Translations under genes and position numbers: made by a program | Source of the DNA: a virus | IMG/VR virus record: IMGVR_UViG_3300027863_000006 | Length of the DNA: 44,751 nucleotides | Strand: one strand, 5' to 3' | The notes under the pieces: generated by a model | What the model was told of the DNA's origin: nothing | The model's input: only the letters and a program-made list of their open reading frames with translations | Database searches by the model: none | Shown here: in pieces, positions 1-44,751 of the stretch | Layout: the number at the start of each line of letters is the position of its first letter | How positions within the stretch are numbered: position 1 is the stretch's first letter

Positions 1-127
1 GCTTTCAGTTCAACTAGGTCAATCATTGTTAATCTCCTTCACATCGTCTGCAATGTGTGAATGTTTGACCGCATTCCGTGCTGACTTGCCGGAGAAGTCA
101 ATACCAAGCTGCCGTGCGAGGTCAGCA
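1..127. repeat. Terminal direct repeat, identical to 44625..44751. Circular-assembly overlap.
   Basis: The first 127 nt (gctttcagttcaactaggtcaatcattg...cgaggtcagca) recur exactly at the window end. Genes read through the junction: the stop of ORF 19..402 overlaps the start of 44468..44650. Confidence 0.9.
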
Positions 128-402
128 TAACTTGCGTAGACCTTGCCGGCATACTCTACTTGAATTGCCCGCCGTCCTTTTGGGGGTGGGGTCGGCTTCC
201 TAAACAGGCTTACCTTATTGTCCTTAAAGACGAAAGCTTGCCCTTCGAGGTTAAAGCCGCACTCATCCGCATATTTTTTCAATTCATCAAGAGTGTCGAA
301 AGGCTGGTAAAGTCTCGCAAGCATTGCTTGCGTTTCTTCCTTCAAGCCCCGAATTTCCTCTTCGAGGGCTTTGATGCGTTCGAGTTTCTGCGATAAATTC
401 AT
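19..402 (-). CDS. Coiled-coil protein with C-terminal HTH-like DNA-binding region. Putative early regulator or iteron binder.
   Basis: N-terminal heptad-like segment LERIKALEEEIRGLKEETQAMLARL. The C-terminal IQVEYAGKVYASYADLARQLGIDFSGKSARNAVKH resembles NUMOD1-type HTH. RBS AAAGGGG lies upstream of the ATG. The gene sits directly downstream of the iteron array and a promoter. Confidence 0.45.
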   Translation of the reverse strand: MNLSQKLERIKALEEEIRGLKEETQAMLARLYQPFDTLDELKKYADECGFNLEGQAFVFKDNKVSLFRKPTPPPKGRRAIQVEYAGKVYASYADLARQLGIDFSGKSARNAVKHSHIADDVKEINND

Positions 403-505
403 AGTTTACCCCTTTCATATTGTGTGATTGTTACCAGAATAAAGAGAATGGTGCAAAATAGAGCTATTCCCATAACTTTGCCCTTTCATTTTGTTTTGCA
501 ATATA

Positions 506-534
506 AATATAATAAATTCTATTTCTAAATGCAA
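506..534 (-). promoter_or_regulatory. Sigma70-like promoter (TTGCAT-N17-TATATT) for gene 19..402
   Basis: The minus strand reads cacTTGCATttagaaatagaatttatTATATT. -35 is at 529..534, -10 at 506..511, with an exact 17-nt spacer. It belongs to a 42-nt module duplicated at 3867..3908. Confidence 0.5.
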
Positions 535-639
535 GTGTATACAAAAAAGGACAGAGTGTATACAAAAAAGGACAGAGTGTATACAAAAAAGGACAGGGTG
601 TATACAAAAAAGGACAGGGTGTATACAAAAAAGGACAGA
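535..639 (+). repeat. Five tandem 21-bp iterons (GTGTATACAAAAAAGGACAGR)
   Basis: Head-to-tail units at 535, 556, 577, 598 and 619 differ only at the last base. Each contains the palindromic core GTATAC. An AT-rich stretch at 490..530 lies alongside. Confidence 0.95.
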
Positions 640-658
640 GGGGCGAAACCTCTGTCCT
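626..658 (-). terminator. Rho-independent terminator of the Ubl/E2/E1/JAB operon
   Basis: 10-bp stem aggacagagg / cctctgtcct (632..641 with 649..658) and a 7-nt loop. On the minus strand a T5-6 run follows, supplied by the A-run of the last iteron. It lies 31 nt downstream of the stop of 690..1124. Confidence 0.7.
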
Positions 659-689
659 CATAGAAGTAGACGTAGACGTAGAGGAAAGC

Positions 690-1124
690 CTAAATTGGGA
701 TTTCTACCTCAACTTCACCATCCTCACGTATCAGGATAGGTTCCCTTTGCTGATATTCCCTCCAAGTTTTGGGGGAGAATAGGTAGATTATTCTCCCGGC
801 GACCTGCACGCTATTGCAGGCAACGATATCCTCAAGCAGACAAGGGATGCACATCAAACCTCCGGTTACTTTGAAGAGAGGTATGCCACTGTAAGAGTCT
901 GCAGTCCACACGTGGAAGGATTTAGGATATCCCCCCTCCTCAATCATATCTTCGCTATCCTCAAAATACACCTTATCTAACTTGAGGGGATAGTATTGGT
1001 AAGGGGAATAGAACCTATATGCATCACTTGTATACACAGGTTCCTCTACGGCAAGCTCCTTTATGAAGAAGGGAGCCTTCCTATATGCAGGAAGAAGTTC
1101 GTGGTTAATCTTTTCAATACACAT
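690..1124 (-). CDS. Hypothetical protein, fifth gene of the Ubl-conjugation operon
   Basis: 144-aa ORF with RBS GGGAG 5 nt before the ATG. It is the last gene before the operon terminator. It contains an internal ...IPLFKVTGG(88-89)LMCIPC... motif. No family was recognised. Confidence 0.6.
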   Translation of the reverse strand: MCIEKINHELLPAYRKAPFFIKELAVEEPVYTSDAYRFYSPYQYYPLKLDKVYFEDSEDMIEEGGYPKSFHVWTADSYSGIPLFKVTGGLMCIPCLLEDIVACNSVQVAGRIIYLFSPKTWREYQQREPILIREDGEVEVEIPI

Positions 1125-1241
1125 TTTATCTCCCTTTCCTTATTAATCCTACGAGAGAGGATAAAACCCAAAAGAAAAATGCTAGGAGGTAAAATCCTAT
1201 CATTACAAGTAGTGCTGTGAGGTCAGTTTTTTCCCTTATCC

Positions 1242-1943
1242 TCACTTCAACCACCTCCTCTCCTTCCAAAGGGCAACCTCATCGTCGCCTTCAATATCGG
1301 ATAGGTAAAGGTCATCGAATGGGTCAGTTTTGGGGGTAGCTGGGGGGATGGTATAGTAAGCAGGTTTGACCTTAGTAATCTTGGCAAGGTATGACCCAGA
1401 AGGGGTCACTATCTCATCATCCATTATGATTTCAGGCTTAAAGCCCACATACCCCCTATCCACCGGGTAGGATATGTGGGCGTCAGTTATACTCCCATTG
1501 CAATATAGCAATGCAATAGGAAATTGGTAACAGGTAACTGTATCAGCAGAGGAAAAGTTACGGATGCCAATAGGGTGAGCGTGAAGGATAACATTCCATC
1601 CCTCTTCTCGCTTAAGGGACAGATCCTCCTTGTAATCAACGGATGAATGAGACACCTCTTGCTCGGGAACATAAATTTGCCCATCCTCTATGATATACCC
1701 ATCCTTCTCCAGATGGGCTTTGAGCAGGAACGAAAACTCTGCATGCACTGACCTCTCAAAGCCTTTACAGCGGGCTATGAGAAAAGGTGATACATGCACG
1801 ACTCCCTTGTAGAGGATTAGCCCGCTATCCTCTATGATGGGTTCCTGTGGTCTCGGGGTAAACTGACCTGAGACCCCAGCCCTGTAAAGGTTGGTGAATG
1901 GGTCTTCCTCAGGAGGTAATGTTTTAGTCCTTTTCTTTCGCAT
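1242..1943 (-). CDS. JAB/MPN (JAMM) metallopeptidase, deubiquitinase-like
   Basis: Complete JAMM motif: upstream Glu in VHAEFSFLL (E69), then H121-A-H123-PIGIRNF-S131-S-A-D134 (HxHx7SxxD). The start overlaps the last 20 nt of the E1-like gene, and RBS AAGGA lies 7 nt upstream. Confidence 0.8.
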   Translation of the reverse strand: MRKKRTKTLPPEEDPFTNLYRAGVSGQFTPRPQEPIIEDSGLILYKGVVHVSPFLIARCKGFERSVHAEFSFLLKAHLEKDGYIIEDGQIYVPEQEVSHSSVDYKEDLSLKREEGWNVILHAHPIGIRNFSSADTVTCYQFPIALLYCNGSITDAHISYPVDRGYVGFKPEIIMDDEIVTPSGSYLAKITKVKPAYYTIPPATPKTDPFDDLYLSDIEGDDEVALWKERRWLK

Positions 1944-2517
1944 AGAAGATTCCTTTCAAAAAGGCTGGTACATCTGTTGTTAGGATTTTTTCCTCATTGA
2001 AATCCATTCCTTCCAGTGCCCTTGCTACCAGAAGGGTGGCAATTAGAACTGGTGGGACGATATAAGAAGGGGTTATTGTGTATCCTCTGCGGGGTCTATC
2101 ATCTGAAGAGTCTATGACCTCAGCACGAGGATTGGTGTGAAGGGTAAACCCCTTCCCGTTATATCCTCCCATCATTTTGACGTTTGGGATGGGAGGGGTA
2201 AGGACATCCCGGCAATCGAAGACCTCACCATCCAAAGGCTGTCCGTTCCAATTAGGATGAACATATACCTGTACAGCCTCACGGTGCTCATAGAGGACTT
2301 TAGAAAGGGCATAGGTTTTCTCCATCCCAACATCATCTAAATGGAAAGGCGTCCTATTGAGGTTAGTCCTATCCACATAATCGCTATCCCAAAGGTGTAT
2401 CTCAGGTACACCCGCTAATGCGAGGAATAACGCCGTCCAAGAACCAACGCCACCACATCCTATGACATGGGCTCTCTGCGGGATGTTTAGTTGAAGTGTC
2501 CTTTGTCGGTTATACAT
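1924..2517 (-). CDS. ThiF/MoeB/E1-like adenylyltransferase (minimal E1)
   Basis: Rossmann P-loop VIGCGGVGS. DSDYVDRTNLNRTPF matches D.D.v..sNLnRq. GMEKTYAL, VFDCRDV (the vlDctDn equivalent) and the C-terminal helix PPVLIATLLVARALEG are also present. I set the start at M20 of the tracked ORF: GGAGG lies 6 nt upstream, and the ATG overlaps the E2 stop as ATGTATAA. Confidence 0.8.
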   Translation of the reverse strand: MYNRQRTLQLNIPQRAHVIGCGGVGSWTALFLALAGVPEIHLWDSDYVDRTNLNRTPFHLDDVGMEKTYALSKVLYEHREAVQVYVHPNWNGQPLDGEVFDCRDVLTPPIPNVKMMGGYNGKGFTLHTNPRAEVIDSSDDRPRRGYTITPSYIVPPVLIATLLVARALEGMDFNEEKILTTDVPAFLKGIFYAKEKD

Positions 2518-3406
2518 ATTGTACCTCCGAATCACATTCCTCTTCAAGGTCAATATACTCGGCAAACTTCTCATCCTCTATCCAGTAGTCGGGACTAAAA
2601 CAGGAGTCAAAGTTTGCTGTTTTGAGGATTTCTGGGAGCCTTATCCCCTCGATGATGGGTTTCCCATAGAATTCTCCGACACATATACCATAGCCTAAAT
2701 CCTCCATTCCAAACCTCACATTGGGATGATGTGCCTCTTGGGCAAATACATTGAATATCCTGTGGGTGAGGGGGATGGTAAGGCGGTTAATATACAGGTC
2801 TACACCAACTTGTAGTGGGTAAATGCGTCCCTTAAAAATAGCCTGGGTTGACTGTATCCTTTTTGGGTAAACCAACAAGGTAATTTCCTCATCATCAACA
2901 GTCCTTGTCCTGACCTCCCATCCTGCACTCAAGTAGGCGGACAAAATCTTGGCTACAGCAGGATATGTAGTTTCTGAGGGGTCAGTAATAATTGAGGTCA
3001 ACAAGGGAATTGCCTTCGCTCTCTTAAGTTCCCAAATAAACCAGACAAGCCAGGAATGAACATACCCCTCTGGACGAACGTGAAGGTAAATATTATGGGA
3101 TGCATCCTCTACCATGAAAACGTCATCAGTGTAGCGGTCCTTCCATATCCTGAGAATGTGAGAGGACAATTCAGGGGAAAGAAGGTCAACATCGTGGAGT
3201 AAGGAAGCCTTAAATGGACATCTCCTTCTCAGGGTAGATAACTTCTTCCCCACGCGTAGGGCGGAATAAGGTAGTAGCTCTCCTATTTCCTCTATATCAA
3301 AGATGTTGTTTTCCAAATACACCTTATCTTTCCTATCCTCTATGGAGCCTGTGTCGCTCCACATGATGCTGTATCCTAATTGGTTAATCAGTTCCTTTGT
3401 TTCCAT
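2510..3406 (-). CDS. E2-like (UBC-fold) protein with an uncharacterised N-terminal domain
   Basis: The C-terminal part carries the E2 hallmark HHPNV(227-230)RFGMEDLGYG-IC(242)VG, that is HPN followed by a Cys. Before it lies a beta-rich F.G..YPL.V segment. About 150-200 aa at the N-terminus have no recognisable motif. RBS GGAGG is present, and the gene is translationally coupled to the E1-like gene. Confidence 0.55.
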   Translation of the reverse strand: METKELINQLGYSIMWSDTGSIEDRKDKVYLENNIFDIEEIGELLPYSALRVGKKLSTLRRRCPFKASLLHDVDLLSPELSSHILRIWKDRYTDDVFMVEDASHNIYLHVRPEGYVHSWLVWFIWELKRAKAIPLLTSIITDPSETTYPAVAKILSAYLSAGWEVRTRTVDDEEITLLVYPKRIQSTQAIFKGRIYPLQVGVDLYINRLTIPLTHRIFNVFAQEAHHPNVRFGMEDLGYGICVGEFYGKPIIEGIRLPEILKTANFDSCFSPDYWIEDEKFAEYIDLEEECDSEVQYV

Positions 3407-3430
3407 TTTTCCTCCACATTATTAAGGAGC

Positions 3431-3464
3431 GGGGCATCCCATTGCAGGTTTAATGGGATGCCCC
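3431..3464 (-). promoter_or_regulatory. Perfect 13-bp stem-loop between the Ubl and E2 genes. Attenuator or mRNA-stability element.
   Basis: ggggcatcccatt (3431..3443) pairs with aatgggatgcccc (3452..3464) around an 8-nt loop. It starts 12 nt after the Ubl stop. No U-tract follows on the minus strand. Confidence 0.6.
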
Positions 3465-3476
3465 TCTAAAGTGAGG

Positions 3477-3716
3477 CTATTTCGCCTCGTTATATTCAGC
3501 GAGGATATATGTTCCCTCGCTGAGTGGGTAAGAGGATGCTGTTACATACCCCCCATCCTCTTTTTGAAGGGTAAATAATTTGAATCCCAGCTTGCGAGCA
3601 AAAGCTCGTACTTGTTCCCTTTCCACTGGGGGAGTTAGAACCTCTTCGTCGTTCCCGTGACGGATAACGACCTTCGAGCTATCCTCGATACCTGATGATT
3701 CAACATACTCTTGCAT
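3477..3716 (-). CDS. Small ubiquitin-like (beta-grasp) protein candidate
   Basis: 79 aa from the ATG at 3716, with RBS AAGGAG 7 nt upstream; the tracked TTG start at 3743 is less likely. The pattern KVVIRHGNDEEVLT / VEREQVRAFARKLG / FKLFTLQKEDG / TYILAEY fits beta-beta-alpha-beta-beta. It is the first large gene of an E2/E1/JAB operon. It ends in ...AEYNEAK with no terminal Gly. Confidence 0.5.
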   Translation of the reverse strand: MQEYVESSGIEDSSKVVIRHGNDEEVLTPPVEREQVRAFARKLGFKLFTLQKEDGGYVTASSYPLSEGTYILAEYNEAK

Positions 3717-3739
3717 AGGTTTACTCCTTTCAGTTATGG

Positions 3740-3838
3740 TCAAGGTTTACGCCTCACTGCTGAGGCGATTGTTGCTAACATAAAGGACGCTACAAATAGC
3801 CAAAACACAATGCCTTGAATAGAGGTTAAATCGGTCAC
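3740..3838 (-). CDS. Possible 32-aa single-pass membrane micro-protein, leader cistron of the Ubl operon
   Basis: GTG start with AAAGGA 8 nt upstream. The peptide is MTDLTSIQGIVFWLFVASFMLATIASAVRRKP, a 20-aa hydrophobic core followed by RRK. It is below the ORF-track size cutoff. Its TGA lies just upstream of the Ubl RBS. Confidence 0.3.
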   Translation of the reverse strand: MTDLTSIQGIVFWLFVASFMLATIASAVRRKP

Positions 3839-3875
3839 ATTATGTATCCTTTCAAATTGTTCAACATGCGATATA

Positions 3876-3904
3876 AATATAATATAATAGAATTGCAAAA
3901 ACAA
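3876..3904 (-). promoter_or_regulatory. Sigma70-like promoter of the Ubl/E2/E1/JAB operon
   Basis: The minus strand reads cacTTGTTTttgcaattctattatatTATATT. -35 is at 3899..3904, -10 at 3876..3881, spacer 17. The alternative TTGCAA-N17-TATATC is overlapped. The module matches the promoter at 506..534. Confidence 0.5.
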
Positions 3905-3905
3905 G

Positions 3906-3924
3906 TGTCCAGTTTTGTATACAC
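3906..3924 (-). repeat. Sixth, inverted iteron copy
   Basis: The reverse complement gtgtatacaaaactggaca matches the 21-bp iteron gtgtatacaaaaaaggaca at 17 of 19 positions. It lies between the divergent promoters at 3876..3904 and 3980..4008. Confidence 0.7.
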
Positions 3925-3952
3925 TCGCCGCAACCGCTGCCGCTGCGGGTTT

Positions 3953-3974
3953 AGCAGTAGCAGTAGCAGTAGCA
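3953..3974. repeat. Hexamer microsatellite (AGCAGT)x3+
   Basis: agcagtagcagtagcagtagca, preceded by (ccgctg)x2. An analogous (gtagac)x2-gtagag triplet lies at 666..683, next to the iteron array. Confidence 0.8.
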
Positions 3975-3979
3975 AGTAT

Positions 3980-4008
3980 TTGACTTTTGGATTTTAATTT
4001 CGTATATT
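3980..4008 (+). promoter_or_regulatory. Sigma70-like promoter (TTGACT-N17-TATATT) for the plus-strand early block
   Basis: TTGACTtttggattttaatttcgTATATT with an exact 17-nt spacer, 43 nt upstream of the dam ATG. It closely resembles the promoter at 4916..4944. Confidence 0.6.
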
Positions 4009-4025
4009 ATACATATATATGTATA
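4008..4025. promoter_or_regulatory. Perfect 18-bp palindrome at the -10/+1 region. Candidate operator.
   Basis: tatacatatatatgtata is its own reverse complement and overlaps the last base of the -10 and the predicted start site. Confidence 0.45.
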
Positions 4026-4050
4026 TATACGTAGAGAATAGGGGGTACTA

Positions 4051-4884
4051 ATGTTGAAAACACCACTATTTTACTATGGGGGCAAGCTTTCCAGGCTTCA
4101 TAGTCTTTTGGAGATGATCCCCCCACATCGGATTTATGTTGAAGTCTTCGGAGGCTCGGCTGCTTTGTTAATAGCAAAAGAGCCCAGCGAAGTTGAGGTG
4201 TATAATGATATTGACCTTAATGTTGTGAACTTTTTTAGAGTACTACGTGAGCCAGCAAAATTTGTTAAGCTGTACAATATGTTGACACTAACCCCAGTAA
4301 GTCTCTATGAGTTTACAGAAGCCAAGAAAACATTGCCATTTGAAGCCGATGATGTGATGAAAGCCTACAAGTTCTTTATAGTGAACAGGCAAAGCTTTTC
4401 TGCTGCAATGCAAACTTGGGCAAGAGGTATTTCGTTCTCTATAAGAGATATAGGTAAGCTACCAGCGACATGGCTCAATGCTTTAACAAGGTTAAGCTTA
4501 ACAGCTGAGCGGTTAATGAGAGTACAAATAGACAATGTACCATTTGAAAGAGCATTTGAGCTATATGACACAGAGGAGACATTCTTTTATTGTGATCCCC
4601 CCTATGTTGCAGAGACAAGACGTTCTAAGCAAGTTTATCCCAATGAAATGAGTGATGAAGACCACAAGAGATTCTTAAGTATTGTCAACAGAGTTAAAGG
4701 CAAAGTTCTTATTTCAGGCTATGATTCAGAACTCTATAACACAAATCTCAGTATTGGCTGGCAACGTAAAGAATTTTCATCCCACGCATCCGCCGCAGGT
4801 AGGACAAGACAGACTGGCTATATTGGCAATAACAGCACAAATAACAAACAACAGCGAGTTGAAGTGCTCTGGTGGAATTATTAA
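4051..4884 (+). CDS. dam: DNA N6-adenine methyltransferase, D12 (Dam) class
   Basis: N-terminal YYGGK, SAM motif VEVFGGSAAL, NDID, and the catalytic FFYCDPPYV (DPPY). Confidence 0.9.
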   Translation: MLKTPLFYYGGKLSRLHSLLEMIPPHRIYVEVFGGSAALLIAKEPSEVEVYNDIDLNVVNFFRVLREPAKFVKLYNMLTLTPVSLYEFTEAKKTLPFEADDVMKAYKFFIVNRQSFSAAMQTWARGISFSIRDIGKLPATWLNALTRLSLTAERLMRVQIDNVPFERAFELYDTEETFFYCDPPYVAETRRSKQVYPNEMSDEDHKRFLSIVNRVKGKVLISGYDSELYNTNLSIGWQRKEFSSHASAAGRTRQTGYIGNNSTNNKQQRVEVLWWNY

Positions 4885-4915
4885 AAATTTTTAATCTTTT
4901 TTTAATCTTTGAGCA

Positions 4916-4944
4916 TTGACTTTTGAGTTGAAACATTGTATATT
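4916..4944 (+). promoter_or_regulatory. Sigma70-like promoter (TTGACT-N17-TATATT)
   Basis: TTGACTtttgagttgaaacattgTATATT. It shares TTGACTTTTG and GTATATT with the promoter at 3980..4008. Confidence 0.6.
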
Positions 4945-4988
4945 GTATATGTGAATAATGAAGTCAAACATAAGAAAGGAGATTGAAA

Positions 4989-5240
4989 ATGTTGACACGA
5001 AAGGATTACCGAAAGATTGCAGATGAGTTGTGTAAAATTAACCCCAATATGTGGATGTGGCGTGAATGCCCTGAGGCTGAGGTTGCGGGTGTTCTGCTTG
5101 GATTTCTATTTAAGCAGGAGAATTTCGACTATCAGAAATTTTACGACTACGTCCGCAAGAGAAACGAGAAAATAGGAGACCTCATTAGTATGTACCACGC
5201 AAACATGTATTTCAAAGGTCATACGGAGGGGACAAGATGA
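4989..5240 (+). CDS. Hypothetical protein
   Basis: ATG at 4989 with AAGGAG 7 nt upstream; the tracked TTG at 4983 is less likely. The stop overlaps the next start. Confidence 0.6.
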   Translation: MLTRKDYRKIADELCKINPNMWMWRECPEAEVAGVLLGFLFKQENFDYQKFYDYVRKRNEKIGDLISMYHANMYFKGHTEGTR

Positions 5241-5662
5241 TACTCAAAGAAAACCTCAACGAGAAGATCACAGGTGCTCGTGATATCTATAACCTCATAG
5301 TTTCCATACTTGCCACGGAGAATGAGGTTGATCAGAAGAAAGAGCATTATTGGGTGATTGGGACAGACACCAAGGGCAAGGTACTCTATGTTGAACTTGT
5401 GACCCTTGGTATCCTCGATGAGTGCACAGTCCATCCAAGAGAGGTGTTTAGGTTAGCGATTCAGAAGGCTTGTAAGTGGATGTTTCTCGTCCATAATCAT
5501 CCATCAGGTGATCCTGAACCAAGCAGACAAGATGAGCGAAACCATGTGCGGATGGTGGGCGTGGGAGATCTTGTGGGAATCCCTGTGAGGGATGAGCTGA
5601 TAATCGGTGCAGGTAGGTATTACTCATTTCTTTCAACAATGGTTGAGGAGGTTGATCAATGA
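5237..5662 (+). CDS. radC: RadC-like JAB-domain protein
   Basis: HPREVFRLAIQKACKWMFLVHNHPSGDPEPSRQD matches the RadC/UPF0758 signature (HNHPSG..PS..D). IPVRDELIIG corresponds to the family's vlDHiIvg motif. Confidence 0.85.
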   Translation: MILKENLNEKITGARDIYNLIVSILATENEVDQKKEHYWVIGTDTKGKVLYVELVTLGILDECTVHPREVFRLAIQKACKWMFLVHNHPSGDPEPSRQDERNHVRMVGVGDLVGIPVRDELIIGAGRYYSFLSTMVEEVDQ

Positions 5663-6024
5663 TTGAGATTAAGTGGGACAAAGAGGGTTATCCAACTAAG
5701 GCGTCGTTGAGACGTTTACGCAAGGCTGTAAAGGAATTTAATAAAGAGGGAGTAGAAGCATTCTATGCGGCATTGCAGAAAAATTGGTATGGTTTCTGCT
5801 GGACTGAGTTTCAGGATATAGGAGGCGAACTCAAATTAGTCTTGGCTTATCACACTGGTGGGTGGTCTGGGAATGAGGAGATTATTGCTGAGCTTCAACG
5901 CTCTCCTATTTGGGGTTGGGCTTTGGAACGGTATGATGCTATAGGTCACTATTATTTTCGACCAAAAGAAAAGGCTCAAAGACGTGCACGGGGGCTTCGT
6001 CATGAGAGCAATCACCAATCATAG
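5659..6024 (+). CDS. Hypothetical protein
   Basis: 121-aa ORF with an ATGA overlap with the upstream gene. No motif was recognised. Confidence 0.6.
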   Translation: MIEIKWDKEGYPTKASLRRLRKAVKEFNKEGVEAFYAALQKNWYGFCWTEFQDIGGELKLVLAYHTGGWSGNEEIIAELQRSPIWGWALERYDAIGHYYFRPKEKAQRRARGLRHESNHQS

Positions 6025-6138
6025 GTTGAGGAAGAAGTTAGTTCGTATAATTGAGAAGAAGTTGAGGAACAAGTATGTTGTATTTAAGGCAGTCATGAGA
6101 AGAGTAATTGGTAACCACAAACGGAAAGGAGTCAAGAA

Positions 6139-6858
6139 ATGAATGAGGAAATATTTGAACTCGTTAGGGAGCTTCAAGGGGAATTTTCTCCGGGTTCCGA
6201 AATGGAGGCATTCCACGCCCCTATCCCTGAGGATGCTATTGATATCCTCCCGACTGGGGAACTCTACATCCCACATTCCTTCTTCATTAAGAGGCTCAAC
6301 CAAGCATTCACCTACAACTGGGTTCTTCTTCCTACTGGTGGAGTAAAGGACTCAATAGAGACAACATCCGATGGGAAAAGAAGGGGTAGCATCTGCCTTG
6401 AGTATGCTCTTTTTGCAGCTGGGATCCTTATTGGTATTGCGTGGGGTGAGGGCGAGATACAGTCTGAGAGGCAGAGTGTTGGAACGGCACTTGAATCAGC
6501 CAGATCCTCTGCTTTAACGAGAATATGCATGAAGGCTGGTGTTGGGCTTGAACTATATGACGATACTTATGTATTGCAGTGGAAACAAAAGCATGCTACT
6601 CAGATACGCAATGAGAAGGGTAAGCTCATTTGGGTAAAGAAGCCCCAGCCTCATGTAGAGACCAATGGGAAGACCGATAAGTTTGCTTTCCTGAAAGCCG
6701 TGGAGACATTGAAGAAACAGGTCGGTGATAAGGCTTATTATGCTGTACTTCAGAAGTATGGTGTAGACCACGCCAATAAACTCACTGACCGGGATAAGCA
6801 AGCTGCATTTTACCGAGAACTTAAAGCCGTAGCCGATACGGCTCACGAACCAGAATGA
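6139..6858 (+). CDS. Rad52/Sak/MGM101-like single-strand annealing protein
   Basis: YIPHSFFIKRLNQAFTYNWVLLP and ALESARSSALTRICMKAGVGLELYD resemble the Rad52-family core. RBS AAGGAG is present. It sits next to an exonuclease, as in phage recombination modules. Confidence 0.6.
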   Translation: MNEEIFELVRELQGEFSPGSEMEAFHAPIPEDAIDILPTGELYIPHSFFIKRLNQAFTYNWVLLPTGGVKDSIETTSDGKRRGSICLEYALFAAGILIGIAWGEGEIQSERQSVGTALESARSSALTRICMKAGVGLELYDDTYVLQWKQKHATQIRNEKGKLIWVKKPQPHVETNGKTDKFAFLKAVETLKKQVGDKAYYAVLQKYGVDHANKLTDRDKQAAFYRELKAVADTAHEPE

Positions 6859-6866
6859 GGTGAAGT

Positions 6867-7787
6867 ATGATAGCACATGCCTTTTTCGAGGCTGATAAGC
6901 AAGAGGCTCTTCAGAGCGTCGCTAACAAGCCAAGCCGTGCGTTATACTGGATGAGCCGTGTTGGTAAAATTCTTGAGTGTGGAAGATGGGGGGTATACTC
7001 CAATCTTGATATACCGCAGGAACCCCCCTATCCCCGTATAATGCGGGTTTTCAGAAACGGTTCGTACGTAGACCAGCGTTTGAAGGAACAAGCATCGCTA
7101 ATTGTTCCTAACTTTAAGAATGTAGATATGAGGCTGGAATATGAGATACTTCCGGGTCATACGGTTAGTGGGAAAATTGATGGTATGATAGATCCAAGCC
7201 CATACGGGAAAACCATCGTGGAGTTCAAAGGGCTTTCCACAGGAGGATATAACAGAGGAACGGTTGGTGACATTGATATAACCTATCAGGTGCAAGCTGT
7301 TCTCTACGCTTTGGCATCAGATGCAAAGGCTATAGACTTTGTGATTGAGCATAAGGAAACACAGCAGATCATCGAGATACTTTATGTGAAGGATGGGGAA
7401 GCCTTCACTGCATCAATAGAGCGTTATAGGGACTCAGCCTTGTTGGATTACGTCACAATTGAGAACGCTATTCCCTTCAATTTAATTGATGACCTCAAGG
7501 AGCGTTTGGAGCTTGTGAAGAGTGTATCGTCTATCGAGGACGCAAAGAAGATTTTCACAGTGCCGCACGACCCATGGAAGTGTCATAACTGTGACGGTCA
7601 AGGGTTTAAGGTATATAAGAAGGGCTCAGCACCTTGTAATGTATGCAAAGGGACTGGATTAGAACCTGAGCCTAAACTACTTTATCCTTGTAGCTATTGC
7701 CCCTATAAGAGCGTTTGCTTCCCCAATCAGAAGATGGAGATTGAGGGAGGTAAGCCAGTGTTCTATCTAAAAACCGAGGGTGAATAG
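6867..7787 (+). CDS. Cas4/RecB-like PD-(D/E)XK exonuclease with 4Fe-4S cysteines and an inserted DnaJ-type zinc finger
   Basis: The nuclease motifs are D105 (GKIDGMID), E119-F-K121 (VEFKG) and Q143xxxY147. The Cas4 Cys set is C38 plus C275-x2-C278-x5-C284. The insertion is C239HNCDGQG ... C257NVCKGTG, two CxxCxGxG units. Confidence 0.75.
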   Translation: MIAHAFFEADKQEALQSVANKPSRALYWMSRVGKILECGRWGVYSNLDIPQEPPYPRIMRVFRNGSYVDQRLKEQASLIVPNFKNVDMRLEYEILPGHTVSGKIDGMIDPSPYGKTIVEFKGLSTGGYNRGTVGDIDITYQVQAVLYALASDAKAIDFVIEHKETQQIIEILYVKDGEAFTASIERYRDSALLDYVTIENAIPFNLIDDLKERLELVKSVSSIEDAKKIFTVPHDPWKCHNCDGQGFKVYKKGSAPCNVCKGTGLEPEPKLLYPCSYCPYKSVCFPNQKMEIEGGKPVFYLKTEGE

Positions 7788-7876
7788 CCATGATAAGCGA
7801 TGCACAAGTCTCTTTCACCCGACGCAGTTACAATGCGGCGTGACCCAGATACGTTAGACCTTTTTGAGGATAGCAA

Positions 7877-9784
7877 ATGAAGCTCTACGCAGAGTATGCA
7901 ATTGAGGGAGTCGCTAACAGGAATCAGTTCTATGTTAACGGCTCCCCAAAGCTCACTGGTAAGAGTGAGTGCTATAGAAGCTTATTTCTCTTCCCGGCAA
8001 GTGAGTTAGGCAAGCCCTCACCTGAGCTGCTTACGGCGGATGCCTTTGTCTTTGACTTTGATAACCCTAATGATATTGAGTTGGCAAGGAAAAGTGCACG
8101 TAACTTCGTGTGGTACCTCGTTGACAATAAGATTCCATCTCAGTATATTAGGATATCTTTCAGTGGCAGCAAGGGCTTCCATGTAGTGCTTTCAACAAAG
8201 GTGGCACAGGCTAATGTCGTGAAAGAAGCAGATGAGTATATTGAACGATATCGCAGGTTTGCGTTGAAACTTGCTGAGGGGTTCTCTTATGCGGATCTAT
8301 CTATATACACTCCTCGCAGATTAATCCGTGTCATTAATACCCGGAATGAGAAAACTGGTCTATACAAGATTCCTATTACCTACGATGAGTTTTGTGCCGA
8401 TGAATTTAACCTGCCATATCTTGACCTTGCTGCCCAACCCCGTATACTTCCGCAAGAAAAGGTTGAGATAGAACCCATTGAAGAATACGTAGAATTATTC
8501 CATTCAGCGTTGGAGAAAACCCCGAATGGCACAAAACGAGACTATGTTGAACTCCTCAAGAGAGACATTCCTGAGGGCGAGAGGCATAACACACTCGTTT
8601 ATCTTGTAGGTCATCTTAGAGCAAAGGGTTTGCGGGAAGCTGAGGTTCTGGAACTATTAAGGGGATGGAATCAAAAGCTTACCACACCTTTACCAGACAA
8701 AGAAGTCGTGGCAACCATAAAGTCATTGTTTAGCAAGGCTGACAAACATCCCTCAAGAAAGCCTCTTATTCTTCTTAGTGGAAGCGACATCGTGGGGGAG
8801 AAGGAAAAACCAACCAATTATCTCATAAAAAGACTTGTCGCTCATCCCTCATTGAACATACTCTTTGGTGAGGAGGGATCTGCTAAGAGTATTCTTATGG
8901 CTAACCTTGCTGTATCAGTAGCCGCTGCAAGAGATAAATGGCTATCGTGGGATGTAGGTAAGACAGGTCACGTTATCTATGTTGATGCTGAGATGGATAT
9001 ACAATCGGTAAAGAATCGGTTTATACGGATGGTTAGTGTATTATCCGAGCAGCAGAAAACTCTTCTATCAAGACTGACGATTATCACCGAGTCGCCGCTT
9101 TTCAAGGAACTCAAAAATGAGCTAATATCCTTATGTGAGGCATACAAACCAGTTCTAATCATCTTTGATGACCTTTACTTTCTACACTTAGCCGACGAGA
9201 ATAAAGCCTCCGATATGAAGGGTATAATGCAGGAGTTCAGAGAACTGAGGGATAGATTCAATGCTACAGTCTTTGTTGTGCACCACACGAGGAAAACAAT
9301 TGATATCCAGCCCATGGATAACCAACAGATGAGGGGGTCGCAAGTCCTTGGTGCAATTGTAGATAGTGCCTTTCAGTTAAAGTATTCCTTGAAGGAGCAG
9401 GGCAAGGTTTTGTTCAAGCCCACAAAGTTCAGGCATATACCCATTGATGAGAGGGAGACGCATTTACTCAGTCTTGACAAGGATACTCTCTGGCTTACCG
9501 ATGAGGGTGTTGTAGAGGAAAGAGACCATCTCATTTACCAGCAGTCCGAGATTACTCCTGATGAGATCTTTGGAGCTAAACCAGCGTTGTTTATTCAGGA
9601 TATTAAACGTGCTCTCAAAGAGCGGGGGAAAACAGAATCCCAAGCACACTGGATTCTATCTAAGTGGGTCAAGAAGGGGCTAATAGTAAGAACACCGATG
9701 GGAACGTATATGCGAACCGAAAGTCTGGAGAATAACAATGATAACGGCGAATCAAGCAACGAAGCTGATACTAAGGTTCATTAA
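7877..9784 (+). CDS. Bifunctional primase-polymerase (AEP) / RecA-fold replicative helicase
   Basis: AEP motifs DFDNPND, SGSKGFHV and RLIRVINT. PriCT-like GERHNTLVYLVGHLRAKG. Walker A GEEGSAKS and Walker B VLIIFDDL in the C-terminal half. Confidence 0.8.
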   Translation: MKLYAEYAIEGVANRNQFYVNGSPKLTGKSECYRSLFLFPASELGKPSPELLTADAFVFDFDNPNDIELARKSARNFVWYLVDNKIPSQYIRISFSGSKGFHVVLSTKVAQANVVKEADEYIERYRRFALKLAEGFSYADLSIYTPRRLIRVINTRNEKTGLYKIPITYDEFCADEFNLPYLDLAAQPRILPQEKVEIEPIEEYVELFHSALEKTPNGTKRDYVELLKRDIPEGERHNTLVYLVGHLRAKGLREAEVLELLRGWNQKLTTPLPDKEVVATIKSLFSKADKHPSRKPLILLSGSDIVGEKEKPTNYLIKRLVAHPSLNILFGEEGSAKSILMANLAVSVAAARDKWLSWDVGKTGHVIYVDAEMDIQSVKNRFIRMVSVLSEQQKTLLSRLTIITESPLFKELKNELISLCEAYKPVLIIFDDLYFLHLADENKASDMKGIMQEFRELRDRFNATVFVVHHTRKTIDIQPMDNQQMRGSQVLGAIVDSAFQLKYSLKEQGKVLFKPTKFRHIPIDERETHLLSLDKDTLWLTDEGVVEERDHLIYQQSEITPDEIFGAKPALFIQDIKRALKERGKTESQAHWILSKWVKKGLIVRTPMGTYMRTESLENNNDNGESSNEADTKVH

Positions 9785-10109
9785 CTCATTGCCACATTGC
9801 TTTGCTATGAGGGTGAATACTATGGGTGTTTATGACGCAAAGCGTGGTAAATATCGCAGGATCTGGGATGTTCATTCGGTAGGCAGAGCCGACATTATTG
9901 CTTGTATGAATGGGAAATATGTAGAAGTAGAGGTTAAGGTTGGTAAGGATAAACAAAGCGAGAATCAAGCAATGCACGAGGAGATAGTCAAGCACTGCGG
10001 TGGTGTGTATATTCTTGCCGAGTGCCACGATGCCTCAGATTTACCTGTGATATACAATAAATTGTATGACGTAGTTAAAACGGAGAAAACGAAAGGAGAG
10101 AAGAAATGA
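9738..10109 (+). CDS. VRR-NUC / PD-(D/E)XK nuclease, resolvase-like
   Basis: GRADIIACMNGKYVEVEVKVGKDKQSENQ fits G.pD....(n)ExK....ls..Q. RBS GGAG lies 7 nt upstream. The gene overlaps the primase gene end by 47 nt. Confidence 0.65.
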   Translation: MITANQATKLILRFINSLPHCFAMRVNTMGVYDAKRGKYRRIWDVHSVGRADIIACMNGKYVEVEVKVGKDKQSENQAMHEEIVKHCGGVYILAECHDASDLPVIYNKLYDVVKTEKTKGEKK

Positions 10110-10516
10110 GCTGGCAGGATATTTTAATTAGTGCCATTCTAATAGTGACTATTCTCACTATTCAGATAAGAGGTATGATATGGGAAAGAAAGTATGGTGC
10201 TAAATATATCTATACCAGAAAACTCAAGGAGGAAAAGAAAAGAAGGGAATGTGCGAAATATCTAAAGTGGACAAAGGTTAAGCCAACGAAGCCTTGCTTG
10301 TTTCTTACACGGGACCATTACAAAGACCACTACGATTATCAGGTGTGGCAACTTAAGTGGTCGTATGGTTTTGATGAGAAGGGTAAGCCACTAAAGTATC
10401 TGGCAATACTAAGTTGGTGTGAGGAAGAATACGGAACTCTTGAGGATTTCGATGCGGATGAATATCTTGTAGTTAAGGAATATGATGGCAATGGAGGTAA
10501 AAATGAAACTCATTGA
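10106..10516 (+). CDS. Hypothetical membrane-anchored protein
   Basis: N-terminal TM segment ILISAILIVTILTIQI followed by a K/R-rich stretch. ATGA overlap with the upstream gene. Confidence 0.55.
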   Translation: MSWQDILISAILIVTILTIQIRGMIWERKYGAKYIYTRKLKEEKKRRECAKYLKWTKVKPTKPCLFLTRDHYKDHYDYQVWQLKWSYGFDEKGKPLKYLAILSWCEEEYGTLEDFDADEYLVVKEYDGNGGKNETH

Positions 10517-10847
10517 TGATTATTTGGATGCGATCAAGGCAATCCATACTACAGGGAGAGCTTTAGGCGAGAAACTCGTTGAGGTTCTAAAGCCTATGTT
10601 CCCCGATTTAACCTTTAGGCTGGGTGATGTAGATACTGGGATAGAGGTATTATTTCTCTGGGATGATTCTGATACGTACAATAGATGGTCTGATAATAAT
10701 GCACTTGATAGTTTAGACTCTGTTATTACCAGGGTTTTCCCGGAGTTGGGATTTCGCATCTCCACACCGGGAATATGGCTTTACCCTGAAGAGGTGGATA
10801 GAGTGAAACAAATATTAACCCAATGGAAGGAGAGTACGGAGGAATGA
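10503..10847 (+). CDS. Hypothetical protein
   Basis: ATG at 10503 is preceded by GGAGGTAAAA. The tracked start at 10482 lacks an equivalent RBS. Confidence 0.55.
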   Translation: MKLIDDYLDAIKAIHTTGRALGEKLVEVLKPMFPDLTFRLGDVDTGIEVLFLWDDSDTYNRWSDNNALDSLDSVITRVFPELGFRISTPGIWLYPEEVDRVKQILTQWKESTEE

Positions 10848-10848
10848 A

Positions 10849-11211
10849 ATGGAGAAACGTAACAGGATGCCTTGTCCTCTGAATGAATTCACTGAACATT
10901 GCACAGGCGATATGCCCTTATTGGACAACTATAACCATCAGAATGGAGGTAAAACTATGGAGAATCAGCAACCCTTATCTGAACCCGACCTTGTTATGAA
11001 GGAATTGGATGCTCTTCAATTATTACTCTTTGAGCTACAGCGGAACCTTGCGGCTATTGGTATTGTTTACCAAGAAGGAGCCCGGCAAAATGGCGAGTTG
11101 ACCAAACTCACAACATCATTCTATACTGGGCTTATTCACATCGGTAGAAGATTGCGGAGAGTTGAGGAACTGATAACTGGAGGAACGTATGAGAACCAAG
11201 GTAGGTCTTAA
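10849..11211 (+). CDS. Hypothetical coiled-coil protein
   Basis: GGAGGA lies 5 nt upstream of 10849. A second strong internal start at 10957 (GGAGGTAAAACT-ATG) is also possible. Confidence 0.5.
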   Translation: MEKRNRMPCPLNEFTEHCTGDMPLLDNYNHQNGGKTMENQQPLSEPDLVMKELDALQLLLFELQRNLAAIGIVYQEGARQNGELTKLTTSFYTGLIHIGRRLRRVEELITGGTYENQGRS

Positions 11212-11512
11212 TCGTATAGTTGCTGTTTACCGCAAAGCGGATTTAATGGAGAGTAAGAAGGCAGCCCCGTCGGTTTATCTGGTAAATATACCTGACGACT
11301 GGACTCAGAAAAGGATAAAGGATGAGCTGGCTAAGATAGATGTTTATTTTGATGATACCTATAAAACCCATTGGGATGACCGCCAATACTTCATGCGAGA
11401 GGAGGACCCTGCTAAGTGGGATGGAAAATATTGGAAGTTCCTAAAAAATAAGCATAACTCAGCGACACTCATCCTCGAATACTATAACGGACAATTCTTC
11501 TGGAGGAACTGA
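11189..11512 (+). CDS. Hypothetical protein
   Basis: GGAGGA lies 4 nt upstream. The gene overlaps both neighbours, with ATGA at the 3' end. Confidence 0.55.
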   Translation: MRTKVGLNRIVAVYRKADLMESKKAAPSVYLVNIPDDWTQKRIKDELAKIDVYFDDTYKTHWDDRQYFMREEDPAKWDGKYWKFLKNKHNSATLILEYYNGQFFWRN

Positions 11513-12186
11513 TGATAGCACCAGTTAGGAAACTTACCAAGCGTGAAATCATCTGGCTTGGAACTCATAGGTGTTCACATGGTCACACATATCTGGAGCA
11601 CTATGAGTGTTACTTGAAGGAACAGGAAAGCCCAACCGAGAAGATCGGTTTCCTTGATATTGAGACAACGAACCTGAATGCGAACTTCGGGGTAATTTTG
11701 TGCTGGAGTATAAAGCCACTAAATCAGGAGGTGGTATCCGATATATTGAGCCCTAAGGACTTTAAGTCCGCTGATGAGTTTTATATTGATAAGCGGGTCG
11801 TTAAGAGTCTTATTCAGGAAATGATGAAATACGACCGTCTGGTCACTCACTACGGGACTCGCTTTGATATTCCATTTATTCGCTCAAGAGCTCTCGCATG
11901 TAACGTGGAGTTCCCGCCTTATGGTAGTATTATACATAATGATACCTACTATATGGCAAGGAATAGGTTGAAACTAAATTCCAACCGACTTGACGTAGTT
12001 GCACAAGCCTTGTTTGGTAAGTCTGATAAAACCCATCTTAGTGGTAATATATGGGTAGCGGCTGGTAGAGGAAACAAGAAGGCTCTGGAGTATATTCTTG
12101 AACATAATAAGGTTGATGTAATTGAATTGGAAAAGGTATGGCTGAAGCTAAGAAAATTCGTGATGCCGAGGGATACATCGATTTAG
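11512..12186 (+). CDS. RNase H-fold 3'-5' exonuclease (DnaQ/YprB-like)
   Basis: Exo motifs IGFLDIETTN (DxE), THYGTRFDIPF and HNDTYYMA. Confidence 0.7.
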   Translation: MIAPVRKLTKREIIWLGTHRCSHGHTYLEHYECYLKEQESPTEKIGFLDIETTNLNANFGVILCWSIKPLNQEVVSDILSPKDFKSADEFYIDKRVVKSLIQEMMKYDRLVTHYGTRFDIPFIRSRALACNVEFPPYGSIIHNDTYYMARNRLKLNSNRLDVVAQALFGKSDKTHLSGNIWVAAGRGNKKALEYILEHNKVDVIELEKVWLKLRKFVMPRDTSI

Positions 12187-12869
12187 CATCATACGCAAAG
12201 CTTTACAGCTCTCTGGGGGAGCTTCGAGAGGGGATTAAACTGCTTGGAAAGGCGGCAACGCTTCTTCAGGGAGCTGTTGTTTATTATGCAGCGGTTAGCT
12301 CTGGTAAAGGACTCACCAAGACCATCAACGAACTTGGGGAACTGACTGGTGTACATCCCAGCTATCTCCATCTTCACCTCAGCCATATAAGAGAGGTAAT
12401 AGAGAGGAATCCAACATTTGAAGACTTTCTTGCCGGGAAGGTAAAGGGTCTAACGCCGCACGCACAGCGTAAACCAGAAGATGTGGGAGAAAGAAACATC
12501 GAGGGAACAGTTAAGTATCTTGCTCGTGTCTTGCGAAGGGTAAACAATGAATATAAGAGCCAGCTTCCCGGAGGTGCTGAGGCGTTCTTTCAGGTGTTAC
12601 TACTAACACATGGTAAGTTCAAACGTACACTACAGAGGCAACTTGAGGGGATGGCTAAGTCAAAGGATCCTAAGATTCGGAAAGTGGCCCAGAGAGTTCG
12701 GGAAAAGCTGGCGTTAATCTACGATCTCCAGAAGCCTCTTGATGAAGAGCTGAAGCAACTTTCTTATACCGAGCGTCAGAGGATTCTCCAATATCTCGAC
12801 GATAAAATCCGAATTTTGAAAGGGGAACCTTCTCAATCAGGTTCTGGGCGTTCTGAGAAGCCTCGGTAA
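12138..12869 (+). CDS. HTH-containing protein, candidate transcription regulator
   Basis: LTKTINELGELTGVHPSYLHLHLSHIREVI looks like a helix-turn-helix. The rest is helical and basic. It is the last gene of the plus block. Its 3' 200 nt overlap the convergent ATP-grasp gene. Confidence 0.45.
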   Translation: MAEAKKIRDAEGYIDLASYAKLYSSLGELREGIKLLGKAATLLQGAVVYYAAVSSGKGLTKTINELGELTGVHPSYLHLHLSHIREVIERNPTFEDFLAGKVKGLTPHAQRKPEDVGERNIEGTVKYLARVLRRVNNEYKSQLPGGAEAFFQVLLLTHGKFKRTLQRQLEGMAKSKDPKIRKVAQRVREKLALIYDLQKPLDEELKQLSYTERQRILQYLDDKIRILKGEPSQSGSGRSEKPR

Positions 12870-14049
12870 AACTTTGACCTCTTCCGATAAAAATTCCCGC
12901 ATAGCCAGTCTCACTTGAGATCAGCGTCTTCCCTTTAGATTTCTTCACTTCAATAAGATAGACGTCTTTTACGTCTTGATGGGATAAATATTTCAAGTTC
13001 AGATGTTCATTGTAGAAGCTATCTTTAACATTGGTTATATCTTCTATTGGAAAATGTGGGAATGCTAAGACAAGCCCAACGTGTGGCTCACCAACCTTAA
13101 ATCTAAGGGTAAAATCCATTGAGTATAGCCTTGAGAAGAACGCCCACACAGGTTCATCAAGCATAGCTAATTCGATGTAGATGGCTGGATAGCCTAATCT
13201 AAGTGTCCACTCTACAAGCCACAATTGCCCCGAATCATCCAAAATGCAATTAGCGTCAGCCTCACCAGTATAATTGGTTAAATAAGGTATAATGGGGCGT
13301 AGCATCTCATCATAGATTCTATGGGGACCTTCGTAAGCAATGATTCCAGTTCCCATTTCTCCAGTAGTTAAGCCACGGTTTCCCTCAAGGAACTTCTTAT
13401 GTTCAAAGTTCTCAAATATAATAGGTCCGTCTCCTCTACCCATCGCTACTCCGCTAACAACAAATACGCTGGCGGCAACCTCAGTTCCACTAATGAGCTT
13501 CTGTAATATTAACTTACCTTTAGGTAACTTTGTCTTTGACTGCACCGCTTCGAGATGGTCTATTAGGTCAGATGAGTCATTCTCTTGGGCAGCAAAGTTC
13601 AGAGTTTTAGGCATACCCCCGGTCTGCTTTAGAATATACCTCTGGGGATGGAGCTTTATGAAGTTCACAACCTCTGGTATTGACTCAATAACGTGATACT
13701 CAGGTATTTTAACTCCAATGCTTCGAGCAAAGTTATACTGCCATTCACGGTCAACTTCTATCTTCTGTCCAAACCTATTTGTCCCAATGACTGGAATGTG
13801 GTGCTCCCTCATCTTCTCTTGAATACTTCCCCATTCAAAGCTATCAAAGATGAAGTGCCAGTCATGGTGACGGCGAATAAACTCTAATAGAGGTGTATTA
13901 GAGCCAAAATACCTCTTGATGCCGAACCCTGTGATGATCTCGTTTTGGCTCTTTAAAGCATTCCAAAAAGATACCTCATTCCCCTCATCGTGCAGACGAA
14001 GGGCGAGTCCAGCCCCATCCCCTTCTTTTGAGACTATAGCAAATCTCAT
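12670..14049 (-). CDS. ATP-grasp enzyme, PurD (phosphoribosylamine-glycine ligase)-like
   Basis: FEHKKFLEGNRGLTTGEMGTG matches the PurD HKR...GPNTGGMG loop. The C-terminal GFYRRDIG matches the PurD fYRkDIG end motif. The N-terminal MRFAIVSKEGDGAGLALRL fits a pre-ATP-grasp domain. Confidence 0.75.
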   Translation of the reverse strand: MRFAIVSKEGDGAGLALRLHDEGNEVSFWNALKSQNEIITGFGIKRYFGSNTPLLEFIRRHHDWHFIFDSFEWGSIQEKMREHHIPVIGTNRFGQKIEVDREWQYNFARSIGVKIPEYHVIESIPEVVNFIKLHPQRYILKQTGGMPKTLNFAAQENDSSDLIDHLEAVQSKTKLPKGKLILQKLISGTEVAASVFVVSGVAMGRGDGPIIFENFEHKKFLEGNRGLTTGEMGTGIIAYEGPHRIYDEMLRPIIPYLTNYTGEADANCILDDSGQLWLVEWTLRLGYPAIYIELAMLDEPVWAFFSRLYSMDFTLRFKVGEPHVGLVLAFPHFPIEDITNVKDSFYNEHLNLKYLSHQDVKDVYLIEVKKSKGKTLISSETGYAGIFIGRGQSFTEASQNAQNLIEKVPLSKFGFYRRDIGESSDARYKKVASALHQEASGDRRLTPAFPELSGPLSES

Positions 14050-14216
14050 CTTTTCCTTCGCTTCTTTGTTTTCTTAGCAAAGTCTCGTAGCTGCTGAGTA
14101 CTCATAGTCCTTGCCATTCTCGCAGCCGCCTTTGAATAGGATGCTGGAGTTTGACCACGCTTAATGGCAAGTGCTATCCCAAAGAGTCTCCTCTGCTTTG
14201 CACTCTTTGCGGGCAT
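14046..14216 (-). CDS. DUF3008-like small basic protein
   Basis: ATG at 14216 with AGGAGG 9 nt upstream. MPAKSAKQRRLFGIALAIKRG...MSTQQLRDFAKK follows the DUF3008 pattern as I recall it. Confidence 0.55.
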   Translation of the reverse strand: MPAKSAKQRRLFGIALAIKRGQTPASYSKAAARMARTMSTQQLRDFAKKTKKRRKR

Positions 14217-14232
14217 AACAATAAACCTCCTT

Positions 14233-15009
14233 TCAGTGTTGCTTACCAAGAATGAAGTAATCTACAACAAATGCCGCCGCTAAACCTAAGCTCGCCCCAA
14301 TAATAGCATGCTTTAGTTTACCTCCTGCGGATATACCTACAGTAGCTCCAGTCCCGGCAGCATAGATGTAGGTTGTTGGCTTCAAATGTGCGGTCTCATC
14401 AGAGACGAACGCACTTCTTATTGCTCCAATAAGGTTATACTTTGTTTGTGGCATGGCTACCTCGAATGTTGCATTGTTAATCGTGGTGTATGGCGAATAA
14501 CTTACAACATATCCCCTGACCAACCCCAATTTCTGAAGAGTAATAACAACGTTTACTGAGTCACGAACCCAGAGCTTATCTAAAAAGATGTCGCTTGCTA
14601 CTGAGTCTCTCAGAAGAATGTTCCCCGAGAACCTTACCCATGGATTTGAGTAATCGAATCTACCATTTCTAAGATGGATATAAACCGATTCAACTTTTGT
14701 GGTTTGACTTATCGAACTTAAGGTTAGTATTTCCGCTTTATCTTTCTCGATAACCTTCTTGAGCTGGGTATTCTCAGTCTCTACCTCTTCTTTTACAAAA
14801 GCAAGCCGTGTATAGGCTTGTTCAGAGATCTTAAGAAGAGTATCCCGTTTAGCGAGCTCATTTTGTAAGGCATTAACCTTTTGTGACAATGATGTAATGT
14901 ATGAGCTTACCGATGCAACCACTCCAACAATAATGATTAGAGATACAATACCAATCCAGAACCATTTACTATTGACTATCTGCCCGATTAGTAACTTAAG
15001 CCAGTTCAT
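14233..15009 (-). CDS. Membrane protein with coiled coil. Spanin-like or virion membrane-interacting.
   Basis: N-terminal TM WFWIGIVSLIIIVGVVASV, coiled coil LSQKVNALQNELAKRD...ENTQLKKVIEKDKAE, and a C-terminal hydrophobic segment IIGASLGLAAAFVV. The start was chosen at MNWLK; the tracked start at 15105 lies inside the SLT gene. Confidence 0.5.
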   Translation of the reverse strand: MNWLKLLIGQIVNSKWFWIGIVSLIIIVGVVASVSSYITSLSQKVNALQNELAKRDTLLKISEQAYTRLAFVKEEVETENTQLKKVIEKDKAEILTLSSISQTTKVESVYIHLRNGRFDYSNPWVRFSGNILLRDSVASDIFLDKLWVRDSVNVVITLQKLGLVRGYVVSYSPYTTINNATFEVAMPQTKYNLIGAIRSAFVSDETAHLKPTTYIYAAGTGATVGISAGGKLKHAIIGASLGLAAAFVVDYFILGKQH

Positions 15010-15517
15010 GTTCCTCAATAAGCTCCCTATCATTTGTGATGTTATCAACATACTTTTGGGTTTCTTTGGGTATGTAAGGATAGATGTTGACAAACATCTT
15101 TTCATTCGGGCTGTGCTTCAAAATGCAGTCCATAACATGCCCTAAACCCCAATTGTATGAGGCAAGAGCAAACTTCTCGGCTTCCTTTAGCTCATACCCA
15201 TATTTCAAGAAGTGCTTCTGGAGATTAGAGAACTCATAGATACCAGCCTTTAAGTTTTGCTTGAGATCAAAGATGTTCGGGTTTTGAAAACCTAACTTCT
15301 CCGCATTGTATTGAAATACCCTCGGAAGCATCTGCCTTATACCTGAAGCACCGCTTCTCTTGTTGAATGCATTCGGATCAAACATGCTCTCATAATATGT
15401 CTGGGCAAGCATCAACCGAGCGTCAACTCCATACTCGTCAGAGTATAGACCGATTAACTCAACAACTCTATCCGCTGGAATCTTTTTCCATTTCTTAGGA
15501 AAAGTGTAAATTATCAT
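14996..15517 (-). CDS. Lytic transglycosylase (SLT domain)
   Basis: AQTYYESMFDPNAFNKRSGASGIRQMLP carries the catalytic ES, followed by ASYNWGLGHV. ATGA coupling to the upstream 2063-aa gene. Confidence 0.85.
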   Translation of the reverse strand: MIIYTFPKKWKKIPADRVVELIGLYSDEYGVDARLMLAQTYYESMFDPNAFNKRSGASGIRQMLPRVFQYNAEKLGFQNPNIFDLKQNLKAGIYEFSNLQKHFLKYGYELKEAEKFALASYNWGLGHVMDCILKHSPNEKMFVNIYPYIPKETQKYVDNITNDRELIEEHELA

Positions 15518-18500
15518 TGTTCTTCCTCTCCCGTTTCTTCTAACTCTTGTGCCTCCTCTTCTGTCGGGGGCTCTCCACGCTTAAGGCGTGCAATTTGACC
15601 CGGTGTATATTGTCTGCTCAATCTCTCCTCCCACGCCTTTTGCAGTTCCCAATATGATTTTTCTCCTCCTCTTAAGAGGATACCATGTCTTCCACGATAT
15701 TGTTCAGCAAGAACCTGCCGGGTATACCAATAAAGATTCCAAAGGTAAGGGAGGTCTTGATTATCCCTCGCCTTACCCATGAATATTTTCTGTGCAGGGG
15801 TTAGCCCACCCATATAGCGAGGATAATTGTGCCTTTTAAGGTCTAACTGCCCTAACTCTCGCCATGTTCTCGCATCTTTAAGGTCTTTTAAGATCTCATC
15901 GTCCGCAAATACCTCGGGATGGTTCTTTACGGCATTATCAGCCGCATGTATGAAAATGTCTTCTGGTATTGATCTAAGACCTAACAGGTTTGCAGCCGCA
16001 TCTACAAAAGGATTAGCATTGTAAATTGGATTATCTGTCTTAGTAACATACTCAAACAATGGATGCAATAAGCTCTGTGTCCATATAGGTGTAAAGCTGT
16101 CTATAAGTAGATTTCCACCCATTATTCCTATATTCTGGAAGGGTTCACCTATAAATGATGCCAGACTTACCGTACGCATTCCCATTTGCACCAATGGCGA
16201 TGCCCGTTGCATGAAAAAGTTTGCAATCGGCTGAAGAGTTGAAACCCACTTCTCACGGGCGTCCTTGTATTTATTCCCAAATACATCCATACCAGCTATC
16301 ATCGCCGTCTTGAACAATGCGTAAAATACACCGCCCAAACCAACACGAACACCGCCAAGCTTGAATGTCATGAATGTTATTGGGTCGGTGGGGTCAAGCT
16401 GAGGTTCCTGACCTGTAAGCTTGCATAATCCATAGTAGAAGGCAGCCTGACCAACCATTAAGCTAATAATACCTTTTAACGCCTGCACCGACTCTATATC
16501 ACCCCTCAGAACCATCCCGATATAGTTAAATGAAGCACGCAAATAGCCCGGCGTGGCAAAGAGTGCTCTCTCAACCATCCGCTGCCATATAGGGACTCCA
16601 GCTAAACGTGTATCATACTGCATTGTCATCTTATTGACAAAGTTCCCCAATTCTCCCTCTTTATGGTGTCTGACAAATAGTGGCTCATAAGCTTTAGCAA
16701 GCTCAATACGCATTACATTGCCAGACATTGCAAAGTGACGCTCAAAGGGAGTGAGAACTTCCTCAAAAAGATGTATAGGAGCATGGAAAACTTTCCCCAA
16801 AGTAGTTTTAGGTGTTCCCTTGACCAAAGTTGTGTGCAAACCAAGGTAAAATTCCTGAGTTCCAAGCATTATATCAGGATAGTTCTTTACTATCCTGAGG
16901 TTCTCTGGCTTCATAATCCACTTCGCCCATGTGTCGGGTTTGAGAAAGTGTTCTAACCCTAATGCCATTGATTTACTCCACAGGTAGGGATGGCTTACCA
17001 GATGCGGCAGCAGTTGGATGAATCCATTGGAGAAGTCGCCCGCAAGGGTTGAGGAAGTCATCAGTGCGTTTGCATCAGCAATTGTTTTTAGTGATGAGTA
17101 TTTTGCGGTCTCCTCATGTCCAGCGAGTCGCCGTAACACTTTTGCTACTTCAGCAGGAAACGCTAAATCTCTAAAATCGCTAATACTGTAAACCCGCTCC
17201 ATTCCTGCAAGGGGGCTTTTAGCCTGGCTGTCTATAACTGCGGCTTGACGTCGTAGTTCGCTCGCATTTCTTTTCATTTTTGACATATAAAATCCTAACT
17301 CAGGCTTAAGCTTTTCAGCTTCTACTAATCTATCTACTTTATCTTCCTTTAAAGCAATATTATCAAGCCATTCCATTAGAGGAAATTCTATCTTATTTGC
17401 AAGTTCTCTTATTTCTGCTGGGTGCTGACCACTTGAGGGCAGTCCCGCCTTCGCTAATTTATCTATGTAAGGGAACATTATTTTTGTAAGTTGTTCTCTG
17501 TTATGATCAAGTGCGTCAGCTTCGGTTCTTATTTGTTTAGCCGCCTCAGTTGTCTTTACCCCCAATGGTCTGACATCTTTTTTATACATAGAATCAGCGA
17601 TGTCACGATAATAGTATTTGAGTTCCTCAACATAATTTGCAATAAGATCCGTTGAATAACGTATACCTTTCTCAACTCCGTACGCCTCAAGGGCATACTC
17701 ACGTAGTGCGGTTGGGGAACTTCCGACAACTTCAATATCAGGTTCCGCTCCTAATACAAGACGGTGAGCAGTGATACCGCCAACGTTAAATGGGTCTGTA
17801 TACTTTGGGTAAGGTTTATCACCCGCCTCTTTTCTAAGTGCATTCCCACGTGCCCGCATTTTATTCATTGCAATGTCATAGATATTGCGGAGTGCTCTTA
17901 ATTCCTTAGGGACATTGTCAAACATGTGAATGTACTCAAAGACATCAAGGGGGGTAAAGAACTTCGGGACTTCTTTTTCTCGTATATGAGGCAACGCCCT
18001 TTCAATGGCTTCAAGAAACTCTTTCTTCGGGGTAGCTACATGCTGGTAACCTTTCTCATCAACCTTCATTATCTTCGGGATATTGCCTATTATTTTATGC
18101 AACATCGCCTCAGTTACACCACCTATGTTGGTAGGAATAGCATGACGCCTGATTAACCATCTCGCCGAGGCATCACGAACGATATTAGCTTCACGACTTT
18201 CATACTTTGTGGCTATAGGGTTAACCCATCCCTTAACTAACTGAACAGCTTTCCAGATAGCCCCATGACGCTTCTCTTCCTCGGGTATAAGCTTGTCCCC
18301 ATCAGGCGACTTCGCAAAGAACTTGAGAATCCTTTTATGAAGGTCTCCGTGCTTTATTCTCATATTCAGGTAATGGTCACTGGGAACCAGAGATGCGGGG
18401 TCTAACAAGAAATCCAGAGGTGCTCGTATTTTATCCTGCCCTACAACCTGAGAATAAGCTTTTATCGCCTCTTTGAATATCCGTTCAACTTTCTTGTCAA

Positions 18501-21500
18501 AGAGCATGGGATAGTCACGCTTCAAGGCGTCACGGAACTCACTGAATCTAACATACCCATTCTGAAGAAGCCGAACCCCATATCTAATCATCCTTATATC
18601 AACAGGAAAGATAAACGAAGGAAGAGCATGTTTAAATATCTCGTTTAACTCATTAATGATGTTATCGAAATAGGGTTTAAGACCAGCGGGGGCTTGTCCC
18701 GTTTCCATGTACTTACGAACCGCTTTAGGGTCAAAAATCTTGTTAATATTCTTAATGGCGTTGGGTTCATCCAACTTGAGAATTATATCCGCTAAGTATT
18801 TAGCTGCTTCGGGGCTTATGTCCTGAAAACGGGTGGTTAGTAAATCAACAAGACCTTTCATACCCTCCTCGGGATTAGCTTTAACCGCTTCCACAACCTG
18901 TCTTCCCTCAGGAGTATTAAGCATGGTATATACTATACCACCCGCTTGCTTCAATGTGGCATTCTTTACTCTGTCAAAAGTTTTTTTAGGATTTTCTCTG
19001 AGCTGTTGTAGTCGGTTTTCCACCCCCTCTCTAACACTGGCGTTTGCCTCGTCTAACGCCTCTATACTACTCTCTCTAACGACTTGCTTTATTACCTCAC
19101 TTGTCGGTTCTCCCTCCTCGGATATTATTCCCTCCTTTCTCATATCCTCAAACGCAGCCAGCTTTGCAGCCTCAGCCTCCTCTTCAGTAATCTTCTTTTT
19201 GGGCCTACCCCTCCCCTTACCACCCCTTGTTACCTTTTCTTTACCTACTATAACTTGAATTCCGAACATGCGGCTTAGTTCTTTTGCCGCATAACTTAAC
19301 GCTTCCCCCTCCTCAGAAGGTCGCCCAGGCGTCTCCTCTTTTACCATCTCCTTAACCAACTTCTCTGTTTCATCCATTGCCCGATTTACATCTGCCCAAT
19401 CTCGATCAACATTCTCCGCATCAGCTATAGCGGCGGCTTCTTCTCTACTTATATTTGGGTTCTCCTTCTGTATCTCAAGTATCCTCCGCATACGTATCAT
19501 ATACTCGGTTTCAGGACTATGCTTGGCTACAAATCGACTCACAGGGAAATACGCTTCTGATATACGCCGTGCTTCGTTCTTTACATGATACACCCCTTGG
19601 GTGGGATCATAACTAACTACTGTCCATTTTCGACCACGCACATCAATTACTTCATCGCCCTTTTTATACTCAGGGGGCTCGTATGTGAGTTTAACTTTGA
19701 CAGGGGGTTTCTTCCTAGAGACGGAGGGTTTCTTCTTAGAGACGGGGGGTTTCTTCTCGGGGATGGGTAGCACCCCACCTTGGGGTACTTCAGCTTTAGC
19801 CTCAGGTGCTTTAGCTTCAGCTTTAACCTCCTCACGAGCATTCTCCATAGCTCTCAGAGCAGTTATATCCTTGACAGGAGCATACTCTCCAAAATAGACC
19901 TCCTTGAGCACTCTTCCAAACAGCTCCTCTTCCGAAAAGGCTGGCGTCTCCCTTGCCACCATCTCGTAAATATGATTCCACTCTTCATCCGTCTTAGCCG
20001 CCTTCATAGCCTCAATTATCTGCTTAGGAAGACTCCCCGTGAGTCTGTTCCCTATTATTCTATTCAGCTTGTTGGTAAGTTCTGTGCGGGTAGGTTCATC
20101 TGCGACTAATCTCTTTGTTGCTTCTATAATCGTTACTGGATCTGCCCCTTCGGGATATGCAACTTTACCCTGCTCTATTGCATCTGCAAGCCAAAGCCAC
20201 CCCTTCTCTGCTGATTCAGGGGGACCCTGGTAAATAAGATTACCCTTATTGTCAAACTTAAGGTTCCTCAGAAATCCGTATAGCTCTCTGAGCCGCTCGG
20301 GATCAGGAGTGTCTTTACGAACAGCCTTAGGTACATCCTGATGTTCTATAGCCGTTCTAAGTGCCTTCTGACCCTCCTTTATCATTTGTTCAGCCTGTTC
20401 TGGGGTTATCTTCCCAGCCCTTTCGGAAGGGGCAGCAGCTTCAGTTTGTGCCGCCTGTGCCCTAATACGGTTAGCTCTCGCCTCCGCTGCTTTACGGATC
20501 TTATTGATTTGCTCTTCTTCCTTTGGAGTCTCAGCTATAGTGAAGATCTCAGCCTCTTCCTCGGGGGAGGTTGTTATCGAACTTGTCGCTTCAAGTATCT
20601 TCGCAGCAGCATCGGATGGGGACTCACCTGTCCTAAGACCACGCAACGCTATCTTTGTCTTAACCGTTTCAGCAAGCTTAAGAGCTTTAGGAACACCCTT
20701 TGCTACAGCTCCCCCAACCACAATAGGACCAAGCCCAATAAGCTCAGATATGGTTTGCTTCCAATCCTCTGATAGATTTGGGTTCTTCTCAAGATATTGG
20801 CTTGCAACAGTCGCAACAAGTCCAGTTCCACCAATAATTGCGGCTGGAACTAAGCCCAATGCCAGTGCGGGTGCAAATGTAGAAATGTTAGATATAATCT
20901 GAGCAGCGTGTTTATTATCAATTATCCTCTCAGCAACGGTTTCGGTGGGTTCAGATAAGGCTCCAGACAAGTATGTCATACCCGCAACAGGCTCACCTCC
21001 AACAGCACCTACCGCAAACAGAAGGTTGGCAATACCAAGTCCAGCATTTATCCCTGCTAACACATAATCCTTTTTTGCTACCGCACGCTCGATTGTCCGA
21101 ATCTTATCATATTCAAGCGGAACAACTTGAGCTATCGGAATAAAACTGAGGGCTATTCTGGTGAGCTGATCCATCTCTGTCTTTATACGGCGAGACTCCT
21201 CTTCCATCTGCTCCTTGGAAACAGCTATACCCGGTGGGGGACCAAGCTTTGCCAGCTCTCCCTTTGCCTTTGCTATCTCTTCTGGGGTCTGAGGTAGTTT
21301 AACCTTTGCTAACTCTTCGGGCGTGCCTTTATATCGGGGAGCCTGAATCTCCATCCCGGGAATGACGTAACCCGCACCGGGAACATACTCACCACCCTCC
21401 AATCTTGATACCTCCTGAGCCTTCTTAACTTCTTCTGGGGTGGGTTCTTTGTGGGGAACGGCAACTTTCTTAGCCCCTACAGCAGGTGTGTCAGGGGAAA

Positions 21501-21705
21501 AGAATTTATCGAACTCCTCAAAAGGAGGAACAACAAGATTAGAGTCCTTACTCAGTATAGTCCACATAGCACGGCGAGCATCGGGGTTTATGAGAAGTTG
21601 ACTGAACTTATTATAGTCAACTCCCTCCATTCTGCCGGGTGTGGCTTTCTTAAGAGAATTAAAGAGAGCTTTAGATTTCTCTTCAAATGTATAGTTATCA
21701 GCCAT
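15514..21705 (-). CDS. Giant (2063 aa) virion internal / DNA-ejection-like protein
   Basis: A single uninterrupted ORF. Gly/Ala-rich hydrophobic segments occur near the N-terminus (GINAGLGIANLLFAVGAVGG, LALGLVPAAIIGGTGLVATV) and the C-terminus (GGVRVGLGGVFYALFKTAMIAG). There is a K/P-rich repeat linker. The position next to SLT resembles podovirus core proteins. Confidence 0.55.
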   Translation of the reverse strand: MADNYTFEEKSKALFNSLKKATPGRMEGVDYNKFSQLLINPDARRAMWTILSKDSNLVVPPFEEFDKFFSPDTPAVGAKKVAVPHKEPTPEEVKKAQEVSRLEGGEYVPGAGYVIPGMEIQAPRYKGTPEELAKVKLPQTPEEIAKAKGELAKLGPPPGIAVSKEQMEEESRRIKTEMDQLTRIALSFIPIAQVVPLEYDKIRTIERAVAKKDYVLAGINAGLGIANLLFAVGAVGGEPVAGMTYLSGALSEPTETVAERIIDNKHAAQIISNISTFAPALALGLVPAAIIGGTGLVATVASQYLEKNPNLSEDWKQTISELIGLGPIVVGGAVAKGVPKALKLAETVKTKIALRGLRTGESPSDAAAKILEATSSITTSPEEEAEIFTIAETPKEEEQINKIRKAAEARANRIRAQAAQTEAAAPSERAGKITPEQAEQMIKEGQKALRTAIEHQDVPKAVRKDTPDPERLRELYGFLRNLKFDNKGNLIYQGPPESAEKGWLWLADAIEQGKVAYPEGADPVTIIEATKRLVADEPTRTELTNKLNRIIGNRLTGSLPKQIIEAMKAAKTDEEWNHIYEMVARETPAFSEEELFGRVLKEVYFGEYAPVKDITALRAMENAREEVKAEAKAPEAKAEVPQGGVLPIPEKKPPVSKKKPSVSRKKPPVKVKLTYEPPEYKKGDEVIDVRGRKWTVVSYDPTQGVYHVKNEARRISEAYFPVSRFVAKHSPETEYMIRMRRILEIQKENPNISREEAAAIADAENVDRDWADVNRAMDETEKLVKEMVKEETPGRPSEEGEALSYAAKELSRMFGIQVIVGKEKVTRGGKGRGRPKKKITEEEAEAAKLAAFEDMRKEGIISEEGEPTSEVIKQVVRESSIEALDEANASVREGVENRLQQLRENPKKTFDRVKNATLKQAGGIVYTMLNTPEGRQVVEAVKANPEEGMKGLVDLLTTRFQDISPEAAKYLADIILKLDEPNAIKNINKIFDPKAVRKYMETGQAPAGLKPYFDNIINELNEIFKHALPSFIFPVDIRMIRYGVRLLQNGYVRFSEFRDALKRDYPMLFDKKVERIFKEAIKAYSQVVGQDKIRAPLDFLLDPASLVPSDHYLNMRIKHGDLHKRILKFFAKSPDGDKLIPEEEKRHGAIWKAVQLVKGWVNPIATKYESREANIVRDASARWLIRRHAIPTNIGGVTEAMLHKIIGNIPKIMKVDEKGYQHVATPKKEFLEAIERALPHIREKEVPKFFTPLDVFEYIHMFDNVPKELRALRNIYDIAMNKMRARGNALRKEAGDKPYPKYTDPFNVGGITAHRLVLGAEPDIEVVGSSPTALREYALEAYGVEKGIRYSTDLIANYVEELKYYYRDIADSMYKKDVRPLGVKTTEAAKQIRTEADALDHNREQLTKIMFPYIDKLAKAGLPSSGQHPAEIRELANKIEFPLMEWLDNIALKEDKVDRLVEAEKLKPELGFYMSKMKRNASELRRQAAVIDSQAKSPLAGMERVYSISDFRDLAFPAEVAKVLRRLAGHEETAKYSSLKTIADANALMTSSTLAGDFSNGFIQLLPHLVSHPYLWSKSMALGLEHFLKPDTWAKWIMKPENLRIVKNYPDIMLGTQEFYLGLHTTLVKGTPKTTLGKVFHAPIHLFEEVLTPFERHFAMSGNVMRIELAKAYEPLFVRHHKEGELGNFVNKMTMQYDTRLAGVPIWQRMVERALFATPGYLRASFNYIGMVLRGDIESVQALKGIISLMVGQAAFYYGLCKLTGQEPQLDPTDPITFMTFKLGGVRVGLGGVFYALFKTAMIAGMDVFGNKYKDAREKWVSTLQPIANFFMQRASPLVQMGMRTVSLASFIGEPFQNIGIMGGNLLIDSFTPIWTQSLLHPLFEYVTKTDNPIYNANPFVDAAANLLGLRSIPEDIFIHAADNAVKNHPEVFADDEILKDLKDARTWRELGQLDLKRHNYPRYMGGLTPAQKIFMGKARDNQDLPYLWNLYWYTRQVLAEQYRGRHGILLRGGEKSYWELQKAWEERLSRQYTPGQIARLKRGEPPTEEEAQELEETGEEEQ
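19705..19767. repeat. Three tandem 21-nt repeats inside the giant gene
   Basis: gggtttcttcctagagacgga / gggtttcttcttagagacggg / gggtttcttctcggggatggg. On the minus strand these encode KKPPVSKKKPSVSRKKPP. Confidence 0.85.
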
Positions 21706-23045
21706 TATTTCTTCCTCTTGCTTTCCTCAAGAGACTTCATAACCTCCTGATAAAGGTTCAGCCTCGCTGGTGGTTGAGTTCCACCTGCAGGTGCCCGTGG
21801 TGTCGGCTGTGGAACTGGTTGAGTCGCAGGGGTTTCCGTCCCAGGTGTTTCTGTCCCAGGCGTTGGAGTTCCTTGTGGCAGAGTAGAACCTTCTGGGAGG
21901 GTATATGAGCTTCTCCACGATCCACTAATTGATGTGTTTCCACCTCCGGGTATGTATGAAGATGGAGGTGCTAAAAGTTGACCCTGTATATCCTCTCGAA
22001 GTTTCTTAAGTTGAGAAACAGCACTGTTTATACGGGGATCAGTAGGGTTCTCACCATACTTGGCTATGTATCTGTTAAGATCTGCGTCAATCATCTCATT
22101 CACGCTTTGTGCAGCATTCTGGCGAGTCCACGTCCCACCTATACGCTCACTCAATGCACCTATATCCATTGTAAGAGCAGCTATTTCAGCAACTAAAGCC
22201 GCTTTAGTAGGGGCAAAGTCTCTCTCCATCTTGTTGGGGTCCTTCTCTCCCTTTGTCCCTGTGTAGCTCTCGGTAGTAGAGGGTTTTGTCATCTCAACCC
22301 ATCTCTTCTTTAGATCCTCAATCATTGCCTCTTTTCTTTTGATCTCATCCAAAATCCATTTTCTCTCATCTTCCTGCTGCTTCATTGCGAATCGAGCGGC
22401 TTCTCCAGCGGCAGCTACATGATACTGCCCGGTTATCTGGGTCTTTGCTATCTCTGTCGCATGTCCATAAACATCTCTCAATATCGTTGTAAGCTTATCT
22501 ATAATATCCTGAGGAGGCTCAAGACCCAAGGTTCTATATGTATCAAACATCTTTAATGCATTCGCCAGCATAGCTTGAAATGCAGAGATTCCAACCACAT
22601 TCTTATACTTACCGATAGCCTGCTGTATCCCTTTATCATCTACAGCACCCTCCAATGACTGCAATCCCTTATATATCCCATCAAGTAGCTTCTGAGTAAT
22701 AGTCGCAGAAATAAGAGCATTGCTTATCTTACCCATAGCCTCCGTTGGGTCAGGAGCACCCGCACCTCCGGGTATGAGAGATAAAGGCGACGTCGCTGCA
22801 GGGGACTCCATCTGCCTCTGGAATACATCTAATGCTGAGGAGATCTCCGCAACCCTACCTTCGGGCAAACCTTGCTCCCGTGCCCGCTGAAGTTGCTGAG
22901 CCATTTGGGAAACGAACTGCTCAGAGACAGCTCGGTTATATTGAGCCTGCTTGATACGCAATATCGTATTAGCAAGCTCAGTAAGGGAACTGCTCATTCC
23001 CTTACCATATTCAAGCTCTTTTAACTCAGATGCGAGTCCCGGCAT
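21705..23045 (-). CDS. Virion internal-protein candidate
   Basis: 446 aa, helical and Q/A-rich, with a C-terminal TPTPGTETPGTETPATQPVPQPTP low-complexity tail. The stop overlaps the giant gene start as TAATG. Confidence 0.45.
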   Translation of the reverse strand: MPGLASELKELEYGKGMSSSLTELANTILRIKQAQYNRAVSEQFVSQMAQQLQRAREQGLPEGRVAEISSALDVFQRQMESPAATSPLSLIPGGAGAPDPTEAMGKISNALISATITQKLLDGIYKGLQSLEGAVDDKGIQQAIGKYKNVVGISAFQAMLANALKMFDTYRTLGLEPPQDIIDKLTTILRDVYGHATEIAKTQITGQYHVAAAGEAARFAMKQQEDERKWILDEIKRKEAMIEDLKKRWVEMTKPSTTESYTGTKGEKDPNKMERDFAPTKAALVAEIAALTMDIGALSERIGGTWTRQNAAQSVNEMIDADLNRYIAKYGENPTDPRINSAVSQLKKLREDIQGQLLAPPSSYIPGGGNTSISGSWRSSYTLPEGSTLPQGTPTPGTETPGTETPATQPVPQPTPRAPAGGTQPPARLNLYQEVMKSLEESKRKK

Positions 23046-23056
23046 TAGACTTCACC

Positions 23057-23767
23057 TCACATAAGAAATGGTAAAATGTATGGTGCTAATTGAAATCCTG
23101 TTTGTAGCAACGACATAATATCCGCAAACGGGCTTGATGTGCTTGCCCCCGCAGCTCCATAGGTCTTGGCTCGTATCTGTTGTTCGAGTAGATTCATTAC
23201 CATTTGTGCGGCAGCCCGCTGACTTTCGTCAGCAGCTTGCATGATGGTAACCTCCTGACCCATACGAGCTACATCTATTGGTGTCCTCGCTTGCTGGACA
23301 AGTGCCTCCGCAGGAGCACCATAGATCCCGGATGCTAATGACCTCTGACGTGCGGCTGACTGAGCCTGACCAACCTGAGAACCATAAACAGCATTAACCG
23401 CCTGACGGAGCTGGTCGGCTGTCAGCGGTGTATAACCTATCAGACGGGATAGGTCTGAGATATTTCTGACATTCGGGACTGCTTGTCCCATCTGCTGAAA
23501 AGCCTTCTGCTGAGGGGATGTAAATAACCCAAGTGCATTCCCTAATGGATAAAGAGTTGCCAACCCACCACCAAGCAGAAAAGGTAGATACTGCATCCAG
23601 TTACTCTCCTGACCAAATCCCGGAGCTGAGGGAACGTTCGCCATTGGTGGATTGTAATACCACGCAGTATCTCGTGGATTTTGGTATGTGTCAAAAGGGG
23701 CACTTTCAAAACCCCTCGGAGACATAGAGGTAATATCATAATTATTCCAACTATTCGGCATTTCCAA
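23057..23767 (-). CDS. Virion protein candidate with hydrophobic segments
   Basis: 236 aa. It contains LPFLLGGGLATLYPLGNALGLF and a C-terminal LAPYILPFLM. It sits inside the structural block. Confidence 0.45.
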   Translation of the reverse strand: MEMPNSWNNYDITSMSPRGFESAPFDTYQNPRDTAWYYNPPMANVPSAPGFGQESNWMQYLPFLLGGGLATLYPLGNALGLFTSPQQKAFQQMGQAVPNVRNISDLSRLIGYTPLTADQLRQAVNAVYGSQVGQAQSAARQRSLASGIYGAPAEALVQQARTPIDVARMGQEVTIMQAADESQRAAAQMVMNLLEQQIRAKTYGAAGASTSSPFADIMSLLQTGFQLAPYILPFLM

Positions 23768-23775
23768 ATACCTCC

Positions 23776-25230
23776 TTACAGTTGGATTCCAATTGTTAAT
23801 TTTACAATTAAACCATCACCATTGTTCACAGTAACATAGCCATTGGCGTTTACCATACGGGCAAGTAAGTAAGCATACGCAGGATAGGCATGTGTGCCAT
23901 ACCACCCAATTTCTTTCACAGTTATAGCCCCACCTGAATCGTTCTTAAATGCAGCATACATATCAAACTTAACGGTTTTAGCCATCAAATCATAATACGG
24001 CGGGTCTACTATCGTCCCGAACCAACGCAATTGTCCAGCACCACTTCCATGGGGAATAATACTCTTTAGGGCTATATCTGTCATTGAAACAGCGGTGGGA
24101 TCAGTGCCAACAACAAGACCTGTGTTGGGGTTCCAACCATAGGTATTACCATAAGGGACAATAGACAATGGATTAAATACACGATAGTCATAACTTTCAA
24201 TTCGAGAGGTATTACTAATATCGAGTGCACCATACGATGTATAACCAGCCTGCCTATAAAGTAAGTCCATAAATTGCCTTACAAATCCCCCCGAGGCTCC
24301 CAGGGAGGTCTTTATGCGGCTATTCACCGTAATAGTAGAACCAGCATTAACCACCTTAGATGAACTGAAAACGTCACGAGCCATAACGTCATATCCACTC
24401 CAACTGTTTCCCTGATTTCTTGGTGCAAATAAAACAAAGCCATTAACAGTTACGGGGGATCCGCTTCCATTTGATGCAGAGCGGGTTATTGTAATCTGAC
24501 TGCTGGTAGCGTCTACAGCGGGTGGGGTTACACTTAGACCAGCATACTGTAATTGACCATTACCTGTTCCATTCAATATTCTACTAATAGGATAATGCTC
24601 GAATAGATGCACCGCTTGAGCAGAAGCGTCAAATATAAGTCCCGTCTCATAAGGGTAGCTGCTATGGGGGATAAAATTAAAAACAGTAGATGGCATAATA
24701 CTTCCCCCGGAGGTATATATCCTTTGATACCCACCTAAAACATGCCCGGTTGTATTAGAAAAAATAATCTTTATTCCATTACCCAAATACTGTATATCCC
24801 CCGTAATAGCAACACCCGTTGCATTCCATGAAGGTGGCGGGTAACCAACTTGGTCACCATAATACCACTTAAAGGTATCAGGTGTGCCTGTTCCATCTAT
24901 TTGAACTACTAACTGCCTAACGGTGCTACCGCCTGTGTAAGTAACTCCATAATCCCAAATGTGTAAATCGGGTAAACCAGAAATTACATGGGTAGCCATT
25001 CCCGGCATGCTAACCACATTATTAAATGCACCTATAGATAATTGAGAACACACAGCCTGTAAAGCCGTGATAAACCCACGTGTGAGACTATGACTTCTTC
25101 CGCTCTCAACTAACTCATCATCAATATACACATCTTTCTCAAGGAACAGGTTCTCCTTGTTAGCAATAAGGCTAAGCTCCACTGGCTTAAATCCCGCTTT
25201 CACAAAATCCATGAATATGTTAGTAGACAT
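23776..25230 (-). CDS. Tail fibre / receptor-binding protein candidate
   Basis: 484 aa, rich in G/S/T/N/Y and predicted beta-rich. It follows the 1235-aa tail protein. Confidence 0.45.
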   Translation of the reverse strand: MSTNIFMDFVKAGFKPVELSLIANKENLFLEKDVYIDDELVESGRSHSLTRGFITALQAVCSQLSIGAFNNVVSMPGMATHVISGLPDLHIWDYGVTYTGGSTVRQLVVQIDGTGTPDTFKWYYGDQVGYPPPSWNATGVAITGDIQYLGNGIKIIFSNTTGHVLGGYQRIYTSGGSIMPSTVFNFIPHSSYPYETGLIFDASAQAVHLFEHYPISRILNGTGNGQLQYAGLSVTPPAVDATSSQITITRSASNGSGSPVTVNGFVLFAPRNQGNSWSGYDVMARDVFSSSKVVNAGSTITVNSRIKTSLGASGGFVRQFMDLLYRQAGYTSYGALDISNTSRIESYDYRVFNPLSIVPYGNTYGWNPNTGLVVGTDPTAVSMTDIALKSIIPHGSGAGQLRWFGTIVDPPYYDLMAKTVKFDMYAAFKNDSGGAITVKEIGWYGTHAYPAYAYLLARMVNANGYVTVNNGDGLIVKLTIGIQL

Positions 25231-25241
25231 CTTACCTTCCC

Positions 25242-28200
25242 CTAAGCTACTGTGACAAAAGAAACCAAATCTATGGCGGTGTTATAGTTAGTAGCACCAC
25301 TCTTTATTCTATGTGCACTGGCATCATTACCATAAGTTCCTGTGCCTGTAACACTATTACCGTTCGGATATTGAATGAGAAATTGTGTAGAGCTCTGTAT
25401 CTCACGAATCACCCAATATGGATTATCTGTCGTATTATTTGCCTGAGTCATACCAGCCTGACAACCACTTATTCTTACCCAATCTCCCGTTGCCCAAGTA
25501 TCTACTACAGCATCTCTTAATGTTATCTGTATAGTCCCTGATGGATCATTAAGAATATTTTCAACCGCATACAACTTATCCCCAACCGCTTCGGTGGTTG
25601 TAGAAATTGCAACGCTTGAGACAATCTCTTGTAGTGTCATTTCCTGACCAGAGGGCTCGGGGATTTCCTCAAATTCGGTTGCAAGACCAGATAACTCAGC
25701 AGAAAATGTATCCCACGTAAAAGTTGCAAATCCAGCGTCAATGGTAATGTTACTCGCTGGCTCAGCCCAAACAGTCGCTCCCGTCTTAAAGAACTTTGGG
25801 CCCAAAACACATTGAGCCCCAGAGGATGCTGTAGAAATGGCTTTGTACCATATAATTGTGTCGAGAGGAAAATCACTTGTCACCGAATGACACTTTCTGG
25901 GCGGTGAATCCTCATAGATGATGTTATTCAGCTCTCCCGAGGAGAATCCCCAGTGCACCTCACCAACAGCCTCGACAAAACTTGTCCACACAATCGTTGC
26001 ACTTGTCCACGGGACACCATTAACATCCCAAAGATCCCCAGCCTGAAGATTACAACAGGATATACCAACGTGTGTGGGAATAGAATCTATCCTTGGTAGT
26101 TTTACCGTACTGGTAACCGCAGCTCCCCAGAGTACAATCGGAACTGTTGGGTCCCCACCGTATGCTGAAAACTCCATGCGTATATTCCGATGAGGATAAC
26201 GTGGAAGCCTGTAGTTTCGGTTTACAGAACCGCTCCCGGAGAGTGTGTACTGGTCACCTCTATCGGTCGTGAACTTAATTTTCCACTGGGTTGAGCTCGG
26301 GGCAGTTAACTTCAAGAACAAAAATGATGGCGTCTTCTCATATTCAGGCATATCATAATCGTTCGCATAGGTCTTGATATAAAGTGGGTCATCTTCAGTA
26401 GGAACAAGGTAATCCCCAGATGACACATACTTTTGACTTTTATCATAGACAAATGATACGCCTGTGATAGGATCAGCGGTTAATTCAGTAAAGCTCGACA
26501 ATAGAAATGTAAACCGAGAGAATATCTTTCTGGGAAACCAATATACTAATGCCTTCATCCCGACAACGCTGGGACCGTTGAACAAATACAGCTCGTCAGT
26601 ATGAGGATTGTAGTATAAACGACGGTTCGAATCAGGCTGATAATCACTATCATAGTATTTGTGAACAACCTCACCGAGATTAATAAACTTCTGAAAATCT
26701 GTTATCCCAAGTGTATTCCCAGCATATACTACACCATAAGGCGTCGACACTACCCCCTTACGAGAAATACCTGAAACGGGAAATATAGCCTTAGCACTCA
26801 ATCCCAATGCATCTATCACAGCAATAGATGAGGTATCCCATACAACAAGATTACCAGTTAAACCATCTGTAATTATCCCAATGGGGCTAAGATTCCTGCC
26901 TATAAGCTTAATAACATTCTCCTGAGGGAAAATATCTGGAGCCTCTGCTGTACCTACGGCACTGTAAGTAATATACCCGTTCTCTTTCCTAACAGCGAAG
27001 AATTTGCCCATGCTGTAGGACATAGCCGAAAACACATCATTCAGACTAAACTTATTCTCAATGAATGTATTCTTAGGCTTATCAACAACGGCAAAAGATC
27101 CGCCACTAACTTTATATGTTACCTTACAAGGATTATAGAATGTAGTCTCACTTGTTACAAAATCAAGTGTATATCCCAAGCTCTTATCAAGACTTACGCC
27201 TAACGCTGGCGTGTTGACATAAAACCAATCCATAACGCCATAGCGTGTGCTACCAAATGGGCGGTCATTCTGTGATACACGGGTGAAGAAATGTGTATCA
27301 ACATCGTAGTTAAAGAACTTAATCGTCAGATCGGAGGTCGAATAAATGTTAGACCACTCGGAAACTCCGAAAGGCTTAAACTCTACCTTTGAGGAAGACG
27401 AGGGTGTATCGGTTAAGCTCACCTCATCATAGTAAAGATATTCTGCTGGTGAAAAGTTAGCACTACTACTTCCCCTTAATGCATGTCCACGCTCATCTAA
27501 TAACTCACTGATTTTTGTTCCTGTCTCTCTTACCGCAAGATAGATCCGCATTGATTTAACATTTGGCGGAAGTGTAACGGTGTTAGGTTGAATGTGAAAC
27601 GTAGTCCAATACTTCGATGCCACATTATTCTCTATGAGTAATCCCCACCCACCCCCGATATCATTCTGTATGGGCAAAAACTCTTGCCCATCATCAGTGA
27701 CAAAGGTAACCCGAACTCTTGCGGCATAATGTTTACTTGTGATATTCGGGTCTACTGTTATCCTTGGGTCATTTGCTGAGATCTGCTGTTGAAAATATGT
27801 CGCCGAAATGAATACTTGTGCCTCTTTTGAGAAATCTGCTGAAATCGGCAGATACTTTGAGAACACATTGTGAGTGCAAGGAGCTTTGGCATCCCACGGA
27901 TTTGGCGGGGATACATAAACATATTCCTTAGCCCCAACAGGAACAGAGGTCTTCCCTAAACCCCATTTAGAAGAGCTATTCTTTATATCATCAAATAGGT
28001 CGCAATCCCCGGGAAGAAATGACTTGCTGTCAAACTTCTCAACAACCCTATTGCCATTTGTAGATGTATTTAGTGGGTAAACTCTTGTAAAGTTACCCAT
28101 TTGAAACATATAGACATCACGAGCGGTACTGTCATCTACATCAGTATCATTAGGAAGTGTATTCCACCTCCAATGAGTATTAACCTTGTCCACAAAGTAT

Positions 28201-28949
28201 GGAGTTAAACTGTGAGACCATATTTTGTAGGTTCGTGAAGTAAACGTATAGGGATATGTATATGTAAAGAAAAGACTCCAACCATCAATCAGAAGAAAGT
28301 AACAAACTCCCAGATTACCCGTATATCTTACAACATGATATACCAGAGCCTTAACCTCTCCATCAGTGCTCTCTACGTAAGCAGCGTTCATTAGAACATC
28401 ATCCACAGCCCCAGAGGCACTCGCTGTCACATAAAATGGAATGAGTGTATAGGCAGCAACGTGCCCAAAATCACTATGTTGCTTAAGATGGTAAAGATAC
28501 TTATTGGGCGTATTCTCCAGCACATCAACAATATCAAACTCCCAATAATGAGGCGATACCCCAGAAGCCATAGGAAGACCATCAGAAGCTGAGGCTGCCT
28601 GCAAGGTTAAATCGGGAGAGGGGGGTGTAAATTCCTGAACAGTCCCGGTGCCTCCCTCTGAGATAGCGAGAACCTTACTGCCGTCTGATTTTTTAGAAAG
28701 AATATACAAGTCATCGCCAGTGCTCAATCTTAGATACTTTATCACATCGTAGGTATTCGTATCAATTCCAAAGGGTTTTGAGATCCAATTGTGAACACTG
28801 GTAATACCGCCTAAATTTGAACTGAAATCAGCATTATTCGCCTCTAAAGCCCCTTTAACATTTAGGGGGTCTTTGAGGTTCTGAACAATGCCGAGATTCA
28901 GATCAGCAAAGTCTATCTTCCGATAATTATCACTTTGTTTGGGCAGCAT
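25242..28949 (-). CDS. Large (1235 aa) tail structural protein candidate
   Basis: Uninterrupted ORF with beta-rich composition, placed between connector-like genes and the fibre candidate. No motif was recognised. Confidence 0.45.
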   Translation of the reverse strand: MLPKQSDNYRKIDFADLNLGIVQNLKDPLNVKGALEANNADFSSNLGGITSVHNWISKPFGIDTNTYDVIKYLRLSTGDDLYILSKKSDGSKVLAISEGGTGTVQEFTPPSPDLTLQAASASDGLPMASGVSPHYWEFDIVDVLENTPNKYLYHLKQHSDFGHVAAYTLIPFYVTASASGAVDDVLMNAAYVESTDGEVKALVYHVVRYTGNLGVCYFLLIDGWSLFFTYTYPYTFTSRTYKIWSHSLTPYFVDKVNTHWRWNTLPNDTDVDDSTARDVYMFQMGNFTRVYPLNTSTNGNRVVEKFDSKSFLPGDCDLFDDIKNSSSKWGLGKTSVPVGAKEYVYVSPPNPWDAKAPCTHNVFSKYLPISADFSKEAQVFISATYFQQQISANDPRITVDPNITSKHYAARVRVTFVTDDGQEFLPIQNDIGGGWGLLIENNVASKYWTTFHIQPNTVTLPPNVKSMRIYLAVRETGTKISELLDERGHALRGSSSANFSPAEYLYYDEVSLTDTPSSSSKVEFKPFGVSEWSNIYSTSDLTIKFFNYDVDTHFFTRVSQNDRPFGSTRYGVMDWFYVNTPALGVSLDKSLGYTLDFVTSETTFYNPCKVTYKVSGGSFAVVDKPKNTFIENKFSLNDVFSAMSYSMGKFFAVRKENGYITYSAVGTAEAPDIFPQENVIKLIGRNLSPIGIITDGLTGNLVVWDTSSIAVIDALGLSAKAIFPVSGISRKGVVSTPYGVVYAGNTLGITDFQKFINLGEVVHKYYDSDYQPDSNRRLYYNPHTDELYLFNGPSVVGMKALVYWFPRKIFSRFTFLLSSFTELTADPITGVSFVYDKSQKYVSSGDYLVPTEDDPLYIKTYANDYDMPEYEKTPSFLFLKLTAPSSTQWKIKFTTDRGDQYTLSGSGSVNRNYRLPRYPHRNIRMEFSAYGGDPTVPIVLWGAAVTSTVKLPRIDSIPTHVGISCCNLQAGDLWDVNGVPWTSATIVWTSFVEAVGEVHWGFSSGELNNIIYEDSPPRKCHSVTSDFPLDTIIWYKAISTASSGAQCVLGPKFFKTGATVWAEPASNITIDAGFATFTWDTFSAELSGLATEFEEIPEPSGQEMTLQEIVSSVAISTTTEAVGDKLYAVENILNDPSGTIQITLRDAVVDTWATGDWVRISGCQAGMTQANNTTDNPYWVIREIQSSTQFLIQYPNGNSVTGTGTYGNDASAHRIKSGATNYNTAIDLVSFVTVA

Positions 28950-29538
28950 TTTCTTTTATCGGCATCCATGAGAACTTAGACAATTCCGCCATATAGGAGT
29001 TCAATTGGCTCTGTAAATGTGCTGGGTTTTCCCACTCCCCTTTCACAGCAAGTAGAAACATCAGATAGTTGATGAATGCATTGTCAACTTCATTCGAGAA
29101 CTCAGTCTGGTCGGAGTCATTTACAAGAACCATGCCCTTAGGAGCCCACTCTAAACCCAGCTTCACTGCAACATTTGGAGTAACTCCCGCAAGACTTACT
29201 TTTCTGGATGTGGATGTAAAATAATAGGTATAGCTTGGATATACAGGCATAACCCCCGTCTCAATCAATAAATATTGTGGAACATACGCAAGGGGGCGTC
29301 CTGATTGTGTTGCAGTCTTTACTCGTATATACTCGCCTTTCGTCGGGTCAGTAAGAGTGAATGAATAAGAACTCCCTGTAGGCGTAACATCTACAACCTG
29401 AATCAGACTCTCCGATAGCAACGCAATTGTGCGGTAAGCATCGTTTGCCACCACCAAGATCTGGTTCGGCGTATAAGGCACTTTAATAAAGGGGTTAATC
29501 TCTAACCCCACACGAGCAAGAACTTCACTGATTGTCAT
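28930..29538 (-). CDS. Head-tail connector / adaptor-like protein (paralogue set 3 of 3)
   Basis: 202 aa. Shares layout and the ...GEYIRV...GRPLAYVP motif with the two upstream genes. ATGA-type overlaps. Confidence 0.4.
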   Translation of the reverse strand: MTISEVLARVGLEINPFIKVPYTPNQILVVANDAYRTIALLSESLIQVVDVTPTGSSYSFTLTDPTKGEYIRVKTATQSGRPLAYVPQYLLIETGVMPVYPSYTYYFTSTSRKVSLAGVTPNVAVKLGLEWAPKGMVLVNDSDQTEFSNEVDNAFINYLMFLLAVKGEWENPAHLQSQLNSYMAELSKFSWMPIKENAAQTK

Positions 29539-30107
29539 ACCGTTTGTACCTCAATTTGTGCTAAGTATTGCTGAGCTAACATAAGAATTGAAGACCTAAA
29601 TTGGTCATGGAAACATTGAGGAATGTCTGTAGCCCCACCCCTACTATATCGTGGGACACTAACCCAAATAACCGTCAATGTTGCTGTCCCAGAATTATTC
29701 ATAGACCAATCGGGGGAAACCGCCTTATATGTTCCACCATCGTTGTGAACAGCCACATGGGAATACGGACGCAATGAGTAAATGAAATCTTTTCTTGGCA
29801 TACCTCTGAGAACTATTAGCGGGCGACCATCGAGAGTTGCCTCATAAATCCCAACAAAGGTATCATCAAAGGTAATCACCAAATCACCAGCACCTGTTAT
29901 ACTTTGAGAGGACTTCTTCATATAGGGCACAAGTGCATCAAAATCCTTATCAGCTATAGCCTTCCGAGCTATTTGCTGAATCGCAGAGTTAAGTGCATCC
30001 TCCCGCTGCTGGGCTGAATACCAGATGCCATTATCAGCAGCAAACTCCACCTTATCCGCAACCATTGCGGCAAGATCAACCGACATTTGGTCAAATAGAG
30101 CAGCCAT
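29535..30107 (-). CDS. Head-tail connector / adaptor-like protein (paralogue set 2 of 3)
   Basis: 190 aa. ...VGIYEATLDGRPLIVLRG. Confidence 0.4.
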   Translation of the reverse strand: MAALFDQMSVDLAAMVADKVEFAADNGIWYSAQQREDALNSAIQQIARKAIADKDFDALVPYMKKSSQSITGAGDLVITFDDTFVGIYEATLDGRPLIVLRGMPRKDFIYSLRPYSHVAVHNDGGTYKAVSPDWSMNNSGTATLTVIWVSVPRYSRGGATDIPQCFHDQFRSSILMLAQQYLAQIEVQTV

Positions 30108-30117
30108 ATTCTACCCT

Positions 30118-30768
30118 TTAGAAATAAGGCGACTTCATTTTTGTTCTTAACTTAGTTGCATCCTCAACTCCAGCAACTCCACGGATATAAGCATCTACAA
30201 AGTTCTTACTGCGTGCCAGCCAAACTTCAATTGCCTGAGGATTAACATGCCGTGGATCTACATATCCGCTGAGAGCCAAATCTGCTGCAACTCTAAACTT
30301 AGATGCTTCTACAAGCACCGCTGGAAGAGGTATACCTGTAGCATCCATCGTCAACTGCGGAGATGCTACGTATCTGATAGTATAGGTCTTGGTGGATGTA
30401 TCTGGATAAAAACCAATCTTGTTAGGGGGAACGATGTAATATGCCTCTGTGAAGAAAGCATTTGTGGGATTCGCCTTTAGCCTTTGATACGAATCATAAT
30501 CAATACGGGGTATCTCGGTGGTCCCCCATGATTCAGCCGATGGGCGATACACGCCTCGCACCAAAACATATCCCTCTGGCAAATCGTGCAATGTTCCAGA
30601 GCCATCCGCTGTAATATCGACAAATTGCTCAAGCGGAGCAACCGTAAAGACTATCTCGTCAACCACGGTCTGAAGGGCAGAGAGAATAATCTGGTCATCC
30701 TGAATAAACTCCATCCCTCTATCGTGGATTAAATCACGAACTCCTGTTATTACTTCCTTGACGGTCAT
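30118..30768 (-). CDS. Head-tail connector / adaptor-like protein (paralogue set 1 of 3)
   Basis: 216 aa. An N-terminal helix (MTVKEVITGVRDLI) followed by a beta domain (GYVLVRGVYRPS). Confidence 0.4.
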   Translation of the reverse strand: MTVKEVITGVRDLIHDRGMEFIQDDQIILSALQTVVDEIVFTVAPLEQFVDITADGSGTLHDLPEGYVLVRGVYRPSAESWGTTEIPRIDYDSYQRLKANPTNAFFTEAYYIVPPNKIGFYPDTSTKTYTIRYVASPQLTMDATGIPLPAVLVEASKFRVAADLALSGYVDPRHVNPQAIEVWLARSKNFVDAYIRGVAGVEDATKLRTKMKSPYF

Positions 30769-30866
30769 CTGATTTCTCCTTAACTTCCTTTTCCTTTGCC
30801 ATTGAGGCTAAATCTATAGCCCAATTAAAGAGTATCGCAGCCAACTCACCAACATACATAAGCGAG

Positions 30867-31115
30867 TTAACCTTCCTCTGAATCCCCTTTATTATTGTTT
30901 CCATTCTCGAACTTCTTTTGAATTACCTTACCAACCAGAATCGACGTTAGTATACTAACCTTCTCCCATGTGGGGAGATATACCCCCTGACCAAAGAGAT
31001 TAACCATCCAGTCTATAACGAAACATATAAGAACAATTAACTGGGTGATCCGCCACAATGAAAGCTTGCCATTACTTTCGCTGAGTATCTCTGTGATTTT
31101 CATTTCTCTGCTCAA
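30867..31115 (-). CDS. Two-TM small membrane protein, holin candidate
   Basis: TM1 LWRITQLIVLICFVIDWMVNLF, TM2 VSILTSILVGKVI, and a charged C-terminus KKFENGNNNKGDSEEG. Confidence 0.4.
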   Translation of the reverse strand: MSREMKITEILSESNGKLSLWRITQLIVLICFVIDWMVNLFGQGVYLPTWEKVSILTSILVGKVIQKKFENGNNNKGDSEEG

Positions 31116-31320
31116 TTAGATACTGTTCTATTCGGTCGAGCTTCTGATCCATACTCTCTAAACGTTTTTCCAACACTGATACACGTTGCTCCAGCACACG
31201 CCCCTCTGTTTGTCCGTAATAGCTACCCATACGAGCAACAATAACGCCAGCAGAGAAAATTACACTGGAAACAAAAATCGCCAGCGTAAGCCAGAATCTA
31301 CCGTTGTTTAGAACCTGCAT
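31072..31320 (-). CDS. Single-TM coiled-coil membrane protein. Holin, antiholin or spanin-like.
   Basis: TM FWLTLAIFVSSVIFSAGVIVA followed by the coiled coil LEQRVSVLEKRLESMDQKLDRIEQYL. Confidence 0.4.
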   Translation of the reverse strand: MQVLNNGRFWLTLAIFVSSVIFSAGVIVARMGSYYGQTEGRVLEQRVSVLEKRLESMDQKLDRIEQYLIEQRNENHRDTQRK

Positions 31321-31328
31321 TTTACCAC

Positions 31329-31688
31329 CTATTCACTCAATTTCTGAGGTTTGAATTTCAATATCCCCCTTATTGGATACCATACATCACCACCACCAAA
31401 ATCTACCTTCAATCGGAACTGATAGTCTACTGCTTGGGTTACCTCATAGGGAGACCAAGTAACCTGTATAATCCCATTAGCACTATCCGTAATCTCCAAA
31501 CCGTTACCAATTGATTTGGTAAACAGCGGCTGAACATTTGAGAATATATCTACATCCTCTGCGAATATCTGAAACTGAATAGTACCAACAAATCCTGACA
31601 AGTTATACGGATTCCCGCTGGCATCGAGTAAGGAAATCTCCAACACGTTCTTACTATCTATGTACAAGTGAAATACCTGTAAACTCAT
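31329..31688 (-). CDS. Small beta-sandwich (Ig-like) virion protein candidate
   Basis: 119 aa with an alternating beta pattern. ATGA overlap with the LamG gene. Confidence 0.35.
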   Translation of the reverse strand: MSLQVFHLYIDSKNVLEISLLDASGNPYNLSGFVGTIQFQIFAEDVDIFSNVQPLFTKSIGNGLEITDSANGIIQVTWSPYEVTQAVDYQFRLKVDFGGGDVWYPIRGILKFKPQKLSE

Positions 31689-33115
31689 GGCAAAACCTTT
31701 CCTTTAGAACCTTCAAATATATCTATTACCCTCGCACTACCAGTAATCTTCTTCCACTCCTTACCAACACCCTGAACCTTCATAGGTGCAGTTACGGCAG
31801 CCAAAAGGAGAAGAGGCAGAATCCATGTTGATACTCTAAATTCAGCGGAAGATTTGTTAACCAATATCTCCGAAAATATTTCATTCCTGTAATTCTGTAT
31901 ATCAACAAGCTTGTGTTGTGCAATAAGGTTCTCCAGAAGATATAACATCGGAACATCTACTACATTACCTGAGTGTAGCAATACCTCATGCAATACCTCC
32001 TTCCAGCCGTATTTATCAACTACCAATGAGAGTGAGTTGAGAACTTCCAGCAAAACATCCTTGTAGTGCTGTTTATCAAGAACAGACCCTAAATGGTTTA
32101 CTATATCAAGAAGGTAATCCACATAGTGTTGAACATCTGACCAAACAAAAGAAGACCTGTTAACTTCAGTTAACACATCTATGTAAGACTTTATATCAGT
32201 GATAAGACCTGAAGACTGTAGTGTCTCAATGAGATTTTCTATGTAGAGCTTTATGTCGGTCTCACTATGAGAGATAGAGTTAACCTCTGAGAAAGACTCT
32301 ACATAGGTTTGAAAATCCTTAAAACTTGTTAGTGAAGACAAATTTTCGCTCAATGTCTCGTTGTAGACCTGTGGGATAAATACAACAAAGAATCTCTTGG
32401 TTCTCCCCGTAGCCCAATTGTAGTATTCTGAAATCTCTTGCGGAAGAACCAATCTTCCTAAGATAGCAAACTCTGAAACACCTCCATTTAACATGCCATG
32501 TAAGTAGCCGCTATACTGTCTTTCCCCAATGGTTGGAGGATTAGTTGCGTCATTCAATGTAATCGGAAGCCCTATTGCTGAATTAGCGTTTGAACCATAA
32601 AGATTACCATCAATATACAATCTAACCATCTTCTCTGACGCTGACCATGTCATAGCGTAGAAATACCATCTACCCAAAGCAACCGTTGGACCCGTTACTG
32701 AAGCAGCATTATTACCAGAGTTGTCCCGCATATAACCTGTAATTGTCTGTGTTGTAGGACCAAACCTTAAAAACCACAACCCGTTTGCCGAACCATCATA
32801 GTTGGCAAAGACCGCATGCTCCTCACTACTTGCCCAGCTATTCAATTTTGCCCAACACAATAGACTTATATCCCCAGATCCGGGAGAGAAAACTGCATCA
32901 TCCGTAAACCTAATGTATGAACCGCTGGGATCAGAAATCCTTACAAACCCCATCCCTCCGCCGAACCTGCCGGGAGCTCTAACAAGAGATATGGGCGTGC
33001 CATTATGCCCCTTACCCGTGTAATCTGCACAATTATCAACTAATGGCAGCCACACATTCAGTGTGGGGTCGCCTGAGAAAAAGACACCAACAGCACCCTT
33101 ACGATAGTTAGGCAT
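31685..33115 (-). CDS. LamG / concanavalin-A-like lectin domain protein with a helical-repeat stalk and C-terminal hydrophobic segment
   Basis: GDISLLCWAKLNSW and LGRWYFYAMTWSASEKMVRLYIDGNLYGS are classic Laminin_G_3 patterns. Residues about 249-422 form roughly nine 19-20-aa repeats, followed by WILPLLLLAAVTAP. Confidence 0.7.
   Translation of the reverse strand: MPNYRKGAVGVFFSGDPTLNVWLPLVDNCADYTGKGHNGTPISLVRAPGRFGGGMGFVRISDPSGSYIRFTDDAVFSPGSGDISLLCWAKLNSWASSEEHAVFANYDGSANGLWFLRFGPTTQTITGYMRDNSGNNAASVTGPTVALGRWYFYAMTWSASEKMVRLYIDGNLYGSNANSAIGLPITLNDATNPPTIGERQYSGYLHGMLNGGVSEFAILGRLVLPQEISEYYNWATGRTKRFFVVFIPQVYNETLSENLSSLTSFKDFQTYVESFSEVNSISHSETDIKLYIENLIETLQSSGLITDIKSYIDVLTEVNRSSFVWSDVQHYVDYLLDIVNHLGSVLDKQHYKDVLLEVLNSLSLVVDKYGWKEVLHEVLLHSGNVVDVPMLYLLENLIAQHKLVDIQNYRNEIFSEILVNKSSAEFRVSTWILPLLLLAAVTAPMKVQGVGKEWKKITGSARVIDIFEGSKGKVLP
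31850..32371. repeat. About nine tandem coding repeats of roughly 57-60 nt (19-20 aa) inside the LamG gene
   Basis: Peptide units include TDIKLYIENLIETLQSSGLI, TDIKSYIDVLTEVNRSSFVW, SDVQHYVDYLLDIVNHLGSV, LDKQHYKDVLLEVLNSLSLV, VDKYGWKEVLHEVLLHSGNV and more. The consensus is D.x.Y...L.E.L. Confidence 0.7.
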
Positions 33116-33507
33116 TACTGCTTAATCCCTTGATAACTCGCTGAGTTTCCACTGGATGATAGAGCAGCACCTGTCGCATTCTTTACTGCTATCTTAAAAT
33201 ACTTAGGAGATACCCACAATGCATTCAATATAGAGAATGTACCCGTATTAGGTGTAACACTCAAAGAAACCTCTCCTAACCGAAGACCACTCTCCCATGT
33301 AGCAAAGTTAGTTCCGTCCATAGATGGAAGAATTCTGACCTCGCAAAAGGCATTGGTCGCCGCAGTTCCCGCTATCGTTACCTCTATCAAGTAGTCTTGA
33401 TAAAGGTCGGTGGAGTTATCAACCGCATTTGATATAGCTACGCTACCATTTGCCAGACCATTGAGGGATATGGTAAACGCAGTTTTTGTGCCATAAGTTA
33501 AAGCCAT
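33115..33507 (-). CDS. Small beta-rich capsid-associated protein candidate
   Basis: 130 aa, within the head-proximal structural gene run. Confidence 0.35.
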   Translation of the reverse strand: MALTYGTKTAFTISLNGLANGSVAISNAVDNSTDLYQDYLIEVTIAGTAATNAFCEVRILPSMDGTNFATWESGLRLGEVSLSVTPNTGTFSILNALWVSPKYFKIAVKNATGAALSSSGNSASYQGIKQ

Positions 33508-33515
33508 TACTTACC

Positions 33516-34199
33516 TCATGCAGTGGTTTGCTTAACCTTCAAAGTGCAATTCAAACTCTCACCATCAGCAAGTGTTCGGGGTGTAGAAAGCTGGAAATAG
33601 GAAATCAGTAAACCTGTTCCCATGTCCTGCCATGTGACCGTCCCATCATTAACAGTCCCGCCATTAGTGGGCCAGGTTGGCTCAGTTGAGCCTGTAGTCC
33701 CTCCAGTAGTACACTTGTAGAGATGCTTATTGGGTGATGTAGGACGAACCCAATCTCCTATACTCTTAGAGGTATTAGCAGTCCACGTAACTCCCCAAAG
33801 GTTTGTCAGGATAGCATAGGTTACAGTTGACCAGTTTCCACCACTTGCTGTAAAGGTAACGGTCTTTGAGGTTATTTGATAATCGCCTGCATCAAGGGCT
33901 AATGTTGGAAACCCAGTTGCATCCCTTTCAATGAGTTGCCTCTCATAACCCAGTCCATTCGGCTCACCCGTCAAATCGTTCATTACAGAGGTCTTTGTGG
34001 GGGTATAATTTACGAGAGCAATATAAAACCTCTCAACCTGACTTGTCTGCCCTCGATAAAGATCGGTGAGGTGAAAATTCTCACCATCTAAGGCAAGTGA
34101 GTTAACTCCCTTATCAGACCATATTACCTTCCCATCTCGGTCAAGATGCTCTACATACCATTCTATGCTCATCCGCAATGTATCAGCGAATTTGCTCAT
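33516..34199 (-). CDS. Capsid decoration / surface protein candidate
   Basis: 227 aa, directly downstream of the major capsid gene. The C-terminal TGGTTGSTEPTWPTNGGTVNDGTVTWQDMG motif resembles one I recall in phage surface proteins; this is unverified. Confidence 0.35.
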   Translation of the reverse strand: MSKFADTLRMSIEWYVEHLDRDGKVIWSDKGVNSLALDGENFHLTDLYRGQTSQVERFYIALVNYTPTKTSVMNDLTGEPNGLGYERQLIERDATGFPTLALDAGDYQITSKTVTFTASGGNWSTVTYAILTNLWGVTWTANTSKSIGDWVRPTSPNKHLYKCTTGGTTGSTEPTWPTNGGTVNDGTVTWQDMGTGLLISYFQLSTPRTLADGESLNCTLKVKQTTA

Positions 34200-34222
34200 T
34201 TTTCTCTCCTATTAAATACAAA

Positions 34223-34288
34223 GGGAAGCCGCCCCGCTGTTGCTCCCTCTAAAGCCTTAATCTGGATCCCCGCAGGGCGGCTATTCCC
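34223..34288 (-). terminator. GC-rich stem structure downstream of the capsid gene. Possible partial terminator.
   Basis: gggaa+gccgccc (34223..34234) pairs with gggcggc+(ta)+ttccc (34275..34288), giving 12 bp with a 2-nt bulge. A T-rich ctttgtattt follows on the minus strand. The loop is large, about 40 nt. Confidence 0.3.
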
Positions 34289-34319
34289 ATCTATACCAAC
34301 GGGACCCAGAGGCTATCTG

Positions 34320-35885
34320 TTAGCTGATGGCTTCGGTTGGAGCACCAAAGTCATTCACCAGATCCACATTGAACCCACCAATAGGTGCAACATAGACCCT
34401 CGTTCCTACCAGAACGCAAAGAGAGCTCTGGTTCAAGATGATGTTGTTTGTAAATGTTGCATCAGGAACCTTCCACTCTACCCTGCGGGCACCCATAATT
34501 GTGGCTGCACCAAAGCCAAGGAACTTTTCGTAATCAGTTGTCTCTCGTGTAACGAAACGGAAGTATGAGCTCATCCTCTCATTACCGATTTTAGCAAACG
34601 CCAGTGCAATGGCATTAGCACCAAGAATGTACATTGGTGTAACACCCCACTGCTTATTAGCGGCTGTTGGGTTATCAACAAAGTATTGCTGCCCCAACGT
34701 AGTCTGCGTTGCTATATCGTATAGAGCAAGTGAGCTATATCCCGAATCATTATAGTAGTGGAGAGCAACTGCATTCCCACTCCCATCATCCTTGTAATTA
34801 GCGGTTTGCAAACGCAGAAATGTATTCGACGTGGAGAATACTGGGAACTCGGTCAATACATCCGACGCATTTGCGTTTACCTGACCAATGGAATTGTATG
34901 GGAGAAGTGGAATCTTAGAACTCTCATGGAAGACAACGCCGTTCCACATACCCACGGCACCTGTGAAAATTGGGTTATCAGTACCACGAGGCAAAGCGTT
35001 CTGCATAGCCGAGAAGAACTCACTGTTCAACCTGAGAGCAGCAAGTGCAAAAGGATGAAGAACAGCCACGTAAACGTCAATACCCTCATTGGTACGATAA
35101 GCCGGGATACCAGCCGCACGCACATAAGAACCAAGCTCTTCAATTAAAGCTCGATCAATCGTGCGGTAGGCGTGATTACCAAGCGTATAGGCAGTTGTGA
35201 TATACTTCCCTGAGCTGCCTATCTGCGAAAATCCCGGAGCCCCTATACGCTGCAAGTCACCATAGGCATGGGATGCGGTATCATAATAGTGGAATGTGTT
35301 CGGATGAGCATAGGGTGCTACTGGGGATGAGAAGAGATTGCCTCCTGTGAGATCCGCCGAACGCATCAAAACGGGAGCCTGACCCCAGTAAAGGGCTGCA
35401 AAGATATTGTTGTCAATAACGTTGTAACCCCAATCAGAGAGCTCATCCTGAGCATCCTTAATCAAATCCAGTGCGGTTCGCTGAGTCTGCATGTTAACAT
35501 TCTCGACAATGGTAGCATGCCGAAGTTCCTCAATATACAGACTCGTATAACCATACTGGAGTTTCTTCTCAGCACCCGTCAAGATCTCAGCACCAACCGT
35601 ACCCGTTGTATATGGGTCATAGTCAATGTGAGTCTTAATAGGCACAAGCATACGGTCGCCACGATTGCGGTTGAACTCTGAGTATTCAACCACTGGGGCT
35701 CCCTTCACCGTGGTCTCAAGGTTCTCTTCACCTGTAACTGGTTTACCAATGAACTGAGTCCAGAACATCTTCCTGCGAACCAGACTGTGAAGTTCCTTAG
35801 ACCATACCAACTGACTCAGTATTTTCCTCGGGTCAGTAGAGGTTATCGGGAAACCCTTGATTAGATCAGATACGAAATTAGCCAT
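34320..35885 (-). CDS. Major capsid protein
   Basis: 521-aa ORF immediately after the scaffold gene in portal-scaffold-capsid order. Flanked by structured intergenic regions. The call rests on position; no family motif was recognised. Confidence 0.7.
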   Translation of the reverse strand: MANFVSDLIKGFPITSTDPRKILSQLVWSKELHSLVRRKMFWTQFIGKPVTGEENLETTVKGAPVVEYSEFNRNRGDRMLVPIKTHIDYDPYTTGTVGAEILTGAEKKLQYGYTSLYIEELRHATIVENVNMQTQRTALDLIKDAQDELSDWGYNVIDNNIFAALYWGQAPVLMRSADLTGGNLFSSPVAPYAHPNTFHYYDTASHAYGDLQRIGAPGFSQIGSSGKYITTAYTLGNHAYRTIDRALIEELGSYVRAAGIPAYRTNEGIDVYVAVLHPFALAALRLNSEFFSAMQNALPRGTDNPIFTGAVGMWNGVVFHESSKIPLLPYNSIGQVNANASDVLTEFPVFSTSNTFLRLQTANYKDDGSGNAVALHYYNDSGYSSLALYDIATQTTLGQQYFVDNPTAANKQWGVTPMYILGANAIALAFAKIGNERMSSYFRFVTRETTDYEKFLGFGAATIMGARRVEWKVPDATFTNNIILNQSSLCVLVGTRVYVAPIGGFNVDLVNDFGAPTEAIS

Positions 35886-35988
35886 GTTAATTCACCAAAG
35901 TAATTAGTCGCTGTTACGGGTTTATCACAGCCTTGTTCGCTCTATCCCTATCTCGCAAAGATATAGAGAAAGATTTTGAACAAGCCGT

Positions 35989-36840
35989 TTATTTAGTCCC
36001 AAGCAACATATCAGCAAATGAAGATAAGATGTTATCCTTATCCTCAGATGCCAACGCCTGGGATAGTTTACTTAAATTCACTTCCTTACCACCAGAGGGT
36101 GCTGGACTACCAGCGGTTTTCTTCACTGGAGACAACCCCCAACCCTCAAGAACTTTCTTCGCCATCTCCTGAAGATGTGTATAAGCATCCTCAAGAGATA
36201 GGTTGTTCGATTGAGCGTAACGAGCTATCTCCATAAGCTGTTGATCCCCAACCTCCGGGTGATTAGAACGAAATGTTTGTAGAACACTCTGTGCTTCTGA
36301 GAGCTTCTGCAATCTCTCATTTACCGCCTTATCTACAGCCTGAGCTATAAGCTGTTGGATACCACTCAACTTTTTGGAAAGCAATTTCTCGATTGCCTTC
36401 TCAGGCTCAGTTACAAAATCAAGTTCTTCTTCAGTTTCACTATCCCCCGCCGATGGAATGGGAGTATTGATGCCAGCGGCACGATCCAGAAGAACCTTAA
36501 CAATATCAGGATTCCTTTCAAGGGCATCGAGAATAGGCTTATACTCATCCAGCTTCTTAGAACTCTCGGTGAGTTCCGCTTGAGCCTTCTTAAGACCATC
36601 TACCTCAGCCTGAAGCTTCTTATACGCCTGTTCCGCCTCTTCGTAGGTGGAGAACCGATCAAACCACTTCTCTTTGCCTGATGGCGGTTTTAATTCAGGC
36701 GTGCCCTCAACCAGCTCACTCAAGAGCTTCTCTACATCAGGGGGCTCAGAAGATGTTTGCTTTTGTGAACCTTCATCTGTCTTACCCTGAACAGCTTCTT
36801 CAGTCTTTTTTAAGGTCTCCTCATCCAATTCGATTGCCAT
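35989..36840 (-). CDS. Scaffolding protein
   Basis: 283 aa, acidic, helical and coiled-coil (EAEQAYKKLQAEVDGLKKAQAELTESSKKLDEYK). Lies between the portal and capsid genes. Confidence 0.7.
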   Translation of the reverse strand: MAIELDEETLKKTEEAVQGKTDEGSQKQTSSEPPDVEKLLSELVEGTPELKPPSGKEKWFDRFSTYEEAEQAYKKLQAEVDGLKKAQAELTESSKKLDEYKPILDALERNPDIVKVLLDRAAGINTPIPSAGDSETEEELDFVTEPEKAIEKLLSKKLSGIQQLIAQAVDKAVNERLQKLSEAQSVLQTFRSNHPEVGDQQLMEIARYAQSNNLSLEDAYTHLQEMAKKVLEGWGLSPVKKTAGSPAPSGGKEVNLSKLSQALASEDKDNILSSFADMLLGTK

Positions 36841-36855
36841 AACACATCTCCTCTT

Positions 36856-38757
36856 TTACATCCCTCGACCTCGTTGCTCATAAGGAAGATTCCCTATGGG
36901 GCGTTCAGTCTTAGGTTGTTCTTGCTGTTGTTGCTCCTCACCAGCACCCGGCATACCACCCTGCCCTTGCTGCATAGCTTGCTGTTGAGCAGCCTGTTGC
37001 ATCTGTTTATTATATGCCAGAATCTCCTGCTTGAATGGTAGATTCATTAACCGCAATATGATTTCTGGCGGTATCACAAGCGGCGTGGGCTGGATAAGCC
37101 TGAGCTGTGCCGCCTTCAAAATATCTTTGAATTTCTCGTCACGTTCCGTCGGTGTATCTCCTACAATCTCACACTCTACATCAAGATCAGCATTAACAAG
37201 CGAAAGCACATTTATCTCCTTACCTAACTGCTGATTCAGCATCAACAGTTGCGGCTCTTGACCTTCCCGCTCTATCAACAACGGATAATCCGATGGAATA
37301 ACTCTTTGAGCAATCCTGAATATCAAATAAGCGAGCCGCTTTCTCATAGCCATATAATTATCGATATAAGAAGAAATGTAAACCATTGACTGCTGCTGTA
37401 AGCTCTGAACAGCACGAGCTGATTGAATCCTCCTTGGTAAAGTTCCTAAAAGTGCGTCTGTCATTCCAAGAATATCCTTCAACTGCTGTTCCCCCCGCAT
37501 CTCAAGACTATTAAGAGCTTGAATTACCTGGAATGAATCCGCCATAAGCGGTTGTGGAGCTTCTACTCCGGGATTGATCTCAACAATTCGTGCGTTCTCA
37601 TCTTCCAGTTTATCCTCAGCCTCAGCTCGCTCAGAGTCAGTGCTCCAAGTGCCTTTACGAACCCACCACTTCCCTGCGGGAGCATGCCGCAACACCTCTA
37701 AAGCATAACTCTTCCGACGATTTATGTCATCCTGAGGATATCTGGCATCATGGTAGATCCCCTTGCTATTACCCAATACATTGTAACCCCACATAGGAAC
37801 AACATCATACTCTGGAATACCATAGGGGTCAATAGTCTCATCGAGAATCTCATCGCCGCAAAATGTTGTAATCTTAACTCTCTTAACACGCTTCTTCTCA
37901 AGACTGAGGGATACTCCCTCTTTCTTTGACTCCTTAATCTTCTTCAGAACTTCTTTCTCATCAAGATTACGAGGCACCTCATAATAAGTTCCAGTTGTAT
38001 TATCCTTGATGAAATAGAGATTCTCCGAAAACTTCTCTTGATACCGAACTACCTCATACTTCTCAGTAGGGGTTATTTGAGTAATCTGTGCTATATGCAT
38101 ACCAGCAAGCTCCCCATAATCTGCTATGAGTGGGAGCGTATCGTGCACAGGTAACTTGAAGAGAAACTTCTTAGGTAAACGGTCGATTACCCGCTCCTTC
38201 TCAGGATAAAGATCCAGCAGCTTCTCTTTGGATAGATAGTTAATCTCAAATACATACTCAGCATCATCAAGGTCTGGCTCAATGGAAAACGGATCCCAAT
38301 ACACAAGCCGTGGGTCAAGAACCCTAACTCTTATCTGACCGTTCGGGTCTTTACTGAAATCTACATAAGGTTGAACAAACGCCTGACCAGTGAGAACTCC
38401 CACAAGAAAAGTTGACTTTAGTTTATCCTCAACATGGTCACGCTTATAGATATTTTTAACAAGTCCACTCACGGCATAGGCAAGATTGTCCTGAAATACA
38501 GAGAGCTCCCTTGCTGGATAGAACCGTTCAGCAAAGTGCTGCTGGGAAATAAAGCCATAGAAAAAGTTAACTATCCGAGCGACATAGTTGTAAACAAGGG
38601 GACGCCTCCCTGTCTGAGTAAGTTGAGCAAGGTCATCATCATCCCACTGAAGACCGAAGTAATACCTCAGCCCACCATGAACATCAATCTTACCCCTTGC
38701 CTGCTTCTCTATGGTCTTTATGACCTTATCACGTATTTCATCAAGATCAGTCTTCAT
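36856..38757 (-). CDS. Portal protein
   Basis: 633 aa. The N-terminal LRYYFGLQWDDDDLAQLTQTGRRPLVYNYVARIVNFFYG matches the common portal pattern (Y.G.QW...L...gR....N.i). It has a Q-rich C-terminal tail and lies downstream of the terminase. Confidence 0.8.
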   Translation of the reverse strand: MKTDLDEIRDKVIKTIEKQARGKIDVHGGLRYYFGLQWDDDDLAQLTQTGRRPLVYNYVARIVNFFYGFISQQHFAERFYPARELSVFQDNLAYAVSGLVKNIYKRDHVEDKLKSTFLVGVLTGQAFVQPYVDFSKDPNGQIRVRVLDPRLVYWDPFSIEPDLDDAEYVFEINYLSKEKLLDLYPEKERVIDRLPKKFLFKLPVHDTLPLIADYGELAGMHIAQITQITPTEKYEVVRYQEKFSENLYFIKDNTTGTYYEVPRNLDEKEVLKKIKESKKEGVSLSLEKKRVKRVKITTFCGDEILDETIDPYGIPEYDVVPMWGYNVLGNSKGIYHDARYPQDDINRRKSYALEVLRHAPAGKWWVRKGTWSTDSERAEAEDKLEDENARIVEINPGVEAPQPLMADSFQVIQALNSLEMRGEQQLKDILGMTDALLGTLPRRIQSARAVQSLQQQSMVYISSYIDNYMAMRKRLAYLIFRIAQRVIPSDYPLLIEREGQEPQLLMLNQQLGKEINVLSLVNADLDVECEIVGDTPTERDEKFKDILKAAQLRLIQPTPLVIPPEIILRLMNLPFKQEILAYNKQMQQAAQQQAMQQGQGGMPGAGEEQQQQEQPKTERPIGNLPYEQRGRGM

Positions 38758-38759
38758 AA

Positions 38760-39146
38760 TTACTCAGTCTTTGATGTGAGAAAATAAAATGCCTGATCAA
38801 TAGCCTTCTCATAATCCTCCCAATCCACTCCAAGAAGACCAGCAAGCATTCTTTCAAATGCTTCGGCGATAACGTGCTCATTATGATAGGGAGCGTCTGG
38901 CAAATCACCCGGCTCATCGACATCTATATGTTCCTCATCGAATTTTTTAATATCCTCTTCGGCAATCCCATGTGCCTGTGTTAGCATCCACTCTACAAAC
39001 TCGTGGAAAAAGATTAAAAGTTCGTAGGTCTCATTACGTAACCTTGCCGAACGAAACGCCCATTTTGTCAATGCTACTCGATAGTAGTCACCCGCTGTTA
39101 TGTATCTCATCTCATTCAGCGGAATGTCTTTATACTCAATCTCCAT
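38760..39146 (-). CDS. Hypothetical acidic protein
   Basis: 128-aa ORF between the methyltransferase and portal genes, overlapping the methyltransferase gene end. Confidence 0.5.
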   Translation of the reverse strand: MEIEYKDIPLNEMRYITAGDYYRVALTKWAFRSARLRNETYELLIFFHEFVEWMLTQAHGIAEEDIKKFDEEHIDVDEPGDLPDAPYHNEHVIAEAFERMLAGLLGVDWEDYEKAIDQAFYFLTSKTE

Positions 39147-39642
39147 CCTTCACCCCACGACAAATTGTTTGCCACTTGACTTTTGCAACCAAATATGGGC
39201 AGTCCTCAAGAATCTCTACATTCTTAAAATGCTTACGCATATACATTAAGAGAATGTCTTCCGTAAAGACCCGCTTATGCATTAACTCAAAACTTGTCCC
39301 CTTCGGATCACCATATTGTTCCCAATAACACCCAAAGACAATTTGATTAAGATGGTCAAGTTCAACTCTTCCCTCCCGATACTCTTTTAGTCCCTTCTCA
39401 ATATCCGGGACTGTTACAATAATTGTCCCGCCGGGCTTCAGCACTCTCTTCCACTCTTCTAAAGCCACATCTGTATAAATAAGATGTTCTAAAATATGCC
39501 CAGCATAAATCTCATCCACTGAATTGTTATCATAAGGCAACACCCGAACATCGGCGACTACATCTGGCTTCACTGAGGGGTCAATATCAATGTTCACAAA
39601 CCCAGGGAGCTTCCATTGATTGCAACCGAGGTTCAGCTTCAT
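39136..39642 (-). CDS. Class I SAM-dependent methyltransferase (Methyltransf_11-like)
   Basis: LNLGCNQWKLPGFVNIDI (motif I), VDEIYAGHILEHL and LKPGGTIIVTVPD. ATGA overlap with terL. Confidence 0.8.
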   Translation of the reverse strand: MKLNLGCNQWKLPGFVNIDIDPSVKPDVVADVRVLPYDNNSVDEIYAGHILEHLIYTDVALEEWKRVLKPGGTIIVTVPDIEKGLKEYREGRVELDHLNQIVFGCYWEQYGDPKGTSFELMHKRVFTEDILLMYMRKHFKNVEILEDCPYLVAKVKWQTICRGVKDGD

Positions 39643-41060
39643 ACCAATCTCCAGAGATCAAGATTAACCTTCCTCCGTCTCATTGTCCTCTGGAACTTGT
39701 CCAGATCCGAAAAGATATAGTCTATGAGTTGCTTCTTTGGCTCAACCATCTTAGGTCCTTGCTGATGCGGGATACCGCCGAATGAATCTATTGCAAACTG
39801 AGCGGCATATCTCAATGCATCTATCGCATGATCGGCTTTCTTTTCCGCTCCTTCAGGAGGATTTTCCTTTTCTCTTCGAGCGGGACCCAGCTCTCTAAAA
39901 GACAGTTTCTCCATTTCCTGTTTAAGGTTCGTAGCCATAAGGGAAATTCTAAGCCTGCCTTTGTCAAGTAACTCCTGAACACGGAGCATACTGCCCATAC
40001 GGTCTGTAGTTCCGGGAATAGCAGGTATGTAATTATGAACAAAGTCATTATAGACGTTAAGTCCATCTCTTATTCCTGTGCTTTGCTTAGTATGCGGATC
40101 TATGACATATAGAGGCTGGATTCCCCACATCTCATTGCGTTCCCTAATCATGGTAGCAAACTCACTTATCAATGTTCCAGCCTTGTAAATCTCATCAAAG
40201 ACTATCCCAACATGATCTTTAGAGCTCCACGCTGTATAGACAGCCGCTGATGGGTTTGTTCGTCCATAATCAATCCCAACAATAAACATATCGTATTGTG
40301 CAAGATCCTTCTTCTCCAGAGGGACAGTAAACATCTCTGGCTTGAGGTTGAACACCTTAGCCGACCAATCAGATAGGGAGGCATAAATATATCTCTGCTT
40401 CCACCAATCTGGCATTGAGAAGAGTTCATTGTAGTAATCCTTTGGTAAGTTCTCTTTATTGACCTCAGTAGAAACTACCCATGTTTCTGATTGTGGGGAG
40501 ATGTAGTGTGTATCTGAGACTTTCCTGACATCATCTCCTTTAATGAACTCTTCAACGATCCAATTAGCTCCCGCATCGTTAGCGACCCAGATAAAAACTC
40601 TTCCAGAGGCGGGACGGCGAAGTCGAGTTTTACGAACATGAAGTAGAGAAGCCCCGTTAATTTCTTCTGCTTGATCAACTGCGATAAGTCCGAGATTTGC
40701 ACTTTCAATTTTCTTAAACCCTCCCTTAGATTCATCCAGACCTGTATAAATAAGGGTTGAGCCATTTATCAAATTGATTATCCCGTTATTCTTATCCTGT
40801 GAGAGTATAAGCTTCTCAGGTAAAAGTTCATAGAGAACTGGTAGTGTACTTGATATCAACCTACTCTTCTCAAGTCGGAGCAAGACCCCAAGATTGTTCG
40901 GATACTTCAGTAATTGGATCAGTATCTCCATACACAAGGTAGTGGTCTTACCAGATCCAACGCCTCCTATGACACCACGATTCTTGCGTGTAGAGGCATG
41001 GAACTCCCTCTGGTATGGGAGCATCTTGCCGGGATAGTTAATATGTATCGTCTCTGCCAT
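39639..41060 (-). CDS. terL: Terminase large subunit
   Basis: Walker A GGVGSGKTTT, Walker B LGLIAVDQAEE, and a C-terminal RNase H-like nuclease region (VGIDYG..., ADHAIDALRYA). Confidence 0.9.
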   Translation of the reverse strand: MAETIHINYPGKMLPYQREFHASTRKNRGVIGGVGSGKTTTLCMEILIQLLKYPNNLGVLLRLEKSRLISSTLPVLYELLPEKLILSQDKNNGIINLINGSTLIYTGLDESKGGFKKIESANLGLIAVDQAEEINGASLLHVRKTRLRRPASGRVFIWVANDAGANWIVEEFIKGDDVRKVSDTHYISPQSETWVVSTEVNKENLPKDYYNELFSMPDWWKQRYIYASLSDWSAKVFNLKPEMFTVPLEKKDLAQYDMFIVGIDYGRTNPSAAVYTAWSSKDHVGIVFDEIYKAGTLISEFATMIRERNEMWGIQPLYVIDPHTKQSTGIRDGLNVYNDFVHNYIPAIPGTTDRMGSMLRVQELLDKGRLRISLMATNLKQEMEKLSFRELGPARREKENPPEGAEKKADHAIDALRYAAQFAIDSFGGIPHQQGPKMVEPKKQLIDYIFSDLDKFQRTMRRRKVNLDLWRLV

Positions 41061-41086
41061 GCTTCTCGTGACGCCTGTAGACCCGC

Positions 41087-41842
41087 TTACTCGGTATCAC
41101 CTTCGGTGACTTCCTCGGCAACGGCAACCTCGGCGGCTTCAACTTTATCTTCAGCTTTACCTTTAACTTCAAGTTGCTCTCCCAGTATCACAACATTCAA
41201 CGTCTGCCCAAAGTTCCTCTTAACCTCCCCTGCCAACTCTAAGGCAAACTCCCGTTCCTGAAAGGTGGATGAAGGAGCTAAAGCCTCCGCTATCATTGAC
41301 CCTTTAAGTATGCTGATGGCAGCACCTAACCTTGAGGTTAGCTCCTTGTTCACCCACTCTACAAACTCAGGGGTCGCATACCACTTCTTAAGCGTACGTG
41401 GGTTGATTCCCGTTATACGTCCCAACTCGGCATAAGAGAATCCGTTCATCCTCGAACGGATCTGTGCAGAGTTCTCTACTATCCAATCTACAAACTCCTT
41501 CTGCCGCTTGTTGGGAAAGAATGGGCGGTATACGCTAACCCCTCCCTTTGCAACTTTCTCAAGATTCTCCAAGAAAACCTCCCTCAAAGTATCAATGATG
41601 ATGCTTTTAACACTACGAATAAATAAAGTCTCAAGTATCGCCTGATTTGTAACCTCAACCACATAATAGCCATACTCTATCTGGGGCTCCATCGATGTCC
41701 CCTTGAGCAACCCATCTCTCTGTAACTCAAGGGTGATGAATCTATACGGTATCCCTAAACCCCTAAGAAATAACGCCTTCCAAAACTCGTATTTCAGCTT
41801 TCTCAGGCTTACTCTGCTCAGAACTCTCGTTACTTTGTGCAT
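41087..41842 (-). CDS. terS: Terminase small subunit candidate
   Basis: HTH FSYAELGRITGINPRTLKKWYATPEFVEWV, an acidic C-terminal tail, and a position immediately upstream of terL. The true start may be M51 at 41692 (AAGGGG RBS), which would remove the 80-nt overlap with 41763..41987. Confidence 0.55.
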   Translation of the reverse strand: MHKVTRVLSRVSLRKLKYEFWKALFLRGLGIPYRFITLELQRDGLLKGTSMEPQIEYGYYVVEVTNQAILETLFIRSVKSIIIDTLREVFLENLEKVAKGGVSVYRPFFPNKRQKEFVDWIVENSAQIRSRMNGFSYAELGRITGINPRTLKKWYATPEFVEWVNKELTSRLGAAISILKGSMIAEALAPSSTFQEREFALELAGEVKRNFGQTLNVVILGEQLEVKGKAEDKVEAAEVAVAEEVTEGDTE

Positions 41843-41987
41843 CCGCCATCACATACCAGTTAGTAGGATACCACGTATAGTAGTAAGGCAATGGTGGATA
41901 GGGATACCACCCAGGATAATAGTGATTCTGTGGATATACCACATAAATAACAATCGGCGGAGAAGAAGCTGTGAAACCGTTTTCCAT
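41763..41987 (-). CDS. Tyr/Pro/Trp-rich small protein
   Basis: Strong RBS GGAGG 4 nt before the ATG. The sequence includes IYVVYPQNHYYPGWYPYPPLPYYYTWYPTNWYV followed by an acidic tail. Confidence 0.55.
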   Translation of the reverse strand: MENGFTASSPPIVIYVVYPQNHYYPGWYPYPPLPYYYTWYPTNWYVMADAQSNESSEQSKPEKAEIRVLEGVIS

Positions 41988-42002
41988 ATTACCTCCGTTG
42001 AG

Positions 42003-42644
42003 CTACAGGCCTATAAATACGTGTTCGTAACCCCACCCATTCGCTGGACAAAACGCCGCTGGCGGGGTTGTGTCTATATCAAGACTATTATCCCTCAATA
42101 CGTTCCTACCCAACGTCTTCTCCAGAACAGCCCTGACTAATGCTGAACATACGAGGGCTTTATCACTAAAATCAAATATCTTCCTTGCACGTCGTTTCTG
42201 AGAAATCTCAAGGTCAACCAACTGACCTATATCGTAGATATACCCATCAAAGGGAACAGCGTTGTATAACAAACCTAATGCTACAGTACCATCCTTAATC
42301 AGAAGCTTAGGGAAACTCCGATTCCGCATAATAGCAACACTATTCCGCTTTACAAGTTCCTCAAAGCCAGCTTCATCCAAAACATCAAACCGAGCCGAGG
42401 GGCGAAGCAAACTGAATGTTGTCTGGAAAATCAATGGGGGTTTGCTCCCAAACCGCCCTACCACTAAAATAGCATGTGTCATCGCATGAGCAATGGGAAG
42501 ACTATGAGGATCTTTCGGGATTAACTTTTTGTTGTAACGGCGGATGAGAAATGTTAAAAGCCTACCCGGAATATCCCACCACTTATATCGTCGTGGAGTG
42601 GTTAAAATTACATCCCCTGCTTGAAGGTCATCAATACCTATCAT
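42003..42644 (-). CDS. Permuted papain-like amidase (YiiX / C92-like), endolysin candidate
   Basis: LQAGDVILTT..., the His region IAHAMTHAILVVG, and a later Cys in KALVCSALVRAV. This His-before-Cys order is typical of the C92 family. Confidence 0.55.
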   Translation of the reverse strand: MIGIDDLQAGDVILTTPRRYKWWDIPGRLLTFLIRRYNKKLIPKDPHSLPIAHAMTHAILVVGRFGSKPPLIFQTTFSLLRPSARFDVLDEAGFEELVKRNSVAIMRNRSFPKLLIKDGTVALGLLYNAVPFDGYIYDIGQLVDLEISQKRRARKIFDFSDKALVCSALVRAVLEKTLGRNVLRDNSLDIDTTPPAAFCPANGWGYEHVFIGL

Positions 42645-42805
42645 GGTGACATCTTTCGTAACATTCCCGTAACATTCGGTTGTTGCAACTGCGATATAAG
42701 GAATAGAAGAGGGGGTCTATCTGCTATCCCCCGGCGGACCTTCCTTTTGATTAGCTTATTTTTACCTCCTGATTTTCGTCTTGTGCTAATTCTGATTTTG
42801 TACAT
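42641..42805 (-). CDS. Unannotated 54-aa highly basic protein
   Basis: MYKIRISTRRKSGGKNKLIKRKVRRGIADRPPLLFLISQLQQPNVTGMLRKMSP. The stop overlaps the amidase start as ATGA. It lies in the 245-nt leader of the late operon and is below the ORF-track cutoff. The RBS is weak (GAG). Confidence 0.4.
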   Translation of the reverse strand: MYKIRISTRRKSGGKNKLIKRKVRRGIADRPPLLFLISQLQQPNVTGMLRKMSP

Positions 42806-42894
42806 CTCAAATCGTTTATCTACTGAATCTTGCCTTCTGCATTTCGCTCTTCTCGCAGCTATTGAAGCTGCTCGAAGAGCTATTAGTTAATAGT

Positions 42895-42923
42895 AATATA
42901 CAAAACTTTTTTACCGCATGCAA
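42895..42923 (-). promoter_or_regulatory. Sigma70-like promoter (TTGCAT-N17-TATATT) of the morphogenesis operon
   Basis: The minus strand reads ccttacTTGCATgcggtaaaaaagttttgTATATT. It shares the 13-nt box ccttacttgcatg with the promoter at 44165..44193. Confidence 0.55.
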
Positions 42924-43021
42924 GTAAGGTTGTCATTTATTAACAATTTTTAATCTAATTTTCATGGAAATTTCATCTCTTCTTCCAAACCTTCAAATTT
43001 GAGCTATTTTCGATACCTCTT

Positions 43022-43038
43022 TGTGCAATTTTTGCACA
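43022..43038. promoter_or_regulatory. Inverted repeat TGTGCAA-N3-TTGCACA just past the glycosyltransferase stop
   Basis: Perfect 7-bp arms with a 3-nt spacer and no U-tract. A related tttttgcacaaaa lies 20 nt away at about 43054..43066. Confidence 0.45.
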
Positions 43039-43039
43039 C

Positions 43040-44137
43040 TCAAATCGTATAATTTTTGCACAAAATCTTATCATACGTATCTGCCCAGATGTTGCCCTTA
43101 GATTGCCATGTCGCATTTTGGAGCACATACTCTGCTTGTTTCTGCCAGAAGTCGTGTCGAGTTCCAGCCGAGTTCATCAGCTCATAGAGCAGCTTCGTCC
43201 ATTCAGTAATCCTATTCTTATGGGCTACGGGACCTGGTAGATGGTTATAGACTGGCATATCACTACTTAAAGCCACAGCTCCAGCGTGCACATATTCATA
43301 ATACTTGATGCTACTCTTAGACCTGTTAAAACGGCTATCCTTTAGATAACAAATCCCAATATCTGGTTTAATCTCATCTAAAGTTTTTTGATACTGGAGC
43401 ACATCTACAAATGGGATATACTCATAGTTCATCTTAGGAAGCTTGTTTAATAGATTCTGACATGCATACTTTATCTCTGGATACTTCCCAGGGAGCCTAA
43501 CTCCTCTTAACAATACCTCTGTGAAATCTCTCTCTGAAGCAAACCCAAATATGATAAGCTTATATGGAATCTCCCTCATCCCCTGCTGCTTCATGTAATA
43601 GTTCAGATCAGATAGTATATCTACAATATCTGAGAGCTCTACATAGTGGCTGCCACCTCCAGCGTAGCATATCTTAATCTCTTTATTGTCATTAGCTTTA
43701 GCGGCAAATCCATCAGAATCTATGAGATTCGGCAATACATAAATGGGCTTTTCTGTTATATTTCTCATCTCTTGAGCTAAATTCTCTGTGCTAACTGTGA
43801 TAAAATCAGCATATCTGGCTATTAACTTTTGTGTATGTGCGTGCTTAGATAACTCAAATGAGGCAGGATTGCTTCTCTCTAAGTTAATTAAAAGATCATC
43901 TGTGTCATATCCTATAAGCTTCTTGCCTCTTTCCTTATCAATATATTCCTTAATTGGATTAAAATCCTTGAAAAGCCTGAAGAATATAACGGAATCATAA
44001 GGAAACCCAGGCAGTTCGCTTTCAAATGTGTCTATTAGAAAGCCTCTCTCCTTGAGATATTTCCTGGGTAGATAAATTCTGTAATACCATGAGCCACTAC
44101 GGGTCTCATTGGAAGCATAAAGTATTGTGTGTGGCAT
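43040..44137 (-). CDS. GT-B-fold glycosyltransferase (group-1-like)
   Basis: Start set at MPHTILYAS, ATG 44137, with AGGAG 7 nt upstream. The C-terminal SIKYYEYVHAGAVALSSDMPVY fits the K..EY.a.G.PvV motif of GT-B enzymes. An N-terminal Rossmann-like YASNETRSGSWYYRIYLP is present. Confidence 0.6.
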   Translation of the reverse strand: MPHTILYASNETRSGSWYYRIYLPRKYLKERGFLIDTFESELPGFPYDSVIFFRLFKDFNPIKEYIDKERGKKLIGYDTDDLLINLERSNPASFELSKHAHTQKLIARYADFITVSTENLAQEMRNITEKPIYVLPNLIDSDGFAAKANDNKEIKICYAGGGSHYVELSDIVDILSDLNYYMKQQGMREIPYKLIIFGFASERDFTEVLLRGVRLPGKYPEIKYACQNLLNKLPKMNYEYIPFVDVLQYQKTLDEIKPDIGICYLKDSRFNRSKSSIKYYEYVHAGAVALSSDMPVYNHLPGPVAHKNRITEWTKLLYELMNSAGTRHDFWQKQAEYVLQNATWQSKGNIWADTYDKILCKNYTI

Positions 44138-44164
44138 GCCCCATCTCCTGAATATCGCCTTAAA

Positions 44165-44193
44165 ATAATACGCATTTTCTCTGATACATGCAA
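44165..44193 (-). promoter_or_regulatory. Sigma70-like promoter (TTGCAT-N17-TATTAT) of the glycosyltransferase gene
   Basis: The minus strand reads cccttacTTGCATgtatcagagaaaatgcgTATTAT. The RBS and ATG follow within about 25 nt. Confidence 0.55.
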
Positions 44194-44200
44194 GTAAGGG

Positions 44201-44262
44201 TGCAAATTTTGCATAGTGAGTATTGCAAAATGCAAGATGATGGCGGCGTTGCAAAATGCAAG
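44201..44262. promoter_or_regulatory. Cluster of TTGCA-type operator-like repeats
   Basis: Palindrome TGCAAAtTTTGCA at 44201..44213. Two direct 14-mers ttgcaaaatgcaag at 44223..44236 and 44249..44262, 26 bp apart. A further ttttgcaaagg lies at about 44313. Confidence 0.55.
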
Positions 44263-44357
44263 GCGGGCGGGTGAGGGAACGCCTGCGTAGCAGTTTTTGT
44301 TTTTCTCTTTTGTTTTGCAAAGGAAACACGAGACACTGCTGTAGTAATTGTATTTAT

Positions 44358-44397
44358 GTCGTGTTTGTGTCGTGTTTGTCGTGTTTATGTCGTGTTT
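44358..44397. repeat. Four copies of GTCGTGTTT spaced 11, 9 and 11 bp
   Basis: Copies start at 44358, 44369, 44378 and 44389. The region lies between a terminator and the glycosyltransferase control region. Confidence 0.8.
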
Positions 44398-44404
44398 GTG
44401 GAAA

Positions 44405-44444
44405 CAAAAAAGCCGTACCCGGCTTGTGGTTTTCGGGTACGGCT
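44405..44444 (-). terminator. Rho-independent terminator of the early-left transcript
   Basis: 11-bp stem agccgtacccg (44411..44421) / cgggtacggct (44434..44444), followed by T6 on the minus strand. It lies 24 nt downstream of the stop of 44468..44650. Confidence 0.75.
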
Positions 44445-44467
44445 GGTGGTGGGGTTGGTCGGTGGGA

Positions 44468-44650
44468 TTATTGGCGTGGTTGTTCGGTGGGTAAATTTTC
44501 TTCAAGCTCCTCAATAAGAAACGTAACATCCTTCAGTGCTTTTCGAATTTCGTTTAGCTGTCCGTTTAAACGAGTGAGTTTGACCTCAAATTGCGATACG
44601 AGGTCTTCAACGAGTTGGACGCTGGCTTTCAGTTCAACTAGGTCAATCAT
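44468..44650 (-). CDS. Small coiled-coil protein
   Basis: 60 aa (LVEDLVSQFEVKLTRLNGQLNEIRKALKDV). GGAG lies 7 nt upstream. The start overlaps the stop of ORF 19..402 across the circular junction as ATGATTGA. Confidence 0.6.
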   Translation of the reverse strand: MIDLVELKASVQLVEDLVSQFEVKLTRLNGQLNEIRKALKDVTFLIEELEENLPTEQPRQ

Positions 44651-44751
44651 TGTTAATCTCCTTCACATCGTCTGCAATGTGTGAATGTTTGACCGCATTC
44701 CGTGCTGACTTGCCGGAGAAGTCAATACCAAGCTGCCGTGCGAGGTCAGCA
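44625..44751. repeat. Second copy of the terminal 127-nt overlap
   Basis: Identical to 1..127. Confidence 0.9.

What the first reader, a model, noticed from the sequence alone, without database searches (positions are those of the whole stretch)
690..3904. A phage genome carries a complete ubiquitin-like conjugation operon (Ubl, E2-like, E1-like, JAB, plus one unknown gene)
Five co-oriented genes lie between one promoter (3876..3904) and one terminator (626..658).

Seen directly in the sequence:
- A 79-aa protein with a beta-grasp-like pattern.
- A 298-aa protein with the E2 hallmark HPN followed by a Cys (H227-P-N ... C242).
- A ThiF/E1 adenylation domain (GCGGVGS, DSDYVDRTNLNR, FDCRD).
- A full JAMM motif (E69, H121xH123, S131xxD134).
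- The E2, E1 and JAB genes overlap (ATGTATAA, then 20 nt), which argues for stoichiometric co-translation.

Established knowledge: E1/E2/JAB/Ubl gene sets in bacteria were predicted by comparative genomics. The four-gene Bil (bacterial ISG15-like) systems have been shown to be anti-phage defences that conjugate a Ubl to phage tail proteins.

Inference: here the set sits inside what looks like a complete virulent podovirus-like genome, not a host island. Possible roles are superinfection exclusion against rival phages, modification of the phage's own virion or of host proteins, or interference with host Ubl- or CBASS-type immunity. I cannot tell from the sequence whether such phage-borne cassettes are already catalogued.
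Basis: partly seen in the sequence, partly recalled or inferred. Interest (0 to 1): 0.92.

Follow-up and report, generated by a model that had tools for sequence, protein, structure and literature searches.

The report
Phage-borne ubiquitin-like protein conjugation cassette
A complete phage genome carries its own four-gene kit (a small ubiquitin-like tag, an activating enzyme, a conjugating enzyme and a trimming protease) of a previously uncatalogued family, so this virus, like its bacterial hosts and eukaryotes, probably tags proteins in a ubiquitin-like way.

Summary
On the minus strand, window 1242-3716 encodes four proteins:
- a 79-aa beta-grasp Ubl (AF2 pLDDT 81; Foldseek hits are SUMO, ubiquitin and bacterial BilA);
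- a 298-aa protein whose C-terminal domain is UBC/E2-like, with invariant HPN...Cys;
- a minimal 197-aa ThiF/E1 adenylation domain;
- a JAMM protease with invariant E, HxH, S, D.

The same four families co-occur in at least 11 divergent metagenomic loci. They appear in three gene orders and once as a Ubl-E2 fusion, so they form one functional module. The 144-aa gene and a 42-aa membrane-like ORF are not conserved parts of it.

The genome closes on itself (127-bp end overlap, 44,624 bp). An independent assembly spans both junctions, so a chimera is excluded.

It is not a member of Bil, Bub or CBASS:
- the E1 is a single domain with no conserved Cys (near-invariant Tyr146);
- the Ubl ends in a conserved YNEAK rather than Gly;
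- no DUF6527 protein or CD-NTase is present.

No member was found in GenBank phages, PLSDB plasmids or IMG/VR, and I found no paper describing such a phage cassette.

Verdict: a new, mobile-element-borne variant of prokaryotic Ubl conjugation. Its target and biological role are unknown.

The parts
3884..3911 (-). Sigma-70-like promoter candidate (TGGACA-16 nt-TATTAT) upstream of the cassette. It is divergent from the plus-strand early/replication genes that start at 4051.
   Evidence: 10/12 matches. Promoter-like sites are not enriched over shuffles, so this is only plausible.
3477..3716 (-). Ubl: a 79-aa single beta-grasp protein. It has a conserved C-terminal tail YNEAK and no Gly-Gly.
   Evidence: AF2 with a 30-sequence alignment gave pLDDT 81.3 and a beta-beta-alpha-beta-beta topology. 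Foldseek against the PDB gave SUMO 3v61_A (TMq 0.65), bacterial Ubl 8tyx_A/8tyz_B, ubiquitin, FAT10 and ISG15, with E 4e-3 to 2.5e-2 and probability about 1. The family alignment shows the C-terminal motif EEYNEAK followed by 0-2 residues.
2510..3406 (-). E2-like protein, 298 aa. Residues 1-160 form a lineage-specific N-terminal region. Residues about 160-298 form a UBC-like core with H227-P-N229 and catalytic-type C242.
   Evidence: 24 library proteins match below E 0.001, all but one over the C-terminal domain. Invariant residues are H, N, C, G, N, D, S. The A8 profile against the PDB gave UBE2C at E 0.0038 and UBE2N at 0.03; 58 of the 60 hits listed are E2s, with HPN, Cys and NxDS aligned. 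UQ_con hits fall below threshold, the best being 24.6 bits at 2.1e-5. hhalign against UbcH5B gave probability 70%. The single-sequence AF2 model was unusable.
1924..2517 (-). Minimal E1-like adenylation enzyme, 197 aa. It is a single ThiF-type Rossmann domain with no conserved Cys in its C-terminal half and a near-invariant Tyr146.
   Evidence: Pfam ThiF 7.3e-17. The protein alone hits PDB MccB, TcdA, UBA5, UBA3, MoeB and ThiF; the A7 family profile gives UBA3 at 1.7e-16, Cap2 at 4e-11 and BubCD at 1.6e-8. The family alignment shows conserved ATP/Mg residues. The ATG overlaps the E2 stop.
1242..1943 (-). JAB/JAMM metalloprotease, 233 aa (E69, H121-x-H123-x7-S131-x2-D134).
   Evidence: All five catalytic residues are invariant in 11 homologues. 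Seven of 11 hit Pfam Prok-JAB, best 4.7e-4; the window protein itself scores only E 0.16. The PDB profile search was not significant.
1126..1254 (-). 42-aa hydrophobic (membrane-like) small ORF between the JAB and the 144-aa gene. It is not conserved outside this phage.
   Evidence: It is called as a gene in the independent contig L001. jackhmmer finds it only in L001. Sequence shown.
690..1124 (-). 144-aa protein of unknown function. It is co-transcribed with the cassette but is not part of the conserved module.
   Evidence: No Pfam, PHROG or PADLOC hit. jackhmmer finds it only in L001, the same phage.
631..659 (-). Intrinsic-terminator-like hairpin (11-bp stem, 6 GC pairs, T-run) that ends the cassette transcript.

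Best explanation
The cassette is a self-contained, phage-encoded ubiquitin-like protein conjugation pathway of a previously uncatalogued family.

Proposed mechanism (all steps inferred by homology):
1. The JAMM protease matures the 79-aa beta-grasp Ubl at its conserved YNE[A/G][K/A] tail. It removes the last residue(s), or, in relatives, cuts the Ubl away from a Ubl-E2 fusion.
2. The minimal, probably homodimeric, ThiF-type E1 adenylates the exposed C-terminal carboxylate with ATP.
3. The E1 has no conserved cysteine. The activated Ubl therefore either passes directly to Cys242 of the E2-like protein, or goes through an oxyester on the near-invariant Tyr146, as in Bub E1s.
4. The E2~Ubl thioester, helped by the HPN motif, transfers the Ubl to a lysine of a target. 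The target is chosen by the E2's lineage-specific N-terminal region, because no E3 is encoded.
5. The JAMM protease may also reverse conjugation.

The cassette lies next to and divergent from the early/replication genes. Its composition is atypical for the genome, and an independent variant carries a nonsense mutation in the E2 gene. It therefore looks like an accessory (moron-like) module that acts during infection on host or competing-virus proteins, not like a core virion or replication function.

Shown: the folds and motifs, the gene linkage, and the phage carrier. Inferred: all chemistry, the target, and the role.
For: Component identities: E1; E2; JAB; Ubl.

Functional linkage:
- All four families lie together in at least 11 divergent loci.
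- The orders found are Ubl-E2-E1-JAB, Ubl-E1-E2-JAB (L017, L021) and E1-JAB-E2-Ubl (L028/29).
- L004-6 carry a Ubl::E2 fusion.
- In the window the E2, E1 and JAB genes overlap (8 and 20 nt).

Catalytic competence: the ATP/Mg residues of the E1, HPN plus Cys of the E2, and the JAMM residues are all invariant.

Processing: the Ubl tail YNEAK is conserved, followed by 0-2 variable residues (NY, GF, A, C, K, DV, EV), and position 78 is restricted to A or G. This parallels BilA Gly97-Ala98 trimming by BilC (PMC10557695) and BubAB cleavage by BubCD (PMC11601596).

Phage carrier and genuine linkage.

Accessory character:
- The cassette's tetranucleotide composition is more deviant than 82 of 84 equal-size windows.
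- L001 carries W119stop in the E2 gene.
- Other loci share only the cassette with this phage.
Against: - No biochemical evidence exists.
- The Ubl lacks the C-terminal Gly that Hor et al. (10.1101/2023.09.04.556158) call obligatory.
- The E1 lacks a catalytic Cys, and only its N-terminal half aligns to known E1s.
- The E2 assignment rests on sequence profiles with modest E-values (best 0.0038) and sub-threshold Pfam hits. No usable structure model was obtained for the E2, and none was attempted for the E1 or JAB.
- The window's own E2 is the most divergent member of its family.
- No target, E3 or effector is identifiable.
- The nonsense variant could mean the system is decaying in this phage.
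Confidence: 0.7

Rival explanations
1. The cassette works as a Bil-like superinfection-exclusion or defence module carried by the phage. [quoted passage not shown]
For: It has the same four component types as BilABCD (PMC11601596, PMC10557695, 10.1101/2023.09.04.556158). The E2 has a lineage-specific N-terminal region that could recognise targets without an E3. The cassette looks like an accessory, composition-deviant module. Foldseek places the Ubl near BilA 8tyx_A/8tyz_B.
Against: It is not a Bil member: the E1 is a single 197-aa domain without a Cys and the Ubl has no terminal Gly. PADLOC gave no Ubl, E2 or JAB hit. A motif-limited scan found the family in only one of 185,579 species genomes, on a 39-kb MAG contig, which is unlike a bacterial defence-island gene. 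No lysogeny genes were identified in the window, and only part of its ORFs were scanned.
Confidence: 0.2
2. The cassette is not a protein-conjugation pathway. It would instead be a ThiS/MoaD-type sulfur-carrier or MccB/PaaA-type C-terminal adenylation pathway, in which the small protein is only activated by the E1 and processed by the JAB, as in CysO-Mec+ or siderophore and microcin systems.
For: The best single-sequence PDB hits of the E1 are MccB, PaaA and TcdA. The E1 lacks a catalytic Cys, like MoeB. JAB plus E1 plus ThiS/MoaD sulfur operons are known (PMC1779556).
Against: An E2-like protein with invariant HPN-Cys is always present and is sometimes fused to the Ubl. There is no Gly-Gly tail, and no rhodanese, cysteine desulfurase or biosynthetic enzyme in any locus. 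The family profile matches UBA3 best. The small protein is a folded 79-aa beta-grasp, not a short peptide.
Confidence: 0.06
3. The cassette is a host genomic fragment mis-joined into a phage contig (assembly chimera), or a decayed non-functional remnant.
For: The cassette's composition deviates from the rest of the genome. One variant has a stop codon in the E2 gene.
Against: The window ends overlap exactly by 127 bp, indicating a closed circle. An independent JGI contig, L001, is collinear at 99.86% identity across both junctions (647-13001). The identical Ubl lies on seven contigs, six of them 20-50 kb long. All catalytic residues are intact in the window. The genes are tightly packed and overlapping, with a Shine-Dalgarno sequence.
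Confidence: 0.03

Closest known systems
Type I/II BilABCD (bacterial ISG15-like) anti-phage systems
   Same: Four separate genes encode a Ubl, an E2 with a catalytic Cys, a JAB/JAMM peptidase and an E1. No E3 is encoded. The DUB pre-processes the Ubl C-terminus. The Ubl model resembles BilA (8tyx_A, 8tyz_B).
   Different: BilD is a large E1 with IAD, AAD and CYS domains and a catalytic Cys. Here the E1 is one 197-aa domain without a conserved Cys. BilA ends in an invariant Gly and often has two beta-grasp domains. Here there is one beta-grasp ending in YNEAK. The E2 here keeps the eukaryote-type HPN motif, and its profile hits only eukaryotic-type E2s in the PDB. The carrier is a phage, not a bacterial defence island.
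Type I/II Bub (6E/DUF6527) operons
   Same: Both have a minimal homodimer-type E1 lacking a catalytic Cys, with a conserved Tyr in the region after the adenylation core (BubCD Y370; here Tyr146, positional equivalence not shown). Some relatives carry a Ubl-E2 fusion (L004-6), like BubAB. A JAB matures the Ubl.
   Different: The Bub E2 uses Ser; here a Cys is invariant. In Bub, the JAB is fused to the E1; here they are separate genes. Bub always encodes the DUF6527 serine protease BubE, which is absent here. The Bub Ubl is cleaved after a Gly.
Type II CBASS Cap2/Cap3
   Same: Both combine E1 and E2 chemistry with a JAB. The substrate C-terminus may be Ala as well as Gly (recalled from memory of the CBASS literature, not checked here). 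PADLOC 'E1-E2' models hit the E1.
   Different: Cap2 is an E2-E1 fusion that acts on a CD-NTase, not on a Ubl. No CD-NTase or effector is present here, and the PADLOC hits cover only the E1 part.
Eukaryotic and archaeal canonical UBC E2 enzymes (Pfam UQ_con)
   Same: The HPN motif, the catalytic Cys about 15 residues downstream, and the following N-x-D-S motif align with UBE2C, UBE2N and UbcH5B.
   Different: Similarity is confined to about 60-90 residues and falls below Pfam's threshold. The domain is preceded by a 160-aa unrelated region. The fold has not been verified structurally.
Phage lambda/T1 tail assembly Ubl (TAPI) with the JAB-NlpC protein TAPK; ThiF-only genes in Asgard viruses
   Same: These are earlier reports of Ubl, JAB or E1-like genes in viruses of prokaryotes (PMC1779556; 10.1101/2021.07.29.454249).
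   Different: Those are partial sets: either Ubl plus JAB in tail modules, or E1 alone. None has an E2 or a complete cascade.

Membership tests
E1/ThiF adenylation superfamily | Rossmann GxGxxG nucleotide loop, the NL(N/Q)R arginine, a conserved Lys, and the DxxD Mg/ATP motif | tested here: met
   Pfam ThiF 7.3e-17, above the cutoff. All motif residues are invariant in 12 homologues. The profile gives UBA3 at 1.7e-16.
Canonical E1 (thioester-forming) | Catalytic Cys in or inserted into the crossover loop | tested here: not met
   The C-terminal half has no conserved Cys. The only Cys residues lie in GCGG (variable) and DCRD (Ala in L004). Tyr146 is near-invariant, but its role is unknown.
UBC/E2 superfamily | HPN motif followed by the catalytic Cys, with the downstream helix and N-x-D-S/P motif; sequence-profile similarity to E2s | tested here: met
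   H, N, C, G, N, D, S are invariant. A8 against the PDB: 58 of the 60 hits listed are E2s, best E 0.0038. UQ_con reaches 24.6 bits, below the 27-bit cutoff.
UBC/E2 superfamily | UBC alpha/beta fold | tested here: inconclusive
   The single-sequence AF2 model had pLDDT 33. No further structure jobs were available.
JAMM/MPN+ metalloproteases | E...HxHx7Sx2D zinc site | tested here: met
   The residues are invariant in 11 homologues. Seven of 11 hit Prok-JAB, best 4.7e-4 and below the cutoff. The fold was not modelled, and the PDB profile search was not significant.
Ubiquitin-like beta-grasp modifiers | Beta-grasp fold | tested here: met
   AF2 pLDDT 81.3. All the top Foldseek hits listed are beta-grasp/ubiquitin-like domains, led by SUMO at TMq 0.65.
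Ubiquitin-like beta-grasp modifiers | C-terminal Gly (Gly-Gly) as the activated residue | tested here: not met
   The tail is YNEAK. Position 78 is A in 26 and G in 3 of 30 sequences, and position 79 is K or A. A Gly or Ala end is possible only after trimming.
BilABCD | BilD-type E1 with IAD-AAD-CYS domains | tested here: not met
   The E1 is 197 aa with a single domain.
BilABCD | Recognised by defence-system models | tested here: not met
   PADLOC hits only the 'E1-E2' (CBASS) models, over the E1 domain. The Ubl gives two non-significant PDC-S35 matches (E 0.006 and 0.03), and the E2 and JAB give none. PADLOC v2.0 (2023) may not include Bil.
Bub (6E/DUF6527) | DUF6527/BubE serine protease present | tested here: not met
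   No Pfam hit for any cassette protein other than ThiF and a weak Prok-JAB hit.
Bub (6E/DUF6527) | E2 catalytic Ser instead of Cys | tested here: not met
   The Cys is invariant in 28 sequences.
Type II CBASS | CD-NTase substrate and a Cap2 E2-E1 fusion | tested here: not met
   The E2 and E1 are separate genes. No nucleotidyltransferase is present in the cassette.

The most novel reading that the evidence does not exclude
This is a virus/mobile-element-specific lineage of ubiquitin-like conjugation. Its components are a eukaryote-type HPN-Cys E2, a cysteine-less minimal E1, and a modifier activated at a non-glycine (Ala or Lys) C-terminus. Phages, and possibly archaeal viruses, would deploy it during infection to tag host proteins, for example immune or replication factors. 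That would be the prokaryotic counterpart of eukaryotic viruses manipulating ubiquitination. A shared [DE]-[VI]-[WF] peptide on the Ubl, E2 and JAB may dock all three onto the E1 hub.
Probability: 0.3. Interest if true: 0.9.

Novelty: new variant of a known kind. Interest (0 to 1): 0.77.

Why it matters
Prokaryotic ubiquitin-like conjugation (CBASS type II, Bil, Bub) has so far been described as a host-encoded pathway: CBASS type II and Bil act in anti-phage defence, and Bub is inferred to.

A complete cascade carried by the virus itself reverses that picture. It suggests that phages use protein tagging offensively or against rival viruses.

The family also stretches the chemistry in three ways:
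- the modifier has no terminal glycine;
- the E1 has no catalytic cysteine;
- the E2 nevertheless has a canonical HPN-Cys.

These features make it a natural test case for how E1-to-E2 transfer evolved, and for whether HPN-type E2s circulated on viruses.

The module is small (four genes, about 2.5 kb) and self-contained, so it can be synthesised and tested directly.

Tried and rejected
- **Single-sequence AF2 of the E2-like protein:** pLDDT 33, unusable.
- **Close relatives of the E2, E1 and JAB in IMG/VR:** none. A profile-pattern scan of IMG/VR also found none.
- **GenBank phages:** no DNA match to the cassette. tblastn with the window E2, window JAB, Ubl P0027 and E2 P0018 found nothing.
- **PLSDB plasmids:** tblastn with E2 P0018 found nothing.
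- **Profiles against the PDB:** the JAB profile was not significant. The Ubl profile gave nothing meaningful.
- **Pfam and PHROG for the 144-aa protein:** nothing.
- **PHROG scan of neighbours in other loci:** only helicases, methyltransferases, ATPases and transposases, with no capsid, portal or terminase. Whether those elements are viruses is unresolved.
- **A motif-based guess, rejected:** I suspected that the 373/420-aa proteins next to JAB-ThiF in Dulem virus 41 and Flavobacterium phage FpV4 are E2-like ('HSH...CLG'). hhalign gave probability 3%.
- **Elusimicrobia MAG hits L026 and L027:** spurious partial matches.
- **Literature:** six completed full-text searches found no description of a phage-encoded Ubl-E2-E1-JAB cassette. 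The nearest reports are lambda/T1 TAPI-TAPK (PMC1779556) and ThiF-like genes in Asgard viruses (10.1101/2021.07.29.454249).

Full report
**1. Observation**

The window is a phage genome. PHROG profiles identify:
- a portal (36856-38757, 7.6e-77);
- a major head protein (34320-35885, 1.1e-39);
- a large terminase (39639-41060);
- a primase-helicase (7877-9784);
- a Cas4-like exonuclease.

Further genes include a Dam-type methyltransferase, a RadC-like protein and an Mgm101/Rad52-like annealing protein.

The first and last 127 bases are identical. The sequence is therefore a closed or terminally redundant genome of 44,624 bp.

- 3477-3716, 79 aa;
- 2510-3406, 298 aa;
- 1924-2517, 197 aa from the ATG in ATGTATAA;
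- 1242-1943, 233 aa;
- 690-1124, 144 aa.

There is also a 42-aa hydrophobic ORF (1126-1254) that an independent gene call recognises.

A sigma-70-like site (3911-3884) and a strong hairpin plus T-run (659-631) bracket the set. Promoter-like sites are not enriched over shuffles.

**2. Is the linkage real?**

A JGI metagenome contig (L001, 17.4 kb) is collinear with window 647-13001 at 99.86% identity. It crosses both junctions of the cassette. The identical Ubl sequence lies on seven contigs, six of them 20-50 kb long. Together with the circular closure, this excludes a chimeric join.

The cassette's tetranucleotide composition is nonetheless among the most deviant 3-kb stretches of the genome: only 1 of 84 windows deviates more. 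That fits a horizontally acquired accessory module.

**3. The four components**

*E1.*
- Pfam ThiF scores 7.3e-17.
- PDB relatives include MccB, TcdA, UBA5, UBA3, MoeB and ThiF.
- A 12-sequence family profile gives UBA3 at 1.7e-16, Cap2 at 4e-11 and BubCD at 1.6e-8.
- All nucleotide and Mg residues are invariant.
- Only the N-terminal ~125 positions align to known E1s.
- No Cys is conserved in the C-terminal half. Tyr146, within 'YT(I/V)xPS', is nearly invariant.

*E2.*
- The window protein is an orphan in the word-indexed search.
- An exhaustive HMMER search found 24 proteins below E 0.001. One of them is the truncated copy from the same phage, and all but one of the rest match residues ~175-290.
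- The family shows invariant H227, N229, C242, G244, N265, D267 and S268. The consensus is YHPNv-x6-12-vCLGDLeGkP...LP..LkT.NLDSAY.
- Six of 23 members hit Pfam UQ_con below threshold, over profile positions 42-134 of 140. The best is 24.6 bits at 2.1e-5. None hit the Prok-E2 families.
- A 28-sequence profile against the PDB returns almost only ubiquitin-conjugating enzymes: UBE2C at 0.0038 and UBE2N at 0.03, with 58 of the 60 hits listed being E2s. HPN, the catalytic Cys and N-x-D-S are aligned.
- A single-sequence AF2 model failed, so the fold is not verified.

*JAB.*
- E69, H121, H123, S131 and D134 are invariant in 11 homologues.
- Seven of 11 hit Prok-JAB, best 4.7e-4.

*Ubl.*
- No Pfam or PDB sequence match exists.
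- AF2 with a 30-sequence alignment gives pLDDT 81 and a beta-grasp topology.
- All the top Foldseek matches listed are beta-grasp/ubiquitin-like domains: SUMO at TMq 0.65, BilA 8tyx_A/8tyz_B, ubiquitin, FAT10, ISG15 and Caldiarchaeum ubiquitin.
- In BFVD the matches include giant-virus ubiquitin-like proteins and the ubiquitin captured by BVDV.

**4. A conserved module**

Profile-guided scans and contig look-ups recovered the same four families side by side in at least 11 divergent metagenomic loci, at 20-45% identity to the window proteins. The arrangements differ:
- Ubl-E2-E1-JAB in most loci;
- Ubl-E1-E2-JAB in L017 and L021;
- E1-JAB-E2-Ubl in L028 and L029;
- the Ubl fused to the N-terminus of the E2 in L004-6.

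Shuffled order plus a fusion is classic evidence for one functional unit.

These loci share nothing else with the window phage. The 144-aa and 42-aa genes occur only in this phage.

The neighbours elsewhere are dense small ORFs, helicases, DNA methyltransferases and AAA ATPases. No capsid or terminase gene was seen within the ±10 kb available. Only the window is demonstrably a phage. The others are mobile-element-like, and one lies on a 39-kb contig of a Sulfurovum MAG.

No member was found in 50,697 GenBank phage records, in PLSDB plasmids, or in IMG/VR by motif-limited scans.

**5. Unusual features**

(a) *The Ubl tail.* The Ubl ends in a strongly conserved EEYNEAK. Variants are YNEAA, YNEGA and YEEGA, and 0-2 extra residues (NY, GF, A, C, K, DV, EV) may follow. 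There is no terminal Gly.
- Position 78 is restricted to Ala or Gly.
- In E. aridi BilA, a residue after the reactive Gly is removed by the DUB (PMC10557695).
- BubCD likewise cuts BubAB after a Gly (PMC11601596).
- By analogy the JAB may expose Ala78/Gly78. Activation of Lys79 cannot be excluded.

(b) *The E1.* It is a minimal single domain without a conserved Cys, as in Bub, where a Tyr oxyester is used (PMC11601596). The near-invariant Tyr146 is a candidate, but its position relative to the crossover loop is inferred only.

(c) *The E2.* Unlike Bub, the E2 keeps an invariant Cys and the eukaryote-type HPN motif.

(d) *A shared short motif.* An acidic [VI]-[WF] motif occurs at the Ubl N-terminus, the E2 C-terminus and the JAB N-terminus.
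- Phe is used in all three proteins in L025.
- In the window, Trp is absent from all three.
- This may be a common docking peptide. It is speculative and rests on few systems.

**6. Mechanism and role**

The best-supported reading is a self-contained conjugation cascade:
1. the JAB matures the Ubl;
2. the E1 adenylates it;
3. it passes, directly or through Tyr146, to E2 Cys242;
4. it is transferred to a target lysine selected by the E2's variable N-terminal region.

The JAB may also reverse conjugation.

Several features suggest an accessory function during infection:
- the cassette is divergent from the early/replication genes;
- relatives show similar adjacency to helicases and methyltransferases (L025, L028);
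- the composition is atypical for the genome;
- L001 carries a W119stop variant of the E2 gene.

Candidate roles are host takeover or anti-defence, exclusion of rival phages, or modification of the phage's own proteins. Nothing here discriminates between these.

**7. Comparison and novelty**

The system works like Bil or Bub but fails their membership tests:
- the E1 architecture differs from Bil;
- the terminal Gly of Bil and Bub Ubls is absent;
- there is no DUF6527 protein;
- the E2 uses Cys, not Ser;
- there is no Cap2 fusion and no CD-NTase.

Earlier virus-related reports cover only partial sets: the lambda/T1 tail-assembly Ubl plus JAB (PMC1779556), and ThiF-like genes in Asgard viruses (10.1101/2021.07.29.454249). 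Six completed full-text searches found no description of a phage-borne complete cascade.

I therefore rate it a new variant of a known kind. It is of high interest, because it is carried by a virus and combines non-canonical chemistry with a canonical E2 motif.

**8. Side finding**

The ThiF genes of Flavobacterium psychrophilum phages (FpV4 group, annotated 'thiamine biosynthesis protein') and of Dulem virus 41 are each preceded by a protein with a full JAMM motif (Prok-JAB 8e-3 and 5e-5).

Two genes further upstream is a protein whose N-terminal domain looks beta-grasp-like and ends in KSGG or VSSG. Fpv3's 289-aa protein, which I take from its equal length to be the homologue, was a BFVD structural hit of my Ubl model.

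No E2 was detectable there. This hints that Ubl-type modules in phages are broader than this family, and that a culturable model exists.

Noticed in passing
window 534-640 (overlapping terminator 631-659): A 21-bp tandem repeat of 5.1 copies at 97% identity (unit AGTGTATACAAAAAAGGACAG on the plus strand) lies immediately downstream of the cassette and shares sequence with the terminator's 3' arm and T-run. It could be iterated terminators, iterons or operator sites.
   Followed up: partly
window 3050 (L001 position 9952): In the 99.86%-identical metagenome contig L001, a single G-to-A change turns W119 of the E2-like gene into a stop codon. This splits the gene into 118-aa and 163-aa ORFs, and the UBC-like domain could still be made from the latter. 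It may be a population variant or a sequencing error, and it suggests the gene is dispensable.
   Followed up: partly
window 1-127 and 44625-44751: An exact 127-bp terminal overlap shows that the window is a circularly closed or terminally redundant complete genome of 44,624 bp. No tRNA genes are present.
   Followed up: yes
Ubl N-terminus (window 3690-3716), E2 C-terminus (2510-2540), JAB N-terminal strand (about 1815-1840); loci L011-L025: A short acidic [VI]-[WF] motif recurs at the Ubl N-terminus (EVWEVE), the E2 C-terminus (xxVWxx) and the JAB N-terminus (VWDSGL). L025 uses Phe in all three proteins, and the window has no Trp in any of them (EYVE, VQYV, IEDSGL). It may be a shared docking peptide.
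   Followed up: partly
L035 (Flavobacterium phage FpV4, KT876724.1 59313-69489) and L034 (Dulem virus 41, PP511520.1 67929-78207): In these deposited phages the gene directly upstream of the ThiF gene has a full JAMM motif (HSHx7SGxD). Two genes further up is a protein with a beta-grasp-like N-terminal domain ending in KSGG or VSSG. This looks like an unannotated JAB-E1-Ubl-type set in the replication module. No E2 was detected by hhalign.
   Followed up: partly
window 5237-5662 (+): A second JAB-fold protein (RadC-like, Pfam 1.3e-30) is encoded in the divergent early region. It lies 1.5 kb from the cassette, next to a Dam-type methyltransferase (4051-4884). No link to the cassette was tested.
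   Followed up: no
window 12670-14049 (-): A 459-aa ORF gives a borderline ATP-grasp (GARS_A) hit (3.9e-6, 27.3 bits against a 27-bit cutoff). It sits at the boundary between the replication and structural modules. ATP-grasp ligases are another class of protein- or peptide-modifying enzymes.
   Followed up: no
L030/L031 (ENA ERZ23499206, JGI 3300017593; about 27-kb contigs): Members of the cassette family lie on recurrent ~27-kb contigs (10 of the 20 contigs read are 20-50 kb long). These carry a Gins51_C-like gene, a Cas_csx3-like gene and no PHROG-recognisable proteins. They may be archaeal viruses or plasmids, so the module may cross domains.
   Followed up: partly

Follow-up and report, generated by a model that had tools for sequence, protein, structure and literature searches.

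A phage-borne ubiquitin-like protein family with a conserved lysine-ended tail, encoded together with E2-like, E1-like and JAB-like proteins

A C-terminal glycine is generally taken to be a near-universal need of modifiers activated by E1 enzymes, whether in eukaryotes, in archaea, among the sulfur carriers or in the bacterial Bil, Bub and CBASS systems. Type I and Type II Bil operons encode a four-part kit of a beta-grasp ubiquitin-like protein (Ubl), a Cys-dependent E2, an E1 and a JAB protease, and serve bacterial anti-phage defense (Chambers et al., 10.1101/2023.09.26.559546; Hor et al. 2024). The Bil E1 has an inactive and an active adenylation domain, a zinc site and a helical insertion that carries a Cys; some Bil Ubls have several domains, and those of Type II extend by up to nine unconserved residues beyond a Gly that is universally conserved, an extension that the JAB removes (10.1101/2023.09.26.559546). 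In the Bub pathway, an E1 with conserved Tyr residues but no catalytic Cys is fused to a JAB, a minimal UBC-like E2 uses a Ser (oxyester), and the Ubl, which is processed by a JAB, ends in a conserved Gly (G229; PMC11601596). The CBASS enzyme Cap2, an E2-E1 fusion with cysteines of both the E1 and the E2 kind, acts on a cGAS-like enzyme instead of a beta-grasp protein; the Vibrio cholerae cGAS ends in Gly, and the JAB Cap3 cuts exactly after the last residue of the C-terminal tail. The ThiS/MoaD-ThiF/MoeB and SAMP/UbaA systems pair a small beta-grasp carrier ending in Gly-Gly with a small homodimer-type ThiF-fold enzyme and have no E2. Finally, the E1-fold enzymes MccB and PaaA adenylate carboxylates other than that of Gly (a C-terminal Asn or Glu side chains), so the fold can take other residues; they act on short peptides via an N-terminal peptide-clamp domain and cyclize their substrates, with no E2 or JAB partner.

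Here we analyze a 44,751-nucleotide stretch of viral DNA (IMG/VR record IMGVR_UViG_3300027863_000006; the window), which an earlier note, made from the letters alone, had read as carrying a Ubl candidate without a C-terminal Gly beside E1 and JAB genes. An exact 127-nt repeat at its two ends (1-127 and 44625-44751) shows that it is a complete phage genome of about 44.6 kb, circularly closed or terminally redundant, and terminase, portal, major head protein and primase/helicase genes are present. The Ubl gene is the first of a co-oriented set, and genes for a 298-aa protein, a ThiF-family protein, a 233-aa protein and a 144-aa protein lie downstream (Table 1). Its open reading frame begins with the ATG at 3716, which is preceded by AAGGAG 8 nt upstream and agrees with the N-termini of homologues (alignment A3), and it closes with a TAG stop. 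The final residues of the product are ...SEGTYILAEYNEAK (AEYNEAK). The terminal Gly of E1-activated modifiers is thus absent, as the earlier note had it, and YNEAK stands at the end; the sole Gly-Gly (G55-G56, in KEDGGYV) is internal, again in agreement with that note, and sits in the loop joining strands 48-52 and 57-58 of an AF2 model. No family match was found for the Ubl in Pfam, PHROG, PADLOC or NCBIfam, and the string EYNEAK had no match among the relevant papers searched.

Table 1. Genes of the Ubl operon and the tail codons of the Ubl in the window.
Feature	Coordinates	Strand	Size	Remarks
Ubl	3477..3716	minus	79 aa	Predicted beta-grasp protein with YNEAK tail; ORF with ribosome-binding site, AF2 fold, homologues
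Tail codons Y75-N76-E77-A78-K79	3480..3494	minus		Family signature in place of Gly-Gly; table of 32 tail units
E2-like protein	2510..3406	minus	298 aa	UBC-like C-terminal half (about 148-298), H227-P-N229, C242
ThiF/E1-like adenylating enzyme, minimal	1924..2574	minus	197-216 aa	Pfam ThiF 7e-17
Predicted JAB/JAMM metalloprotease	1242..1943	minus	233 aa	Intact E...HxHx7SxxD
Fifth gene	690..1124	minus	144 aa	Co-oriented, outside the conserved system

The AF2 model of the Ubl, built on the 15-sequence alignment A3, has a mean pLDDT of 80. It contains strands at 16-20, 23-27, 48-52, 57-58 and 68-74 and a helix at 33-43, giving the beta-beta-alpha-beta-beta-beta topology of a beta-grasp fold. The best Foldseek rows from the PDB were ubiquitin, SUMO, UBX domains and a bacterial Ubl (8tyx), at E values of about 3e-3 to 1e-2 and TM scores of 0.5-0.63. 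VIA re-alignment of the model gave Z scores up to 7.4, with ubiquitin, SUMO, UFM1 and UBX as the top matches, and the neighbors of the protein's own ESM Atlas model include MoaD/ThiS, UBX, YukD and PB1. These results bear out the beta-grasp fold, for which the earlier note had proposed structure prediction as a check. In the VIA alignments, model residues 14-79 cover ubiquitin 1-76 and UFM1 4-83, and residues 12-79 cover Smt3 22-98 and SUMO1 20-97, so that K79 falls at the position of the terminal Gly of these modifiers. Five residues (Y75-K79) lie past the last strand (68-74), and four do so in ubiquitin. In the model, in which the tail is flexible as AF2 tails are, K79 therefore occupies the place of the terminal Gly in ubiquitin, SUMO and UFM1.

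Relatives of the Ubl were collected through several searches, for which alignment A1 was too diverse to scan loci. An exhaustive HMMER search returned relatives with a single domain and the ends EYNEAK, PHHEAK, EYNEAKGR and EYNENA, as well as a 222-aa protein on an ENA contig (P0003) that consists of three head-to-tail Ubl units, each ending in EYNEAK. Among the other HMMER matches, P0004, P0005, P0008 and P0011 look like repeat-driven false matches and were set aside, and P0006, with its apparent ...EYN end, is a gene cut short by the end of its contig. The Ubl alignment A2 retrieved 11 loci from JGI metagenomes and no relatives from GTDB genomes or IMG/VR. When the latter two were scanned with the E1 alignment A5 instead, three MAG contigs came up (one each from Sulfurovum and Ignavibacteria, one unclassified), along with full-length relatives on about 15 viral contigs of IMG/VR. 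No match came from scans of IMG/VR with single E2-like and single E1 proteins or from blastn of the operon against INPHARED phages, and a word-indexed protein search with the Ubl or the 298-aa protein returned the query alone. A DNA-pattern scan of IMG/VR for K-E-Y-N-E-A-K gave 62 loci, all of them chance matches within unrelated proteins. A different ThiF cluster, with at least four other shared families, was seen in about nine IMG/VR viral contigs of 55-60 kb (L169-L175).

We tabulated the tails of 32 homologous units from 29 proteins. The common motif is [Y/F/L/H]-[N/D/Y/E/H]-[E/A/V/D]-[A/P/N]-[K/A/G], mostly [Y/F]-[N/D]-x-[A/P]-[K/A/G], in which the Tyr and Asn positions are at least 90% conserved and the E, A and K positions are equally conserved. 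The last position is K in 26 of the 32 units, A in four and G in two. Since the tail is common to the whole set, the missing Gly is a trait of the family and not an accident or defect of one sequence. The protein stops at the last motif position in half of the units (16/32), whereas 11 carry one to four extra residues (Q, F, GR, QA, GF, NC, SI, TA, KG or GRGY); these diverge even between homologues that are at least 90% identical (GR versus QA). In a further locus (L156), a 13-aa tail lies beyond the motif, and in L159 (5546-5980) the Ubl runs past EYNEAK into a 70-aa CPxC...CxxC zinc ribbon with a NEVW motif of its own, an arrangement that recalls ubiquitin-ribosomal-protein fusions. At three of the 32 tails, the next Ubl unit follows directly (two junctions in P0003 and one in L158:926-1384, which encodes two tandem units without a spacer), the tandem units ending in YNEAK or YNAAK. 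What follows the K at these junctions (K|SDVW, K|GDVW) matches the start of single-unit proteins, M-x-[DE]-V-W, and thus leaves no room for a spacer, as in polyubiquitin. As judged from the aligned tails, the family has a conserved end, and what comes after it is free to vary or can be split off, which is also the pattern of Type II Bil Ubls.

These boundaries bear on whether YNEAK is instead a propeptide, cut internally by the JAB or by autocatalysis at Asn76, such that the E1 would activate Asn76 or Ala78 in an MccB-like manner. The strong conservation of the Tyr and Asn would fit such a cut, as would the best single-sequence matches of the E1, MccB and PaaA, which act on Asn- or Glu-containing peptide ends. 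However, Y and N are no better conserved than E, A and K, the unconserved part begins only after K, and the tandem and fusion boundaries also come after K; propeptides beyond a Ubl end are usually unconserved. A cut after Asn would moreover leave two residues past the strand at 68-74, compared with four in ubiquitin, and the one homologue that seems to stop at ...EYN is the truncated P0006. The E1 evidence does not hold up either: UBA3 (5e-16) outranks TcdA, PaaA and MccB in a family-profile search, and there is no special affinity to MccB. We consider a propeptide quite unlikely, and the same observations (conserved E-A-K, boundaries after K, a short stub) speak against the suggestion in the earlier note that the JAB trims the tail, whether to ...YNEA, the example given there, or to ...YN.

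Blastp and HMM searches found the Ubl, E2-like, E1 and JAB genes together in about 25 loci from metagenomes or viruses. The Ubl gene comes first and the JAB gene last, with the E2-like and E1 genes between them in either order; P0003, P0007, P0009, P0010 and P0012 are not among these operon-context loci. All-against-all clustering identified these four as the only families conserved across the loci. Together with the intact motifs described below, this conserved four-gene operon confirms the E1/E2/JAB setting, and suggests that the Ubl family has its own E2, E1 and JAB. The fifth gene is another matter. It is co-oriented with the operon in the same transcription unit and its product has internal GG pairs, and the earlier note allowed that it could be the real modifier; the 79-aa protein would then be an accessory. 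Yet it has no homologue in any of the roughly 25 related loci, in which the 79-aa family is always present; it has no Pfam, PHROG, PADLOC or NCBIfam match, and its Atlas model has a pLDDT of 0.33 and no beta-grasp neighbors. With neither homologues nor a confident fold, that idea comes close to being refuted, and we assign it a minimal probability. Just downstream of the fifth gene lie five direct 21-bp repeats (GTGTATACAAAAAAGGACAGAG; 535-661), and a 42-nt segment at 497-538 recurs with 76% identity at 3867-3908, the two copies bracketing the operon.

The 298-aa protein has no Pfam UQ_con match. Its residues 148-298 were modelled at pLDDT values of about 80-90, and no confident fold was obtained for the N-terminal ~147 residues. 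A VIA-wide fold search gave UBC or UEV domains in 26 of the 29 top rows (Z 5.7-4.1), including the Tsg101 UEV (Z 5.7), UBE2S (5.6) and BubB (5.2). In alignment A4, H227, N229, C242, G244, N265 and S268 are invariant, and counts over 18 sequences gave 18/18 for the His, 17/18 for the Asn and 18/18 for the Cys. A profile of the family places HPN..C on UbcH5 residues 68-87 (E 0.2-0.4). Each of these lines of evidence is modest, but all agree, and together they suggest that the protein is a member of the UBC/E2 superfamily. One relative, L071, has two adjoining E2-like paralogues of 185 and 367 aa (1758-2312 and 2317-3417), both with HPN...C; the short one is without the N-terminal half.

For the E1, the N-termini of homologues favor a start at 2517 (197 aa), with which the overlap with the E2 gene disappears. 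The family profile matched UBA3 (5e-16) in the PDB, then TcdA, PaaA, MccB, ThiF and UBA5, with none preferred, whereas a search with the single sequence gave MccB (1.2e-9) and PaaA as best matches. Since the profile has no preference for MccB, the MccB-first ranking of the single sequence is uninformative, and we dropped the argument that an MccB-like E1 implies activation of Asn. Among 22 sequences, the conserved positions are R23, GxGGxG, D63xD65, N71-L-N-R74, K86 and D120-C-x-D123. The Cys of the DCxD motif is the sole conserved Cys; there is no conserved crossover-loop Cys, and Y138 and Y165 are conserved. The DC-R-D form of this motif, which lies beside the Mg-binding Asp, occurs in 16 of 16 aligned K-ending systems (the E1 of L070 ends before the motif). 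Of the systems ending in A or G, L154 (YNEAA) retains the Arg, L075 (YDEAG) has DCCD, and DATD or DCTD is found in the three that diverge most. R122 may be a determinant of tail specificity, in a covariation that is confounded by phylogeny.

The motif of the 233-aa protein, together with weak Pfam matches, identifies it as a predicted JAMM metalloprotease. The zinc-site residues in alignment A6 are E69, H121, H123, S131 and D134, and over 21 sequences the Glu is present in all, HxH in 19 and the Ser and Asp in 19. Pfam Prok-JAB matched two of five members, at best 4.7e-4 for a relative, and the window's own protein gave E 0.16; no solved structure was matched by sequence with the JAB profile. 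A RadC-like JAB-domain protein (5237-5662; Pfam RadC 1.3e-30) in the divergent replication module is unrelated to the operon JAB.

Given a Ubl without Gly, its role could also be that of a non-covalent beta-grasp adaptor or regulator of the E1, E2 and JAB, or its flexible C-terminal Lys, a nucleophile, could be an acceptor amine to which another molecule is ligated. Beta-grasp proteins that are never conjugated (YukD, UBX, PB1) are among its fold neighbors, and the acidic-VW-acidic termini of the Ubl, E2 and JAB suggest peptide docking. On the other hand, Ala or Gly occupies the Lys position in 6 of 32 units, meaning that some members do without the side-chain amine, and no other conserved protein of the operon has a donor Gly end. 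Extensions, tandem units and a fused domain after a conserved tail are, in addition, features of processed donor Ubls such as those of Type II Bil (10.1101/2023.09.26.559546) and polyubiquitin. We regard an adaptor or acceptor as unlikely, though with a real chance of being right.

In loci L063-L074 and L154-L166, three kinds of termini carry the short acidic-Val-Trp-acidic motif itself: Ubl proteins have it at their start (MEEVWEV), as do the JAB proteins (MKDVWDSG), and E2-like proteins have it at their end (GVVWDVE, QVWEA). The window has Tyr versions, MQEYVE (3695-3716) and SEVQYV (2513-2530). From its sequence, the motif may be a SIM/LIR-like docking peptide for a beta-grasp domain or the E1.

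By features and by family scores, the Ubl/E2-like/E1/JAB system lies outside Bil, Bub, CBASS Cap2/3, PRTRC and ThiS/MoaD. It resembles Bil in its four components, in the unconserved residues after the conserved Ubl end and in its multi-unit Ubls, and, as for an established Ubl pathway, the Ubl genes are linked to those of an E1, an E2 and a presumptive deconjugating protease in about 25 loci. Unlike Bil Ubls, which keep a conserved Gly, the phage family ends in Y-N-E-A-K, and its E1 is a single ThiF domain of about 200 aa without a catalytic Cys; no sequence-family membership in Bil was detectable. With Bub, it shares an E1 in which Tyr residues but no catalytic Cys are conserved, a UBC-like E2 with BubB among its fold matches, and a JAB. 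However, the Bub E2 acts through Ser whereas the phage E2-like protein has Cys in 18 of 18 sequences, the Bub Ubl ends in Gly, the Bub E1 is fused to its JAB, and no BubE serine protease was seen with the phage system. PADLOC Cap2 models match the Rossmann part of the E1 (5.7e-14), and E1/E2/JAB chemistry on a C-terminal tail would likewise be that of CBASS, but the phage E2 and E1 genes are separate and the operon contains no CD-NTase.

The phage system also resembles ThiS/MoaD and SAMP in pairing a small beta-grasp protein with a small ThiF-fold enzyme, but differs from them in its lack of Gly-Gly and its E2-like protein. Pfam ThiS (PF02597) was not matched by the window's Ubl at E up to 1 or by 15 members at E up to 0.1. 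The best partial match of the E1 in NCBIfam was ThiF, with all NCBIfam scores far under their cut-offs. PRTRC_ThiF gave 16.4 bits against a cut-off of 144.75, and the other three operon proteins had no match among the PRTRC models (TIGR03735-03738). The likeness to MccB and PaaA would lie in the use of non-Gly carboxylates by an E1 fold, the phage E1 profile being no nearer kin to these enzymes than to UBA3 or ThiF.

Taken together, our findings lead us to propose, at a probability of roughly 0.55, that an undescribed Ubl conjugation system, borne mainly by phages, uses the 79-aa protein as its modifier, with YNEAK in place of Gly-Gly. From the gene set and its motifs, we infer that the operon would carry out conjugation as follows. 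The last motif position (Lys79, or Ala/Gly in a minority of relatives) would be the mature C-terminus, and the window's Ubl would be made already mature, without a need for trimming. The Cys-less E1 would adenylate the alpha-carboxylate of Lys79, the acyl group would then directly form a thioester with Cys242 of the E2-like protein, from which the Ubl would be transferred to an amine on a phage or host target. The JAB would take off C-terminal extensions and split tandem units in the relatives that have them, and would also reverse conjugates. Among the three readings offered in the earlier note, acceptance of a non-Gly carboxylate by the E1 is the best supported: the motif ends at K, later sequence is unconserved or separate, and K79 of the model lies on the terminal Gly. 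The beta-grasp fold stood as well, whereas trimming of the tail is disfavored and the fifth gene as modifier is not supported; the conservation of the tail was unforeseen.

We know of no E1-like enzyme that adenylates a C-terminal Lys, and an activated Lys could cyclize onto its own side-chain amine, which counts against the proposal. So does the CBASS result that replacing the terminal Gly of cGAS by Glu abolishes function (10.1101/2022.03.31.486616). An E1 that does without a catalytic Cys has its precedent in Bub (PMC11601596).

The lysine may also be conserved for its own chemistry, offering both a carboxylate and an acceptor amine that links units, or cyclizing to a lactam. MccB, PaaA and TcdA cyclize their substrates and would be the model for the lactam. 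In the linkage variant, it is a possibility that units are joined via the last residue while an activatable end is kept. To this use of the lysine as a chemical feature we give a small probability.

As regards the genomic context of the proposed conjugation system, DNA methyltransferase and primase/helicase genes neighbor the operon in the window, L166, L074 and L154, and in L159 the operon is placed between the terminase and portal genes. These phage-gene neighbors indicate that the Ubl family is phage-borne, unlike the characterized Bil, Bub and CBASS defense systems. In three otherwise dissimilar loci, the methyltransferase gene is found a short way upstream of the operon: the window (4051-4884), L166 (4276-5172) and L074 (307-1344). 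Given its position in the early/replication region beside a DNA methyltransferase, our guess is that the operon has a role in host takeover or counter-defense.

As predicted from sequence, we are thus dealing with a new Ubl family whose conserved tail ends in Lys and which comes with an E2, E1 and JAB of its own. A Lys-ended tag with an intact E1/E2/JAB set would show that the machinery is open to rebuilding around a bulky, charged terminal residue, and, if the lysine proves to be a bifunctional or lactam-forming end, it would be a Ubl chemistry without precedent that is used by phages. The natural K, A and G tail variants, with the co-varying Arg of the E1 (DCRD), offer a handle on the mechanism. 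Because phages, and not their hosts, carry the system, the family also leads one to ask which targets a virus would mark with a ubiquitin-like protein of its own.
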